From NCBI GenBank assembly GCA_963803915.1, contig CAWDOL010000015.1, positions 140,013 to 204,012 on the forward strand: a DNA stretch of 64,000 bases. The letters run 5' to 3'. Positions within the stretch are counted from its first letter, which is position 1, and every line of letters begins with the position of its first letter. Below, piece after piece: positions 1 through 64,000 of the stretch. Source of the stretch: Candidatus Aminicenantes bacterium (lineage in GTDB: Bacteria; Acidobacteriota; Aminicenantia; Aminicenantales; UBA4085). The notes under the pieces were generated by a model, which was not told the origin of the DNA, did no database searches, and worked only from the letters and a program-made list of their open reading frames with translations. Position numbers and translations under genes: made by a program.

Positions 1-474
1 GGCATCTGGCCGACCCAGGGCGGCGTCTGGGTGAAGTACGCCAAGGATAACGGTTGGGGGCTTCTTTCTTCGTCGGCGGATTGGATCGCCACGGGGAAAA
101 TGCGAACCGCAGCCGGGAATACATGGCCGGCCGGACTCCACGAATCGTCCCATCCATTGGGGCGGCCGGCGGCTTGGTTCAATAATCTTTCCCAACCTTT
201 CGGAAAGGCTCCGGCTGTGGCGCCGGAACGGCCCCAGCCGTTCGGTCCCCTTTCCAACGGTCCTCCGAACAAATCAACGGCTGCCGGCCCCGCTCCCATC
301 GGATCTTCAAAGGGCCCCGGCTCGACCGGATTCGTCTTCGATAGACAACCGAATCTCGATCCGAATCACGGAGATTCATTCCTCGCGCCGCGGAATCGTC
401 TTCCCTCTCCGGGCGAACCCGGATTCCGGTGTCCGGCGGAGAAAAACCTGATTCCTCGAATGGAAAAAAAATAA
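1..474 (+). CDS. FG-GAP/VCBS-like repeat protein, C-terminal fragment (5' end outside window)
   Basis: Frame 1 is open from nt 1 (GIWPTQGGVWVKYAKDNGWG..SADWIATGKMR). The repeat unit matches the adjacent 840-aa protein. Stop TAA 472-474. Shares that protein's bipartite C-terminal tail. Confidence 0.55.
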   Translation, partial: GIWPTQGGVWVKYAKDNGWGLLSSSADWIATGKMRTAAGNTWPAGLHESSHPLGRPAAWFNNLSQPFGKAPAVAPERPQPFGPLSNGPPNKSTAAGPAPIGSSKGPGSTGFVFDRQPNLDPNHGDSFLAPRNRLPSPGEPGFRCPAEKNLIPRMEKK

Positions 475-522
475 AAGAGCAAGCCCGGTTTCCGGAGCAT
501 CCTATAGGGAAAATATTTCCCG

Positions 523-556
523 TTCGGCCGGGGGACCGGGAATATGCCCGGCCGGA
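523..556. terminator. GC-rich hairpin between convergent genes (candidate bidirectional terminator)
   Basis: CGGCCGGG (525-532) pairs perfectly with CCCGGCCG (547-554) around a 14-nt loop. It lies between the stops at 474 (+) and 612 (-). No clean U-tract. Confidence 0.25.
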
Positions 557-611
557 ATCGGGCCAACATCATAAAAAGCACCGCTGGGGGGCAGGGGTGA
601 TCGCCGGAATC

Positions 612-3134
612 CTAATTGATGCGTTCAGGGGATAAATTTTTCTGCGACTTGAACATGAAGCCCGATTCTCCAGGCCCCGGAAGGCGTCGAACCCGAGAGC
701 GAGGCTCGCCGGCGACCAGGTTTCCTTCCGTTTGGAAGCGGAATCCGCTCCCTCCGGGTCCTTCAGACGAGAGATCCATGTAGACCCCGCCTATGCCGGC
801 CGGGGGGATGGTTCCGCCTAAAGGAGCATCGAGTATCCGAGCATTCCAAAACCCTTGGCTCCAAGCGCCGCCCGCCATTCTGCCGACGGCGATGTCCCTT
901 GCCGTCGAGCCGATGTAAGCCCACGTCTGGCTGCGCGAGTATTTCACCCAAATGCCCGCCTGCCCCGGCCAGAGGCCGATCAGGTCGTCGAAGCCGTCAT
1001 TGTCCAGATCCCCGGCCGTGATCCGGCCGGCCGGAGAGGCCATTTTCACCCACTCGCCGGAAATCGAGTCGTTATAGAAAACCCCTTGGCCGGCCCACGT
1101 TCCCAGAAAATCGACGCGGCCGTCGCCGTTCATGTCGCCGGCGGCGATGTCCGAGGCCGCGGAACCGAGATAGCTCCAAGTCCCGGCTTTGGAAAGCTTC
1201 GTCCAGACGCCCGCCTGACTCGGCCAAACACCGACGAGGTCGTCCTTCCCGTCGCCGTCCAGGTCTCCGGCCGCGAGCAGATCGGCCGGCGTAGCCATAA
1301 GAACCCAGCTTCCGCTTACCGAGTCTTTGTAATAGACCCCCTGCCCGTCCCAGGTGCCGAGAAAATCGACGCGGCGGTCGCCGTTCATGTCTCCGGCCGC
1401 GACCCGGCGGGCCGCGTTCGATAGAAAAGCCCAAGCACCGTCGGCCGAGTTTCTGACCCAGACTCCGTTCTGTCCTCCCCAAATTCCGATGAGATCATCC
1501 TGGCCGTCCCCACCGAGGTCGCCGCAGACGATGAGATCGGCGGGGGAGGCCAGGGCGGTCCAGGCGCCGGTTTCGGAGCTCCGGGCATAGACTCCCTGCC
1601 CGTCCCAGGTGCCGACGAGATCCTTTTTCCCGGAGGAAAGTATCTTCTCGACCGCCGATGGGGCATGGATCCGACCCCAGCCGTAGACATTATTGGGGAC
1701 GGCGGAAGCTTCATCGCCGCCGCAGCCTTGGCTTGTTGTTTTCGGGACGGCCGTCCGGGTCATGGCGTATTCCAGGCCGGCGACGTTACCCGCCATGGCG
1801 GGATGGGCGGACAACATCAGCGCGGCCAACCCGGCCGCGTGAGGCCCGGCCATGCTCGTCCCGCTCATGGATTGATATCCGCCGTCGGGGATGGAGGACC
1901 GGATGGCCACTCCCGGCGCCGAGACGTCGGGCTTCATCCGGCCGCTGCCGTCAAGGGTCACCGGACCGCGGCTGCTGAAACCGGCGACGGAATCGGACGA
2001 ATCCGTGGCAGCGACCGTGAAGGACTCCTCGTAAATCCCCGCGGGCGCGTTGATCGTGCCGCAGGCAGGGCCGCTGTTTCCGGCCGAGTGGACGGTCAGG
2101 ATCCCGGCGGCGCGAACGTTTGCGACGACTGTCAGCAAAATGTCGGGGTCCGTGCAGCCCTCGCTCGGCGGGCAGCTCCAGGAATTGTTGATGATGTCGG
2201 GGGCCAGGGCGGGATCCGGGTTTTGGCCGTCGAGGTTGGTGGGCGCGATGAACCACTGGTAGCACTCGCTGTACGTGGCCGGCGTGCCCAGGCCGGATTT
2301 CATGTTGCGGCAGCCGATCCATTTCGATCCGGGCGCCACACCGACCGCGTTGGCCGCTCCCGCCGGCCAGCTCGGCTGGCTCGGCGCCAGGTCGTTGCCG
2401 GCGATGGTGCCCATGGTGTGGGTTCCGTGCCCGTGGTCGTCGTAAGGCTCCTTGAGGTCCCCGCCGGCGCCATGGACGGCGTCGTGCCAGCTGTAATTGT
2501 GGTCGACGGACGCTCCGTTCCAGCCGCGATACTGATTGATCAGTGCGGGATGGTCCCAGTCATAGCCCGTGTCCTGGCCGCCGACAACGACGCCTTGTCC
2601 ACGATATCCGCTCGTCCAGACCTGGGGCGCTCCGATCTTGTTGATGTTCCATTCGATGGCCGAGGGGGCCTGATCCAAAGGCATGTCGGCGGAGGGGGGC
2701 GGCGCGGGGAGGCTGATTCGCGGGTTCGCCGAGACGCGTGCGATATCCATACGCTCGGCCATCTTCTCGATGATGGGAAGATCGCCCCTGACCCAGATCA
2801 TGTTGGCCACCCAGAAGGGCTTGAATTCCGCCCCCAGCGCTTCCAGCTCCGCGATCACCGGAGGCTGAGTGGCGGCCGCGATCGCCGTCAGCTCCTGATA
2901 GACGAACGCGCCCTTGGCCGCTTTGGACGAGAGCCGGCCCGCGGGCTCCAGATCGGCTTGGACGGTAAGGAAGAGCAGAAACTCCGTCTTCGCCCCGCCC
3001 TCGGCAGTGCGGATGACCCAGCGATCGACCTTGGGCGCCCAGTCCGGAGACTGCGTTCGTCCGTCACCATGGCCTCCGACTCCGAATAAAACAACCGGGC
3101 CTAACCACAATGCATGGACGATCTTCAGTTTCAT
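612..3134 (-). CDS. Secreted subtilisin-like serine protease (peptidase S8) with C-terminal FG-GAP/VCBS-like repeats
   Basis: 840-aa ORF with a hydrophobic N-terminus. Catalytic motifs VVVGGQDTGYD (Asp), HGHGTHTMGTIAG (His) and SGTSMAGPHAAG (Ser). The C-terminal half has five GD(L/M)xGDG..D(L/F)(I/L/V)G.W repeats. Confidence 0.9.
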   Translation of the reverse strand: MKLKIVHALWLGPVVLFGVGGHGDGRTQSPDWAPKVDRWVIRTAEGGAKTEFLLFLTVQADLEPAGRLSSKAAKGAFVYQELTAIAAATQPPVIAELEALGAEFKPFWVANMIWVRGDLPIIEKMAERMDIARVSANPRISLPAPPPSADMPLDQAPSAIEWNINKIGAPQVWTSGYRGQGVVVGGQDTGYDWDHPALINQYRGWNGASVDHNYSWHDAVHGAGGDLKEPYDDHGHGTHTMGTIAGNDLAPSQPSWPAGAANAVGVAPGSKWIGCRNMKSGLGTPATYSECYQWFIAPTNLDGQNPDPALAPDIINNSWSCPPSEGCTDPDILLTVVANVRAAGILTVHSAGNSGPACGTINAPAGIYEESFTVAATDSSDSVAGFSSRGPVTLDGSGRMKPDVSAPGVAIRSSIPDGGYQSMSGTSMAGPHAAGLAALMLSAHPAMAGNVAGLEYAMTRTAVPKTTSQGCGGDEASAVPNNVYGWGRIHAPSAVEKILSSGKKDLVGTWDGQGVYARSSETGAWTALASPADLIVCGDLGGDGQDDLIGIWGGQNGVWVRNSADGAWAFLSNAARRVAAGDMNGDRRVDFLGTWDGQGVYYKDSVSGSWVLMATPADLLAAGDLDGDGKDDLVGVWPSQAGVWTKLSKAGTWSYLGSAASDIAAGDMNGDGRVDFLGTWAGQGVFYNDSISGEWVKMASPAGRITAGDLDNDGFDDLIGLWPGQAGIWVKYSRSQTWAYIGSTARDIAVGRMAGGAWSQGFWNARILDAPLGGTIPPAGIGGVYMDLSSEGPGGSGFRFQTEGNLVAGEPRSRVRRLPGPGESGFMFKSQKNLSPERIN

Positions 3135-3246
3135 GGCTTCAAATGCTCCCGCGCGCTTCTACATTTTGGTCGTCGGCCTGCTCGGCATGATCAGCTTCAT
3201 CGCGGTGGTCATGATCCTGATCACCGGCAAGACTTGACCCTCCGGT

Positions 3247-5335
3247 TCATCGCAGAGATACGTCGGCAGTACTCGTCCCGCCCTTCTGGGACGAGACGAC
3301 GATTTTAATGGGCGAGTCGCCTTCGACGACGGCCAGCCAGCGCAGCTCGCGCATCGGGCCGGCCGAGGCCGGCTTGGCTTCGGACCCGGCCGGCTCTTTG
3401 TAACCGGGAATGGGCATCGAACCCTCCAGAACACCCAGCCGGGCCGGAGATCCGCCCGACACGATGCGGAAATTGGCGCCCCCCGCCGTCAGCCAGGCTA
3501 AATCCTCCCGGTTTCCGGGGATCGATACGCCTTGGGCAAGATGCGTGGCCAAGGCGCCGCGGTTCTCGATTCGGGCTCTCACTTCGATAGCCCTGAACCG
3601 CCCCTCCGCCCCGGGCTGCCCGACACCGGCCAAGCTTTCCGCCGTCCATCCGGCAGCCGTTTTGGGATCGTCGGTGGCGCCGATGACGCGGGCCTTGGCT
3701 TCGGCCACGACGACATCGGGCAGCAGCCCGGCCCGGAACAGCTCGAACTTCCCGTGCGTCTCGCAAACGTAAGTCAGTGGCTCGCCCGGCCAGGCATTGT
3801 TCTGGTAGAGCGGGATCCAGCCCCCGATCTCGCCCGGCCCCAGCTCCGGATGGACGAAAGGCCGCCAGGGGATGAATAATTTCCCGCCGTACTTGGCGTC
3901 CTGCCAGGCCAGGAGAGCCCTTTGCTGGGTCAGGCCGGTCGGGTCGGGCGCGAGAGCCGGGAAGCCCGGGATGTCCCGGGCCGGGTTCCAGAGCTCGGTG
4001 GTGATGGAGTAGGAGCCGTGGTGGCGGAATTCCCAGTCCGTGGACAGCCCGTAGCCGTACTGCCGGTCGCTCAGCTCGTCGTAGCTGACCCGCCAGCCCC
4101 GGGGCAGCTCGTAGCCGCGTAGGGCGGCGAGCTTGTTCTTGCCCTGGGCCAGAGCGGCCTTGGCCTGGTCGAGGCCCGATGGGTCCTTCCAGACCGCGGG
4201 GACTTCCTCGCCGATGAGCTCCAGGTACTTGCGGCCCATGATGAAGTCCATCACGGCCACGTCCTTGGGGTGATAGGCGGTATGCGGCGAGGAGCCCATC
4301 GGCCGATAAGTGAATCCGCCCGAGGTATGGTAAGTTCTGGCCCATCAGGATGTTGCGGTGGGCCAGGAAGAAGTCGCAGAAGGCCTTGACCTCCGGTGAG
4401 GAGGCCGGGAAGTCGCCCGTGCCCCCGGCCGTGCCGTCGTCCCGATACCAGCGGATGGGAAAGTTGCGGTTGATGTCGATGCCCGACTCGGGGTCCTCGC
4501 CCCGGCGGCCGTCGCCGTCGTTGTCCAGGTCCTCGCCGACCACGGTATAGGTCGGGCGCGTCGTCGTCTCCTCATTCCGCAGCCTGACCATGAGCCGCGG
4601 GTCCGTCTCATCGGCCACGAGACGACCCTTGGCGTCCTTATAGCGGAACTGGGCGATGACGCCGTCCCCGTCGAGGTCGTCGGGGCCGTCCTCGTTCGTT
4701 CGTCCGTCGCGGTCGTCGTCCCGGAGCATGCTGTTGGCGCGCTGGGAGATGCCGCGCTCCAGGCTGTTCGAGTGGCCGTCGGGGTTGACGATCGGGCAGA
4801 TGTAGAAGACCTTGCGGTCGACCAGGGCGCGGATGGCGGGATCGGATTCGCAGCCGGAGACGAGCTTGTCGATGATATACAGGCAGACCTCCGTGCCGGT
4901 GAACTCGTTGCCGTGGGTCGAGCCGCAGATCCAGTGGCCGGGCTTGGAGAGGTGGGCGGGGACGGCGGGGGAGGCCGTGACGGCCGATCCCGCCGCGGAA
5001 GGCGGGAGCGCGGGGAGAAGCGATTCGAGGCTGACGCCTGTGCCCTTGTTGGTGACGGTCAGGACGAAGATCGGCCGTCCGAAGCTGCTGCGGCCGATCT
5101 CCTCGAGCTCGGTGATCTCGGGATAAGCTGCGGCGACGTCCTGGAGATAGCGCGTCACAGCGGCCGTGGTATGGAAGCCGTCGAAGGCGATCGGGACTCG
5201 GGAAGTCGACGGTGCGGACGCGGGAATCGCAGGCACGGGGATCGCGAAAACCAGGAGAAAGGCAAGAAGGCCGGCTGGAATCAGCCGTTCCAGGCTTGAT
5301 CCCATTGGGTCCGCATGGGGCGAGAGAATCGGCAT
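3247..5335 (-). pseudogene. Zinc carboxypeptidase (peptidase M14), reading frame broken once (or assembly indel)
   Basis: Upstream part is in the 703-aa ORF frame: signal peptide, HWICGSTHGNEFTG (HxxE), NPDGH, GIDINRNFP. Downstream part is in the 350-aa ORF frame: TYHTSGGFTYRPMGSSPHT. The frames join only if one nt is removed near 4332 (coding strand AAC-T-TAC). ATG at 5335 or 5305 is more plausible than 5416. Confidence 0.8.
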
Positions 5336-5409
5336 GGGAGCGCCTCCCGTCGAGCATTCCCCCCATGGGGCTAGGGGATTTATATCCGGGAGAAATCGGT
5401 TAGTCAAAT

Positions 5410-5438
5410 TTGACAAGGGGCTTCGCCCTTTCTATATT
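5410..5438 (+). promoter_or_regulatory. Sigma70-like promoter candidate for the 5503 gene
   Basis: TTGACA (5410-5415), a 17-nt spacer, then TATATT (5433-5438), preceded by AAAT. Lies about 65 nt upstream of the ATG at 5503. Confidence 0.4.
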
Positions 5439-5502
5439 CTTGCTGGGATGGTCTACCCCGTTCCGCAACGGCGAGGGGGAGGCAAAGAAGGGAGAGTCAT
5501 CC

Positions 5503-6208
5503 ATGACCCTGAGAAGGCTCGCTCTTGTTTTTTCGCTCGTTTTCGGTATGTCCGTATCGGTCCTGGCGGGGACGCTAGCCTCTAGCCCCGCGACAGGCCA
5601 GGAGAAGGAAGACCCGCAGATCGAGGCCTTCCTGAAGAAGCCGGCGCCGCTCGCGAAGGCCGACCAGGACGAGCTGGCCCGGCTGCTCTTCCGCAAGATG
5701 GCCAATGCCGCGGACGACGTCAAGCCGGAGTTCTACGTCAAATATTACAAGCTGGCCATGGACAGATGCCCGGACACCAACAGGGCCCATGAAGCCTACT
5801 GGAGGCTGACCAATCTCTACAATCGGGCCTATGACGAGCCGAAGCATGAGGAGATCGTCAAGATCCTGGAGCAGTTCCTGGCCCGGTACAAGACCTCGAC
5901 CGTCGTGTCGATGAAGAAGTACCCGGACGAGATGCTGGTCTTTTCGCCCATCCGGAGCCTTCACCAGGCCTACGAGAGTCTAGGGCGGTATGACCAGATC
6001 GCGGCCTACTACGACAAGATCGCGGCCCAGGAAGCCGGCTTTGCGATTTACGATTTTTTCGACTATGCCGACGCCCTGGACAAGGTCGAATCGCCTCAAG
6101 GACGCCGTCGTCTGGTATGAGAAGTTCCTGAAAAAATCCGAGGGAGACGACAGCGTCGACTTCATGCGCGAAATCGCCCAGGACCGGGTCAACGAGCTGA
6201 AGAAGTAA
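5503..6208 (+). pseudogene. Secreted helical-repeat (TPR-like) protein, frame broken near 6088 (or indel error)
   Basis: Signal peptide MTLRRLALVFSLVFGMSVSVLAG. The body runs in the 5410..6120 ORF frame up to ..YADALDKV. The conserved tail NRLKDAVVWYEKFLKKSEGDDSVDFMREIAQDRVNELKK* is in the 5990..6208 frame. There is one extra nt at GTC-G-AAT. Confidence 0.5.
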
Positions 6209-7637
6209 AGAGGTCCTTCTCTTTTTTCTTCCGTTGATAGTCGGCGGCGAATTTGAGAATCGCCTCCTCGGCCCGTCCGAAAGCCGGCGGCGCCGGATAG
6301 TCCGGGCGGCTGCGATAGAGGACCGACTTGGCCCCTTCCGGTGCCTCGATTGTAATCCTGACGGGGTAATGTCTTTCCTCCGGGTTGGGGGTGCCGCAGG
6401 ATGCCGGAAGATCGAAGAAACCGGCTTCGCGAATGAGGCGGAGGAGCGCGTCGACGCCCTCCGCCGCGACGGACATGGATTCGCTCTTGCGTATGACATC
6501 ATCCGGCCCCGCGTCGGCCGAGGGGTCCTGTCCGCCCCGGGGAATGGAGCTGACAAGCTCCATTCGCCCGTCTTTGATCAGGACTCCGGTGAGTCCGGCC
6601 ATATCATAATGGATGAGGATTTTAGGCCCGGCCGCCGCCGCCTCTTGATCCAGCTTCGGCTCGACGGAGTTTCCCTTCGGATCGATATACATCCATCGGC
6701 CCTTGAGATTGACTCGGGCTAATCCCCCGATGAAGGCATCGACGAAGTCGTATTGGAGGGGAATGACTTCGGTCCCGGTCTTGTCGACGAATCCGTAGCG
6801 GCCGGAGCGGCTCACCCCCGCCAGACCCTCGTGGAACACGAAAGCGAAATCGTAGGCTGGACGGACCGCGATCGTTCCCCGGGCGTCGATATACCCGTGT
6901 TTTCCGTTATCAGCGGATTGGACAACGGCCAAGCCATTGTAAAAGCCCTGGACCTGGAGAAATTTCGGGTCCTTCCACATGAGTCGGCCGGTCCGGTCGA
7001 CGAGGTTGTCCAGGCCGTCGTGGTTGACGCGCGCCCATCCCTCATGGAACTCCTCGGCCTCCGCGAATCTCGCCGGGAAGAGGGGGGCGCCGTTTTGGGC
7101 AATGAATCCCCAAGTGCCGTCATGGGAGACCGGGGCTGCGCCTTGGCTGAAATCGCCGGCGTCTTCATAGCGGAGGGGAATGACGGGACGGCCTTTCCCG
7201 TCGAGGAAGCCCCAAAGGCCGTTCTTCTGGACGCGGCCCCGCCCCTCGTTAAACGGATAAGCCGCCTCGTATTCGGGCGGGACGGCCCACGCTCCCGCCC
7301 TGTCGACGTAGCCCATCTTGTCTTCCTGCAGCGCCGGGGCCAGCCCTTCCGAAAAGGCGTCGGTATAGTCGAACTTCGCGGGAATGAGGATATTCCCCTT
7401 GAGGTCGATGAAGCCCCACTTCCCGCCCATCTTGACCGCGGCCGCCCCTTCCGAGAAAAAGCCGGTTTCCTCGAATCGCGGCGCGATCACGATCGTCCCC
7501 CGTGCGTTCATGAAGCCCCAGCGACCTCCCCTTTCTACGGCGAAGAGGCCGCTCGTGTCTTGCAGCCGCTTGTCCACAGCCGCAGCCGGGGTCGCGGCCA
7601 GTACGATCGCCAGCCCTGCCGACAGCCATATTTTCAT
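6189..7637 (-). CDS. WG (KWG) beta-repeat protein, secreted
   Basis: 482-aa ORF with a signal peptide. It carries many copies of G(R/K)WGF(I/M/V)(D/N)..G..(V/I)IP..(F/Y)(D/E) spaced about 30-35 aa apart. Its 3' end overlaps the convergent TPR-like gene by 20 nt. Confidence 0.8.
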   Translation of the reverse strand: MKIWLSAGLAIVLAATPAAAVDKRLQDTSGLFAVERGGRWGFMNARGTIVIAPRFEETGFFSEGAAAVKMGGKWGFIDLKGNILIPAKFDYTDAFSEGLAPALQEDKMGYVDRAGAWAVPPEYEAAYPFNEGRGRVQKNGLWGFLDGKGRPVIPLRYEDAGDFSQGAAPVSHDGTWGFIAQNGAPLFPARFAEAEEFHEGWARVNHDGLDNLVDRTGRLMWKDPKFLQVQGFYNGLAVVQSADNGKHGYIDARGTIAVRPAYDFAFVFHEGLAGVSRSGRYGFVDKTGTEVIPLQYDFVDAFIGGLARVNLKGRWMYIDPKGNSVEPKLDQEAAAAGPKILIHYDMAGLTGVLIKDGRMELVSSIPRGGQDPSADAGPDDVIRKSESMSVAAEGVDALLRLIREAGFFDLPASCGTPNPEERHYPVRITIEAPEGAKSVLYRSRPDYPAPPAFGRAEEAILKFAADYQRKKKEKDLFTSSAR

Positions 7638-7674
7638 TTTGTGCCCTCCCCGGAAACCGCGTGATTCATGATTT

Positions 7675-7815
7675 TCATATGCCCCATATTATATCCCAGG
7701 AGAGGGCGGACTGGGGCGAAACATCCCCGCTCAGATCGACGCCGGTGATCTGGTCTTCCGGCGTCCGGCCTTTCTCGCGGCCGGAGATGACGGCTTTCGG
7801 CTTGATTCCATCTCT
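7675..7815 (-). pseudogene. Relic of the 3' end of an ornithine-cyclodeaminase-family gene
   Basis: Minus-strand translation ..KAVISGREKGRTPEDQITGVDLSG.. parallels ..AVIAGRAKGRTSDSQITVVDLTG.. of the OCD gene. Nt 7731-7795 align with 12353-12417. No upstream ORF. Confidence 0.5.
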
Positions 7816-7918
7816 GCGATTCTGTGGATCCGGATCATCACTTGAGGAAAAGGATGGCCCTATGCTGCTATGGGGGCCAAATGCATTTTAAAAATCGACA
7901 TTGTTCCTGTATGCTTCA

Positions 7919-8053
7919 GCCCTGGAGAAGACGAATCGCCTCCCGGAGGCCGTCGTCTGGTACGAGAAATTCTTGAAGAAGTCCGCGGGCCATGACAGCG
8001 TCGATTTCAGGCGCGAAGTCGCCTAGGACCGGATCAAGGAGCTGAAGAAGTAG
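7919..8053 (+). pseudogene. Relic copy of the 3' end of the TPR-like gene
   Basis: ALEKTNRLPEAVVWYEKFLKKSAGHDSVDFRREVA*DRIKELKK* compares with ALDKV(fs)NRLKDAVVWYEKFLKKSEGDDSVDFMREIAQDRVNELKK* at 6073-6208. In-frame TAG at 8024-8026. No start codon. Confidence 0.6.
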
Positions 8054-8075
8054 GAAGCGATAAGGAGAGGCGGCC

Positions 8076-9026
8076 ATGAGATGGATCCTGATCATTCTTT
8101 TCTCCGGCCTGATCCTGTCGGCCGGATGGTCGGCCCCGGGAGGGATGGCCTCCCGCGAACAGCCCAAAACCGGCCTTCCGGGAATCTCCGGAAATCTCGT
8201 CTTCTTTTACTATCGGGATCTGCCCGGGGCCAAGACGTTCTACGGCGATACGCTCGGCCTCCCCCTCGTCCTCGACTACGGGTATGCCGCGATCTACCGC
8301 ATCACCGAGTCCTCCTTCGTCGGACTGGTGGACGAGGCGAAAGGCATGCACAAGGCAACCGAGCCGAAGACCGTGACTCTGGCCTTCGTCACGGACGAGG
8401 TCGACGGCTGGCATGCCTACCTGACGGGCAAGGGCGTGAAGATGCACAGTCCGCTGAAGGACTCAGCTTCGATCAACGTACGCGGGTTCGTGGCCCTGGA
8501 TCCGGAGGGGTACTTCTTAGAGTTCGAGAACTTCCTCGCGGCGCCGCGCAACGTCGGGATTCGTGAGAAGCTCGATTCGCTCCGCCCGCTTTATCCGCTC
8601 GCGGGAGCCCGGCCCGCCGGCCTGGGGGTGCGGGCGACCGTCTTCTGGCTCTATTACAACGACCTCGCCCCGGCCCAGAAGTTCGTCGAAGATGTCTTCG
8701 GCGTCGACCTGCTCGTCGACCAAGGCTTCTCCAAGGTCTACCCGTGCACGGCCTCGGGCTTCCTCGGGCTGGTCGACCAAGCCCAAGGACTGCACAAGTT
8801 TTCGGAGACCAAGTCCGTCAACGTGGCCTTCCAGACGCCCCACCTCGAGGCTTGGTTCGAGCGGTTCCGGAGCCGGGGGGTTCCCATCCGGTTGCCGCTG
8901 GAGGATGCGGATGGGGCGCTCGTCCGAGCCTTTGTGGCCCTCGACCCGGCCGGATACTTCCTTGAATTCCATTGGTTCCGGCCGGATCCCAAGAACGAGG
9001 CGATCCTCAAGATCCTGGCGAAATAG
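8076..9026 (+). CDS. Tandem VOC (glyoxalase/bleomycin-resistance/dioxygenase) family protein
   Basis: 316 aa. RBS AAGGAG lies upstream. Two similar modules each end in (F/V)ALDP(E/A)GYFLEF (GNLVFFYYRDLPGAKTFYGDTLGL.. and ATVFWLYYNDLAPAQKFVEDVFGV..). Confidence 0.75.
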   Translation: MRWILIILFSGLILSAGWSAPGGMASREQPKTGLPGISGNLVFFYYRDLPGAKTFYGDTLGLPLVLDYGYAAIYRITESSFVGLVDEAKGMHKATEPKTVTLAFVTDEVDGWHAYLTGKGVKMHSPLKDSASINVRGFVALDPEGYFLEFENFLAAPRNVGIREKLDSLRPLYPLAGARPAGLGVRATVFWLYYNDLAPAQKFVEDVFGVDLLVDQGFSKVYPCTASGFLGLVDQAQGLHKFSETKSVNVAFQTPHLEAWFERFRSRGVPIRLPLEDADGALVRAFVALDPAGYFLEFHWFRPDPKNEAILKILAK

Positions 9027-9031
9027 CCCCC

Positions 9032-10312
9032 ATGAAGCGTCTCCTTTTGTCTCCGGTTCTTGCAGGGCTCGTTCTTATGTGTGCCCCCGTCGCTTCATCT
9101 CCGCAGCGACGGACTTTGGCTGAAGCGCTCGTTGATCCCATGGTGCAGACCGCCCTCCAGCACATCGATGGCCGCGCGGAAAGGATGGGAGCCGATTTGG
9201 CCAAGATCGGCGCCATTCCTTCCCCATCCGGCGGCGAGCATGCGCGCGCCGCGGCCGTGGCGGCGATGATGCGGGCCATCGGCTTGTCGGCCGTGACTGT
9301 GGATGCCGTGCCGAACGCCGTCGGATATATCCCCGGGCGCTCGGGGCGGGCTCTCGTCTTTGTTTCCACCCTGGACGATCTGGCGACGGTGACCGCGCAT
9401 CAGAGCCGGGCCGCGGGCCCGCCGCGCGTGGACGGCGATCGGGTCCTGGGACCCGGCACCAATACCTCGGCGACCACCATGGCTCTTCTGAGCGCGGCCG
9501 AGGCCTACCTGAAGGCCGGGCTCAAACCGGAGCACGACCTGGTGTTTGCCGCCGTGGCCCAGGAAGAGACGGGCCTGACGGGCATGAAGAAGCTTTACGC
9601 CGATTACCGGGACCGGGCCGTCGGATTCGTCGACATCCTCGGCGACGGCCGCTCGATCTCCTATGGGGCGCTGGGAATCCACTGGTGGAAAGTGATCGCT
9701 TCGGGTCCCGCGGGCCACTCGTTAGGCGGCGGACTGCCCAACGTCAACCAGGGCCTCGGCCGGGCCGTCGACCGCATCCTGGCCTTGCCGCATCCGGCCC
9801 GCGAGACCGCTTTGCGCACGGTCGTCAACGTCGGCATCATCCAGAGCGGCACCGTATTCAATCACAAGCCCGAGAGCGGTTGGTTCTCACTGGATATCCG
9901 CTCCCTGGAGGCGGGATCGATCGACGCCGTTGAAAGCGCCGTGCGGGCCGAGCTGGCGCGCATCACCGAAGAGACGGGCATCGCTTTCAGGATGGAGCCC
10001 TTCCAAATCACTCCCGGCGGCCAGATCCCGGGGGCCGAGAGCTCTCCTCTGGTAAAGACGGCCGCCGCTATCTCCCGCCATCTGGGGTACGAGCCGCGTC
10101 TGGGCAATGCCGGCTCCTCCAACATGAACGTGGCTGTAGGAGGGGGCACGCCGGCCATCGGATTGGGCGGTGATCGGGGAGGCGCGAGGGGGACGCCCGA
10201 GGAGTGGGCCGGCATCCCGGCCATGGTCAGAAGCGCGAAGCACGTCTTTCTTCTGGCCGCGACCCTGGGCGGTGCGGCGTCGCTTGACTCCTCGAGTCTC
10301 GGAGCTTTATAG
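9032..10312 (+). CDS. Peptidase M20 family (secreted)
   Basis: Signal peptide MKRLLLSPVLAGLVLMCAPVASS begins at the ATG at 9032. Metal-site context GPGTNTSATT and AVAQEETGLTGM. M20-like dimerisation and C-terminal region. Confidence 0.8.
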   Translation: MKRLLLSPVLAGLVLMCAPVASSPQRRTLAEALVDPMVQTALQHIDGRAERMGADLAKIGAIPSPSGGEHARAAAVAAMMRAIGLSAVTVDAVPNAVGYIPGRSGRALVFVSTLDDLATVTAHQSRAAGPPRVDGDRVLGPGTNTSATTMALLSAAEAYLKAGLKPEHDLVFAAVAQEETGLTGMKKLYADYRDRAVGFVDILGDGRSISYGALGIHWWKVIASGPAGHSLGGGLPNVNQGLGRAVDRILALPHPARETALRTVVNVGIIQSGTVFNHKPESGWFSLDIRSLEAGSIDAVESAVRAELARITEETGIAFRMEPFQITPGGQIPGAESSPLVKTAAAISRHLGYEPRLGNAGSSNMNVAVGGGTPAIGLGGDRGGARGTPEEWAGIPAMVRSAKHVFLLAATLGGAASLDSSSLGAL

Positions 10313-10358
10313 TCGGCGATGAGAGGTTCAATTCTTTTTTTCACGGGGGGCGCAGCCT

Positions 10359-11279
10359 GTGATTCGAGCGTTTATTGGCGTCACCGACAGGGATTGGTAC
10401 GACCTGCTGTCCATAACTCCCGGTATCGATGAAGTCAACTTCTGGCAACCGGGAGGGCATCGTAAGTTCAGCGCCCTTGTGCCGGGGGAGATGTTCCTCT
10501 TCAAGCTTCACAGTCCGGAGAACTATATCGTCGGTGGAGGATTCTTCTCTTACTCCACCCTTCTGCCGACGAGCCTGGTTTGGGACTCCTTCAGGCAAAA
10601 GAACGGCGCCCGTTCGCTTCCGGAGATGAGAGCGCGGATTCAGCGGCTCCGTCAGAGCCTCGGCTCCAGGCACGAGGACTTCGTCATAGGCAACATACTG
10701 TTGACGCAGCCATTCTTCTTTGTTCGGGAGGAGTGGATTCCCATTCCGTATGATTGGAAGCCAAATATCGTCTCGGGTAAGAGATATGATCTGGAAACCG
10801 AGCCGGGGCTATCTCTATGGCGGGAGATCCAAGTCAGGCTGGCGGATCGTCAACTTCCCAATATGCCGGAGAATCCGATCCGAAGGTACGGTGATCCTAT
10901 TCTGGTTACCCCCAGGCTTGGACAAGGCGCGTTCCGAATCCAAGTTACGGATGCTTACGCTAAGCGTTGCGCCGTAACCGGCGAGAGAACCCTGCCGGTA
11001 CTGGAGGCAGCCCATATCAAGCCCTTTTCGGATGGCGGTGAGCATGCGGTTCCCAATGGTGTTCTTTTCCGTTCCGATATCCATACGCTGTTTGACAGAG
11101 GCTATGTGACGGTCTCGCCGGAATATCGCTTCGAAGTCAGCCAGCGAATCCGAGAGGATTTCGAGAATGGGCGGGATTACTATCGGTTGGCAGGGAGCCG
11201 TCTGATTCTTCCAAATGATATCGCTCAAAGACCGGATCTCGAGATGCTACGCTGGCACAATGAGCGTTTCTTGGGCTGA
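10359..11279 (+). CDS. HNH nuclease (HNH_2/PF13391-like) with N-terminal PUA/EVE/ASCH-like putative reader domain; candidate Type IV restriction enzyme
   Basis: 306 aa, GTG start. N-terminus: NFWQPGG..LVPGEMFLFKLHSPENYIVGGGFF. C-terminus: GQGAFRIQVTDAYAKRCAVTGERTLPVLEAAHIKPFSDGGEHAVPNGVLFRSDIHTLFDRGYVTV. Lower GC than the flanks. Confidence 0.8.
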   Translation: MIRAFIGVTDRDWYDLLSITPGIDEVNFWQPGGHRKFSALVPGEMFLFKLHSPENYIVGGGFFSYSTLLPTSLVWDSFRQKNGARSLPEMRARIQRLRQSLGSRHEDFVIGNILLTQPFFFVREEWIPIPYDWKPNIVSGKRYDLETEPGLSLWREIQVRLADRQLPNMPENPIRRYGDPILVTPRLGQGAFRIQVTDAYAKRCAVTGERTLPVLEAAHIKPFSDGGEHAVPNGVLFRSDIHTLFDRGYVTVSPEYRFEVSQRIREDFENGRDYYRLAGSRLILPNDIAQRPDLEMLRWHNERFLG

Positions 11280-11303
11280 ATACCCTGTGGCCGGAGCTGA
11301 CTG

Positions 11304-12293
11304 ATGGAGATGGAGCAGCGAGCACGGGTCTTCCTCGAGCTTTCCAAGTACACCGGCCGGGATGTCACGGCGGACTTCATCAAGCGCACCTTGGATCATC
11401 TCCCCGCTCTGGGCTTGCCTAGGATCCATTCGCTCTTCGAGGGGATCTACAAGCCTGCTGGGGATAAGTACGCCCTGTGCATTTACAGCCGCTCCGCGGC
11501 AGGAGCGGAGCATGCCGCGTATCCAGATGCGCTGGAGTTCCGGGAGGACGGCAGCTGGATCATGCTCTATTCTCCGAAACGAGGGTCTCTCGACACTTCG
11601 GTCAATCGGGCGCTGATGGCCTGTCAACGAGATCATATTCCGGTGCTTGTCATTGTTAAGATCAAACAAGACAAAAGGCTGCGAGGAGAAAGGTACAGAA
11701 TACTTGGTGCGGCTTTCATCGAGGAATACCGGCCTGATCTGGAGAGCTTTGTTCTTCGCGGCGGAAGAGCGAACATCGTTGATGGGCTCTTTGGCCCTCT
11801 TCAAGAAGAGGAGCGCGACCGATTCCTGATACGGAATCGGGTTTTCTCTCCATTCGCCCTCATTCGCGAGGATCGAACTCTCCATCAATATGACCGGGCC
11901 AGCCGTGAGCGTGCTTTCCGCTCAATTCTTTTAGAGGAGTATGGATGTCTTTGTGCGGTGTGCAAATCCAAGTTCATCCTTCGCGCGGGGCTCCAGAATC
12001 CCATCATCGAGGCAGAAGCCGCTCACATTATCCCGGTTAAAGCAAAAGGGCCAGATGACCCCCGCAACGGATTATCGCTGTGCCGGAGACACCACTGGGC
12101 TTTCGATCTTGGCCTGTTTACGGTCACCGATGCGGCGACGGTGAAGGTCAGCCCAAGAGTGCAGACGGCCATTCGTGAGAAATTCGATCTTGAGGAGTAC
12201 GAGGGCGAAGCTTTGATCCCTCCCGTCAATGATTTGTGCCGGCCGCATGAAACGGTCCTGCATTGGCACCAGAAGGAGAGCTTTCTCCGTTAG
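11304..12293 (+). CDS. HNH nuclease (HNH_2/PF13391-like) with N-terminal SRA/YDG-like putative reader domain; candidate Type IV restriction enzyme
   Basis: 329 aa, starting 24 nt after the previous gene. N-terminus: GIYKPAGDKYALCIYS..AAYPDALEFREDGSWIMLYS..NRALMACQRDHIPVLVIV. C-terminus: CAVCKSKF..EAEAAHIIPVKAKGPDDPRNGLSLCRRHHWAFDLGLFTV. Confidence 0.8.
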   Translation: MEMEQRARVFLELSKYTGRDVTADFIKRTLDHLPALGLPRIHSLFEGIYKPAGDKYALCIYSRSAAGAEHAAYPDALEFREDGSWIMLYSPKRGSLDTSVNRALMACQRDHIPVLVIVKIKQDKRLRGERYRILGAAFIEEYRPDLESFVLRGGRANIVDGLFGPLQEEERDRFLIRNRVFSPFALIREDRTLHQYDRASRERAFRSILLEEYGCLCAVCKSKFILRAGLQNPIIEAEAAHIIPVKAKGPDDPRNGLSLCRRHHWAFDLGLFTVTDAATVKVSPRVQTAIREKFDLEEYEGEALIPPVNDLCRPHETVLHWHQKESFLR

Positions 12294-13249
12294 CCGTTCA
12301 GAGCCCTCATGACAGCTGTCGCGAGGGCGATGTCCTGCACGGCCACCCCGGTCAGATCGACGACGGTGATCTGGCTGTCGGAAGTCCGGCCTTTCGCCCG
12401 GCCCGCGATGACGGCCCCCAGCTCGACACAGCGATCTTCCTTGATCTTGCCCGCCTCGAGCGCCCTGTGAATCTCGCCCCGGAGCCGGCACTGGGGTAGG
12501 CTGTCCGCCACGATCACGTCGGCCCCGGCCAGGATGTCCGAATCGAGCTCCTGCTTTTCGGGCGTGTCCGAGCCGACGGCCGTGATGTGGGTGCCCGGCC
12601 GCAGGTCGGCGGCCGAGAGGAGGGGCGTTTTCGACGGCGTCGCCGTGACGACCAGATTGCAGGACTTCAGGATGGCCGTCGTGTCTCGCGTTATTTCCAC
12701 CGCGAAGCCGAGGGAGCCCATCTCCCGTTTGTAGCTCTCGAGCTCGTCCGCGAGAGGCCCCCAGGCCAAAACATCCCGGCAATCCGTGATCCGCTCGAGC
12801 CACTCGAGCTGAAGCCGGGCCTGGACCCCGGCGCCGACGATGCCGATGCGCTCGACCTTGCGGGGCGCGAAGTATTTGGCCGCAATCGCGCCGGCAACCG
12901 CGGTCCGGACATCGGTCAGGTGCCCCTCGTCGAGCAGGATGGCGGCGGATTCGCCGGTGCTCTGCTTAAAGAGGAGCATGCAGCCGTTGCCCGACGGCAG
13001 CCCCAAGGCGGGATTGCCGTAGAAGCCGGAGGCGATCTTGATGACGTAGTATTCGTCGCCCTTGATGTAGCCGTACTTGATGTGAGTCTCGCCCTTGTCC
13101 AGGATCAGCTCGCCGACCGACGGCACGATCGCCCGGCCCTCGGAGTAGGCGACGAAACCCGCTTCGATGGCCGGGACGAGGTCCAGCGAGGGGAGGACTT
13201 CTTTGATCTCGGCCGGCGTTATGATCTTCACGAGAGGCCTCGGCGGCAA
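12290..13249 (-). CDS. Ornithine cyclodeaminase / mu-crystallin family protein
   Basis: 319-aa ORF with the family pattern ..GYIKGDEYYVIKIASGF..TDVRTAVAGAIAAKYFA..IGIVGAGVQARLQLEWL.. Start is TTG at 13249 or GTG at 13231. The stop overlaps the stop of the convergent HNH gene. Confidence 0.85.
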   Translation of the reverse strand: MPPRPLVKIITPAEIKEVLPSLDLVPAIEAGFVAYSEGRAIVPSVGELILDKGETHIKYGYIKGDEYYVIKIASGFYGNPALGLPSGNGCMLLFKQSTGESAAILLDEGHLTDVRTAVAGAIAAKYFAPRKVERIGIVGAGVQARLQLEWLERITDCRDVLAWGPLADELESYKREMGSLGFAVEITRDTTAILKSCNLVVTATPSKTPLLSAADLRPGTHITAVGSDTPEKQELDSDILAGADVIVADSLPQCRLRGEIHRALEAGKIKEDRCVELGAVIAGRAKGRTSDSQITVVDLTGVAVQDIALATAVMRALNG

Positions 13250-13252
13250 CGC

Positions 13253-14383
13253 CTATTTCGCCCCTAGCTCCTTGAGCAGCTCGCTGATCCGGCCGAGTGC
13301 CGGTTCCAGATATTCGTGAGGCTGGCCGTAGCTGATGCGGACGAAATGGTCCAGCCCGAAGTGGTCGCCGGGCACGATGAGCACCTTCTTCTCGTCGCGC
13401 AGCCGCTCGACAAGTCGGGTGGAATTAATGTCCAAGCCGTACTTCACGAAAGCGATGGCCGCGGCCTGGGGCGCCGCGCCGCTGAGGACGCCTCCCTGTT
13501 CCTTCATCCACTGTGCCAAAACAGGATAGCCGCGGCGGATATAGCCGCGGGTGCGTTGGATGATGCGGGGCCGGACGCGGGGGGACAGGGCATAGGCCGC
13601 CAGGTGGTTCGAGAGCATCGTGGCGCTCAGGGTCAGGTATTCGTGCCTGGCCCAGAGCTCATCGATGACGTCGGCCGGGCCGACGGCCCAGCCGATCCGC
13701 AGCCCCGGCAGGCCGTAGGCTTTGCTCAGGCTGCCCACGGCCAGGACCTTGTCGTACCTGCCGTAGAACGAAGGCGTCTGCTCTTCGGCCACCCGCTCGG
13801 CTCCGGCGTAAACTTCATCCGCCAATATCCAGGCTCCGGAGGGACGGGCGGCTTCGATGATCGCCTCCATCTCCTCGTTCTTGAGGATGTAGCCCGTCGG
13901 GTTGTTCGGGTTGCAGACCGCGATCAGCTTCGTTTTCGGGGTTACGGCCTTCTTGAGGCTTTCTAGGTCAAGGGCCCAGCCGTTCTTCTCGTCCAAGGAA
14001 AAAGTCCTGAGGTCGAGATTCAGGTTCTTGGCCAATCCCCAAATCTGCATGTAGTTCGGCAGCATGACGGCGGCCTGGTCCCCGCCTGCGAGCAGACCCC
14101 AGAGGATGTCGTAGTTGGCTTCGATGGCGCCTACAGTGACAAGGACGTTCTCCGGGCCCGCCCCTGGATAAAGGGCCGCGATGTTGCCTCTCAGCTCCGG
14201 GATGCCGTTGGCATGGGCGTAGTCCATCTCCAGAGCTTGCAGGCCGGCCAGCCCCTCCGGATCGTCCTGATAGAGCTCTTTCAGGGTCATCGGATGAACC
14301 CCGCTCTCCGAAAGGTTGTAGTCGACCGCCTTCTCGAACTTCGACATCATCCGTTCCATCACGAAAGGCTGAAACTGGGGCAT
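13253..14383 (-). CDS. Aminotransferase, class I/II (PLP-dependent)
   Basis: NPNNPTG and SLSKAYGLPGLRIGW (PLP-lysine context). The ATG at 14383 is preceded by AGGAGG. Its stop lies 3 nt from the OCD start, so the two are a likely operon. Confidence 0.85.
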   Translation of the reverse strand: MPQFQPFVMERMMSKFEKAVDYNLSESGVHPMTLKELYQDDPEGLAGLQALEMDYAHANGIPELRGNIAALYPGAGPENVLVTVGAIEANYDILWGLLAGGDQAAVMLPNYMQIWGLAKNLNLDLRTFSLDEKNGWALDLESLKKAVTPKTKLIAVCNPNNPTGYILKNEEMEAIIEAARPSGAWILADEVYAGAERVAEEQTPSFYGRYDKVLAVGSLSKAYGLPGLRIGWAVGPADVIDELWARHEYLTLSATMLSNHLAAYALSPRVRPRIIQRTRGYIRRGYPVLAQWMKEQGGVLSGAAPQAAAIAFVKYGLDINSTRLVERLRDEKKVLIVPGDHFGLDHFVRISYGQPHEYLEPALGRISELLKELGAK

Positions 14384-14405
14384 GGGCGCCTCCTTTGACG
14401 GGGGG

Positions 14406-14434
14406 AGGATAGCCCGGGCGAGGAGCAGGGTCAA
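14406..14434 (-). promoter_or_regulatory. Sigma70-like promoter candidate for the aminotransferase-OCD operon
   Basis: The minus strand reads TTGACC, a 17-nt spacer, then TATCCT, ending about 20 nt upstream of the RBS/ATG at 14383. Confidence 0.3.
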
Positions 14435-14508
14435 GAGCCCGCGCTGGGGCGGCGCCCCGAAACGCGAACCAAGGATATTCCTCTCTCTCTGTCGAATGAT
14501 TGAACTCC

Positions 14509-14530
14509 CTAAAAAAGCCCGAGGGCTTCC
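14509..14530 (-). terminator. Orphan intrinsic-terminator-like hairpin plus U-tract (minus strand)
   Basis: The minus strand reads GGGAAGCC-CTCG-GGCTT-TTTTAG: a 5-7 bp stem followed by a T-run. It sits inside a divergent intergenic region with no upstream minus-strand gene to terminate. Confidence 0.3.
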
Positions 14531-14572
14531 CGACGCCGCGATCCGGAAGCATCCGGGAAGGAAAGGAAGGCG

Positions 14573-16672
14573 ATGATGCGCGAGAAAGGGCTGTGGCTGT
14601 GTCTGACGGGGATTCTGTCTCTTTCGCTAGCCTCAGGAAACGGGGCCTCTCCATCCCCTGAAGGCGAGGCGAAGCCGAGCTACCCGATCGTCGATACCGG
14701 AGTCGCGACATTTTACAGCAACGATGCCGTCATCCCCGCGCCGGCCGAGGGGGCTCCTTTCTACGGACAGGATGCGACCTATCAGGGCAACGAGCCTTCC
14801 TATACCGATAACGGAGACGGGACCATCACCGATAACGTGACGGGCTTGATGTGGCAGAAGGATATGGGGAGTAAAATGTCGTTCGATGAAGCGGCGGCGG
14901 TCGCGCCGTCGTTGAGATTGGGCGGTTACGCCGATTGGCGGATTCCCTCGATTAAGGAGCTCTATTCCCTCATCCTGTTCACGGGGCAATCGAAAGGGGA
15001 ATCCGCCGTCAAGGCGTTCATCGATGAGTCCTATTTCATTCAGCCTTTGGGAGACACGGCCCAGGGCGAACGCCCGATTGATGCCCAGACATGGTCAGCG
15101 ACGAAGTACGTCGGAACGACCATGAGGGGGAATGAGACGATATTCGGGGTCAATTTCGTAGACGGGCGTATCAAAGGCTACCCCAAGATCGGAAATAGGA
15201 CCGGCCGCTCATCCGCCAATAGAATGTTCTTCCGCATGGTTAGGGGGAATCCCGCCTACGGACGCAATGATTTCGTGGATAACAACGATGGGACGATATC
15301 CGACAGGGCCACCGGTTTGATGTGGCAGAAGGCGGATGACGGTACGGCCCGCGATTGGGAAAGCTCGCTTGCGTATGCCGAGAATCTGGTCTTGGCGGGC
15401 CATTCCGACTGGCGTTTGCCCGATGCGAAAGAGCTCCAGAGCATTGTCGATTACACCCGGGCCCCGGACGTGACGCATTCGGCCGCCATTCATCCGCTGT
15501 TTCAGACCACTTCCATCGCGGACCCGGACGGGGTGGCCGGGCAATATCCGTTCTTTTGGACCGGCACGACCCATCTCGATGGGCCGAACCCCTATGCCTC
15601 GGCGGTCTACATCGCTTTCGGCAAAGCGCTGGGCAAGATGCGGGGGTTGCTGATGGACATGCACGGCGCGGGCGCGCAGCGGAGCGATCCGAAATCGGGA
15701 AACAGGGAGAGCTATCCCCAGTTCTTCGGCCCGCAGGGCGATCTTCGGTCTGTCTATAATTATGTCCGCTGCGTCAGGAATATCACGAAGGGGGGTCCCG
15801 TCGCTCGGATCCGCGAGGGCGCGCCGATGCGCGTGGTCACGCTCGGCACCGGCACGCCCCAGTTCAATGCGGCTCGGTCCGGACCGTCCGCGCTGATTCG
15901 TCAGGGGGACGGGAATTATCTCGTCGACATGGGCAACGGCACGCAAGCCGGACTCAGCCGCCTCGGTCTGAGCCCCCGGCAGCTTTCCGCGCTGATCATC
16001 ACGCATCACCATCTGGACCACAACGAGGAGTTCATCCCTCTTTTCATCGGGATCTGTCTGGCCGGCGGTGCGGCGGAAATCATCGGACCGCCGGGCACGA
16101 AGGCTCTCGCGGCGTTCATCTTGGAATTCTACGCCGAGGACATCCGCTACCGGCTCCGGCGTCAGGGCGGGGGTGCCTCGAAGATCCCGTCGCCCCCCGT
16201 GCGGGAGATCAAGGGCGGCGAAGCCTTCGTTCTGGGTTCGATCATGGTCACGACGGCCAAGGTCAACCATGCCCTCCCCACCGTCGCTTACCGCTTCGAC
16301 CGGGACGGCCGGTCGATCGTCGTTTCGGGTGACCTGACCTATTCGGAAAGCCTGGTCGACTTGGCCCGGGCCGCCGACGTGCTGGTCATGGACTCCGGCG
16401 GATCCCCGGTGCGGGCCGGCGCTCCGGGAAGGGGGCCCATCGGAAACCGGCCGGGGGCCGGAGCGGGCGGGGGCGATTTAAGGGCGCATGCCTCTCTGCA
16501 GGAAGTGGGCGAGATGGCCCAAAAAGCCGGGGTGAAGAAGCTGGTGTTAACCCACATCGGTCCGGGAACGATCGATGAGGCGGCGACCCAAAAAGCCCTG
16601 GGACGATTCTATTCGGGGGAAGTCGTCGTCGGCCATGACGGACTGGAAGTCACTCCCTCGCGGGTCCGGTAA
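14573..16672 (+). CDS. Fusion protein: two DUF1566 (Lcl C-terminal-like) modules + MBL-fold metallo-hydrolase
   Basis: 699 aa with a signal peptide. Two DUF1566 modules: DNGDGTITDNVTGLMWQKD..DWRIPSIKEL and NNDGTISDRATGLMWQKAD..DWRLPDAKEL. The C-terminal half has the MBL motif IITHHHLDHNEEF and ..VLTHIGPG. Confidence 0.75.
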   Translation: MMREKGLWLCLTGILSLSLASGNGASPSPEGEAKPSYPIVDTGVATFYSNDAVIPAPAEGAPFYGQDATYQGNEPSYTDNGDGTITDNVTGLMWQKDMGSKMSFDEAAAVAPSLRLGGYADWRIPSIKELYSLILFTGQSKGESAVKAFIDESYFIQPLGDTAQGERPIDAQTWSATKYVGTTMRGNETIFGVNFVDGRIKGYPKIGNRTGRSSANRMFFRMVRGNPAYGRNDFVDNNDGTISDRATGLMWQKADDGTARDWESSLAYAENLVLAGHSDWRLPDAKELQSIVDYTRAPDVTHSAAIHPLFQTTSIADPDGVAGQYPFFWTGTTHLDGPNPYASAVYIAFGKALGKMRGLLMDMHGAGAQRSDPKSGNRESYPQFFGPQGDLRSVYNYVRCVRNITKGGPVARIREGAPMRVVTLGTGTPQFNAARSGPSALIRQGDGNYLVDMGNGTQAGLSRLGLSPRQLSALIITHHHLDHNEEFIPLFIGICLAGGAAEIIGPPGTKALAAFILEFYAEDIRYRLRRQGGGASKIPSPPVREIKGGEAFVLGSIMVTTAKVNHALPTVAYRFDRDGRSIVVSGDLTYSESLVDLARAADVLVMDSGGSPVRAGAPGRGPIGNRPGAGAGGGDLRAHASLQEVGEMAQKAGVKKLVLTHIGPGTIDEAATQKALGRFYSGEVVVGHDGLEVTPSRVR

Positions 16673-16675
16673 GCC

Positions 16676-16770
16676 TCCGGGCTTTCCTGTTTCCCAGCCG
16701 CATCAGCAGCCCCATGGCGACGAGGACCAGGGCGACGATGAAATCGACTCGGAAGGCGGAGCCGTGATGC
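16676..16770 (-). pseudogene. Relic of the C-terminal helix of an SSS-transporter paralog
   Basis: Minus-strand translation ..AFRVDFIVALVLVAMGLLMRLGNRKARR.. compares with ..AFRIDFAVALALVAMGLLMRMGKKKTRRG* at 32201-32290. The nt similarity is obvious (CCGCATCAGCAGCCCCATGGCGAC is shared). Confidence 0.45.
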
Positions 16771-16915
16771 CACGGCCGGCAACGTCATCCGCTTCGAGAC
16801 GCGCTGAGGGGCGGAGTCTGGTTTCCCCGCCGGGCCGTTCCGGATGGGGGACGCCTCTGCCTTCGCAACGGTCCCGAGCCTGAGCCGGTCGCGCTCCGAA
16901 ATCGCGGCGGGCCGC

Positions 16916-19525
16916 CTACTCGTAGCGCAGGGATTCGGTCGGCTTCTTGCGGGCGACGCGGGCCGTCTGCCATCCCGTCGTCAACAGGGCGACGGCCAGG
17001 GCTCCGGCGAGGACGATTAAATACATCCCCGCCGGAAGCCCGACCTTGTAGACGAAGTTCTTGAGCCAGCGGCCCATCGCGTACTGGGCCAGCGGGAAGG
17101 CGATCGCGGCCGAGGCCAGGACCAGGCCGATGAGTCGGCGGTTGAGAAGAACCATCAATCGGGACCACGACGCGCCCATGACCTTGCGGATGCCGACTTC
17201 CTTCGTCCGCTTTTCCACGGCGTAGGCCGTGAGACCCGCGACGCCGAGGCAGGCGATGAAAATCGTCAGGCCGGCGAAAACCCGGAAGATCCGCTCCATC
17301 CTCGTCTCGCGCCGATAGAGATCGTTGAACGCGTCGTCGAGGAAGAAGTAGTCGAAGGGTTGGCCCTTGGTCCGTCTTTCGAACGCCTCTCTCAGGACGC
17401 TCAGGGTTCGCGGCAGATCCCCCGGTTTGATGCGGACGATGATCTGGCTCCCGGCTTCATAGAGCAAAGCCAGGGGCTGGATGGTCTGATGGAAGGAGAG
17501 GAAATAAAAGTCTTTGACGACCCCCGCGACGCGCAGCTCCCGGCCCCGGCCAAGCAGCCCGTCGATTCGCTTGCCCAGGGGATTCTTCCAGCCGAGGGCC
17601 TTGACCGCCGTCTCGTTCAGCAGGACGCCCTGCTGGTTCTGGCCGACTCCGGGCGAGAAGTTGCGGCCTTGAATTAAGCCGATCCGAAAGAGATCCAGGA
17701 AGCGATCGTCGATCGAATCGAAATAGATGTCCATGGGAGTCGGGCTCCCGGTTTCCGACTCGAATCGGACCGCCGACATGAGGCCGCCGATCTGAAGGGG
17801 TAGGGCGCTCGATCGGGAAACGCCCAAGACCTCCGGACGGCCGAGAAAGTCGTTTTGAATCGCCTCGGCCGCGCCGGCGGTTTCCTTTTCCCGCACCGGG
17901 ATGACGATGACCTGCTCCCTGTCGTAGCCCAGGTTCTGGGACTTGATGTAAGTCATCTGCCGCCAGATGACGGACGTGGCCAGAGCCAGAAAGATGGCCG
18001 CGGAGAACTGGACGATCACCAGGGCGCTGCGGAGCTTCAGGCCCCGCCGTCCCTGGGGACGGAATTGGGACAGAGTCCCCAGCGGCCGCATGGAGGAGAG
18101 GACGGCGGCGGGGTAGAGGCCGGCCAGGATTCCGACGCCCAACGCCCCCAGGACGGCAGCCGACAGGAAGCCGGGATTCAGGATGCTTCCGATTTCGAGC
18201 CCGACGCCGGTCAAGGCTTGGAATTTCGGCCAGAAGACGCGGACAATGGCCAGGGCCAGGATCAGGGCGGCGATCGTCATGAACACCGACTCGGCGATAA
18301 ATTGCCGGAAGAGCGAGCGCCGGCTGGCGCCGGTCACTTGGCGAATGCCGATTTCCTTGGCCCGGGAGGCCGAGCGGGCGGTCGTCAGGTTGATGTAGTT
18401 GACGCAGGCGATCACGAGTAGGGCCAAGGCGATGGATGCGAAGAGAATGACGTAGTGGATCTCGTCGTTGGTTTCCTCCCCGCCATTGATCCGGGATCGC
18501 AAGTGGATATCCGTGAGGGGCTGCAGCGTCATCGCCAATCCCTTCCGGGGGTCGGCTTTGGCGTAGGAGCTGATCAGGGCGGGAAGCTTGGCCTCGACCT
18601 CGGCTCGGGAGCTCCCCTCCGCGAGCTTAACGTAGGTGAAGAAGTTGCGGACACGCCAGGTGTCAAACATATAGGCGTTCCCGGCATCGGCCCGCAGCGT
18701 CTCCAGGGAGACCAGAAAGCGGAACTGGAGGTGCGAAGGGGCCGGAATTCTCTTGAGAACGCCGGTGACCGTGAGGTCGGTCTGTCGGGATCCCCGTTTG
18801 AGCGACACCGGTTGGCCGATCGGGTCCGCGTCGCCGAAGAGCTTCGCGGCGAGGTCCTGCCCGAGGACGACGGACCCCGGCGCGGAGAGGGCCGTTTTCC
18901 GGTCGCCGCGAAGGAGGGGGAACGAAAACAGGTCCAGGAATCCGGCGTCGGCGTAGGTGCCTTCTTCCAGGAAGGACTTTTCCCCGCTGCTTAGGACCGC
19001 CGTTCTCCAGAAACGGTAGACGCGGGCGGTTTCGGCGATTTCGGGGATATTCGAGGCCAAGGCCGGCGCCAGGACCTCGGGTACGCCAGGGTCCAATTGA
19101 TCCGGTTCCAGCGCCGCCCGGCCGAGCACGCGGTAGATCCGTCCGGCGTCTTCGTGGAACCGGTCGAAGCTCAGCTCGAACCGGACGTAGGCGGCGATCA
19201 TGATCACGCCGGCCAGGCCGACGGCCAGCCCGGCCAAGTTGATCAGGGAGAACCATTTGTTCTTGCGGATGTTGCGATAGGAGATGAGGAGATAGTTTCT
19301 GATCATGGCGATGCTCCAGTAGAGTCGGTTGGAGAGGAAGCCGGGCGAGGATTTCAGGACCTGGGCCCAATACCAGGCCCGGGCGGCGGCGCGACCGCGG
19401 GTCCGGCCGATGTCCTCGAAGGCTTCCTGGAAATCCCCGAGGTGCGTGTGGAGGCCCTGGTCCGTGAAGAGAAGCTTCAGCAGCCGGCGGGCCGCGGCGG
19501 GCGGCCGGAGATCGGGCGTCTTCAT
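16916..19525 (-). CDS. ADOP-type duplicated MacB/FtsX-family ABC permease
   Basis: 869 aa. PadR-linked prefix region, then IRNYLLISYRNIRKNKWFSLINLAGLAVGLA, and two FtsX-like 4-TM modules separated by large periplasmic domains. Starts 2 nt after the padR stop. Confidence 0.85.
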   Translation of the reverse strand: MKTPDLRPPAAARRLLKLLFTDQGLHTHLGDFQEAFEDIGRTRGRAAARAWYWAQVLKSSPGFLSNRLYWSIAMIRNYLLISYRNIRKNKWFSLINLAGLAVGLAGVIMIAAYVRFELSFDRFHEDAGRIYRVLGRAALEPDQLDPGVPEVLAPALASNIPEIAETARVYRFWRTAVLSSGEKSFLEEGTYADAGFLDLFSFPLLRGDRKTALSAPGSVVLGQDLAAKLFGDADPIGQPVSLKRGSRQTDLTVTGVLKRIPAPSHLQFRFLVSLETLRADAGNAYMFDTWRVRNFFTYVKLAEGSSRAEVEAKLPALISSYAKADPRKGLAMTLQPLTDIHLRSRINGGEETNDEIHYVILFASIALALLVIACVNYINLTTARSASRAKEIGIRQVTGASRRSLFRQFIAESVFMTIAALILALAIVRVFWPKFQALTGVGLEIGSILNPGFLSAAVLGALGVGILAGLYPAAVLSSMRPLGTLSQFRPQGRRGLKLRSALVIVQFSAAIFLALATSVIWRQMTYIKSQNLGYDREQVIVIPVREKETAGAAEAIQNDFLGRPEVLGVSRSSALPLQIGGLMSAVRFESETGSPTPMDIYFDSIDDRFLDLFRIGLIQGRNFSPGVGQNQQGVLLNETAVKALGWKNPLGKRIDGLLGRGRELRVAGVVKDFYFLSFHQTIQPLALLYEAGSQIIVRIKPGDLPRTLSVLREAFERRTKGQPFDYFFLDDAFNDLYRRETRMERIFRVFAGLTIFIACLGVAGLTAYAVEKRTKEVGIRKVMGASWSRLMVLLNRRLIGLVLASAAIAFPLAQYAMGRWLKNFVYKVGLPAGMYLIVLAGALAVALLTTGWQTARVARKKPTESLRYE

Positions 19526-19527
19526 GC

Positions 19528-19860
19528 TCAGGCCTCGTCCGTCTCGGCGTCAGGGATAGGGGCGTCGGCCCACATGGCGGATTGGATCCTGTACATTTCG
19601 GCCAGCGCCATCTTCCCTTCGCGGGTCACGCGGTAGATCCGCTTGCTGCGGCCACCGCGCGTTTTCAGCGGTTCGCTCAACGTTGACCGCAGGAGCCCCT
19701 TCTTGTCCAAGCGGTCGAGCGGATCGAAAATGGAGCCGAAGGACCAGCGTTTGCCGGTCATGTTGTCCAGAAGCTCCCGGATGGGAACGCAGTAGGCGTT
19801 GTCTTTAAGCTTCCAGACGGCCAGCAGGACGAGCTCCTCGGATCGGGTTATGAGTCTCAT
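19528..19860 (-). CDS. PadR family transcriptional regulator
   Basis: 110 aa. Winged-helix pattern ELVLLAVWKLKDNAYCVPIRELL..GSIFDPLDRLDKKGLLRS..RIYRVTREGKMAL. Confidence 0.9.
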   Translation of the reverse strand: MRLITRSEELVLLAVWKLKDNAYCVPIRELLDNMTGKRWSFGSIFDPLDRLDKKGLLRSTLSEPLKTRGGRSKRIYRVTREGKMALAEMYRIQSAMWADAPIPDAETDEA

Positions 19861-19874
19861 GAGCGCCTCTCACG

Positions 19875-19890
19875 GAATAATACGTTATTC
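19875..19890. promoter_or_regulatory. Inverted repeat, candidate PadR operator
   Basis: GAATAA-TACG-TTATTC is a perfect 6-bp-arm palindrome 15-30 nt upstream of the padR start. It is followed by an AT-rich stretch (19905-19950). Confidence 0.3.
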
Positions 19891-20229
19891 GGAGGACATT
19901 TGTTTCAAGTATCGAAAAATATATATAAACATATTAATATAAACATGATAGTCTTTTTTTTGGGCCATGGCTTGGCTGGAGGGGCCATTTCGTTAATGGG
20001 ATAAAAGTCGGGATGGAGCCATATGACCATGGCCGACCATCGTTCCCCCCGACCAGCCCGACGATCGGGATCGCCTCGGTGCCGCCGGCGTGCTGTTTCC
20101 AAATACGGCTGATGGATGGGATAAAAGACGCGGCCTGGGCCATTATGGACTTGCCGCCATAGCAACATTCCCTAAGTGTCGTCCGTTGTTTATATTGTGA
20201 CTCGAAGCCTTCGGCCAAGGAGTTTCCCT

Positions 20230-20838
20230 ATGACCTGCGAAAAAAATCGTTTGCCGGCTTTTATCGCTGCCGGCCTGCTCGTTTTTTCCCTCTCTCTTCT
20301 TGCCCAGGAGTACAAGTGGGCGGAGATCGATGAGGAAGCTTTCGAGACGACCCAGCCCACCGAAAAAATAATGGATGTCATCGGCATCAAGGCCGGGATG
20401 TCCATCGGCGAGGTGGGGGCGGGAGGCGGGCGGGTCGCCGTCCGGGTCGCCCGCCGGGTCGGACCTGCCGGGTGGGTCTACGCCAACGACATCACCGAAT
20501 CGGCCCTGGCCTATATGCGGGAGCGCTGCCGGCGCGAGAATATTTCCAATATGGTTGTCGTGCAAGGGACGCTGACGGATCCCTGCCTGCCCGCAGGGAG
20601 GCTCGACATGGTCTATATGACCTTCACTTACCGCCATCTCGACAAGCCGGTCGAGGTGCTCAGGAACATCGCTCCCTCCCTAAAGCCCGGGGGAGTCCTG
20701 GCGGTGATCGATTCGAAGGGCTATAACCGGAAGCCCGAGAACAACGAGATCATCAAGAACGCCGGCCTGGCCGGGTACAAGCTGACCAAGCTGGAGACGT
20801 TTCTGCCGGAGGACGATATCTATCTGTTTGCCAGATAG
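20230..20838 (+). CDS. Class I SAM-dependent methyltransferase with N-terminal signal/anchor
   Basis: ATG at 20230. Hydrophobic N-terminus LPAFIAAGLLVFSLSLLAQ. SAM-binding motif I IGEVGAGGGRVAVRVA, then GWVYANDI and LKPGGVLAVID. Confidence 0.8.
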   Translation: MTCEKNRLPAFIAAGLLVFSLSLLAQEYKWAEIDEEAFETTQPTEKIMDVIGIKAGMSIGEVGAGGGRVAVRVARRVGPAGWVYANDITESALAYMRERCRRENISNMVVVQGTLTDPCLPAGRLDMVYMTFTYRHLDKPVEVLRNIAPSLKPGGVLAVIDSKGYNRKPENNEIIKNAGLAGYKLTKLETFLPEDDIYLFAR

Positions 20839-20928
20839 CCGTTTTTCCTGCGATCCGCGCTTGGAAGCCGCTGACGATTCGGGAGGATCGTTGTATAATC
20901 AACGCCTCGGAAGGAGGCGGCGTCTTCC

Positions 20929-22065
20929 ATGTTTATGGAAATATCCCTGCTCGTTTATCTCGTCGGCAACGTGTACCTCCTGCGGCGCGCCTGGAAGGCC
21001 CTGGCCGGGATCGGTATCTGGCGTCAGGTCATTCTGGCCGCGTACCTCATCTTCTCTTACAGCTATTTCCTGATGCATCGGCTGGAGGGAGGGACGCATA
21101 CGCAGTTCAAGGAGTTCATCTGTGCCTGCGGCTCCGTGTACATCGGCATGCTCCTCTATTTCGCGCTGTTCACGCTCATCGCCGACCTGATCCTTTTCAT
21201 CGACCGGCGCAAGGCGATCCTGCCGAAGTCCCTGCGGGCCGACCGGCGGAAGGCCGGGCATTGGGCCTTTGGGCTTGTCGTGGGCCTTACGTTCGTTCTT
21301 CTTCTGGGCGGCTCGATCTATGCCCGCCATGTCCGCGTCCATCCGATGGGCATCACGATCGAGAAGTCCGGCGGCGAGCTGAAGAGCCTGAACCTTGTCG
21401 CCCTGGCCGACATCCATGTCGGGCCGTTCCTGCGGGTGTCCCGGCTGGAGAAGATCATCGCCAAGGTCAATGCCCTCAACCCCGACGTCGTCCTCCTGCT
21501 GGGCGACATCATGAACGAGGAGACGATCGAGCCGGAGAGGGAGCGCTTGCCGGCGGCCTTGGCCGAAATCCGGGCCAAGTACGGCGTCTTCACCTGCTTC
21601 GGCCAGCACGAATACTTCCTCGGCAAGAATTACAGCCTGGCCCTTTTCAAGGCTGCCAATATCCGCGTCTTGGAGGACGAGGCCGTTCTGGTGGCGGATT
21701 CCTTTTATCTCGTCGGACGGAGCGGCCACGGCTATTTCTCCAATTCCCGGCGCCGTCCGCCGCTCGGGCATATCCTCAAGGATGCGGATATAAGGCGGCC
21801 GGTCATCTTGTTGGATCATACCCCGATCGGCCTGAGCGAAGCCGCCGATGCCGGCGTCGATCTGCAGCTATCGGGGCATACGCATGCCGGGCAAGTCTTC
21901 CCGGCCACCTTGGTCAACAGCTTTCTCTACGAGATCGGGAACGGCTACGGCCGGAGGGGAAAAACCCAGTACTACGTCTCGGCGGGTGTCGGCGTCTGGA
22001 GCCCGCCGGCCCGGATCGGGTCCACGGCCGAGATCGCCCAACTGAAGATCACGCTTGAAAAATAA
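20929..22065 (+). CDS. Membrane-anchored metallophosphoesterase (calcineurin-like)
   Basis: 378 aa with about 4 N-terminal TM helices. Motifs LADIHVG, LLGDIMNEE, GQHEY, LLDHTP and LSGHTHAGQ. Confidence 0.85.
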   Translation: MFMEISLLVYLVGNVYLLRRAWKALAGIGIWRQVILAAYLIFSYSYFLMHRLEGGTHTQFKEFICACGSVYIGMLLYFALFTLIADLILFIDRRKAILPKSLRADRRKAGHWAFGLVVGLTFVLLLGGSIYARHVRVHPMGITIEKSGGELKSLNLVALADIHVGPFLRVSRLEKIIAKVNALNPDVVLLLGDIMNEETIEPERERLPAALAEIRAKYGVFTCFGQHEYFLGKNYSLALFKAANIRVLEDEAVLVADSFYLVGRSGHGYFSNSRRRPPLGHILKDADIRRPVILLDHTPIGLSEAADAGVDLQLSGHTHAGQVFPATLVNSFLYEIGNGYGRRGKTQYYVSAGVGVWSPPARIGSTAEIAQLKITLEK

Positions 22066-22330
22066 GTTGGCCTAAACGCTCCCCTTAATCCGCCCGGAAG
22101 CCGGCGATCCCGGGAATGGTCTTCGGCCCCTTCTTCATGTCATTCATACGGGATCGGCTACTTCTTGTAGTCCGGGGGAAGGAAAAGCCGGTCGTCCAGG
22201 GGGTTCCCCCCGAAGCGGGGCCCCCTTCCCAATGTTCGCTTATGGTCAATCCCTCCGTTCCGCAAGGAGAGACGCCTACATGCAGTCCTCCCCGAGTCAT
22301 AAGGGAGGCGGGAAGGGTTGATAATATAAA

Positions 22331-22561
22331 TCAGCTCTCGATCCCTTTGTCGTTCACGGCTTTGACGGTCACGACCAGGGATTCGCCCTTCCTGAACTGA
22401 AAGCCCGACAGAGCTGCCAGCGGTTCCTTGACCGTGACCGTCGCGGCGCCGGGAGAGGAACCGGGCCCATAGGTCGCGATATAAGAGACGATTTCCTTCG
22501 CCGGGCTCGGTGACCAGGCTGCTTCGGCCGTCCCCTTTTCGTATATTTCGCAAATTGACAT
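22331..22561 (-). pseudogene. Terminal fibronectin-type-III-like domain, 5'-truncated gene fragment
   Basis: ..AAWSPSPAKEIVSYIATYGPG..VTVKEPLAALSGFQFRKGESLVVTVKAVNDKGIES* fits an Fn3 pattern (W.P....I.SY.I.Y....L.G...G....V.V.AVN..G.S). The frame closes exactly where repeat DR1 and the low-GC island begin. Confidence 0.4.
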
Positions 22562-22599
22562 TGCCGAGCCGCCGGAAGTATATTCCCGGTGTGGTCAAA
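22552..22599 (+). promoter_or_regulatory. Promoter-like direct repeat DR1 (TTGACA-N18-TATATT)
   Basis: AAATTGACA..TATATTCCCGG.GTGG.CAAA matches 25198-25245 at 39 of 48 positions. TTGACA is at 22555-22560 and TATATT at 22579-22584. Weaker similarity continues to about 22625. Confidence 0.35.
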
Positions 22600-22639
22600 C
22601 GGAGGGATTCATCGGTCGGTGCGGGAATTCGCCATGCCG

Positions 22640-22761
22640 TGGAAAAAACAAATTCCTATATTCAATATTCACCCGGCTGGGGTGATGTTTACTGGATTGA
22701 TGCGAAAATAATTGAGGAATTAAGAATTTCCATCGGTTCCGCTCAGGAACCAGGAAGTTAA
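22640..22761 (+). pseudogene. C-terminal fragment of a third PD40-propeller paralog
   Basis: ..QYSPGWGDVYWIDAKIIEELRIS.. compares with ..EPGNGRSDIFWVDAKIIEELKITN* and ..SPGNGNGDIYWIDARVIEELRMKN* of the next two genes. No N-terminal part is present. Confidence 0.5.
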
Positions 22762-22790
22762 GAATTCAGAGTTAAAAGAGGATGTGATAA

Positions 22791-23795
22791 ATGAAGAAAT
22801 TCTTTATCATTTTAACAATATTTGTAAATATAAATTCTTTTGTGTCTGCACAGGATTTGCCCGCACTTAAAGGGCCATATCTTGGTCAGAAACCGGCCGG
22901 ATTAATGCCGGAAATTTTTGCTCCCGGAATATTATCAACTATAGCTCATGAACACAGCAGTCCTGAATTCTCACCCGATGGAAAGGAAGTGTACTATTCC
23001 GTAATATTTCCGGGTGTACAGACTGAAGTAATAATGTTTCGGAAAATAATTGATGGGCAATGGTCAGAACCTGAAGTCGCTCCGTTTTCCGGGCAGCACA
23101 GAGATGGAAGTCCTGTTTACTCTAAGGATGGTTTAAAATTATTTTTCTATTCAATGAGGCCTTATCCGGGGACTTTGGAACCGGAACAAATGGATTTATG
23201 GTTTGTAGAGAAAAAACAAAACAGTTGGGGGAAACCACAACATTTGGGTGATTTGATAAATTCAAACAAAAAAGAGATGATGTTATCGATTGCAAAAAAC
23301 GGGAATCTGTATTTTACCGTGATAGAAAAGGGGAACCACATTTTATATAAATCTGTATATGCAGATGGGAAATATACGGCGGCTCAGAGCCTCGGGAAAT
23401 TTATCGGAGAAAATTTTGCCGAATGGTGTCCATTTATTGCTCCTGATGAAAGTTATCTGATTTTTTCTGCATATGAACTAAAAGGGGATGAGAATAACGA
23501 CCTTTATATTGCTTTTAGGAATCCGGATGGAAGCTGGAAAAAACCGATTAATATGGGACCTTCAATTAATTCTGAATTTCAGGAACAATTCCCTAAGGTC
23601 AGCCCGGATGGGAAATATCTCTTCTTTACAAGCAACAGGTTCAGGGTAGAAAGGAAAATCAATGAGGAATTCTTTTACAAAATGCCTCTTACATATAAGA
23701 AAATACAGGAAATTATGAACGAACCCGGGAACGGCAGAAGCGATATATTTTGGGTAGATGCGAAGATAATAGAGGAATTAAAAATTACGAATTGA
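22791..23795 (+). CDS. PD40/TolB-like beta-propeller repeat protein, secreted
   Basis: 334 aa with a signal peptide. PD40-type motifs SPDGKEVYYS, SKDGLKLFFYS, APDESYLIFSA and SPDGKYLFFTSNR. AT-rich codon usage. Confidence 0.7.
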   Translation: MKKFFIILTIFVNINSFVSAQDLPALKGPYLGQKPAGLMPEIFAPGILSTIAHEHSSPEFSPDGKEVYYSVIFPGVQTEVIMFRKIIDGQWSEPEVAPFSGQHRDGSPVYSKDGLKLFFYSMRPYPGTLEPEQMDLWFVEKKQNSWGKPQHLGDLINSNKKEMMLSIAKNGNLYFTVIEKGNHILYKSVYADGKYTAAQSLGKFIGENFAEWCPFIAPDESYLIFSAYELKGDENNDLYIAFRNPDGSWKKPINMGPSINSEFQEQFPKVSPDGKYLFFTSNRFRVERKINEEFFYKMPLTYKKIQEIMNEPGNGRSDIFWVDAKIIEELKITN

Positions 23796-23919
23796 GAGTC
23801 AGGAGTTAAGAGTAATATTTCAATATATTATTTTTCGGTTTTGCGTGCAGTATTTCTTTTTACCATAAAATCACGGAGAAAGCAAAGATAATTTAGATCA
23901 AGAGTTAGAAGAATAAGGT

Positions 23920-24915
23920 ATGGAAATGAAGAATTTAATAATCTTATTATTCAGTTTTGTTAATATTGGCATTTTTGTTAATGCACAAAATATTCCAATC
24001 CTTAAAGGTCCATATCTTGGTCAGAAACCGCCCGGAATGATACCGGAAATATTTGCTCCGGGTATAATATCGACCGGATATTATGAAAGAAGTATTGTCT
24101 TTTCCCCTACACTTGATGAAATATTTTATCAGTTAAGAGGTTTGAGATTTACGACATTTATTCTTACTTCGAAAATACAGAATGGAATATGGAAGCAGCC
24201 GGAAGTTGCATTATTTTCCGGATATCCTGAATATTGTGATGATTGTCCGTTTTTTAATTATGAAGGGAATACTTTGCTTTTTGTATCAAAGAGACCAATC
24301 CCCGGTACTCAGGTGATTCAAAAAGAATCGGATATTTGGTTTCTCAGGAAAGACAGTAATGGATGGGGACAACCGGAATATTCAGGGAGTATCTTGAATT
24401 CCTCAGGTGATGATGATTATCCGACAGTTTCAAAAATGAACAATATTTATTTTTGTTCAAACAGAGACGGTAATTATGACATTTATGTATCTGAATATTC
24501 AGAATCTGGATATTCTAAACCCGTTCGAATTAATGCTCCCATAAGCACTGAAAAATTTGAAGGACACCCTTTTATTGCTGCCGATGAAAGCTATCTTATC
24601 TTTTCTTCTGACCGCCCGGGTGAACTTGGACAGGCTGATTTATATATCAGCTTTAGAAAGAAGGATAATTCCTGGTCGGAACCTATAAACATGGGAGATA
24701 AAATTAACACTCCTTTTCACGAGGCAGCCCCTTACGTATCTCCCGATGGGAAATATTTATTCTTTTGCAGTTTCCGCCCAAATTATGGAGAGTATTATAG
24801 TAAGAAGTTGGAATATAATGATATAAAAAAACACTTAAATAGTCCAGGAAATGGAAACGGAGATATTTATTGGATTGATGCAAGAGTAATTGAAGAATTA
24901 AGAATGAAAAATTGA
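23920..24915 (+). CDS. PD40/TolB-like beta-propeller repeat protein, secreted (paralog)
   Basis: 331 aa, collinear with the previous gene (ILKGPYLGQKPPGMIPEIFAPGI.., AADESYLIFSSDR, SPDGKYLFFCS). The start could also be the ATG at 23926. Confidence 0.7.
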   Translation: MEMKNLIILLFSFVNIGIFVNAQNIPILKGPYLGQKPPGMIPEIFAPGIISTGYYERSIVFSPTLDEIFYQLRGLRFTTFILTSKIQNGIWKQPEVALFSGYPEYCDDCPFFNYEGNTLLFVSKRPIPGTQVIQKESDIWFLRKDSNGWGQPEYSGSILNSSGDDDYPTVSKMNNIYFCSNRDGNYDIYVSEYSESGYSKPVRINAPISTEKFEGHPFIAADESYLIFSSDRPGELGQADLYISFRKKDNSWSEPINMGDKINTPFHEAAPYVSPDGKYLFFCSFRPNYGEYYSKKLEYNDIKKHLNSPGNGNGDIYWIDARVIEELRMKN

Positions 24916-24983
24916 GAATAAAAGGTAAAAGAATGAAAATGTATATTCATAACTTTATGATTATTAAGGGAGATAAGGTGTGG

Positions 24984-25077
24984 CGGGAGGATGTAGGAAT
25001 CGAACCTACCCGGCCCCTTCGTCAGAAGCCGTGCCGGATTAAAGAGTCCGGAGGGCCAGCAGGCCCCATGCCCTCCC
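24984..25077 (-). pseudogene. Pseudo-tRNA-Sec (degenerate full-length copy of selC)
   Basis: 94 nt, collinear with selC at 53199-53292. The anticodon loop is 8 nt (CTCTTTAA instead of CTTCAAA, plus-strand 25039-25046). The D-stem 3' strand has lost a base (GGCCC vs GGCCCC). Confidence 0.7.
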
Positions 25078-25197
25078 GTTGAATTGGCAGTCGGCTAAAA
25101 ACCGATCGTATTCTATCCGGCAGGATGCTCCAAGCTAAAAGGGGGAGCGAGGTCATCGGAGAGATGACGGAAAGGGGTGTGAAGAATTAGCTGGCTG

Positions 25198-25245
25198 AAA
25201 TTGACACCGTCGAGCGGCAGGGATTATATTCCCGGCGTGGCCAAA
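25198..25245 (+). promoter_or_regulatory. Promoter-like direct repeat DR2 (TTGACA-N17/18-TATATT)
   Basis: Copy of DR1. TTGACA is at 25201-25206 and TATATT at 25225-25230. Lies upstream of a gene relic and esterase copy 1. Confidence 0.35.
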
Positions 25246-25261
25246 GGGGCATCGGCGTGAT

Positions 25262-25387
25262 GGAGTCTCCGGTGTTCAGTCCGGCGGGCGTTCGCACGGG
25301 CACGTTCTATCCGTCTGGCGCAAGGAATCGGACGGGAAGTGGCGTATCGTGTTCGACTCGGGCTGCCCGCCCTGTCAGGGGCAGTAG
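25262..25387 (+). pseudogene. Possible relic of a DUF4440/SnoaL-like gene 3' end
   Basis: Translation ..GHVLSVWRKESDGKWRIVFDSGCPPCQGQ* resembles the typical C-terminus (..VW.K..DGKW.I..D) of NTF2-like DUF4440 proteins. No credible N-terminal part. Confidence 0.25.
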
Positions 25388-25423
25388 GCCGCGGCCCCCT
25401 TCCGGCTATTGTGAGCTTGCAAA

Positions 25424-27253
25424 ATGAAAGAAAAAACGAGTGTCTTCATTCCCACACGGAAAGAGGAATATGGAAAAAGACGAGTCCGTTTAATATCGGG
25501 TTTTCTCCTATCAGGGCTTCTGTTCGGATCGCTGCTCCAGGCCCAAGTCCGGCCGGCTCATGTTTTCGACCACAACATGGTGTTGCAGCGCGACAAACCG
25601 GTCAGAATCTGGGGCTGGGCGGCACCGGATGAGAAGGTAAAAGTCGAATTCGGAGGACAAGTTAAGTCAACGGTTGCCAACCCGCAGGGTGAATGGTGCG
25701 CCTGGCTGGATGCCATGAGCGCAAACGCTCAACCGTCGGATATGAGAATTTCAGGCCGGGCGAGCTCCGTGCGGTTCACAAATGTTCTGGTCGGAGATGT
25801 CTGGGTTCTGGGAGGTCAAAGCAATATGGAATTTGACCTGGCCCGGATCTTCCACGGTGACGCGGAAATTCTATCGGCCCATTTCCCATTGATTCGCCTG
25901 ATGACCGTACCCAGCTCGGCCGATCTGAAGCCCCAAAAAGACTTTGAACGCATCAATGAGTACGATAGCTGGCTCGACCGGTATGACAAAAAGGGATTCT
26001 GGTTTGTATGTTCGCCGGAAACGGTTCCCACGTTCTCGGGAATAGGCTATGTCTTCGGCAGGCGCCTCCATCTGGCCGCTCAAGTTCCCATCGGCTTAGT
26101 GGACGTATCATTGGGCGGCACCACCGTCGAGGCCTGGCTTTCTCCGCAGACGTTAAGCAAAATGCCCGAAAACAGCTCCTTGCTGAAGCAATGGAATGAA
26201 AAAGCGGCCCATTATGATCCGGATAAGGATCTCAAGGAAAAAATCAAGAACTGGGAGACTCGAAGCGCGGAGAGGCTAAAAAAGGGCCTGGAGACGGAGC
26301 CGAAACCCGTTGCGCCTTCTCCCCATCCCGCTTTTGACCGAAATTTCCCCGGTTCATCCTATACGGGGATGGTCTCCGTGATAGCCGGGCTGGCCATAAA
26401 AGGAGTCGTGTTTCATCAGGGATACAATAATGCGCTTGAAGATTCCCGTCCCAAGCAGTATGCCTCCAACTTCAAGGCGCTGATCAACGATTGGAGGGAA
26501 ACGTTCAAGGACGCGAATTTGCCCTTTGGCATCATCGAGTTCAGCGCCGGCGGTGAACCGCAAACGCTCGATAATTACGAGGTCAGGATGCTGGATCCGT
26601 CACCGTTTGTTCGGGAGGCACAGTTTAACGCCTTTCGGACTGTCCCCCTTACCGGATTTGTTTGCTCCTATGACCAGCAGGTCAACTGGTACCATCCCCA
26701 GAAAAAGATGGAAGCCGCCGAAAGGATGGCGCGTTGGGCTTTGTCGACGCAGTATGGTTTCAACCTTAAATGGGAGCCGGCCGTTTGCACTAATGTTGAA
26801 AGACGAAAAGATAAAATCATCATCACCTTCGATAAGGAGGTCAAGGCTTCCGATGACCGTCCTTTCGAAGGCTTCTCAACGGCGGGAAGCGATGGCCGTT
26901 TCTTTCCCGCCCAAGCGGCCTATGTGACGACAAAAAATGAAAAAGGGCAGCCGGTATTCGACAAGAAAAAGATCGAAGTGTGGACTAGCCTATGTGCCGA
27001 TCCGGTTGAGGTCCGTTATGCCTGGGCCCGAAATCCGTTGGGAAATCTGGTTAGCTTGGAGTGCCCGATCATTCCCGTGCCGCCGTTTCGAACCGATGAT
27101 TGGAGCTATCCCGAGGCTCCTTATCAAGCGGATGAGTACGCGGCTCATAGAATTCGAATGAAAGAAATGCGAAGGCAGGCGGAAGAGCTGGCACGGCTCA
27201 GGATCCTTCGGGAGGCCGAACAAAAATTGAACGAGAGAGAAGAATTGAAATGA
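25424..27253 (+). CDS. Sialate O-acetylesterase family (SASA/DUF303, SGNH-like), copy 1
   Basis: 609 aa with a signal peptide. Hallmark VGDVWVLGGQSNMEFDL, then GGTTVEAW and VVFHQGYNNA. Near-identical paralog at 57849-59654. Confidence 0.85.
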   Translation: MKEKTSVFIPTRKEEYGKRRVRLISGFLLSGLLFGSLLQAQVRPAHVFDHNMVLQRDKPVRIWGWAAPDEKVKVEFGGQVKSTVANPQGEWCAWLDAMSANAQPSDMRISGRASSVRFTNVLVGDVWVLGGQSNMEFDLARIFHGDAEILSAHFPLIRLMTVPSSADLKPQKDFERINEYDSWLDRYDKKGFWFVCSPETVPTFSGIGYVFGRRLHLAAQVPIGLVDVSLGGTTVEAWLSPQTLSKMPENSSLLKQWNEKAAHYDPDKDLKEKIKNWETRSAERLKKGLETEPKPVAPSPHPAFDRNFPGSSYTGMVSVIAGLAIKGVVFHQGYNNALEDSRPKQYASNFKALINDWRETFKDANLPFGIIEFSAGGEPQTLDNYEVRMLDPSPFVREAQFNAFRTVPLTGFVCSYDQQVNWYHPQKKMEAAERMARWALSTQYGFNLKWEPAVCTNVERRKDKIIITFDKEVKASDDRPFEGFSTAGSDGRFFPAQAAYVTTKNEKGQPVFDKKKIEVWTSLCADPVEVRYAWARNPLGNLVSLECPIIPVPPFRTDDWSYPEAPYQADEYAAHRIRMKEMRRQAEELARLRILREAEQKLNEREELK

Positions 27254-27282
27254 ACGCGTGAGCAACGACGTTCGTCTCTCGT

Positions 27283-30153
27283 TCATAGGATGTTATCCAG
27301 CGTCTCCCAATTGAGCGAGTGAGCTGGCTCAAAGCGCTCCGAGCCGGCGTAGCGCAGCAGGCTGTGCATCAGCTGGCGCGCCTCGGGATGGTCCTGAAGC
27401 GCCGGCAGGTCGCTGGCGCAGACCAGCAGCTTGCCCCGGCCGACTTTGGCCTCGAAGAGCAGGCCCAGCTTGTGATTGCGGGCGAAGTTGTCGATGACAT
27501 GAATGATCGGGCGATAATCCGCCGGGGTTTCGTCCAAGATGATCGGCCGCGAGTTCTTGACGATGGGCCACCACTGCCAGTTGCTGTGAAACTCCGTCGG
27601 AAACTCCGCCAGCGCGGGATGGCTCGGATCGCAGAGGAACCCCTGCGTACCCGGCGCCGGCTCGATGTTTTGCGCCAGGGCGGCTTTCGCGAACATGGGC
27701 CAGCACCAAAAGTCGGTGGCAAACGCGCCGCCCACGGTGTGCTTGGGATCGTTCGTCCGGGAAAACAACAGGACCTTTCCGCCCTCGGATAGGAATGTCC
27801 GCGTCGTCGCGTCGAGGCGATTCGTCACCAGAACTTCCTTGAGCGTGCTGGTATCAACCTTGGGCGGAAAGACCCAGAGGTCATAGCTGTTGCGGCAATC
27901 TGTTCCCTCGATGGCGATGGTCAGCTTGACCTGGCGCGGGGCCTTGACCCGGTTCAGCGCAGCTTGTATCGGCCCGACGGAACCAAGCCCTCCCTCCTTG
28001 ATCGTCAGCGGTCCCAGCGCTCCCTCCGCGATCGGCGAGCCTTCGCCATCGCGGAGGGTCCAGTTCACACGGGCTTCGTGGAGGTCGGCCGGGCCATAGT
28101 GGGCAACCCTGACCTCGCCGGTGAAGGTTTCGTCCGTGGTCCAGGCGTATTTCTCCAGCAAGAGGAGCGGCACGGTTTCGCTGCAAAACTCCCGCCATTT
28201 GTCCGGCCTGGTGATTCCCTTCGACTCCATGAACACGTTCAGCATCCCCACCAGCGCCGTTCCCTGCCCGGGGAAATCCATCAAGTCCAGCCAGTGAAAA
28301 CCGCTTAATCCGGGCGTGCGCAACGCGGCCTCGAGGTCCTCGCGCTGGCAGATGGCGGCCAAGGCGCCGGAGGCCCGCAGGAAGTCGTGGGAGAGATCCA
28401 GCATGCCGGCGTCCCGCAGGCGCTGCTGAAAGATCTCCAGGTTCCGCGCCTTGAGCACGCCCGTGTATTTCGGGATCTCGCGAAAGTCCGGGGCCATCGC
28501 GAATTCGGCGATTTCGTGGCTGATGACCGGCACCGGCACGTCCTGGATCGATTCGTCGTAATTCACCAGGGACGAAGGCGGACGGCTGTCGATGTGGCCG
28601 CCTTGGGGGAAATCGCCGGCGAAGAACGCGCCGCGCACGGGCAGGTTCTTTCCGGTCTTGCCCGTCACCCAGAAATCGTCGCCTTCCGCGTAGCTCGGAT
28701 CCCAATGGTTGTTGTTCGCCCCTTGGGCGTAGAGTCGGCGCGGATCGCGCTTTTGAAAGCGGGCCACCAGCTCGAACATGGCCGGCTTGCGCTCGAGCTC
28801 GTTGCCGAGCGTGAATAGGACGAAGGACGGGTGATTGCCGAAATGCCGGAAGATCAATTCGGCCTCGCGCAGCGCGTAGTCGTACAGCGAGGCGTTGGGG
28901 TCGGCGCCCGGCACGTCAAGATAGTCGATGTTCCGCTTGGCCGCCTCCGTGCTCTCGGGCGCCTGGAACGCGCTGCGCTTGTTGGGCAGCTCGACCTGGA
29001 AATACATCCCCAGCTCATCCGCCGCCGCGAAGGCGGCCTCGGGGGGGCACCAGGAATGAAAGCGGACGTGGTTGAGCCCCCAATCCTTGAGAATCCCCAA
29101 AACCCGCAGCCAGCCGGCCTTGTCCATGGGCGGATAGCCGGTCAGTGGATAGTTGGCGCAGTCCAGCCGCCCGCGCAGAAAGATCGTCCGCCCGTTGATC
29201 GCAAGCCGCTGCCTGTCCCGCTTGAAATCGCGCAGCCCGAAGCGGACGGCGCGTTGATCGGTAAAGGACTGCCCGCCGGCGACGGCGGACAACCGCAATT
29301 CCAGCCCCAGCATGGCCGGCTGAAACTCATCCCACAGCGGCGCCGCTTCGCCCGGCTGATAGATGAACTCGACCCTGTTGCGCGCTTCCGGCGCCTGCAC
29401 GACGATGGATTGTGCGGCGAAGTCCGCCGGCCTGACGACATTGGCGCTCCGGCATTGCAGCGCCAGCTCTCCGGTCGCCGGCTGCCCCGTCACATTCCCC
29501 ACCACCACCCGGACGCGCGCCTGCTTGCCGGCCGCGTCGGGATAGACCTGCACGTCCTCGATCCAGACCGGGTCCGTGGCGCGGAGCTCGAGCCGGCCGA
29601 TGATGCCGTTCCAATTGGTCTGGGTCCGCTCGTCCACCGCGTGGGAGGGCCCGACCGGCGGCAGCTTGGCGTTGTCCACCAGCACGGTTATCGTGTGGCG
29701 ACCGAGCCTGAGAGCGCGCGTAAGGTCAAAAACCTGCGGGGCGCTGAGCGTGTCGTCGGCGCCGCAATCCCCGTCATCCACCCATACCCGCGTGCTCTTG
29801 GTGCGCTCCAGCAGCAGGGTGATCCGCTTGCCTTGCCAAGCCTCGGGAATGACCACCTCGCGCTGATACCAGGCGGGGCCTTTCCAGTACCAGACGCGGG
29901 AGAGGCGATCTTCAGCCCGCTCGTCCTTGAGCTCCCCCTTGTGATTGGTGTCGGTCGTGCCGGGCAGGGTCACCGAGTCATCCAGCTTCTCGGCGAACCA
30001 CCTCATCGCGACGCCGGTGTTGTGCGGATCCAGACGGAATTGCCAGGCGCCGGCCAGGGGAATGGTGTTCGCCGGGGGAAGAGCCGCTGGGCCGTGGGCG
30101 GCTGCCAAGCTCAGGTACGCGATGGACACAAGCCAGGCCGTTATCTTGGGCAT
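27283..30153 (-). CDS. Glycoside hydrolase family 2-like enzyme (sugar-binding + TIM-barrel), secreted
   Basis: The ATG at 30153 gives signal peptide MPKITAWLVSIAYLSLAAAHG. Motifs: WYWKGPAWYQREVVIPEAWQGKRITLLLERTKSTRVWVDD and LNHVRFHSWCPPEAAFAAADELGMYFQVELPN. The 100 codons upstream in the ORF track look non-coding. Confidence 0.75.
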   Translation of the reverse strand: MPKITAWLVSIAYLSLAAAHGPAALPPANTIPLAGAWQFRLDPHNTGVAMRWFAEKLDDSVTLPGTTDTNHKGELKDERAEDRLSRVWYWKGPAWYQREVVIPEAWQGKRITLLLERTKSTRVWVDDGDCGADDTLSAPQVFDLTRALRLGRHTITVLVDNAKLPPVGPSHAVDERTQTNWNGIIGRLELRATDPVWIEDVQVYPDAAGKQARVRVVVGNVTGQPATGELALQCRSANVVRPADFAAQSIVVQAPEARNRVEFIYQPGEAAPLWDEFQPAMLGLELRLSAVAGGQSFTDQRAVRFGLRDFKRDRQRLAINGRTIFLRGRLDCANYPLTGYPPMDKAGWLRVLGILKDWGLNHVRFHSWCPPEAAFAAADELGMYFQVELPNKRSAFQAPESTEAAKRNIDYLDVPGADPNASLYDYALREAELIFRHFGNHPSFVLFTLGNELERKPAMFELVARFQKRDPRRLYAQGANNNHWDPSYAEGDDFWVTGKTGKNLPVRGAFFAGDFPQGGHIDSRPPSSLVNYDESIQDVPVPVISHEIAEFAMAPDFREIPKYTGVLKARNLEIFQQRLRDAGMLDLSHDFLRASGALAAICQREDLEAALRTPGLSGFHWLDLMDFPGQGTALVGMLNVFMESKGITRPDKWREFCSETVPLLLLEKYAWTTDETFTGEVRVAHYGPADLHEARVNWTLRDGEGSPIAEGALGPLTIKEGGLGSVGPIQAALNRVKAPRQVKLTIAIEGTDCRNSYDLWVFPPKVDTSTLKEVLVTNRLDATTRTFLSEGGKVLLFSRTNDPKHTVGGAFATDFWCWPMFAKAALAQNIEPAPGTQGFLCDPSHPALAEFPTEFHSNWQWWPIVKNSRPIILDETPADYRPIIHVIDNFARNHKLGLLFEAKVGRGKLLVCASDLPALQDHPEARQLMHSLLRYAGSERFEPAHSLNWETLDNIL

Positions 30154-30298
30154 CGTCTTGGATCTTCCGTGTGCTTCGGAGCTTTCATCGGCTAAGCCTC
30201 CCTGCAGAGAGATTCTGCCAGAAAACTCACATGGTGTCTGTATCCGTTTTGCGGGATAAGGTCCGCGTCTGTTTATCCGGATGTTCGAGTTCGCCCGC

Positions 30299-30327
30299 TT
30301 GACTTCCATCCACCGCTCCCATAAATT
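30299..30327 (+). promoter_or_regulatory. Sigma70-like promoter candidate for the 30367 gene
   Basis: TTGACT (30299-30304), a 17-nt spacer, then TAAATT (30322-30327), about 40 nt upstream of the ATG. Confidence 0.35.
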
Positions 30328-30366
30328 GAAAAGGCTCGCCATTGCGAAGAGAAGAGGGATCGGATC

Positions 30367-31593
30367 ATGAAGGTAGACAAGCTTTTCTCGGCCCTTCTCT
30401 CGGCCGGCCTTGCCGCGCTGCTCGTTCTTTCCCTTTCTCCAGGCCTGAACGGACAATCCGGGAGCGACGCCTCACGGCTGCTCGGCAAATGGTCCGGACG
30501 AACGGAGTTCGGCCAGCTCGTCCTTGAGTTCCGTTCCGCCACCCAGCTCGTCTTCGAGGGCGACGTCGTGAGCTATAAGCTGCTCCCCGGAATCATCCGC
30601 ATTGAGGATGAGGACGGAACGACTGATTATCGCTACGCCTTCCGCGGCGACACGCTCGTCGTATCCTTCCCGGAGGGTATCCAGGTTGAGTTCACCAGAC
30701 TCGGTGCCCCTCCGAAACCCCTGCCTGCCCCGCTCGCGGGAACAAAGCCCGGCCGGTCTGAGCCGACGCCGTCGGCCGCAGGTAGGGGAGCGGAAATCGG
30801 CGCCCCGGGCATCGCCTCCTCGCCGCAGATCGGGGCCGGAGAAGCAGGGGATGCCGGATGGGGATTCAAGTTCCAGCCGCCTGCCGGCTGGAAGTTCCAG
30901 AGCTCGCCAGAAGGCATCTTCCTGGGCCACGACACGGTTGCCGGGATGATCCTCGTCCTCCCTCACACGGCCGCGAACATCCAAGCCGTCCGGGAGCAGA
31001 TGATGCTGGGGCTCCACGAAGAGGGCCTGGACCTCACGCCGGCCGGGGGCTTGCGCCCTGCGGGGGCATCGGCCCTGGCCGGGGACTATGAAGGCGTCGT
31101 CCAGGGCGGGCAGGCCAAAGCCCTCGGTCTCGGGACTCTATCGCCGTTCGGCGGCGGCGCTTTCATTGTCGCGCTGACCACACCCGAGAAGTTTGGCCGG
31201 GAGCTGCCCGCGGCAGCCGAGACAATCGCCCGAAACATGAGGTACTTTCGCGTCGAAGCCTCCGAGGTCATGAGCCACTTCGCCGGCACTTGGGTTACGA
31301 TGACCAAAAGCACGGAGACGCGCTTCACCCTGACGCCCGCGGGTGAGTTCTACTCCGGCTACGAAGCGAGCTATTCAGGACGGTTCGACGATGGCGGCGC
31401 GTGGGGGACGGCAAGCAACAGCAGCGATCGCGGGCGCTGGACCGTTCGCGGCGACAAGCGGCAGGGCCAGATCATCCTCACCTATTCGAACGGCCGTCAA
31501 GTTCAGATTCCGTACAGAGTCCAAGTCGAGAGGGGGGAGACATTCTGGAACGAGTACTGGTTCAACGGAGATCTTTATGGAAGACGGCGATGA
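30367..31593 (+). CDS. Hypothetical secreted protein
   Basis: 408-aa ORF with a signal peptide (LSAGLAALLVLSLSPGLNG) and coding-like composition. No family motif recognised. Confidence 0.5.
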   Translation: MKVDKLFSALLSAGLAALLVLSLSPGLNGQSGSDASRLLGKWSGRTEFGQLVLEFRSATQLVFEGDVVSYKLLPGIIRIEDEDGTTDYRYAFRGDTLVVSFPEGIQVEFTRLGAPPKPLPAPLAGTKPGRSEPTPSAAGRGAEIGAPGIASSPQIGAGEAGDAGWGFKFQPPAGWKFQSSPEGIFLGHDTVAGMILVLPHTAANIQAVREQMMLGLHEEGLDLTPAGGLRPAGASALAGDYEGVVQGGQAKALGLGTLSPFGGGAFIVALTTPEKFGRELPAAAETIARNMRYFRVEASEVMSHFAGTWVTMTKSTETRFTLTPAGEFYSGYEASYSGRFDDGGAWGTASNSSDRGRWTVRGDKRQGQIILTYSNGRQVQIPYRVQVERGETFWNEYWFNGDLYGRRR

Positions 31594-31645
31594 GAGAAGG
31601 CTGCTTTGCGCTCTTCCGTTGCAGCGGCACTGCCAAAGGCAAGTG

Positions 31646-32154
31646 ATGCCGAGACGCCGTCCCGCCCCGTCTCTCGTCGCCGCCCAGGCCGTCAAGGTCC
31701 AGTTTGGCCTCGATGCCAACGCCACGGCGAGGGCCTTGCGGGCCGAGGGCTACTTGGGCGGGATGATCGCCACGGGGGTGTCGTCGTGGCCCTGGCCCAG
31801 CATTACCGGCCGGACCCGGACGGCGTCGTCAACGCCCTGAAGGCCGCCGGCTATTCCCTTGACGAATTCGGCTCGCCTCTCATCCAAGCCTTCGGCCTGG
31901 CCTTGAACGACTTTGCCGCTCTCATGAAGCGGACCCTTTACTCCGTGGGCGCGATGGTCCGCGTCATGGTCCAACGGATGAGCAAGCCGATCGACGCGGC
32001 CGCGGCGCTTGTCGTCGGATACGCGCTCAGGACCGCGCGCGAGGTGACCGCCGCCCTCAAAGAAGGCGGCTACCAGCGGACGGCCCTCGGTGCGGTCTTC
32101 GGCCTGACGTTTGTCCGGATCGGCCAGCTCCTGGCGTCGCTGGGCATCGGGTGA
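31646..32154 (+). pseudogene. Hypothetical helical-repeat protein, frame broken in a G-run at 31774-31778
   Basis: A recurring unit appears in two frames: ARALRAEGY (31343 ORF frame), then NALKAAGYSLDEF and TAALKEGGYQRTAL (31606 ORF frame). Start is uncertain (31577 or 31646). Confidence 0.3.
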
Positions 32155-32200
32155 GGGACCCGTCACTGGCCCGGCGCTACGGACCTTCGAGTTAAGGCCA

Positions 32201-33951
32201 TCAGCCGCGGCGGGTCTTCTTTTTCCCCATCCGCATCAGCAGCCCCATGGCGACCAGGGCCAGGGCCACGGCGAAGTCGATGCGGAAGGCGGGTGCATCC
32301 TTGTAGAGTGTCAGGACGAGCAGCGAGACGGCCGCGACCAGCGCCCCGAAGGCCGCCAGCATGAACCCGATGACCCCGAAGGGCGAAAGGGCATCGCTCT
32401 TGGCGCCCTCGAAAAGGAAGGGCGTCTTCAGATCGGCGAAGAAAGCCGCGACCCGTTGCTTCTCGCCCTCCGGCGTCGGGCGCGAGGCCGTCCCGATGAC
32501 CATCCCGAGGATCGTGGCCGTGACGCTCACGACCGTGGCCGCGGAGTTCCAGCCGCTGCGGAGCCAGAACTCGAGCCTCGGGTCGGCTTTCATCGCCTCG
32601 GCGTAGACCTGGACCAGGATAGAAGTTCGTCAGGACCAGGAGCACGCCCGTGACGCAGCCCGCCGTCAGCCCCCACAGCGTCCCCCGCGCGTTGAACTTT
32701 CTTGAACAGCAGGCCGAAGATCAGCGGAATCATGGTGGCCGGCCCGAAGGCGCTGAAGACGCGGAACATGATGTCCATCAGGTTGAAGCCCTGCAGGGCG
32801 TTGAACAGCATGGCCAGCAGCACCGTGACCGTCCCGATCAGCACCGTGAAGGCGCGGCCGGTGAAGATTTCCTGCTTCTCGGTCAGTCCGGGCTTGATCT
32901 TCCTCTTGAAGAAGTCGCGGGTCAGGACGCCGGACAGGGTGTTGAACTCCGAGCCCAGGGTGGACATCGTCGAGCTGATGACCGAGGCCAGGATCAGGCC
33001 CATCATCCCGACCGGCAGGATCTTCAGGCTGATCAGGGCGTAGACTTCCTTGGCGTTGGCGATCCCGGGCAGCAGCACCCGGGCCGCGATGCCCGGCAGG
33101 AAGAAGATCGGCGGCATGACGAACATCAGGCCGGCGATCAGGGCGATCATCTTGCCGATCTCCTTCTCGCTCTTCAGGGTGTTGTACTTCTGGACCAGGG
33201 CCCAGCTGGCGTTGTAGGAGAGGACGGTGACCAGGAAGACGGTGAAGACGAGGTAGGACCAGCCGTAGGGCTCCGGGGCCGGGTTGAAGAAGCCGGCCGG
33301 CAGCGCCCGGGCGAAATCCCCCAGGTTGCCGATCCTGCCCAGGGTCAGGATGAAGAGGGTGATGACCGAAACGGCCAGGATGGAGACGTTGACGAAGTCG
33401 GTGATCATGACCGTCATCTGGCCGCCCATGAACGAATACAGGATCATGACCAGCCCGATGATGGCCATGAAGGCGGTGATCGAGAGCCCCAGCCCGCGCA
33501 GGGCCACGGCGAAGATGATCGAGGTCGAGAGGATCTTCAGGGCGTTGTCGAACATGCGCAGCGGCAGGCCGGTCCAGACGAAGACCTGGTGGACGATCGG
33601 GCTGTAGCGGCGCTCCATGAAGCCGAGCGGGGTCATGACCCGGGCCCGCCGCCAGCGGCGGGCCGTGAGCAGCCCGCCCAGCACGATGCAGAGCGGGCTG
33701 ATCCACAGGATGACGACGGCCACGATGCCGTACTTGTAGGCGATCTCGTTGTAGATGACGAAGAGCAGGGCGCTGAACGAGGCCTTGTAGAACGACGTCC
33801 CGGCCAGCCACCAGGGCATGACGTTGCCGGCCGCGAAGTAGTCCTTGGCTTTCCGGATGTAGCGGGCCGAGGCCAGGCCGACGCCGACGACGACGATGAA
33901 ATAGGAGAGGATGACCAGGTAGTCGGGAAGCCGGATGCCCTGGTCGTCCAT
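32201..33951 (-). pseudogene. Sodium:solute symporter (SSS) family transporter, two frame breaks near the 3' end
   Basis: Start MDDQGIRLPDYLVILSYFIVVVGVGL.. with about 13 TM segments. The frame shifts at about 32697 (AAG-AAA-G-TTC) and about 32617 (TTC-TAT-C-CTG). Joining the three frames gives ..LFKKFNARGTLWGLTAGCVTGVLLVLTNFYLVQVYAEAMKADPRLEFW.. Confidence 0.8.
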
Positions 33952-35248
33952 CACAGCTCCGAGAGGACGCCGTCCAGAATCGGCCACCGAGGCGTCGATC
34001 TGCTCCGGCGTGATGACCAGGGGCGGGGCCACCCGCATGACGTTGCCGTGCAGGCCGAGCTTGCCGCACATCAGGCCCCTGCTCCACGCACTCGAGGACG
34101 ATTGCCTTGGCCAGGTCCGTGGCCGGCTCCTTGGTCTCGCGGTCGAGCACGAACTCGATTCCGTACACGAGCCCCATGCCCCGGACGTCGCCGATCACCG
34201 GGTGCTTAGCCATCAGGTCGAGAAGCTTTCCCTTGAGATAGGCGCCGTTGCGGACGGCCTTCTCCAGGAGGCCCTCCTTCTCGATGATCTCGAGGACGGC
34301 CAGCGAGCCGGCGCAGCTCAGCGGGTTCCCGCCCAGGGTCGAGGACATCTCGCCCCGCTCGAGGCAGGCGAAGACTCTCGGCCCGGGTCAGGAGGGCCGC
34401 AATGGGCGCGCCGCTGCCGATCCCCTTGCCGAGGACGAGGATGTCGGGAGCGAGGGATTCGTGCTCCAGGGCCCACATCGTCCCGGTGCGGCCGAAGGAG
34501 GACTGGACCTCGTCCAGGATGAAGAGCAGACCCCGGCTTTTGGCCCAGGCCTCGAGCTTCTTGAGGCAGCCCGGGGGAGGGAAGACGAATCCGGCCGTGC
34601 CCTGGTAGGGCTCGACGATGACGGCGGCCAGGGAGCCGGAGGATTGGACCTCGACGGTCTGGTCGAGGAAAGTCAGGCAGAAACAGATCGCATTCCGGAT
34701 GGGTTTTGCCGAAGGGACAGCGATAGCAATACGGGTAGGGAGCCAGGATCGTGCCCGGGACAAGCGGCCCGTAGCTGCGGCGGATCTTGGGGATGCCGCT
34801 CAGGCTCATGGGGCCGAAGGTCCGGCCGTGGAAGCCGCCCCAGAAGGAGACGATCTCGTACTTGTCGGTGAATCGTTTGGCCAGGCGCATGGCCGCGTCC
34901 ATGGCCTCGGAGCCGGTGGTCAGGAAGATGACCTTGTCCAGGTGCGGCGGCGCGGCCCGCACGATCTTCTCGGCCAGTCGCAGCCGCTCCGGGGTCGGAA
35001 AGTCGAAGGTGTTGAGGAGTCTCGCGGCCTGGCTCGGCCAGGGCTTCGGCCAGGACGGGATGGGCGTGGCCGACGTTGGCCACCAGCACGCCCGAGGTCC
35101 AGTCGATGTAGTGCTTCCCGTCGACGTCCCAGATCTCGGCTCCCGAGGCGTGATCCCAGACGACCGGCGCCTGCCAGTTCATGCATTCGGGCTCGTAGGT
35201 CCGGGACTTTTCCAGGAGCTCTTGGGTTTTCGGCCGGGAGTTTGTCAT
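33951..35248 (-). pseudogene. Class III (omega-type) aminotransferase, at least five frame breaks
   Basis: Segments lie in alternating frames: DGKHYIDWTSGVLVANVGHAHP / LLNTFDFPTPERLRLAEKIV..TTGSEAMDAAMRLAK / AAVIVEPYQGTAGFVFPP..ILDEVQSSFGRTG / MSSTLGGNPLSCA / GNVMRVAPPLVIT / ILDGVLSEL*. Breaks are at about 35031, 34682, 34376, 34076 and 33981. The stop overlaps the SSS start (TGATG). Confidence 0.8.
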
Positions 35249-35382
35249 GGTCGGCTCCTTGCTTCCGTTGAGTGTCTGCCCTTATTTTCTCCGCGCCCGG
35301 CCGCGTGTCAAGCGACCCCGACGGGACGCCCGATGCGGCAACCCTGGCCGTGATGGGCGCAGAGTGCTAGAATCAGCCCATC

Positions 35383-36612
35383 ATGGATGAGAGGGTTCTT
35401 CGGGCCGTCGACGACAATCTCGAGGGGGCGCTGGAAATCCTGCGCGGGCTGATCGAGATCCCGTCCACGAGGGGCGAAGAGAAGGGCCCGGCCCGATTCC
35501 TCCAGCCGCGCCTGGCAGGCCTGGCCGATTCGGCCGAGCTCGTCCCCGTCCCCGATTCCATCCGGGACGACCCCGACTATTCCTTCCCGCTCGACGGCTT
35601 CCGCTACACGGGCGAGGCCAATCTGCGGGCTGCATCAAGGGGAACGGAGCGGGCCGCAGCCTGGCTCTCAATACCCACTTGGACGTCGTGCCCGCGACAC
35701 CCGGACAGGTCGAGCCCTTCAAGGCGCGGATCGAAAACGGCTGGGTCCACGGCCGCGGGGCCTGCGATGCCAAGGGGCAGGCGGCCGTCATCTGGCTCGT
35801 CCTCAAGTCCCTGGCCGATCTGGGCCTGCGCCCCGGGGGAGACCTGACCGCGGATTTCGTCGTCGAGGAAGAGTGCGGCGGCAACGGGACGCTCCTGGTG
35901 CAGCGAAACGGCCTGGCTGCCGACGGCGCGATCGTCCTCGAGCCTACCGGCCTCGACGTCGTCCATCTTGTGCGCGGGGCCGTTTGGTTCGAAGTGCGGA
36001 CGTCGGGTGTGGCCGGCCACAGCGGCAGCCCCGGCACGACCGTCAGCGCCCTGAAAGAGGCCGTCGAGGTCATGCGGGCCATCGAGGCTCTCAGGGAGGA
36101 GACGCTGGCCGTGTCGCGGCAAGCCGTACCCGAGATCGCGGACCACCCCAACCCGGCGCCCTGCACTTTCGGCATGCTCCATTCGGGCGTCTGGCCGGCC
36201 GCCGCGCCGGACGAGGCCGTCCTCAAGGGCGTGTTCGGGTTTCTGCCTCCCTTCCAGCCGGCGGCAAATCCAGACTCGCCTGGCGGAAGCCGTGCGCCCC
36301 TTCCGGGCGGAAGTCCGGTTTACGATGCTGCGCAACGATCCGTCCAGCGTCCCCCCGGCGCATCCCTTGCCGCAGACCCTGCTTGCGGCCTGCCGCGAGG
36401 CCGGTCTCGCGGCCCGGCCGGCCTTCATGAACGCCTCGTGCGACGCCTGGCGATACACGGAAGGGCTGGGCATTCCGGCCGTCGTCTTCGGTGCCGGCTC
36501 CATCGGGACGGCGCACGGCCGGGACGAGCGGGTGGCTGTCGACGATCTCAGAAAGGCGGCCTCCGCCATCATCCGATTCATCGATCAATGGAGCGGGCTC
36601 GAACATGTCTGA
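35383..36612 (+). pseudogene. Peptidase M20 (ArgE/DapE/deacylase-like), two frame breaks
   Basis: LNTHLDVVPA, GRGACDAKG and VVEEECGGNG. The C-terminal part ..NASCDAWRYTEGLGIPAVVFGAGSIGTAHGRDERV.. is in a third frame. Breaks are at about 35631 (-1) and about 36263 (+1). Confidence 0.8.
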
Positions 36613-37663
36613 AAAGCCGACCATGAAAGCGCTGGTCAAGACCGCCAAGGGCGAGGGCTTCGTCGAGCTTCGGGACGTCCCGGTCCCGGAGATCGGACCC
36701 GGCGACGTCCTCATCGAGGTCAGAGCGGCCGGCATTTGCGGCACCGACATCCACATTCTGCATGACGAGTTTCCGTACTGGCCGCCGGTCATCCTGGGCC
36801 ACGAGTTTGCGGGCGTCGTCGCCGCTCTGGGCCCGGACGTCCGGGGCTGGGCCGTGGGAGACCGCGTCGTGGGCGAGCCGCACACCCTGGCCTGCGGGAC
36901 TTGCTGGCTCTGCCGGACCGGGAGCCGCCAGCTGTGCGCCTCCAAGCGCTCGCCCGGCTGGGGCATCGACGGTTGCTTTGCGAAATGGATGCGCTATCCC
37001 GAGCCGGCCCTTCTCCACCGTATCCCCGACGATATGCCCTTTGAGGAAGCCGCCTTCGTCGAGCCGGCGGCCAACGTCGTCCACGACGTGCTCGAGCGCG
37101 GCCGGGTCGAGCCGGCGGACGCGGTGATCGTCGTCGGCCCGGGGCCGATCGGCCTCATGGCGGCCATGGCGGCCAAGGCAGCGGGCGCGGCCCGCGTGGC
37201 CGTGGCCGGAACAAACGCCGATGAGGCTGTTCGCTTGCCCGCGGCCCGCAAGATCGCCGCGATCGACGCCGTCTGGAATGTCGAGAAAGACGATGTCCCG
37301 GCCGCGGCCGCCGCGTTCACCGACGGGCGCGGCGCCGACCTGGTGGTCGAAGCCAGCGGCTCCGAGGGCGGCATCGGCCTCTCCGTCCAGCTGGTCCGCA
37401 AGAAGGGCAGGGTGGCGGCCATCGGCCTCACGGGACGGCCGGCGATCTCATTCCCCTACGAAGCCGCCATGTCCAAGGCCGTCGATTTCATCTTCAATAT
37501 GTCCACGTCTTACACGTCCTGGGACCGGGCCATCCGCCTCGTCCACAGCCGGCAGATCGATGTCCGGCCGTTGCTTACCCATAAAGGCGGGCTGGACCGG
37601 TGGCGCGAGCTCTTCTCGGCGATGGAGAGCAAGCAGGGCCTCAAGGGCGTCTTCATCCCCTGA
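36605..37663 (+). CDS. Zinc-dependent alcohol/polyol dehydrogenase (MDR family)
   Basis: ATG at 36605 (8-nt overlap with the upstream gene). Motifs GICGTDIH, GHEFAGVV, structural-zinc cysteines CGTCWLCRTGSRQLC, and GPGPIGLMAA. Confidence 0.85.
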   Translation: MSEKPTMKALVKTAKGEGFVELRDVPVPEIGPGDVLIEVRAAGICGTDIHILHDEFPYWPPVILGHEFAGVVAALGPDVRGWAVGDRVVGEPHTLACGTCWLCRTGSRQLCASKRSPGWGIDGCFAKWMRYPEPALLHRIPDDMPFEEAAFVEPAANVVHDVLERGRVEPADAVIVVGPGPIGLMAAMAAKAAGAARVAVAGTNADEAVRLPAARKIAAIDAVWNVEKDDVPAAAAAFTDGRGADLVVEASGSEGGIGLSVQLVRKKGRVAAIGLTGRPAISFPYEAAMSKAVDFIFNMSTSYTSWDRAIRLVHSRQIDVRPLLTHKGGLDRWRELFSAMESKQGLKGVFIP

Positions 37664-37692
37664 ACGGGGAGCGGCCCAGGAAGGAGAAAGCC

Positions 37693-38722
37693 ATGACTCA
37701 TGAGTTCGGCATCATCGGGGCGGGGATCATGGGCGGCGCCGTCGGCCGGGTCCTCAAGAACATACCCAGTGTGAAGATCCGGGCCATCTGCGATCCGGAC
37801 ATCGAGCGGCGCGAAGCGCTGGGCCAGGAGCTGGGCGTTGCGGCCCTCTACGCGAACCACAAAGACATGCTGGACAAGGAGAAGCTCGATGCGGTGGCCG
37901 TGGCCACGCCGGACCATTTTCATCGCCGGCCCGTCGTCGACGCCCTGCAGGCCGGCTGCCATGTCTATGTCGAAAAGCCGATGGCGACCTCGCAGGCCGA
38001 CGCCGAGGAGATGTTCCGGGTGGTGAAGACAACCGGCAAAAAGCTCCAGGTCGACTTCAACCACCGCTGGCTCTCGCCCTACCACAAGGTCCGCGAGATG
38101 ATCACGGCCGGCAAGATCGGCGAGCCGCTCATCGGCTTCGCCCGCAAGAACAACCCGATCTTCGGTACCGACCCAGATGATCAAGTCCTGGTCGGCCAAG
38201 TCCACCCCGGCCTGGTTCCTGTCCTGCCACGACATCGACCTGATGACCTGGTGGTTCGACGCCGATCCGGTCGAGGCCTATGCCCGCGGGACCAAGAAGG
38301 TCCTGGCCGGGATGGGCTTCGATACCTACGACGGCATCCAGTCGCTGGTGACCTATGAGGGCGGCAAGCACGCCACCTACGAAGCCGTCTGGATCTACCC
38401 GAATTCGAGCCCCTACATGCCCGACTCGTTCATGGAGATCATCGGCAGTGCCGGCTCCCTGCACCTGGACCGCAAAGCCGAAGCGATCGACGCCCTGCTC
38501 CCGGAGAAGTTCGATTGCCCCAGGACTTTCCTCAATTATAAGGTCTTCGATGAATGGCAGGGTGCCTTCCCGGCCGCGGTGCGGGGCTTCGTCTATGCCA
38601 TCGAGCACGACACGGAGCCCCATGTCGGCGCCCGCGACGGCGTCCGGAGCACGGCCGTCCTGGACGCCATCCATCGCTCGCTCGCGTCCGGGAAGCCCGA
38701 GACAATCAGCCTGAACGTCTGA
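37693..38722 (+). pseudogene. Gfo/Idh/MocA family oxidoreductase, one frame break near 38165
   Basis: RBS AAGGAG then ATG at 37693. Motifs FGIIGAGIMGG and VYVEKPMA. After ..ARKNNPIF the sequence continues in the 38177 ORF frame (VPTQMIKSWSAKSTPAWFLSCHDIDLM..). Confidence 0.8.
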
Positions 38723-38749
38723 CCGGCCCTCGTACGACGGAGTCATGCC

Positions 38750-39421
38750 ATGAAATTCGCCGACGACATCGCAATGTTCGCCTTCATGGAGAAGACCTTC
38801 TACTCGGGGGCCATCTCCGACATCCTCGACGGGATGGGCTTTCCGGTGTGCGCCGCCGGCCCGCATGCCCTGATTCGGCCGCTCTACCAGCAGGCCGTCT
38901 GCGCCGGCCGCGTCCGGACGCTGCTCAACGCGCCCATGCGGACCGGCCGCGAGGACCCGTACAAGCTGGCCATCGCCCTCATGGACAGCCTCAAGCCCGG
39001 CGATGTCGCCGTAGCCACGGCGACCAAGCCGCTCGAGACCGGGATCATGGGCGAGCTTTCGGCCACGGCCATGCGGAGCCGCGGCGCCCGCGGCTGCCTC
39101 GTCGACGGCTACACCCGCGACGCCCGCAAGATCATCCAGATGCAATTCCCCGTCTTCGCCAAGGGCATCTCGCCGATCGACACCACGGACCGGGCCGGCG
39201 TCGTCGATATCGACGGCCCCGTGCTTTTCGCCGGCCGCCGCATCAGCCCGGGAACGATCGTCTTTGCCGATCTCGACGGCATCGTCTTTATCCCCAGGGA
39301 GATCGAGAAGGAGGCCATCGGGGAGGCCGTTCGCCGGGTCAAGGCCGAGTCGACGGTCCGCAAGTCCCTGGCGGCCGGAAAGAAAGTCCGCGACGTCTGG
39401 GACAAGCACCACGTCATGTAA
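38750..39421 (+). CDS. RraA / HMG-aldolase (demethylmenaquinone methyltransferase-like) family protein
   Basis: 223 aa: ..GIMGELSATAMRSRGARGCLVDGYTRDARKI..FPVFAKGISPID..ISPGTIVFADLDGIVFIP.. Confidence 0.8.
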   Translation: MKFADDIAMFAFMEKTFYSGAISDILDGMGFPVCAAGPHALIRPLYQQAVCAGRVRTLLNAPMRTGREDPYKLAIALMDSLKPGDVAVATATKPLETGIMGELSATAMRSRGARGCLVDGYTRDARKIIQMQFPVFAKGISPIDTTDRAGVVDIDGPVLFAGRRISPGTIVFADLDGIVFIPREIEKEAIGEAVRRVKAESTVRKSLAAGKKVRDVWDKHHVM

Positions 39422-39437
39422 GTGAGGAGCTCCGCCG

Positions 39438-42400
39438 ATGACGAGAAAGATCGCCGCCGCGCTCATCCTGATGGCCGTCGCCGGACTCGGCTTCCCTCCG
39501 CAGAGGCGGGCCCTCGAGCCCCTGAGCTATCGCGAGGATTTCGAGTCCCGGGAGCTCAATGCCTGGGCCTCCTACCCGCTCTGGCAGGACACGGCCTTCG
39601 ACCCGAACATCCGGCCGGATACCATCGTCGCCGGGGACCCGAATATCTCGCTGGTCGAGAAGGTCACGCCTTACTCGCCGGTCGAGTGTTACGCGGGGGC
39701 GCAAAAGGCTTTGCAGGCGTGGTTCCGGCCGGGTTCCTCGGTGAGTCTGCGGGTCTACCTCAAGACGGAGCTGCGGCCCGAGTGGATCAAGATCAGGCTG
39801 GCAGCAGGCGACAAGGGGGCCGTGGACTTCACCGCGGCCGGCCCGCCGACCAACGCCTGGCTGCCCCTGACCGCGTCGTATGAGGATTTCGTCCGGTCGA
39901 ACCCCGCCATCGGAGGGGGCGACCTCCAAATCCACGGGCTGGCCGTCATGGCCAAATTCTCCAAGGGCGATCCGGCCATGCCCATCTATTTCGGGCTCGA
40001 CGACGTCGTCGTCACGGCCGAGCAGGAAGCCGCGTTCCGGTTCGCCGAGCCGGCCGTCGACAAGCTCAGCGAGTGGACGCCTTTCATTCCGCGCCAGGCG
40101 TATCAGACGGGCGACACGCTCGTGGTCGAGGGAAAATGGCCCTTCGAGGCGGACCGCGTCGAGCTCGAGGTCGGGAGCTTCGCGACAGAAGGAAAGCCCC
40201 TCGCCGTGAGCCGTCTCGCGTTGAAGGACGGGGCAGTGGAGCGGCTCGGTCAAGCTGCCCTTTCCCCCGGGCCTTTACCGGGCTCGCTTGACGGCTTTCG
40301 ACGGGGCGGTGCCCGCGGCCGAAACGGAGTTCACGTCCATATCGTTCCCGCGGGAATCGCCGGCCGGCATCCGCGGCTGTGGTTCGACGAAACAGTCGAG
40401 GCCCAAGATCGCGGCCCGCCTGGCCGAGCCCCGTTTCAAGGCCGTCCGCGACGGTATCCTGGCCGACCTCAAGGACAGCCGGGAGAAGCTGCCGCCCGAG
40501 AAGATCGTCTTCGATATCGACGCCTTCCCTGGGGACGAGCCGCTCATCGGCAACGTGCCCCGCTCCATCTACCCCTGGTTCACCCGCATCACGTCCTGGG
40601 AGAAGGCCCTCCGCTCGAGCGCCCTGGCTTATGCCCTGTGCGGAGTGGAGGAGGCCGGGGCCTACGGCAAGGCTGTCCTTCTGAAGCTGTGCACCTTCCC
40701 GTTCTGGGTCCATCCCTGGTTCGAGACGCGCGGGCAGCACATCTACTATCCGGTCGGCGAGCTGAGCATGGAAGCGGCGCTGGCCTACGACCTTTTCTAC
40801 GGGCTGATGAGCGAGACGGAGCGCCGGGCCTGCCGCGAAGCATTCCGCCGCAACATGGTCATGGGGCTGTCACCGCGGCTATGTCGAGGACAACCTGGTT
40901 ACGAGCGGCACTTCCAACTGGATCGCCCATGTCACCTGCGGCTCGCTCATGGCCCAGGCGGCTGTCTTCGGCGACGGGGCGGCCGATGAAAAGCAGGAGC
41001 TTCACTTTACCGGCGCCGTCCTCAAGCTCCACGACTTCATCGGCAAATCCGTCGGTGCGGACGGCGGGTACGGCGAGAGTCTCGGCTACAGCACGTTCAC
41101 CATGCTTTCGCTCTCCAAGGCGCTGCCCGCCCTCGACAACGTCTTCGGCCTGGACCTCTCGGCCCCGCTCTCCCGCACCTATCCCGACCTGATCTGGGCC
41201 GGGCTGATCAAAGACAAGCTCTTCTTCCACTACGGCGACTCGGGCGGGAGCCTCGGCCCGATCACCAGCGGGGCCGGCATCCTCAATCCGATCCCCAATT
41301 GGGCCTGGCTGGCGGCCAAGCTCAAGGATCCGCAGCTTCTCTGGCTCTACGCCTTTCTCAAGAAGGAGGAAACCTTCCAGGACGTCCTCCACCCGACGGA
41401 GGCGCTGCCCCGCAAGGATCCCTTCGCCGAGAACCCGATCAGGCTTTTCCGCGACCTGGGCACCACCGTCTTCAAGAGCGGCTGGGAGCGCGACGACTTC
41501 GCCTTCGTCATGCGCACGGGCGCCTTCTACAACCACCAGCACCTGGACCAGGGCTCGTTCTGGCTGGCCGACCGCGGCATCGTCTTCATCGGCGAGCGCA
41601 CCGGCAGCCACTATTACGACGATCCATACTACCAGTCGCACTACACCCAGCCCGCGGCCCACTCGACCATCCTCATCGATCGCAACCCGCAGAGCCAGCG
41701 CAACGGCGATCCGCTGCGGCTTATCGACGGCTTCGCCGACCGGGCTTTTATCCGCGAATTCCTGGATGGGAAGGCGGCCGCCTTTTCGTCCGGCGACATC
41801 GGCCGCCTCTACGGGGACAAGATCAAGACGATGCGCCGCGGCGCGCTCTACCTCAAGCCGCGGGCCGTCCTCATGATCGACACGATCGTCCCCGCGAAGA
41901 ATGACGTCGATGTGACGCTTCTCTTCCAATCATCCAGGCTCGAGGACATCCGGCCGTCGCCTCGAGACTCGCGGATCGTCAAAGGCGGCAGCGCCCTCCA
42001 CATCGCCCACCTGGCGCCGGCGGAGAAGACGGAGGTCAAGACAGAGGAGACGCCGGTCTACATCAAGACCCTGGGCTCGGAGTATCCGCTGGCCAAGGAA
42101 GGCATGCTGACGGTTACGGCCCGCACCAAGGGGCGGCCTTTGGTCATGGCCAGCCTGCTCCGGGTGGATGCCCCTGAGAGCGGCTCCCTCGAAGTCAACA
42201 CCGGGGGACGGATTCGTGGCGGGCGAGATCGACGGCTGGCGCTACGCCGTCGGCCATGACTTGGGCCGCCGCATCCAACCCGGCGGATTCGCCACGGACG
42301 GCCAGGCCCTGGCCTGGAAAGAAGGGGCGGTGTTCGCGGTCGAGGCCAAGGTCCTGGTGCGCGGAGGCAAGTCTCTTTTCGAGTCGAGCGAGCCGGCAAC

Positions 42401-42521
42401 GTTCGAGCTTTTGCCCGACAGGATCACGGGCTGCCTGGCGGCCCCGGCCAAGATCGTGCTCTTCGCGGCGTCGCGTCCGGCATCGGTCACCGTCAACGGC
42501 AAGGCGCTTCAAATCGTTTGA
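39438..42521 (+). pseudogene. Heparinase II/III-like (polysaccharide-lyase-like) protein, at least five frame breaks
   Basis: Signal peptide. HPRLWFDE..; C-terminal Hepar_II_III-type block GAFYNHQHLDQGSFWLADRGIVFIGERTG..AAHSTILIDRNPQ. Four ORF-track pieces are in different frames. Breaks are at about 40250, 40345, 40403, 40867 and the G-run at 42203-42207. Confidence 0.7.
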
Positions 42522-42598
42522 CCTACGATAAAAGCAGTCAGCGGCTGAAGATGAGCCTCCCGGCCGGCGAGGTCGTGGTGACTTTTTAGGAGAAGCGG

Positions 42599-43987
42599 AT
42601 GGACAGACGAAAATTCATCGGCGTGTCCTCGGCCGGGGCGGCGGCCTTCCTCTCCGGTCTCAAGCCCGCTGCGGCGTCCGCGGACCGGACCGTCCCCACC
42701 GATCAGGCCGCACCGTCCGCTTTCCAGCCCCACGCTCCGCTGCCGACGGGGGAGCCGGCCCTCGCTTCGTTCTCCCCGGCCGATCTTCGCCGGATCAAGC
42801 GCCAGTACGAGTATGACCTCTACGAAGATTTCCTGCCCTTTATGGACAAGTTCGTGGTGGACCACGAATACGGCTCGTTCATGTGCACGGCCGACCGCGA
42901 CGGCACGCGCCTTTCCGAGGACAAATCGGCTTGGTTCACGGGCCGCGGCATCTGGGTCTATTCCTTCCTCTACAACAACCTGACCCATGATCCGAAGCAT
43001 CTCGAGATCGCCCGCAAGGCCGTGGACTTCATCCTCAAGTCCAAGCCGCGGGAGAACGACCTTTGGCCGTCGGCGTTCACCCGGGAAGGCGAACCGAAGG
43101 GCGCCCCGGACGCCAGGACGTACGGGGACCTCTTCATCGCCTCCGGGCTGGCCGAATTCTCGGCGGCCTCCGGCGACCCGCGCTCCTTCGATATGGCCAA
43201 GGAGCTTCTCCTCAAGTGCTTGCGCGTGTACGACCGGCCCGATTTCTGCCCGGAGATCGTCAATGACTACAAGCTGCCGAACGTGCCGCTTGTTCCCGGG
43301 GCCCGTGTCCAGGGGGTCTGGTTCTGCACCTTGAGCCTGGCCACGACCTTGCTGACGCACCGCCGCGACGAGCAGGTCGCGGCCGTCGCCGACCGGTGCA
43401 TCGACGCCGTCATGAACCGTCACTTCAACCCGGAGTACGGCCTGAACAACGAGATTCTGGAGCACGACTTCTCCCGGCCCCGAAACGACCTGGCCCGCTT
43501 CGTCTACACCGGGCATTGCATCGAGACGCTGTGGATGGTCATGGACGAGGCCGCGCGGAGGAAGGACCGGACCCTCTTCGAGAAGGCCGAGGCGCGGCTG
43601 CGGCGGGCCGTCGAGGTCGCTTGGGACGACATCTACGGCGGCGTCTTCCGAAGCCTCAACGATGCCGAGGCCAACGTCTGGTACACGGACAAGGTCCTGT
43701 GGGCGCAGGAGGAAGTCCTCATCGGTACGCTGATGGCGGCCGAGCACGCCGGCAGCGCCTGGGCCAAGGAGTGGTTCGTCCGGATGTACAACTACGTCCA
43801 TGACAAGTGGCCGCTGGCCAAGCACGGTTTCCCGCTCTGGGATAACTCCACCGATCGGAAAGTGACGTTCGTGCCGCACTCCACACGGATCGAGAACTTC
43901 CATCATCCCCGCCACCTGATGCTCAACCTGCTGGCCGCCGGGCGCCTGCTCGACAGGGGCGGCAAAGTTTCGGGCGTCTTCACTTAA
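42599..43987 (+). CDS. AGE-superfamily (N-acylglucosamine 2-epimerase-like, alpha/alpha-barrel) protein with Tat signal
   Basis: MDRRKFIGVSSAGAAAFLSGL (twin-arginine). Motifs: DKSAWFTGRGIWVYSFLYN, YTGHCIETLWMVMDEA, LWAQEEVLIG, NFHHPRHLM. Confidence 0.6.
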   Translation: MDRRKFIGVSSAGAAAFLSGLKPAAASADRTVPTDQAAPSAFQPHAPLPTGEPALASFSPADLRRIKRQYEYDLYEDFLPFMDKFVVDHEYGSFMCTADRDGTRLSEDKSAWFTGRGIWVYSFLYNNLTHDPKHLEIARKAVDFILKSKPRENDLWPSAFTREGEPKGAPDARTYGDLFIASGLAEFSAASGDPRSFDMAKELLLKCLRVYDRPDFCPEIVNDYKLPNVPLVPGARVQGVWFCTLSLATTLLTHRRDEQVAAVADRCIDAVMNRHFNPEYGLNNEILEHDFSRPRNDLARFVYTGHCIETLWMVMDEAARRKDRTLFEKAEARLRRAVEVAWDDIYGGVFRSLNDAEANVWYTDKVLWAQEEVLIGTLMAAEHAGSAWAKEWFVRMYNYVHDKWPLAKHGFPLWDNSTDRKVTFVPHSTRIENFHHPRHLMLNLLAAGRLLDRGGKVSGVFT

Positions 43988-43996
43988 GAGAAGGCC

Positions 43997-44755
43997 ATGG
44001 AAAAGCTGTCGTACTACGATTGCTTCTGTTCCGTCGGGCGGGTCGGGAATCCGATCCTCCTGGACATTCCGGATGTCGCCGGGCTGAAGAAGGAGATGGC
44101 GGCGGCCGGTGTGGAGCGGGCCCTGGTCTCGCACACTCTGGCCCGCTTCGGCGACCCCGTTATCGGCAATTCCCGGCTGATGACGGAGATCGCCGGCGAC
44201 CCGGACCTGGATCCGGTCTGGTTTCTCCTGCCGCATCACACGGGGGAGATGCCTCCGCCGCCGCGGCTGCTCGAAGAGATGAAGGCGGCCGGCGTCAGGG
44301 CCGTACGCCTGGACCCCGGCCGGACCCATCAGGGCTTCTCCCTGGCCGAATGGTGCGCGGGCGATCTTCTGGCGGCCCTTGAAGAGGCCCATTTGCCGCT
44401 CCTTCTCGATGCCGATGCCGTGACCTGGGACGAGGTTCGGGACCTACTCCAAAACCACCCCGCGCTGCCGCTCGTCATGGCCAACTGCACCTATCGCTTC
44501 AACCGGTTTCTCTACCCTCTGTTCGAGAAGTACCCGAATCTCCATGTCGAGATCTCCCGCTTCCTGGGCGCCGGGGCCATCGAAGACGTCGTCCGGCGCT
44601 TCGGCAGCCGGCCGCTGCTCTTCGGCACCAACATGCCGTATTACACGGGGACGGCCGCCGTGGGGCGGCTGGCCTACGCCGAGATCGGAAGGGACGAGAA
44701 GGAATCCATCGCCGGCGGCAATCTGCGCGGGATCATCGGGGAGGCCTGGTCATGA
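43997..44755 (+). CDS. Amidohydrolase-2 (TIM-barrel) fold protein lacking the N-terminal HxH
   Basis: 252 aa, collinear with the next gene (..LLFGTNMPY..). It has YYDCFCSVG where the paralog has IIDMHAHVG. Confidence 0.55.
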   Translation: MEKLSYYDCFCSVGRVGNPILLDIPDVAGLKKEMAAAGVERALVSHTLARFGDPVIGNSRLMTEIAGDPDLDPVWFLLPHHTGEMPPPPRLLEEMKAAGVRAVRLDPGRTHQGFSLAEWCAGDLLAALEEAHLPLLLDADAVTWDEVRDLLQNHPALPLVMANCTYRFNRFLYPLFEKYPNLHVEISRFLGAGAIEDVVRRFGSRPLLFGTNMPYYTGTAAVGRLAYAEIGRDEKESIAGGNLRGIIGEAWS

Positions 44756-45549
44756 GCGCCCTCGAAGAGCGGATCCACGCCGGCCTGCCCCTGGACGACA
44801 TCGAGATCATCGACATGCACGCCCATGTCGGCCCCTTCTACAACCTGCACATCCCGGCCGCCTCCGCCGCGGACATGGTCCATGTCATGGACCTCTGCGG
44901 CATCCGGAGGACCGTGCTCTCGGCCAACTTGAGCTTCGAAGGCGATATCGCCGCGGGCAACGACATGATGCGCGAAGCGGTGGCGGCGCATCCGGGCCGA
45001 CTGCTCGGCGCGTGCGCCGTCAGCGGCAGCTATCCCGAGCTCTCGCAGGCCGAGCTGGAGCGGTGCTTCGCCCGGCCGGGTGTCGTCTTGATCAAGCTCC
45101 ATCCCTGGTACACCAAGTGCGCCCTGAACGATCCACGAATGAAGGGCATCTACGCTTTCGCCGAGGAAAGAAAAGTCCCCGTCCTGGTCCACACCTGGCT
45201 CGACGGCGATCCCTTCGGCTCGCAGGACCTGTTCGCCGCGGCGGCCCGCGAACACCCGGGCATCAGCTGGATCATGGGCCATTCGGGGGGCCCTTACGGG
45301 AGCCGGCGCGCGGTCGAGATCGCCCGTGAATCACCCAACGTGTTTCTCGACACCACGCTTTCGATGTGCCCGGCCCGGCAGATCGAGTTCTTCGTCGGGG
45401 AGGTCGGCGCGGAGCGCATCCTCTTCGGCACGGACAATCCCTTTATCGATCCGCGGCCGCAGATCGGGCGGGTCGGCTTGGCCCAGATATCGCTGCAGGA
45501 CAAAATCGCCATCTTCGGCGGCAACGCAAGAAAGCTGCTGGGGCTCTAG
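44752..45549 (+). CDS. Amidohydrolase-2 family metal-dependent hydrolase
   Basis: 265 aa with an ATGA start/stop overlap with the upstream gene. Motifs IIDMHAHVGP, VLVHTW, GHSGG and FGTDNPFIDP. Confidence 0.7.
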   Translation: MSALEERIHAGLPLDDIEIIDMHAHVGPFYNLHIPAASAADMVHVMDLCGIRRTVLSANLSFEGDIAAGNDMMREAVAAHPGRLLGACAVSGSYPELSQAELERCFARPGVVLIKLHPWYTKCALNDPRMKGIYAFAEERKVPVLVHTWLDGDPFGSQDLFAAAAREHPGISWIMGHSGGPYGSRRAVEIARESPNVFLDTTLSMCPARQIEFFVGEVGAERILFGTDNPFIDPRPQIGRVGLAQISLQDKIAIFGGNARKLLGL

Positions 45550-45592
45550 ACGGCCGGGTTATGTGACGGCGACGGATGTCGTGGAGGAAAAG

Positions 45593-46726
45593 ATGAGAAG
45601 AGCGTTGTATTGGGCCGCGGCTCTCCTTGGCGCGGCGGTCGCGTTCGGATACGCATCGCCCCAGGAAACCATCAACATCCCGGGGACCGTCGGCGTCGTC
45701 ATGCAGTCGAACGAACGGCTGCTCTACCCGCGCTTGGAGGATGTGGCCATTCGGACCATGGACCGCCTGCCGGACGGGGTGGGGCTCAAGCTGCTGCTCG
45801 TTTCGGATTTGAAGGGCTTCTCCCGCTTCGAGTATGCGACGAACGGCGCCCCGTTCCGCGAGGCGGCCGGGGGGAGCCTGGTCATCGCCTTCGAGGACAA
45901 GCACACGCCCGATGTCCAGAAGACGGCGACGATCATCCGCGCCGTGAGCGCCTCCGGAGCAGTCTCCAAGGATTACGGCCTCAACGTCAACTATTACCCG
46001 CGGGAGCTCTACGCCAAGGCCGGCCAGACCGCGCCGGGCTACGTCATTGTCCAAAAGACGGATATCCCCATCGTCCTCAGCCGTGTGGCGGACTGGATCG
46101 TCGACCAGCCGACGTCCGAGGACGCCGCGTTTGCCGCCGCAACCTGGGGGAAAGCTATCGAGGGAGCGACGACTCCGCTGGACAAGGCCCGGCGGCTGGC
46201 CCGGGCGCTGATGGACGAGCTCAAGACCCACCGGGGCACCCCTTCCGACAAGATGAACGTGCCGCCCTTCGAGCAGTATCGGCGGCTCATGGCGGGGGAG
46301 GATCGGGCCTGGTGCAGCAACCTGGCCGATATCTTCGTCCATGCCTGCAACGCCCTGGGCGTGCCGGCGCGCCAGATCAAGATGATGCGGACCTGGTCCA
46401 AGGGCAGCGCCTATGACTTGCTGATGGCCGAGGGTCACTCCACGACGGAGATCTTCGCCGCGGACCTCAACAAGTGGGTCTGGATCGACCTGACCTTTGC
46501 CATGACCGGGATGGAGCTTTCCGGCCTGGGTTCGATCCACATGGCCGAGCTGGCCCGGGCCCTCAACGATGCGGACCGGATCGGCGGCCTGACGGCCACC
46601 GTCTATGATCCGCAAACACGGACCGAAAGGCGGATGAGCGCCATCGACAGCCCCGGCCGCGATGCTCTGCTGAACTACTTCAAGCGGGACCAGATGTTCA
46701 CCTATTTCCAGAAGAAGACACCATGA
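45593..46726 (+). CDS. Transglutaminase-like cysteine-protease-fold protein, secreted
   Basis: The ATG at 45593 follows GGAGG. Signal peptide. Cys context RAWCSNLADIFVHACNALGVPAR. His/Asp context AEGHSTTEIF..KWVWIDLT. Confidence 0.65.
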   Translation: MRRALYWAAALLGAAVAFGYASPQETINIPGTVGVVMQSNERLLYPRLEDVAIRTMDRLPDGVGLKLLLVSDLKGFSRFEYATNGAPFREAAGGSLVIAFEDKHTPDVQKTATIIRAVSASGAVSKDYGLNVNYYPRELYAKAGQTAPGYVIVQKTDIPIVLSRVADWIVDQPTSEDAAFAAATWGKAIEGATTPLDKARRLARALMDELKTHRGTPSDKMNVPPFEQYRRLMAGEDRAWCSNLADIFVHACNALGVPARQIKMMRTWSKGSAYDLLMAEGHSTTEIFAADLNKWVWIDLTFAMTGMELSGLGSIHMAELARALNDADRIGGLTATVYDPQTRTERRMSAIDSPGRDALLNYFKRDQMFTYFQKKTP

Positions 46727-47757
46727 AGCCGCCCATCAAAGCCCCCGTCGTTTTCAAGGTAACGGACTACGTCGAGCGCGATCTTGCTTGGGAGAAAGCC
46801 GAGTGCAAAAACCTCGGCATCAAGCTCGCCGCCTACCAGCTCAAGACGGCCCCGGCGGCCGAGATCGTGGCCAAGGTCAGGGACGCCGACATCGTGCTCG
46901 TCAACATGGCCGCGTTCAGGGAGGACGTCATCTCCAAGCTGAAGCGGACCAAGCTTGTCATCCGCCACGGCATCGGCTACGACAACGTCGACGTGGCGGC
47001 CTGCACCCGGCAGGGCATCGTCTTCGCCAACGAGGCCACAGCCTCGAGCGAGGATGTGGCCGAGCATGCCCTGATGCTCATGCTGGAGGCCTATCGCAAG
47101 AAGCGCGTCCAGGACGAGATGCTCAAGGACTGGATCCGGACAGGCGTCTGGAGCTCCGAAAAGATCCATCCGCTCTTCCGCCTGGCGGGCAAGACGATCG
47201 GCATCGTCGGTTGCGGCAACATCGGTTCGCGAGTCTTCAAAAAGATTCAGGGCTGGGGCACGAAGGTTCTGGTCAGCGACCCCTACCTCCCGAAGGAAAG
47301 GAAGGATGAGCTGGGGATTGTCCATACGCCCCTCGAGGTCCTCTTAAAGGAATCGGACATCGTCACCATCCATGTCCCGGTGACGCCGGAGACGCGGGGC
47401 GTGTTCGATGCCGCGCATCTGGCCCTCATGAAGCCGACGGCCGTCCTCGTCAACACCGCGCGCGGGCCGATCATCAAGACGCAAGACCTCATCAGGGCTC
47501 TCAAGGCCGGGAAGATCGCGGGCGCGGCGCTGGACGTCTTCGAGGAGGAGCCGCCGAAGCCCAAGCTCGAGCTCTTCAAGATGAAGAACGTCATCCTCAG
47601 CCCTCACGTCGCCTGGTACAGCGAGGAAGGGGGGCTTGATATCCGCCGCATGATCATGGAGGACGTCCGGGCCTTCCTGGCCGGCCGTCTGCCCCGTTTT
47701 GTCATCAACCCTGAAGTCCTCCAAAGCGCCGTCCTGCGCTATCCCTTAAAGAAATAA
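46723..47757 (+). CDS. D-isomer-specific 2-hydroxyacid dehydrogenase (CtBP/PGDH-like)
   Basis: 344 aa with an ATGA overlap with the upstream gene. Motifs GIVGCGNIGSRV, VTIHVPVTPETRG, NTARG and SPHVAW. Confidence 0.85.
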   Translation: MKPPIKAPVVFKVTDYVERDLAWEKAECKNLGIKLAAYQLKTAPAAEIVAKVRDADIVLVNMAAFREDVISKLKRTKLVIRHGIGYDNVDVAACTRQGIVFANEATASSEDVAEHALMLMLEAYRKKRVQDEMLKDWIRTGVWSSEKIHPLFRLAGKTIGIVGCGNIGSRVFKKIQGWGTKVLVSDPYLPKERKDELGIVHTPLEVLLKESDIVTIHVPVTPETRGVFDAAHLALMKPTAVLVNTARGPIIKTQDLIRALKAGKIAGAALDVFEEEPPKPKLELFKMKNVILSPHVAWYSEEGGLDIRRMIMEDVRAFLAGRLPRFVINPEVLQSAVLRYPLKK

Positions 47758-47771
47758 GTCCGGCCCGACTT

Positions 47772-48986
47772 TCAATACGCTATAACCGAATACCCGAATC
47801 GCTTGACATATTTATAGCCCTCGACTTCGGCAACGGCGTAGGCCTTCCCGTTGACGAAGGCCAGCTGGCCGACGGGGATCGTGGTCTCGAACCGGCCGAT
47901 GTAAACACCCTGGCCGTCGAAAAGGTCGATCATCGAAGACTCCAACGTCGAATCCTCGATCACGAAATACCAGCCGTTGTCCATGGGGGCGCAGTATCGA
48001 TAAGCCGGAAGAATTTTCGGGTACGTCATCGCCTTCCGGACATCGTCCTTAAGGGCCATGTTGCTCTGGCTGCTGGCCAGAAATTCCATCACCGAGGTTT
48101 CGAAATAGTGTTCCTTGTGCGCCTGCGTGACCGGCTTGGGGCTGTCGTCTTTTCGGATGATCAGCCTCGCCGCTCCGTCATCCCCGAAGAATTTTATCTC
48201 GTAAGTCGCGGGAAAGGCGATGATGATCCGTCCATCGCGCGTCACTGTGGGGTTGAGGACCGGCTTGAAGGCCGTATCGCTCATGATGCCGGCCAGCATC
48301 TTGGCCCGGTCGGAGGGGTCCGTCGGAGTCCGCATTTGGAGCTTTTCACGATGGAACTCGGTCTGCAGCTTGAAATCCTTGTCGAATAGTCCATAGACGG
48401 TGGCGAAGGTGACGTTGCCCGCAGCCTCCTCGCGATTTCCCATGGTCGAAGAAAAATACATCCCGTTCGGAAGCAGGAACACGGCCCCGGCCTGGCGTCC
48501 CGTCTTGATCATGTCCGAATAGCGCCCGCTTTCCTTGTCGAAAAACAGGATGCGATTCGCGACGATGTCGGTAGCATAGATGTGGCCTTTACCGTCGAAT
48601 TCGGGCGCCCAGATGTTCTGGAACTCGCCCGGTCCCTGCCCCTGGCGTCCCATGGTCAGAAGATACTTCCCCGCGGCGTCGTATTTCTGAATCTGCTTGC
48701 GGTCCCAGTTGACGACGTAGATGGCCCCCTTTTCGTCGGCCGCGCATTGGATGTTTTTCTCGAATAGGTAATGCTCGTCCCCTTCGGCCTGACCAATCGT
48801 CAGTTCTTCCTTGAAGACGATCTTTTTGCGTTGTCCTGGCGGCAAGGCGGGCTCTTTAGGATTATTGACGATCCTTGGCGCGGCCGGCGGGCCGGTTTGC
48901 GAATCGGTGCCTGCGGAAAATCCCCCCGCTCCCACTGTCAGCGCCAAAACAACAAGAGATGCCCACATCGGACCAATCCTTTTCAT
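47772..48986 (-). CDS. Six-bladed beta-propeller-like secreted protein
   Basis: The ATG at 48986 is preceded by GGAGG. Signal peptide. Repeated short-strand blades (..YVVNWDRKQIQKYD.., ..IYATDIVANRILFFD..). No catalytic motif recognised. Confidence 0.55.
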   Translation of the reverse strand: MKRIGPMWASLVVLALTVGAGGFSAGTDSQTGPPAAPRIVNNPKEPALPPGQRKKIVFKEELTIGQAEGDEHYLFEKNIQCAADEKGAIYVVNWDRKQIQKYDAAGKYLLTMGRQGQGPGEFQNIWAPEFDGKGHIYATDIVANRILFFDKESGRYSDMIKTGRQAGAVFLLPNGMYFSSTMGNREEAAGNVTFATVYGLFDKDFKLQTEFHREKLQMRTPTDPSDRAKMLAGIMSDTAFKPVLNPTVTRDGRIIIAFPATYEIKFFGDDGAARLIIRKDDSPKPVTQAHKEHYFETSVMEFLASSQSNMALKDDVRKAMTYPKILPAYRYCAPMDNGWYFVIEDSTLESSMIDLFDGQGVYIGRFETTIPVGQLAFVNGKAYAVAEVEGYKYVKRFGYSVIAY

Positions 48987-49050
48987 GTTGGCTCCTCCCA
49001 TCCGGCCCTACGGATTCCTCGGCCCAAGGATATCTTAGCTTATGTCGGGC

Positions 49051-49758
49051 CTATCGCAGGAGGCCGAAAGCAATGGCCAGAAAGCTCGGGCCGTTGATGC
49101 CGCCATGGAGGATGACGCCCAGCCAGGAGTTCTTGGTTCTCTGGACGATGTAGGATTGGATGAAGATCAACGGGATCAGGGTGATGAGCAGCTGCCAGCC
49201 GAATGCGGCGTGAAACAACGCCCAGCCCAGGCCGTGGACGATCCAAGCCCGCTTGCCGAAGGCGAGCTCCTGGCGGGGCAGCATCACGCCGCGCCAGAGG
49301 ATCTCCTCGCCGAGGATATTCAGAATCCAATAGGGCGCCCAGACCAAAAGCAGCCAGTACCGGCCCGCGCTCAGGGGCTCGAATGCCATGAAGGGCGGCG
49401 TGGTATCGAACGAGCCGGCGATAAGCTCGGCCGCCTTCATCACCAGGACGCTGCCGACGCCGACCGCGAGGAAACCGCCAAGAGCCCAGGCCAGGTCTTT
49501 ACCCGAAATCCGGCGGAACCTCATCCGCTCAACCCAGGTCCGCTTGGACAGCCGAAATCCTTCTCCTTTGAGGATTAAAACGGCGGTAATGATGAGCGGG
49601 ACGAACACGCCGAGTCCGGCCAGCAGGAACCAGGCGAAAATCGTCTCCTGGCCCGTCTTGCGGCTGAACCAAGGGATGGCAAAAGCCGTGATGACATAGA
49701 GCAGCAGCGCCGCGGGAACATAGACGGCCAGCGAACCCGACCAACCGAGCTTTCTCAT
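49051..49758 (-). CDS. CPBP family intramembrane glutamic endopeptidase (CAAX protease-like)
   Basis: 235 aa, polytopic. Motifs GEEILWRG (EExxxR), ALFHAAF (FxxxH) and ILHGGINGP (HxxxN). Confidence 0.8.
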   Translation of the reverse strand: MRKLGWSGSLAVYVPAALLLYVITAFAIPWFSRKTGQETIFAWFLLAGLGVFVPLIITAVLILKGEGFRLSKRTWVERMRFRRISGKDLAWALGGFLAVGVGSVLVMKAAELIAGSFDTTPPFMAFEPLSAGRYWLLLVWAPYWILNILGEEILWRGVMLPRQELAFGKRAWIVHGLGWALFHAAFGWQLLITLIPLIFIQSYIVQRTKNSWLGVILHGGINGPSFLAIAFGLLR

Positions 49759-49822
49759 GCTTTAAGCTTCTCGATAGAAGGCGCTCCTTGCCCGCCCTTC
49801 CCGAGAAATATCATAAATCCGA

Positions 49823-49838
49823 TGCCGATCAATCGGCA
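49823..49838 (-). terminator. Weak hairpin downstream of the tricorn-like gene
   Basis: TGCCGA-TCAA-TCGGCA (6-bp stem). On the minus strand it is followed by TCGGATTTAT. Lies about 65 nt after the stop at 49902. Confidence 0.2.
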
Positions 49839-49901
49839 AGTTTGCCATGTCCCTGCGAGACCAAGTTAGGATGATTCCGGTGAAGGATTTCGTGGCCGAG
49901 A

Positions 49902-52900
49902 TCAGTTCTTCGGTTTGGCGGCAAGCCGCTTCATCAGCTCCGCGACCGCCGCTTTCAGCTGCCGATCGATGCCGGCGGCTACTTCCTCCGGCCGGTTGCC
50001 GACCTCGATATCGGGCGCGATGCCTTCGTTCTCGATCGTCCCCTTGCCCTCCGCGGGGTAGACGAGCACACCGCCGTCGATAAGCCGCATGCCTCCGGTG
50101 GAGGCCAGGCTGCCCGCCGTCCGCAAGCCGATGATGGGGCCCATGTCCCACTGGCGGAAGATGGCCGCGAACGTCTCGCCGCTCGACTCGACGCTCTCGT
50201 TGATCAGGCAGGCCTTGATCCCGCAAAACACGGGTTCGGGCTCGGCGATCGAGGCTTTCCCGTGCGGAAGGGAAGACCGGAAGATCATCCTGCGGTTCAG
50301 TCGCTCGAGCATCCAGACGGGCGAGTATCCGCCGCTGTTGTACCGGATGTCCAGGATGATGCCTTCCTTATGAAGCAGGGCGGGGGCATGGCGGAAGAAC
50401 GCGGCGATGCCCGAGGTATACGTGTCGGGAAGATGGAGATACCCGATCCGGCCTCGCTCTCCTTGTCCACCGCATCGCGGTTGCGCGAAACCCAATCCTC
50501 ATAGCGGAGCTGATCGCCCTCGCGTTCCGAGTAAGCCGCCGGTCTTGTGGTCAGATGCCGGGCGCCCTCCAGGGTCGGCAGGGCGTTCAGTGTGACGACG
50601 ACGTCTTGTCCCGCCTTATCGAGAAGAAAGGCATCGGGATTGACGCCCTCTTGAAGGGGCTGGCCATCGATTGCCAGGAGATATTCCCCCTCCCGGACAT
50701 CCATGCCCGGGAGAGCCAGGGGGCCGATCGAATCCGGATCCCCGCTCCGCCCGCGAAAGACGTGGGCGATTTTATAGAGACGGGTCGCCGGATCCGGCTC
50801 CAGATCAATACCCAGCAGTCCGTGGCTGCGATGGACCGGGTTGGGAATATCGCCGCCGGAGATCTCCAAATGGCTGTGGCCGAGCTCGGAGAACATCTCT
50901 TCCAGGAGATAGTTAAGGTCCTGGCGGGAGGCCACATGCGGAAGCAGAGTCTCGTATCGGAGCCTGACGGCCGACCAATCGACGCCTCGCATCTTTTCGT
51001 CGTAAAAGAAATCCCGCACGATGCGCCACGCTTCCCGAAAGATCTGAGACCACTCTTTTCGGGGATCGAGACGCAGGCGCAGCCCGGAAAGGTCCAAGCG
51101 GCCGTCGTCGGCAACCCGCGCCGTCTTGAGGTCGAGAACGCTGATCCCGCCGTCTCCCCGGTAGGCGGCTACCGCCGAACGGGCCGCGGGGATCAGAAAG
51201 TAGGCGTCGCGGCTGAGGATCGTCTCCTCCTTCGAGGCCATGGCGAAAAGCTTGAAGCACGATTCGCCCCCGGCCGGAGACGATCTGTAGATCAACCCGC
51301 CCGCGACGGCCCGCAGGGAATCATAGGATGAATCCGGCACGGGCAGAGCCATGGCCCTGCCGCCCAATCCGTCGACATCGATCCGCAGCGGCGCCGCCCC
51401 GGCTTCTTCGCCGGCAGGCGCGGCGCTCTTCATCCCCGGGGCAAAAGGCGACATCGCCTCCCGCCGCAGGGTCGCCGCCACGATCGTCGAGGGGTTGACC
51501 ATGTGATGATCGCCGTCCCAGAACGAATCCTCCACATTGATTCGGCTGTCCGAAATCCAATACAGAAAAAGGCCGGCGGCGTCGAATTGCGGATTCGAGG
51601 CGTTCGCGGAGCCGTCGGTCACGCGGAAAGACCGATCCTGGTCGAGGGAATAGAGATAGACCGAGCCAAGCCAGTTGGGGTTGCCCAGAGTGTAGGTCAG
51701 CCAGCGGCTGTCGGACGACCAGGTGGCCGAGGCGAACGGCAGCGAGCCCTGATAGGCATTGAAGAAAACTTTCTTCACGGCGCGGGTCTCGAGATCGAGG
51801 ATGTAATAGGCGGCCCGATGATCGGCGAAGCCGATTTTGCGGCCGTCGGGCGACCAGCTTAAGGGGCCGATCCTTCCGGCTTCGCAGGAGCTGACCTGTT
51901 CTGCTTCCCGGCTTCCTTCCGCCCAGCCGAGATAGATCTGATCCTCCCCCGTGACGTCGGAGACATAGGCGTAGCTTCCCCCCATGGGGTTCCATTGCGG
52001 GTATCGCTCATAGGCGCCGGGCGTCCGGCTCGCATTTCGGGTGGTCTTCCGGTCGAGATCCAGGAGGAACAAGTCCCCCCTCGCGTTGAGTATCAGCTTG
52101 CGGCCGTCAGGGGAGATGGCGGGGGCTCCGGAGACGAACTTTTCGACGCTGATTTCGCTCGCTTTCGGGAGATCGGCGGACCCTGGAATTTCGATCCGGA
52201 CCGGGTGAGAGGTCCCTTTCCGGACGTCGAAAATCTGGATCTGTCCGGCGTTTTCGAAAACGATCCGGTCACCGCCCCGACTCGGCCAGCGGACGGGCCA
52301 GTCTTTGAAAAAAGTCCCCTGAAAGACCTGGCCGGCTTTGAGGTCATGCACCCATAGGTTGGGTACGCGACCTTCGCCTCTATCGCTGACGAAGAAGAGG
52401 CGATCCCCGCACCATATCGGATGGTTGTTGACGGAGGCATCGGCGATGATCCGTTCCGAGCTTCGTCCGGCTAAGTCGTACGTCCAGATTTCGGCCCCGG
52501 CTCCGCCGCGATATCCCTTGATCGGACGATCGAGGCGGGTCCGGCAGAAGGCGACCTTATCTCCGGCCGCGTTGAAGTCGGCCAGATCCGCCTCCGGCAG
52601 CTCCAGGACCTGGACCAGACCGCCCCGGGCCGGAACGCTATGGAGCCGGTTGATCCGGTAGGAAACGCTGTCGGCGTTGGAGCGGAACACAATGGTTTTT
52701 CCGTCGCGGCTCCAGTCGACGACCCACTCGTCGGCCGGATGATACGTCAGCCGCCGTGGTTTCCCGCCCGTGACGGGCATGACATAGATGTCTTTATTCC
52801 CCTCGAACTCCGCGGTGAAGGCGATCTGCCGGCCATCGGGAGAGAATTTCGGCAGGATCTCCTCGCCGGGAAAGTCGGTGAGGTGTTGGGCACTGCCGCC

Positions 52901-53092
52901 CTGGACCGATGAAAGGTAGACATCGCCTCCATGGCAAAAGACAAGGCGATCCCCATGGATGTCGGGATATCGCAGGAGCTTCGTCTCCGCGGCCAATCCT
53001 GCCGCTGCCCCTGCCCATCCCAGGCCTATCGCGAGAATCCATTTTTCGATTCCTACTAACCGCATTTGCAGACTCCTTCTGTCCTTATTCAA
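49902..53092 (-). pseudogene. Tricorn-like protease (TolB-type propellers + PDZ + S41 peptidase), one frame break near 50452
   Basis: N-terminus YPDIHGDRLVFCHGGDVYL..FSPDGRQIAFTAEFEGNKDIYVM. After ..AVDKESE the S41 domain continues in the 197-aa ORF frame (GRIGYLHLPDTY..LDIRYNSGGY..SSGETFA..). One nt is missing. Confidence 0.8.
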
Positions 53093-53198
53093 CGACGGAT
53101 ATGTGTTTAGACGTGGGCGAGAGGCTTTAAGTTGCGCCGGGCCGGAAAAGAACCAGATGTCTGGGGAGGGATTTGCCGGCGTTTCGGGAAAGGTGGAG

Positions 53199-53292
53199 CG
53201 GGAGGATGTAGGAATCGAACCTACCCGGCCCCTTCGTCAGAAGCCGCGCCGGATTTGAAGTCCGGAGGGGCCACCAGGCCCCGTGCCCTCCC
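53199..53292 (-). tRNA. selC: tRNA-Sec (anticodon UCA)
   Basis: Reverse complement: GGGAGGGC-AC-GGGGCC-TGGT-GGCCCC-T-CCGGA-CTTCAAA-TCCGG-(24-nt variable arm)-GTAGG-TTCGATT-CCTAC-ATCCTCCC-G. It has a long acceptor stem, a 6-bp D-stem with a 4-nt loop, a long extra arm and discriminator G. CCA is not encoded. Confidence 0.85.
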
Positions 53293-53356
53293 GTGGGACA
53301 AGGGATGGTATTTGGTCAGGGAACCGAAGTCAAGAAGGCTGGATCTTAAGGTGCGT

Positions 53357-54259
53357 TCACGATCGGGGAGAAGGCGGGTGGAAATGAATGTGGACTTGCC
53401 CCAATAGGTCGATATCCCTATGGAGAGTCTTTTCCAGGTGAGCCGAGAGGGCATCTCCCTCGGCAACGGTTATAGCGCCGTCAACGGCAACGGTCAGGTT
53501 GAGGACGATATAGGGGCCGAAGCGATGCGCTTTCATCTCCTCGACCGAGAGGATTCCGAGCGTTTCGGCGGCGGCGGCATCGACCTTCTTTTTCAGCTCC
53601 GGCGTGGGCACGGTATCCATAAGGTCCCCCGAGGATTCGCGCAGAATCTCGAGACCCGTTCGAAGGATCACCAGGGCCACCAAGGCCCCGGCCAGGGGAT
53701 CAAACCACGGATAGCCGCTCAGGGCCAGCAAAATACCGAGGCCGGCGGCGGCGGCGGAAAAGACGTCGTTCCGATGGTCGGCAGCCAGAGCGTGTACCGC
53801 AGGATTTCCGGTCTGCCGGGCGATCCGTTTGGTCTTCCAGCTCAACCAGATCTTCAGGCCCACGGTAAACAAGGCCGCCGCGAGGGCTCCTAGGGAAGCC
53901 TGGGCGGGCTCCGTCTTGCCGGAGAGCAGGTCGTAAACCTTGTTGGCCGCGTCCCAGAAGATGGCCACGGCTGTCGTTAAAACGAAGGAGCCGATAATAA
54001 GGGCCGCGATGCTCTCGAGCTGCCGGTGGCCGTAGGGATGCTCGTCGTCGGCAGGCTGGCGGGCTTTCCTCATGAAGACCTTGATGATGATGCCGTAGGC
54101 CACGTCGGAAGTGGAGTTGATCCCGTCGGCCAGCAGGGCGGAGCTATGGCCCAGGATTCCGAAGGTGGTCTTCAGAGCCGCCAGCCCGGCATTTGTAAAC
54201 AGGGCCAGGTTGACGGCATAGGCGTTCCGTCGATCGGCTTGCGCCGCCGCCTTGCCCAT
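53357..54259 (-). CDS. Cation diffusion facilitator (CDF) family transporter
   Basis: The ATG at 54259 is preceded by GGAGG. Motifs: HSSALLADGINSTSDVAY, DDEHPYGHRQLE, HALAADHRNDV. A cytoplasmic C-terminal domain is present. Confidence 0.85.
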   Translation of the reverse strand: MGKAAAQADRRNAYAVNLALFTNAGLAALKTTFGILGHSSALLADGINSTSDVAYGIIIKVFMRKARQPADDEHPYGHRQLESIAALIIGSFVLTTAVAIFWDAANKVYDLLSGKTEPAQASLGALAAALFTVGLKIWLSWKTKRIARQTGNPAVHALAADHRNDVFSAAAAGLGILLALSGYPWFDPLAGALVALVILRTGLEILRESSGDLMDTVPTPELKKKVDAAAAETLGILSVEEMKAHRFGPYIVLNLTVAVDGAITVAEGDALSAHLEKTLHRDIDLLGQVHIHFHPPSPRS

Positions 54260-54437
54260 ACTTCCTCCGGATGTCAGGCTGCGATGGCCTTCTTTAAATT
54301 TGAAAAGATCAGTATAGCAGAATAGAAAGTTGATTCCACAAAATGCGGTCGAGCGATAAAGGCCGGGTTGAAACCTGGGGCGTTTTTTTTTATCCGGAAG
54401 TATAATAGGCCCGGGATTTTCATCGAGGAGGGAACCC

Positions 54438-55961
54438 ATGAAAACGCCGCGAATCCTGACCTTCGTCCTCGCCCTGGGGATCGTATTTTCCGCTGCCCCT
54501 GCGAGCGGTGCGGGAAGCGAAGCGCCGGCCGGGCAGGAAGCCCAAGCAGGTACCCCCGATCATTCCGAGGTCTTTGGCATATGGCGGTTGGTTAAATTCG
54601 ACGACCGCGCCGTCGAAGACAACATCTGCCTCTACTTGTCCTCGTCGACGTGGTTCGTGGCCGTCGAGGAACGGGGGTCCGATAAGCTGATTTTCGTCGG
54701 CGGGAACTTGACCGTGAATGGCGACGAGCTCCGGCTCTTTTCCCTCGATTATGAGGCCAAGCACACGCCCTACCTCTGGCTTCCCGACAAGCTCACGGAC
54801 CTGGCCGAAAACAAAGCCGGGAAAACCTTCTTTCCCGGATGGGACTGGCTCGTCGAATTTCCGCGGTTCGAAATGAAGGGCGGCGCGTCGCTGGTCATGA
54901 GCGGCGGCCTTCCTGACGATAAAACCATCGTGTTCGAGCGCCTCGCGGCCGCGACCCCCGGCACGCTTGCGGGCGTCTGGTTGCCGCCGAAAAGCAAACT
55001 GCCTGCGGCGTTCGAAGTCCCGCTCGTGACCTGGACCCTCGGGCCGGACGGATCGTTTTCCTCGAAGAAAAAGACGCTCGGGCGGGAGGTCGAGACGACG
55101 GGCGCGTATCAGATTTTCGGCCCGTTGCTCCAAGTGAAGATGAAGGGCCAAGCCGAGGAGAATCTCTACCCCTTCGCTCTTTACACCTTATTCGACAAAT
55201 CCGGGTCGCTCCTGATGGCGAAAGCCCCCACCGGAAAATTGTGGGCTTTCTTCCGCGGAGGCGCCGCCGCAGGAGGCGGGGGAGGGACGGCGAAGCCTAC
55301 CATCGGCGGGACGTGGTCGATCGAGGACGAAAGCGGGGAAGCGCGAGTGACCTTCGCGCCCGACGGATCCTACACCCGGGAAACCCGCCGGTTGGGCGAA
55401 ATCGTCGAAAAGTCCTCGGGCAAATGGCGGGTGGAGGGCGCAACACTCGTCGTCGATGATCAGGCGGAGGGGACTTCTCGAATACCTTTCCGCCTGACCG
55501 ATCCAAGCCTGCTTGAGCTCACGATCGAAGGTACCCCGATGGTCTTTAAAAGGAAGACGGCCGCGACCGGAGGCACGGAGGGGAAAGCGACGGAAGGCGC
55601 GGGAGGAGGCGCGGCGCCCGGTGGAGAAACCAAGGGCGGGACCGCCGGTGAGGCGGGGAAGACCGACGCCGCCAAGGCGGCTTTGCAGGCCACATGGTAC
55701 GGCCCCCTCGTCAACGTCTACGGGATTCAATCGGGCGTCCTGACCCTGACCTTTCTGGCCGACGGACGTTTCGAAGGGGTCTGGTCCCTTGGAGCGGGGG
55801 CCGCGTTTCCTCAAACGGGCAAATGGAGGCTGGCGGGCAACCAGATCATTCTCGAGCACGACGCAGGAGGGGCGAACACGCTTAAGTACACCCTGGTCGG
55901 GGACGCCTTGACCCTCGATTCGTTTCCCTCGATGAGGCCCGCGACGCTCTATCGGCAGTAG
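54438..55961 (+). CDS. Hypothetical secreted protein with repeated lipocalin-like (GxW..) modules
   Basis: 507 aa with a signal peptide. Recurrent modules: FGIWRLVKFDD.., GGTWSIEDESG..GKWRVEGATLVVDD, TGKWRLAGNQIILEHD. A G/A/T-rich linker is present. Confidence 0.5.
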   Translation: MKTPRILTFVLALGIVFSAAPASGAGSEAPAGQEAQAGTPDHSEVFGIWRLVKFDDRAVEDNICLYLSSSTWFVAVEERGSDKLIFVGGNLTVNGDELRLFSLDYEAKHTPYLWLPDKLTDLAENKAGKTFFPGWDWLVEFPRFEMKGGASLVMSGGLPDDKTIVFERLAAATPGTLAGVWLPPKSKLPAAFEVPLVTWTLGPDGSFSSKKKTLGREVETTGAYQIFGPLLQVKMKGQAEENLYPFALYTLFDKSGSLLMAKAPTGKLWAFFRGGAAAGGGGGTAKPTIGGTWSIEDESGEARVTFAPDGSYTRETRRLGEIVEKSSGKWRVEGATLVVDDQAEGTSRIPFRLTDPSLLELTIEGTPMVFKRKTAATGGTEGKATEGAGGGAAPGGETKGGTAGEAGKTDAAKAALQATWYGPLVNVYGIQSGVLTLTFLADGRFEGVWSLGAGAAFPQTGKWRLAGNQIILEHDAGGANTLKYTLVGDALTLDSFPSMRPATLYRQ

Positions 55962-55997
55962 ACCGAAGGCGAGCGCGGCCGCCCGAGCAGAGGCCGG

Positions 55998-57557
55998 TCA
56001 GGCCGGCCGCGCGGCTTTCCAACCGGCGTGGAGCTCGCGGCTCAGGCGATCCACCAGCGCTTCTTGGCCGGGCTTGCCGGCCAGGTTGATGTTCTCGGCC
56101 GGATCTTTCCCGTGGTCATAGAGCTCCCGTGCGACCAGGGCGTGATCCGGGGAAAACCATTCGGTGTATCGGTACCGGTCCGTTCGCATCGTCCGGCCGT
56201 AGATCCCCCTGCGCCGTGAATGCTCCTGGGAGAAAGCGGCTTTTTTCCAGCTCCGCCCCGGATTCCGCATCAGGGGGACGAGGCTCGCTCCTTCGAGGTT
56301 TCGGGGCACGGGCAGACCGGCCAGCTCGCACAGCGTCGGATAGATGTCGACGAACTCCGAGAGGCCGTCCGTCGCCGCGCCCGGCTTGTCTTGCCCGGGA
56401 GCGGCGATGATGAGCGGCGAGTGCGTTCCCCGCTCGAAATTCGTCATCTTGCCCCAGATGTCGTTCTCCCCCAGGTGCCAGCCGTGGTCCCCCCAGAGGC
56501 AGATGATGGTATCGTCGCGCAAGCCCAGCCGGTCCAGCTCGCCGATCACGCGGCCGACCATGGCGTCGACGTAGCTCACGCAGGCGCAATAGGCCCGGAT
56601 CACCTCGAGCTGCTTTGCCTCCGGGATCGAACCCTCCTTGGGCATGTCTTTGTATACCCGCGGCTCCTCGGGGGATGGGAAGGCGCAGGCCGGCGCCCCG
56701 TCGGGGGCAAACGGATTTTCGGCCCGGCGGATGCTCTCGGGAGGATAGAGGTCGAAGTATTTTTTGGGGGCAACGAAGGGCAGATGCGGCCGGATGAAGC
56801 CGACGCACAGGAAGAACGGCTCGGCCCGCGAGCTGTAGGCGTTCAGGAGCTCGACGGCTTTGTCGGCCGTCTTACCGTCGGTCAGGTGATTGTCGGGGCA
56901 ATCCGCGCTCTCCCAGACCGGCCCGTGGACGGCCACGCGGCTTCCCAGCTTGAGGACCAGGCCTGTCTTGGGATCCGTCCGAGGGGGCGTTCGCTCGACC
57001 TGCTGACCGCGGGCCAGCGCGGCCTGGGTGTCCTCCTCGAGCTCGGCCAGGATCTTCTGATCGACGTACGTCGCGGCCTTCGGCGCCCAATGGGGATCGC
57101 TCCACGAGCGCGGATCGTCCAGGCCGCCGTGGAAGATCTTGCTCAGCCCCCGGGTTCGGTATCCGTTCTCCTTGAAATATTGGGGCAGGGTCACGGCGTC
57201 CGGGATGTTGACGCGAAAATGAGTCTGTAGATCATAGATTCCGGTGGTGTCCGGCCGTAAGCCGGTGAGGAGCGAGGCCCGCGACGGATTGCAGATCGAT
57301 TGCTGGCAATACGCCCGGCGGAAGAGAGTTCCCCGCGCGGCCAGGGCGTCGATGTGCGGGGTCTTCATCAGCGGCGTCCCGTAGCAGCCGAGCTGGGGCC
57401 TGAGGTCGTCGACGGCGATGAAGAGGATATTCGGCCGCCGGCGGGGGCCGGATTGCGTCACGCCTGGAATCCCGCCCTTGTAGGCTCGAGATACGAGGGC
57501 GGAGGTGCCGGCCGCGAGGCCGTAGCTCAGGATCTCTCGACGGGATAGGGGCGCCAT
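55998..57557 (-). CDS. Sulfatase (formylglycine-dependent; iduronate-2-sulfatase-like) with Tat-type signal
   Basis: ATG at 57557. MAPLSRREILSYGLAAG. NILFIAVDDLRP. CQQSICNPSRASLLTG (C-x-P-x-R). GDHGWHLGE. Confidence 0.85.
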   Translation of the reverse strand: MAPLSRREILSYGLAAGTSALVSRAYKGGIPGVTQSGPRRRPNILFIAVDDLRPQLGCYGTPLMKTPHIDALAARGTLFRRAYCQQSICNPSRASLLTGLRPDTTGIYDLQTHFRVNIPDAVTLPQYFKENGYRTRGLSKIFHGGLDDPRSWSDPHWAPKAATYVDQKILAELEEDTQAALARGQQVERTPPRTDPKTGLVLKLGSRVAVHGPVWESADCPDNHLTDGKTADKAVELLNAYSSRAEPFFLCVGFIRPHLPFVAPKKYFDLYPPESIRRAENPFAPDGAPACAFPSPEEPRVYKDMPKEGSIPEAKQLEVIRAYCACVSYVDAMVGRVIGELDRLGLRDDTIICLWGDHGWHLGENDIWGKMTNFERGTHSPLIIAAPGQDKPGAATDGLSEFVDIYPTLCELAGLPVPRNLEGASLVPLMRNPGRSWKKAAFSQEHSRRRGIYGRTMRTDRYRYTEWFSPDHALVARELYDHGKDPAENINLAGKPGQEALVDRLSRELHAGWKAARPA

Positions 57558-57692
57558 GGCGATCCTCTCTATTCTATGGGCTTGGTTTTGAATACGGGAT
57601 AATCCGGAGGCTGTCAAGGGATTTCCGCATCCAGGCGGAAGCGCGTTCAGCCAGGGGATAAGCCGGAAGAGCCGGTTTTCTGCGGGGGCGTC

Positions 57693-57725
57693 TTTGAAGT
57701 CTGGAGGGGCCACCGGGCCCCGTGC
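57693..57725 (-). pseudogene. Fragment of selC (anticodon loop to D-arm only)
   Basis: TTTGAAGTCTGGAGGGGCCACCGGGCCCCGTGC compares with TTTGAAGTCCGGAGGGGCCACCAGGCCCCGTGC at 53254-53286. The acceptor, variable and T arms are absent. Confidence 0.6.
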
Positions 57726-57767
57726 TTTTCTTTATAAGTCCATCCGGTGGGAACAAGGAACATGTGC

Positions 57768-57796
57768 TTGAAGAGTCCCGACTCGTGGTCTACAAT
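57768..57796 (+). promoter_or_regulatory. Sigma70-like promoter candidate for esterase copy 2
   Basis: TTGAAG (57768-57773), a 17-nt spacer, then TACAAT (57791-57796), about 50 nt upstream of the ATG at 57849. Confidence 0.35.
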
Positions 57797-57848
57797 CGCA
57801 CCAAGTCCCAAGGCTTTTTCGGGTTTATGCTTCCGGAGAAAAAGGCGC

Positions 57849-59654
57849 ATGCACACGCGGAAAGAGGAATATGGAAAAAGACGAGTCAATTTATTATCAG
57901 GTTTTCTCCTATCAGGGCTTCTGTCCGGATCGCTGCTCCAGGCCCAGGTCCAGCCGGCTCATGTTTTCGACCATAATATGGTGTTGCAGCGCGACAAACC
58001 GGTCAGAATCTGGGGCTGGGCGGCACCGGATGAGCAGGTAAAAGTCGAATTCGGAGGACAAGTTAAGTCAACGGTTGCCAACCCGCAAGGTGAATGGTGC
58101 GCCTGGCTGGATGCCATGAGCGCAAACGCTCAACCCTCGGATATGAGAATTTCAGGCCGGGCGAGCTCCGTGCGGTTCACGAATGTTCTGGTCGGGGATG
58201 TTTGGGTTCTGGGAGGTCAAAGCAATATGGAGTTTGACTTGGCCCGAATTTTCCACGGTGACGCGGAAATTCTGTCGGCTCATTTCCCCTTGGTTCGCCT
58301 GATGACCATACCCAGTTCGGCCGATCTGAAGCCCCGTAAAGACTTTGAACGCATCAATGAGTACGACAGCTGGCTCGACCGGTTTGACAAAAAGGGATTC
58401 TGGTTTCCATGTTCGCCGGAAACGGTTCCCACTTTCTCAGGAATAGGCTATGTCTTCGGCAGGCGCCTCCATCTGGCCGCTCAAGTTCCCATCGGTTTGG
58501 TGGACGTATCATTGGGCGGCACCACCGTCGAGGCCTGGATCTCTCCGCGGACGCTCATTAAAATGCCCGAAAACCGTTCCCTGCTGAAGCAATGGAATGA
58601 AAGAGCGGCCGACTATGATCCGGATAAGGATCTCAAGGAGAGAATCAAGAACTGGGAGACTCGAAGCGCGGAGAGGCGGGAAAAGGGCCTGGAGACGGAG
58701 CCTAAGCCCGTGGTACCTTCTCCCTATCCCGCTTTTGACCGGAATTTTCCCGGTTCATCCTATACGGGGATGGTGTCCGTGATAGCCGGGCTGGCCGTAA
58801 AAGGCGTCGTGTTTCATCAGGGCTATAATAATGCCCTTGATGATTCCCGGCCCAAGCAGTATGCATCCAACTTCAAGGCGCTGATCAACGATTGGAGAGA
58901 AACGTTTCAGGATGCGAATTTGCCCTTCGGCATCATTGAGTTCAGCGCCGGCGGGGAACCGCAAACCCTCGCTAATTACGAGGTCAGGATGTTGGATCCG
59001 TCGCCGTTTGTTCGTGAAGCGCAGCTTAACGCCTTTCGGACTGTTCCCCATACCGGATTTGTTTGCTCCTATGACCAGCAGGTCAACTGGTACCATCCCC
59101 AGAAAAAGGTGGACGCCGCCGAAAGGATGGCGCGTTGGGCTTTATCGACGCAGTATGGTTTCAGCCTCAAATGGGAGCCGGCCCTTTGCACGAATGTGGA
59201 AAGACGGAAAGATAAAATCGTCATCACCTTCGATAAGGAGGTGAAAGCTTCCGATGACCGGCCTTTCGAAGGCTTCTCCACGGCGGGGAGTGATCGCCAT
59301 TTCTTTCCTGCCCAAGCGGCTTATGGGATGACAAAAAATGATAAAGGGCAGCAGGTATTCGATAAAAAAAGGATTGAGGTGTGGAATAGCCTATGTGCTG
59401 ATCCGGTCGAGGTCCGCTATGCCTGGGCCCGAAATCCGTTGGGAAATCTGGTTAGCTTGGAGTGCCCGATCATTCCCGTGCCGCCGTTTCGAACCGATGA
59501 TTGGAGCTATCCTGAAGCTCCTTATCAACCGGATGAGTATGCGGCTCATAGAATTCGAATGAAAGAAATGCGAAGGCAGGCGGAAGAGCTGGCGAGACTC
59601 AGGGTCCTTCGGGAGGCCGAACAAAAATTGAACCAGAGAGAGAGACTGAAATAA
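57849..59654 (+). CDS. Sialate O-acetylesterase family (SASA/DUF303), copy 2
   Basis: Collinear with 25424-27253 with scattered substitutions (LVRLMTIPSSADLKPRKDF vs LIRLMTVPSSADLKPQKDF). Has GGQSNMEFDL. Nt homology starts at 57852 / 25453. Confidence 0.85.
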   Translation: MHTRKEEYGKRRVNLLSGFLLSGLLSGSLLQAQVQPAHVFDHNMVLQRDKPVRIWGWAAPDEQVKVEFGGQVKSTVANPQGEWCAWLDAMSANAQPSDMRISGRASSVRFTNVLVGDVWVLGGQSNMEFDLARIFHGDAEILSAHFPLVRLMTIPSSADLKPRKDFERINEYDSWLDRFDKKGFWFPCSPETVPTFSGIGYVFGRRLHLAAQVPIGLVDVSLGGTTVEAWISPRTLIKMPENRSLLKQWNERAADYDPDKDLKERIKNWETRSAERREKGLETEPKPVVPSPYPAFDRNFPGSSYTGMVSVIAGLAVKGVVFHQGYNNALDDSRPKQYASNFKALINDWRETFQDANLPFGIIEFSAGGEPQTLANYEVRMLDPSPFVREAQLNAFRTVPHTGFVCSYDQQVNWYHPQKKVDAAERMARWALSTQYGFSLKWEPALCTNVERRKDKIVITFDKEVKASDDRPFEGFSTAGSDRHFFPAQAAYGMTKNDKGQQVFDKKRIEVWNSLCADPVEVRYAWARNPLGNLVSLECPIIPVPPFRTDDWSYPEAPYQPDEYAAHRIRMKEMRRQAEELARLRVLREAEQKLNQRERLK

Positions 59655-59682
59655 ACACAAGGCTTACGACGTCCGTCTCTTG

Positions 59683-59803
59683 TTCATAGGCAGAGGAACC
59701 CCTGCGTGCCCGGCGCCGTCTGGCCCGGCTGATAAATGAACTCGACCCTCTTGCGCGCATCCGGAGCCTGCACGACGATGGATTGCGCGGCGAAATCCGC
59801 CGG
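59683..59803 (-). pseudogene. Deletion-riddled remnant of the GH2-like gene
   Basis: 59683-59690 matches 27282-27289 (stop region). 59691-59718 matches 27632-27659. 59723-59803 matches 29350-29430. The intervening 342 bp and 1690 bp, and everything 5' of 29431, are missing. Confidence 0.65.
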
Positions 59804-59836
59804 CACGGCGACACCGGCTTTTCCAAAGCCGCCTTG

Positions 59837-61348
59837 TTATGCCCTGGTGATGGCGTTCGAGAATCCGGTAATGCGGCCAATCCAGGCGATGAAGGCCTCC
59901 GGGTCCTCATTGGCGCCGTGCCCGGCGTCCCAGTACAGCCGGGCGTTCACGCCCATGCCTCGGTTCTCGAGACGGGCGGCCAGGTTGGCAAAAACGGTCT
60001 GCGACGTGTGATTGTCGGACGTGCCCTGGCGAAGCCACCAGTGCTTGGCGCAGCGGTTGTCGTCCCGACCGATGAAGTCCATGGCGTTCATCATGCTCAC
60101 CACCGTCTTCAGGTCGTCGCCGATTTCGGCGCTCTTGTCGCCGGTGGTGTTCCGCAGGCTGAAGTCGGTGAAATGCCTAGCGTTGGTCGTCTTGTCGCCG
60201 AAGAGGATGGTCTCGGGCTGCTTCAGATCGAAATCGTCGAAGGCGGGCAGGGCTTTCATCCGGCCGGCATGGGCGACGAAATCCGCGAAGGTAAACGAGG
60301 CTCCCTTGTCCGTCCAAGCAAGCCACGGGTTCCCGGCCAGATATTCCTTGCGCTTCTCCTCGGCCAAGCTTCGAAGATACTTGTCGGCCGCGGGAATCAG
60401 GTATGTTTGCAATAGGTAAGCGCCGTAGTTATCCGCGGTGATGGCTCCGAAGCCGTTTCTGCCCTCGAGGTTCAGGGCCGCCAGATGCTCGGCGAAGGCG
60501 GCTTTCAGCCGCTTGGACAGCTCCTGGTCCACCAAGCCTGATCGAGCCGGCACGGTGCCGTACATCCATTCATAGGCCATGTCGGCGTGATCCAGGTCGG
60601 TGATGGGGCAGAAGCAAGCACCGGCGAAGATATCGTCGTCCGCGTCGGCGGCGCCGATCTCTCTGAGATAGGCGTCGAAGAGAGGGTTGTTGCCGGACGC
60701 GCCGAGAAGAGCCGAGAGGGCGCCGCCCGCGCTCACGCCGGTCGAGACGATATGATCGACGTTCCCGGGCACGATGCCCTTGTTGTGGCGCAGATAGCGG
60801 ACGGCGGCCTTCAGGTCGACGATGGCGGCCGGCGCCTTGCCGTAGTAAGTGCCGTCGGCGGCCTTGTTGTCGCGTCCGCGGCAGCCCGGCGCCACTACCA
60901 CATAGCCTGCGGCCAGGGCCAGATCGGCGTTGCCGCTGATGCCGGTCCCGCCGGCAAGTCCGCGCATGCCCCGCCCTCCCGAGCCCCCGGCCGCGTTATT
61001 CACGGACATATAGCCGCCGACCCCGATGACGAAGAGGATGGGGGCGTTCGCGGCGTCGACCGCCGCTTCGCCGACCTTGACGGGAGCGCTGACGTTCAGG
61101 CTCTGATAGTCTTTGTCCACGGGGTTCGCGACATAAGGAATGTGTATATAGGAGCGGTAGGTGACTGTCTTGTCGCCCGCCGAGGTTTTGACCGTCTTGG
61201 TTTCCAGGGTGAAGCTGTCCTTGGGAAACAGCAAGGGATCCTGGGCCCGACTCGGGGGTGCGTCGATTGCCTTTCCCGATATCGGCGACAAGCAGAAGGC
61301 GACGACGAGCAGGGTGAGAACTGTCGAGAGATGCCGTGTCGTAATCAT
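59837..61348 (-). CDS. Subtype-B tannase-like alpha/beta hydrolase (TanB-Lp-like), secreted
   Basis: ATG at 61348 with a signal peptide. It is collinear, from memory, with Lactobacillus plantarum tannase: VVVAPGCRGR, DLKAAVRYLRHN, STGVSAGGALSALLGASGN, CPITDLDHADMAYEW, ALPAFDDFDL, AKHWWLRQG. Confidence 0.7.
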   Translation of the reverse strand: MITTRHLSTVLTLLVVAFCLSPISGKAIDAPPSRAQDPLLFPKDSFTLETKTVKTSAGDKTVTYRSYIHIPYVANPVDKDYQSLNVSAPVKVGEAAVDAANAPILFVIGVGGYMSVNNAAGGSGGRGMRGLAGGTGISGNADLALAAGYVVVAPGCRGRDNKAADGTYYGKAPAAIVDLKAAVRYLRHNKGIVPGNVDHIVSTGVSAGGALSALLGASGNNPLFDAYLREIGAADADDDIFAGACFCPITDLDHADMAYEWMYGTVPARSGLVDQELSKRLKAAFAEHLAALNLEGRNGFGAITADNYGAYLLQTYLIPAADKYLRSLAEEKRKEYLAGNPWLAWTDKGASFTFADFVAHAGRMKALPAFDDFDLKQPETILFGDKTTNARHFTDFSLRNTTGDKSAEIGDDLKTVVSMMNAMDFIGRDDNRCAKHWWLRQGTSDNHTSQTVFANLAARLENRGMGVNARLYWDAGHGANEDPEAFIAWIGRITGFSNAITRA

Positions 61349-61481
61349 GGAAGCCCCCTCTACTGGTGGTCCATCTGAAGAGATCCCAGTCAAGCGTAAA
61401 CGCAATAAGGCCATCAAGAAGGGCAACTTGAACCCATACAAAGCGACCGATCGCCATCCCAAGGACAGATAATCCCGTCGA

Positions 61482-63408
61482 TTATTTAAGGACGTGGGCG
61501 TCGCCGCTGCGGCGGGTCAGCTGCGTTTTATCCAGGTATTCCAGGACGGCGCAGGCGTACTTGCGCGAGACCTTGAGCACGTCCTTGGCCTCGGCGATGG
61601 TGATCGAGCGGCGCAGCTTGAGGAACTGGAGCACGGCCGTCTTGGCCTTCTCCAGGGCTTCCTTATGCATCGTGACCTTGGGATCGATGCGCACGAGAAC
61701 GCCCTGCTGGGCCAGCGTGCCCATGATCTTGCGGAATTGGTTGAGGGGCAGGCGCAGCTCCTTGACCACGTCGTCCTCGAGGGGCGGCTCGAAGGCGGCC
61801 CGCTTGAAGATCGCCTCGACCTTGCGGGCCAGGTCCTGATCCTTGTCGACCAGCTTGGCTTGGTGGCCGGGCAGGTTGACGCCTCCCTCGAGGCGGACGA
61901 TGGCCTGGGCGGAGGCGAGGGCGTCTAGGCCTTGGCGCAGCACCGCGTCGCCCGTCTCCCGCCCAAGGGTCGAGGCCAGGTCGGCCGAGGGCATGAACGG
62001 CTTATGGGGATTGTCGGTCAGGTACTTCTTGATCGAAGCGTAGGCCTTGTCTCGCAACGCAGCGAATGCCTCGGCGGGCATATATCGATCGTCCTTCTCG
62101 CCTTTGATCCTGACCAGGCGGCCGGAGGGGATGAGGCCGTCCACGGCGGCGCGGATGATGGCGGTCGTCTTCCCCAGAGCGAGCGAGACGTCTTCGATGG
62201 CGAGCGCCTTGGCCGGATCCTTGCGGAAGAACTGATCGACGGCCTCGGGGAAGGCTCCCTCGAACTTGCGGATTCCGGCCAACGCCGCCTCGTCGAATCT
62301 CTTATGGCGCGCCGGTGAGACGTCGAGCACCTCGCCGCCGCCGATCGTGTTGAGGGGCGAGAACGTGCGGATGATGAAGCGGTCGCCGAAGAGGGCGGTC
62401 GTGGGCGCTTCCAGGACGAACTGGGCCAGCATGGTCTCGCCCGGCAGCATCTTCTCCTTCTCCAGGAGCACGACCCGGGCGATCGTCTCGTCCGTGCCGA
62501 CGTGGAAGCGGACGCGGTCGCGGGTTTTAAGCTCGATGTCCGCGTTCTGGAGCAAGCGCAGGCGGGCGTCGAGCCTCTGCGTCGGCTTCGAAGAACCCGG
62601 GCCGGGCGGCGCATTGGCCGCGCCGCAAGGCGTCCTTCTCTACGTCGTGGATGTTGAGGGCGGTGCGGCGGCCGAGTCCCGAGGCTTCCTGCTTGGACTT
62701 GTGGACCTGGACGCCGCGGATCCGGGTTTCGATCCTCTCGGGCAGGATCTCGATCTTGTCGCCGACTTTCACTTCGCCCGACAGCACCGTCCCGGCGATG
62801 ACCGTGCCGAAGCCGTGCTTGACGAAGACGCGGTCGATAGGCATACGGAAGTAGCCGCAGTCGTCGCGCCTGTCCACGCGCCGGCCGGCCGCCTTCAGCG
62901 CCTCGACCAGGGCGGGCAGGCCCGCTCCCGTATGGGCCGAGACGGGCATGATGGGCGCCTGTTCGAGGAAGGTGCCGGCGACAAAGCCGCGCACCTCGGC
63001 CGTCAGGGCTTCGATGCGCTCCTCGTCCACGAGGTCGGATTTGGACAGGACGATGATGCCCTCGCGCACCGAGAGCAGCCTCAGGATGTCGAAGTGCTCG
63101 CGAGTCTGGACGGAGATGCCCTCGTCGGCGGCGATGACGAACAGCACGGCGTCCACGTTGGAGGCGCCGGCGACCATGGTCTTGACGAACTTCTCGTGGC
63201 CGGGGACATCGATGAAGACGATCTGCTTCTCGTAGTCGGGCAGATCGAGAAAGACGAACCCGAGCTCGATGGTCATGCCCCGCTCTTTCTCCTCGGGCAG
63301 GGTGTCGGGGTCGGTGCCGGTCAGGGCTTTGACCAGGGCGGATTTGCCGTGATCGATGTGGCCGGCGGTGCCGACGATGACGTGGGGCTTTTCGCTCATC
63401 GGGGTCAT
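61482..63408 (-). pseudogene. selB: Selenocysteine-specific elongation factor SelB, one frame break near 62586
   Basis: GTPase motifs GTAGHIDHGKS, DVPGHEKF and SKSD. After ..RGQCAARPGFFE the protein continues in another frame (PTQRLDARLRLLQNADIELKTRDRVRFHVGT..) through the winged-helix C-terminal domains. There is one extra nt (GAA-G-CCG). Confidence 0.85.
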
Positions 63409-63636
63409 GTCTTGCGCTTTGTGGTTTCGCGGGTCCGCCGGGCGTGCCCGCGGCGGCGGTATTATAACACGCCCCGCGTTTGGAGCCGGGTCTTCCGCTT
63501 GACCAGGTTGCTGACGATATCCCGGCCCGTCATGGAGGCGGGGAAGAGGGCTCCGAAGCGGAGGGGGGATGTTCCCGGGAAATATATGGCCAACTTTTTT
63601 TCTCCCGGCAGGGTATATATTAAGGAATCAACGATC

Positions 63637-64000
63637 ATGCTAAAAAACTATATCCATGTCGCCCTGCGGAATCTCCGCCGCCACAAGCTCTATTCGCTGA
63701 TCAACATTTTCGGCTTGGCGGTCGGGATGGCCTGCAGCCTTATCATCTTCCTCCATATCGCCCACGAGTTCAGCTATGACAGGCAAAGCCCGGCCGCCGG
63801 CCGCACATACCGCATCACGGCCGAGTTCCAACGCGGCGAACGCTCCAGCCTCATGCCGTATATTCCGGCCGGACCCACTCTCGCGGCCGAGCTTCCCGAA
63901 GTCGAGGCCGAGGCAAGGCTGTTCACCTACTCCTGGAAGGAAAAAGCCCTGATCGGCGCCGGCCCCCATTCGTTCTATGAAGAGGGCTTCTTCCTGGCCG
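63637..64000 (+). CDS. MacB/FtsX-family ABC permease, N-terminal fragment (3' end outside window)
   Basis: ATG at 63637: MLKNYIHVALRNLRRHKLYSLINIFGLAVGMACSLIIFLHIAHEFSYDR.. The frame stays open to the window end, so it is absent from the ORF track. Confidence 0.7.
   Translation, partial: MLKNYIHVALRNLRRHKLYSLINIFGLAVGMACSLIIFLHIAHEFSYDRQSPAAGRTYRITAEFQRGERSSLMPYIPAGPTLAAELPEVEAEARLFTYSWKEKALIGAGPHSFYEEGFFLA

Follow-up and report, generated by a model that had tools for sequence, protein, structure and literature searches.

How did an enzyme gene come to lie twice in one genome, once beside an intact partner and once beside scraps of it, and which of the two genes has been kept? This question is raised by a stretch of 64,000 nucleotides from a Candidatus Aminicenantes bacterium (assembly GCA_963803915.1, contig CAWDOL010000015.1, positions 140,013 to 204,012), hereafter the window, in which two blocks each hold an esterase gene (est1 or est2), sequence of a GH2-family glycosidase gene and, nearby, a sequence derived from selC, the gene for tRNA-Sec. 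A first-pass annotation, made from the letters alone, had read the second block as a decayed duplicate of a selC-esterase-GH2 unit and as a natural experiment on which gene is under selection.

Two esterases and one surviving partner

The esterase and GH2 sequences of the two blocks, with the gene that follows the second, are:

25424-27253, plus strand: est1, SASA/CE20-like carbohydrate O-acetylesterase, 609 aa, signal peptide, GC ~53%
27283-30153, minus strand: intact GH2-family glycosidase, 956 aa, convergent with est1 (Pfam PF02837/PF02836)
57849-59654, plus strand: est2, intact paralogue of est1, 601 aa counted from the ATG
59655-59690, plus strand: copy of the est1-GH2 intergenic sequence and the last 7 nt of GH2, from self-BLAST
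59690-59721, minus strand: GH2 remnant b, matching 27631-27662 (30/32, E 1.5e-5 in a small search space)
59711-59827, minus strand: GH2 remnant c, matching 29338 to ~29454
59837-61462, minus strand: BD-FAE / S9-type esterase gene (Pfam PF20434), in the place expected for the 5' part of the second GH2

Self-BLAST and a repeat search of the window aligned 25447-27289 (est1) with 57848-59690 (est2) over 1843 ungapped nucleotides, i.e., with no indel in either copy. Amino-acid identity is 92% and dS is 0.25, so the earlier description of est2 as near-identical was too strong, whereas its description as intact holds, both reading frames being open. The assembly, 76% complete, contains no further copy, and a tree joins the two as sisters with support of 100/100 and a long stem in common. 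The homology begins eight codons inside est1 rather than upstream of it; est2 starts at an ATG that arose from ATT at the position of est1 codon 9, and its frame is open from a GTG at 57747.

The nucleotide identity and dN/dS that the first-pass annotation had proposed as checks are 92.1% and, across every segment and pair, 0.13-0.19 (0.15 for est1-est2 overall). With both reading frames intact and dN/dS in this range, both esterases are under purifying selection. Both copies retain the signal peptide, the serine motif GQSNM and the aligned catalytic histidine, and a relative-rate test found no significant difference between est1 and est2 (19 vs 10 derived residues, p=0.14). Exact-protein look-ups with est1 and est2 returned no match on record. 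The practical value of the locus is chiefly for annotation: the source record calls both genes 126 codons short, and the GH2 scraps and selC pieces should be marked as pseudogenic.

As had been claimed, the two copies have different promoter-like sequences upstream, which are unrelated to one another:

25201-25230, plus strand: TTGACA-18-TATATT, upstream of est1
57768-57796, plus strand: TTGAAG-17-TACAAT, upstream of est2

The first lies in a dispersed repeat family with at least four further copies in the genome. Divergent from est2 is a sulfatase gene with a likely start at an ATG near 57557 and a twin-arginine signal.

A second esterase-GH2 block decayed by deletions is borne out by the 1843-nt homology and two collinear GH2 islands, which have the orientation of the intact gene (minus strand). 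The homology extends from the esterase across the intergenic sequence and on into GH2, so the two genes would have been duplicated as a single unit. The core of remnant c (59711-59818 vs 29338-29445) is 87% identical over 108 nt, with weaker similarity to ~59827/29454, and its E-value of 7e-28, with that of remnant b, answers the earlier concern that matches this short might be insignificant. Three islands had been proposed and we find two scraps; the reported deletions stand, and amount to 341 nt (27290-27630), ~1686 nt and everything 5' of ~29454. Remnants b and c join at an 8-nt microhomology, CGGCGCCG (59711-59718), i.e., at the ~1686-nt deletion, and the homologies at the two GH2 deletion junctions are 1 nt and 8 nt. 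Where the 29350-29431 core differs from remnant c, the differences are all at third codon positions (6/6), so that the second GH2 probably stayed functional for long and disappeared only late, an argument that rests on six sites.

The intact GH2 matches PDB 8u01 with an E-value of 2e-176 and has native GC. Its best homologue within the genus is only 57% identical, and its only named relatives are Lentisphaerota, Sumerlaeota and Planctomycetota MAGs.

Origin and predicted function of the esterase

The foreign origin of the esterase escaped the first-pass annotation. Its GC is 52-55% against 62-68% in its surroundings (~53% vs ~65%), and its nearest homologues, 74-80% identical, lie in Bacteroidota MAGs inside polysaccharide loci, whereas same-genus relatives hold homologues of only 33-36% identity. 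Composition and similarity show that the gene was acquired from Bacteroidota. There, the homologues are part of co-directional GH106-SASA-GH127-sulfatase loci, of which one includes a SusD gene, and a search of their flanks found neither the GH2 of the window nor PD40 genes. The GH2 orthologues examined elsewhere had no SASA neighbour. The esterase-GH2 pairing is thus lineage-specific, as it was not found beside any examined homologue of either gene in other organisms, apart from the orthologous cassette of a close relative on the metagenome contig described below.

Both proteins belong to the PF03629 (SASA) family, with 55 and 54 bits against a curated cut-off of 24.8. Est1 matches PDB 9h4u with an E-value of 6.5e-54, and the E-values to CE20 structures (9h4u and 7kmm) span 1e-50 to 1e-55. 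The CE20 esterases Fl8CE20_II (PDB 9h4u) and XacXaeA-type (PDB 7kmm) have been described (PMC12313940). With these, est1 and est2 have in common the SGNH/SASA domain, the GQSNM block with the nucleophile serine (GGQSNMEF in both copies) and an aligned catalytic histidine, that of NWYHP, which aligns with H515 of Fl8CE20_II (residue numbers from PMC12313940). They differ from Fl8CE20_II in having ~46 residues between the aligned halves, where the latter has an inserted ancillary beta-sandwich domain of ~180 residues, and in an extra charged C-terminal tail of 49 residues; the Asp of the CE20 DxH block is Trp here (NWYHP). We therefore predict that est1 and est2 are sugar-deacetylating, SASA/CE20-like acetylesterases.

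A counterpart of the first block and the mosaic structure of est1

The first block lies within a unit with a counterpart elsewhere:

25188-30340: cassette K, 5.15 kb, comprising the promoter-like repeat, a short relic ORF tail, est1, the convergent GH2 and 187 nt upstream of GH2

Positions 172-5325 of L053, a Logan contig from an independent metagenome, match this cassette at 94.7% identity, with a single gap in 5154 nt. The match ends sharply at either border, beyond which the two contigs have unrelated flanks. L053 (sequencing run SRR22388161) was reached through a protein cluster look-up. The first block is thereby independently supported, and it is the only one with such a counterpart; a metagenome scan with est2 gave homologues of at most 74% identity and no second close relative. 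The 171 nt upstream of the left end of the cassette in L053 are a dispersed repeat without selC, in which an Rfam scan found no match, whereas the window has a pseudo-selC in this position.

Comparison of the three esterases revealed that est1 is a recombination mosaic, its 5' 0.7 kb grouping with est2 and its 3' 1.1 kb with L053 (p<0.0005). The maximum chi-square of 21.5 was reached in 0/2000 permutations, with a breakpoint near 26152, to the left of which est1-est2 dS is 0.16 and to the right 0.31; est1-L053 dS shows the reverse. Incompatible site patterns among the three sequences are thus clustered in the manner of gene conversion or homologous exchange, to which local consensus errors or strain mixing could contribute, given the many frame breaks elsewhere in the assembly. 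Two histories account equally for the three-way divergences. In one, the duplication preceded the split from the L053 lineage, and est1 was converted by est2 afterwards; in the other, it is more recent than that split, and est1-GH2 received an L053-like allele from outside. As est1 is a mosaic, the pair is not a simple clock-like experiment.

tRNA-Sec-derived sequences and the selB neighbourhood

The first-pass annotation had recognised two selC sequences. There are three, in direct orientation, the intact one, which had been missed, lying between the two blocks:

24985-25077, minus strand: pseudo-selC, full-length tRNA-Sec-like (ARAGORN, fold, alignment; Rfam RF01852, 47.4 bits against a gathering score of 47)
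53165-53197, minus strand: ancestral selC 3' flank, homologous to the 3' flank of selC in the relative G007
53198-53292, minus strand: intact selC, tRNA-Sec with anticodon UCA (ARAGORN; Rfam, 75 bits)
57693-57725, minus strand: selC 5' fragment, tRNA positions 7-39, 31/33 to intact selC
61482-63408, minus strand: selB, in two frames (61482-62555 and 62527-63408)

In a functional tRNA-Sec the anticodon loop is 7 nt long and contains UCA, and the 6-bp D stem is complete; the pseudo-selC instead has an 8-nt loop, CUCUUUAA, and a D stem short of one base. Over its 3' 48 nt it matches the intact selC, 28 kb away, exactly. The fragment, which lies between the divergently oriented sulfatase gene and est2, covers the D arm, the 5' strand of the anticodon stem and the anticodon loop, and its homology ends right past the loop. 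Its presence upstream of est2 had been reported and stands, whereas the claim that selC was part of the duplicated unit does not follow, given the unrelated spacers and the L053 cassette: the esterase-selC spacers of the two blocks show no similarity above shuffled controls.

Synteny in relatives, suggested earlier as a check, recovered the ancestral arrangement of selB and selC but did not fix a step-by-step history. Five relatives have selB and then selC directly, and this adjacency is ancestral; in the window the two are 8.2 kb apart. The intact selC with its 3' flank gives a contiguous 129-nt match to G007 at 90%, with 28/36 beyond the tRNA. In G007, selC is followed by a gene homologous to that at 22050-20887 of the window, relative to which the pseudo-selC occupies the position of selC in G007. 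In gene order, the genus relatives G003 and G007 are unlike one another and unlike the window. Neighbours of the intact selC are a Tricorn-type protease gene, with homologues of only 36-62% in the genus, and a cation-efflux gene. The 28 kb between the intact and pseudo-selC have 60-70% GC like the rest, low-GC stretches being confined to the esterases and 22.4-24.8 kb, and no tyrosine integrase (PF00589) was found on the 378-kb contig.

Alternative explanations

The most serious alternative is that the copied unit comprised selC, spacer, esterase and GH2, so that both selC pieces beside the esterases are paralogues from the same duplication and the spacers were remodelled later. The two blocks agree in gene order and strand, with selC on the minus strand, the esterase divergent from it and GH2 convergent with the esterase. 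The distance from selC piece to esterase homology is 370 nt in the first block and ~120 nt in the second, and two such pieces beside two esterase copies are unlikely by chance; moreover, 7 events in 95 nt separate the pseudo-selC from the intact selC, a divergence of similar magnitude to that of the esterases. We nevertheless consider this explanation possible rather than probable, as the spacers are without detectable similarity, the esterase homology begins only within est1, the border at 25188 is sharp, with the dispersed repeat of L053 (171 nt compared) where the pseudo-selC sits, and the third, intact selC demands at least one more selC duplication anyway. In having C10 and an intact anticodon loop, the fragment also resembles the intact selC, not the pseudo-selC. 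Accretion of islands by an integrase at selC, with the esterase blocks as cargo of two integrative elements that left selC repeats, is unlikely. selC is a classic integration site, and this explanation would account for three selC-derived sequences in direct orientation, for low-GC DNA adjoining the 3' end of the pseudo-selC, for the separation of the once neighbouring selB and selC, and for the break of the fragment exactly at the anticodon loop; likewise, all seven pseudo-selC differences fall in its 5' half (p ~0.007 if evenly spread). However, the contig is without a tyrosine integrase; where 3' att-type repeats would be expected, the additional sequences are one full-length copy and one 5' fragment; the esterase blocks are on the 5' side of the selC pieces; and the 28 kb between the intact and pseudo-selC are of native GC and include a gene (30367-31593) whose homologue in G007, 76% identical, lies near selC. 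Less likely still is that the 5.15-kb cassette moves without recombinase genes of its own and prefers the 5' side of tRNA-Sec genes, which, if true, would make selC a recombination hotspot by an undescribed route. The cassette is seen in three contexts (L053 and the two blocks), two of which adjoin selC-derived sequence at ~110-120 nt, and each of the three selC pieces marks a rearrangement junction on this contig without tyrosine integrase.

Two independent acquisitions of the esterase, with no internal duplication, would agree with its clearly foreign character, and est2 stands at a deep dS of 0.3 from both other esterase sequences, which would allow a separate source. This is very improbable and close to refuted by the GH2 remnants, as est2 is followed by pieces of the native-GC GH2 gene and by the intergenic sequence that also follow est1, no such neighbour is present in the donors examined, and the two esterases are sisters on a long shared stem. 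That the second block is an assembly artefact, i.e., a mis-assembled strain variant or chimeric join, is the concern with any metagenome-assembled genome as incomplete and with frame breaks as pervasive as this one, yet we give it hardly any credence: the copies differ by 8%, far more than assemblers confuse, the block has unique flanks on both sides within one contig, the esterases are free of indels, and GH2 deletions with such junction homologies are unlike graph errors. A large tandem duplication followed by decay was also considered and is unsupported, since tblastx of the window against itself shows no further old paralogy between the flanks of the two blocks. No repeats flank the copy borders.

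Proposed history

The history that we favour, and hold to be probable, is a single copying of the cassette, after which both esterases were kept, the second GH2 was deleted and the paralogues recombined. Collinearity, and the fact that each esterase is the other's closest relative, point to a segmental duplication within the lineage. A 5-kb accessory cassette, comprising a Bacteroidota acetylesterase and a convergent GH2, would have been copied once, in direct orientation and 32.4 kb away, into the rearranged selB-selC neighbourhood. From the present arrangement we infer the order of events, the copying mechanism (ectopic or illegitimate recombination, no genes of mobile elements having been encountered) and the original extent of the copy. 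Est2 would have adopted the new start codon created at the breakpoint, with both esterases remaining under purifying selection, each with its own promoter-like site, and the second GH2 probably functioned for much of the time after duplication. Deletions by illegitimate recombination would then have removed it (341 nt, ~1686 nt between 8-nt direct repeats, and the 5' third), leaving the two scraps between est2 and the BD-FAE gene. Later, the paralogues, or their alleles in related strains, would have recombined to give the est1 mosaic.

The locus illustrates neatly, and in a form that can be dated, how the enzyme repertoire of a glycan-degrading bacterium is assembled, and the gene kept in two copies is the deacetylase, not the glycosidase. 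It is a clean but ordinary case of duplication and loss, with no new principle for gene-duplication theory or selenocysteine biology.

Comparison with known systems

tRNA-linked genomic islands, e.g., at selC in Escherichia coli, have been reviewed (PMC2704930). As in these islands, partly low-GC accessory genes cluster around selC in the window, selC-derived sequences recur in direct orientation, and the ancestral neighbours (selB, selC and the downstream gene) have been pushed apart; unlike them, the window has no tyrosine integrase and the intervening DNA is mostly of native composition, and its repeats are a decayed copy of full length and a 5' fragment, not 3' att repeats. The acquisition of the esterase resembles single-CAZyme transfer out of Bacteroidota polysaccharide-utilisation loci in that the esterase alone would have been taken, and goes beyond it in that the recipient is of high GC and that the esterase was re-partnered with a GH2 and then duplicated. 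Lastly, the blocks conform to dispersed segmental duplication in general, with two direct copies sharing coding and intergenic sequence, a partner gene pseudogenised by microhomology deletions and mosaic exchange between the copies. They depart from that pattern in that the copying mechanism is not visible, that both copies adjoin tRNA-Sec-derived sequence and that the duplicated gene is a recent import from another phylum.

Results

The first-pass annotation described a selC-esterase-GH2 block present twice, with the second copy decayed by large deletions. The features concerned, with the two esterase genes named est1 and est2, are as follows.

Features of the two blocks
24985-25077: pseudo-selC, 47.4 bits, 8-nt anticodon loop
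25201-25230: promoter-like site upstream of est1, TTGACA-18-TATATT
25424-27253, + strand: est1
27283-30153, - strand: intact GH2 gene
53198-53292: intact selC, 75 bits, located between the blocks
57693-57725: selC fragment, 33 nt, 31/33 to tRNA-Sec positions 7-39, stopping right after the anticodon loop
57768-57796: promoter-like site upstream of est2, TTGAAG-17-TACAAT
57849-59654, + strand: est2
59837-61462, - strand: BD-FAE gene

Self-comparison gave a single ungapped match of 1843 nt at 92.1% identity between the est1 (25447-27289) and est2 (57848-59690) regions, and two collinear matches to the GH2 gene, one short (27631-27662 with 59690-59721, 30/32 identical) and one of 108 nt (29338-29445 with 59711-59818, 87%, E 7e-28). 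Base by base, block 2 tracks block 1 beyond the esterase stop codon, through the intergenic sequence and across the final 7 nt of GH2, then lacks 341 nt, with a 1-nt overlap at the junction, and later a further stretch of about 1686 nt whose two ends both carry the 8-nt repeat CGGCGCCG. Similarity ends at about 59827/29454, 10 nt short of the next gene's stop, and no esterase copy beyond these two occurs in the assembly. Since both comparisons and the selC-fragment match agree with them, the annotated coordinates and deletion sizes are correct, as are the different promoter-like sequences upstream of each esterase; the selC inventory placed the fragment correctly but left out the intact gene. 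The arrangement appears to be a real and well-documented but ordinary case of segmental duplication, in which an esterase-GH2 cassette acquired horizontally was copied.

Single-base frame breaks are numerous in this genome, affecting selB, a Tricorn-type protease and, just outside the window, selA and selD, and are probably homopolymer errors in assembly. They leave the esterase duplication unaffected: est1 and est2 align without indels, both mutually and with L053, an independent metagenome contig carrying the cassette, the two copies are 8% apart, and the block 2 flanks are unique within one 378-kb contig (C15). The protease adjoining intact selC (49902-53092) reads as two ORFs split near 50426-50453, and its homologues in relatives are intact. 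The genes selB (61482-63408), selD and selA (C15:208327-210662, 4-6 kb past the window end) are each split over two reading frames by a single apparent frameshift, while selC is intact; this reflects either homopolymer indel errors or the start of selenocysteine-trait loss; selC above 53 bits is missing in 5/7 same-genus relatives searched, and present in G003 and G007.

The dN/dS that had been proposed for the esterase pair was computed as 0.15, with a dS of 0.25 and 85/136 differences at third codon positions; derived residues number 19 in est2 vs 10 in est1, which is not significant. Because the est2 start codon aligns with est1 codon 9, an ATT, and the closest homologues have Ile, the est2 ATG is a derived change created at the breakpoint. 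In the larger GH2 scrap, the well-aligned core (29350-29431) has all 6 of its differences at third codon positions and only 2/27 residues of its peptide changed, which suggests, from this small sample of six, that the second GH2 stayed constrained through much of the period after duplication and was lost late through a microhomology deletion. On the + strand at 57706-57731, the complement of the selC-fragment D arm has six G-C pairs and a 4-nt loop, then GTGCTTTTCT; it scores as intrinsic-terminator-like a short way before the promoter-like site of est2, which may be chance.

L053, retrieved via cluster look-up, is a 6080-nt Logan contig (run SRR22388161) encoding a 609-aa esterase and a 956-aa GH2. 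Its positions 172-5325 match window 25188-30340 (94.7% identity, a single gap), and the borders are sharp with unrelated flanks on either side; L053 thereby confirms that the block 1 arrangement is real and defines a 5.15-kb cassette. In a three-way comparison, est1 25448-26152 groups with est2 (dS 0.16 vs 0.31 to L053), whereas 26153-27250 groups with L053 (dS 0.18 vs 0.31 to est2), as does the GH2 gene (95.7% identity). The change-point is significant (maximum chi-square 21.5, reached by 0/2000 permutations), and est1 is a recombinant, the esterase paralogues having recombined. Two histories fit: the duplication may be older than the L053-lineage split, with est2 later converting the est1 5' part, or it may be younger, with an L053-like allele replacing the est1 3' part and GH2; ω is 0.13-0.19 under either.

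Upstream of the L053 cassette, the 171 nt present on the contig hold a dispersed repeat and not selC. This family, of about 100-155 nt, has at least nine copies in this genome at 66-82% identity, including C15:244056-244138, C14:291068-292658 and 309135, C12:28261-31018, C3:210791 and 423436, and C4:119289; an Rfam scan gave no match, and it may be a repeat element or a conserved leader. The TTGACA-18-TATATT sequence at the cassette left end is one of at least five dispersed copies (window 22525-22603 and 25188-25260, C6:2452-2572, C10:10323-10390, C1:102988-103041). The copy at 25188 is shorter than the rest, so the pseudo-selC junction falls inside the repeat. The right end (30281-30340) carries an outward-pointing promoter-like TTGACT-17-TAAATT, which matches L053 at 100% as far as the border and sits 27 nt before the next gene start (30367), the gene there being different in the two organisms.

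Discussion

Both esterase genes have 52-55% GC against a background of 62-68%. Their best relatives (74-80% aa identity) lie in Bacteroidota MAGs and metagenome loci of GH106-SASA-GH127-sulfatase type, one of which carries SusD, and same-genus genomes hold only homologues of 33-36%. A maximum-likelihood tree places est1 and est2 together as sisters (support 100/100) on a long stem inside a Bacteroidota-type clade. Flanks of the Bacteroidota-type homologues share nothing with the window besides the esterase, and the neighbourhoods of GH2 orthologues elsewhere contain no SASA neighbour. Given the low GC, Bacteroidota-type relatives, sister placement and absence of the pairing around the other homologues examined, one esterase gene was imported, came to lie beside this GH2 within this lineage, and was then copied with it, a sequence of events that excludes two separate imports.

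Five relatives, drawn from four families, have selC within a few bases after selB, and the G007 selC has a 36-nt flank behind it and then a homologue of window 22050-20887. The window keeps the order and orientation of these landmarks but spreads them apart. After selB come 8.2 kb with the BD-FAE gene, GH2 scraps, est2, the selC fragment and genes for a sulfatase, a lipoprotein-like product and cation efflux; next, intact selC with the ancestral 36-nt flank and 28 kb of native-GC genes ending in GH2 and est1; and finally pseudo-selC, a PD40 stretch of low GC and the downstream gene of G007 type. A compensatory T-stem pair is common to intact and pseudo-selC and absent from G003 and G007, so these copies arose in this lineage. 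Their seven differences are all confined to the 5' half (tRNA positions 10-47; p ~0.007 if spread evenly), the 3' 48 nt being identical, and the pseudo-selC trailer is CCACACC (G007-type), that of intact selC CTCCACC; this one-sidedness and the G007-type trailer suggest a crossover or conversion tract inside the tRNA gene.

All three selC pieces are located at rearrangement junctions. That selC was duplicated along with the esterase is possible but unproven, and we hold it doubtful, since the esterase-selC spacers of the two blocks are unrelated and selC is missing from the 171 nt upstream of the L053 cassette. Integrase-driven accretion at selC is quite unlikely, as C15 carries no tyrosine integrase. 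The selC link may be an interesting coincidence or a hotspot effect.

The esterase partner, a GH2 protein of 956 aa, has 8u01 as its closest structure (E 2e-176). A database homologue 78% identical to it, P0127, carries an SGNH/GDSL esterase domain (PF13472) as a fusion, independently tying this GH2 type to a deacetylase; this fits, as only a hint, a functional link of deacetylation with the glycosidase. Database records of both esterases (25424-27253 and 57849-59654) are 475-aa products beginning at the GQSNM Met, therefore without signal peptide and catalytic serine, and are probably start-codon miscalls. In profile searches both esterases match Pfam SASA (PF03629), and they align with CE20 esterases of solved structure, 9h4u, 9ega and 7kmm (E 1e-50 to 1e-55). 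Each still has the serine-bearing GQSNM block, the catalytic histidine in aligned position (residue roles from PMC12313940) and a signal peptide. Because, in comparison with Fl8CE20_II, they are without most of its inserted ancillary domain and bear a charged C-terminal tail, CE20 subgroup membership is not proven and we describe them as SASA/CE20-like.
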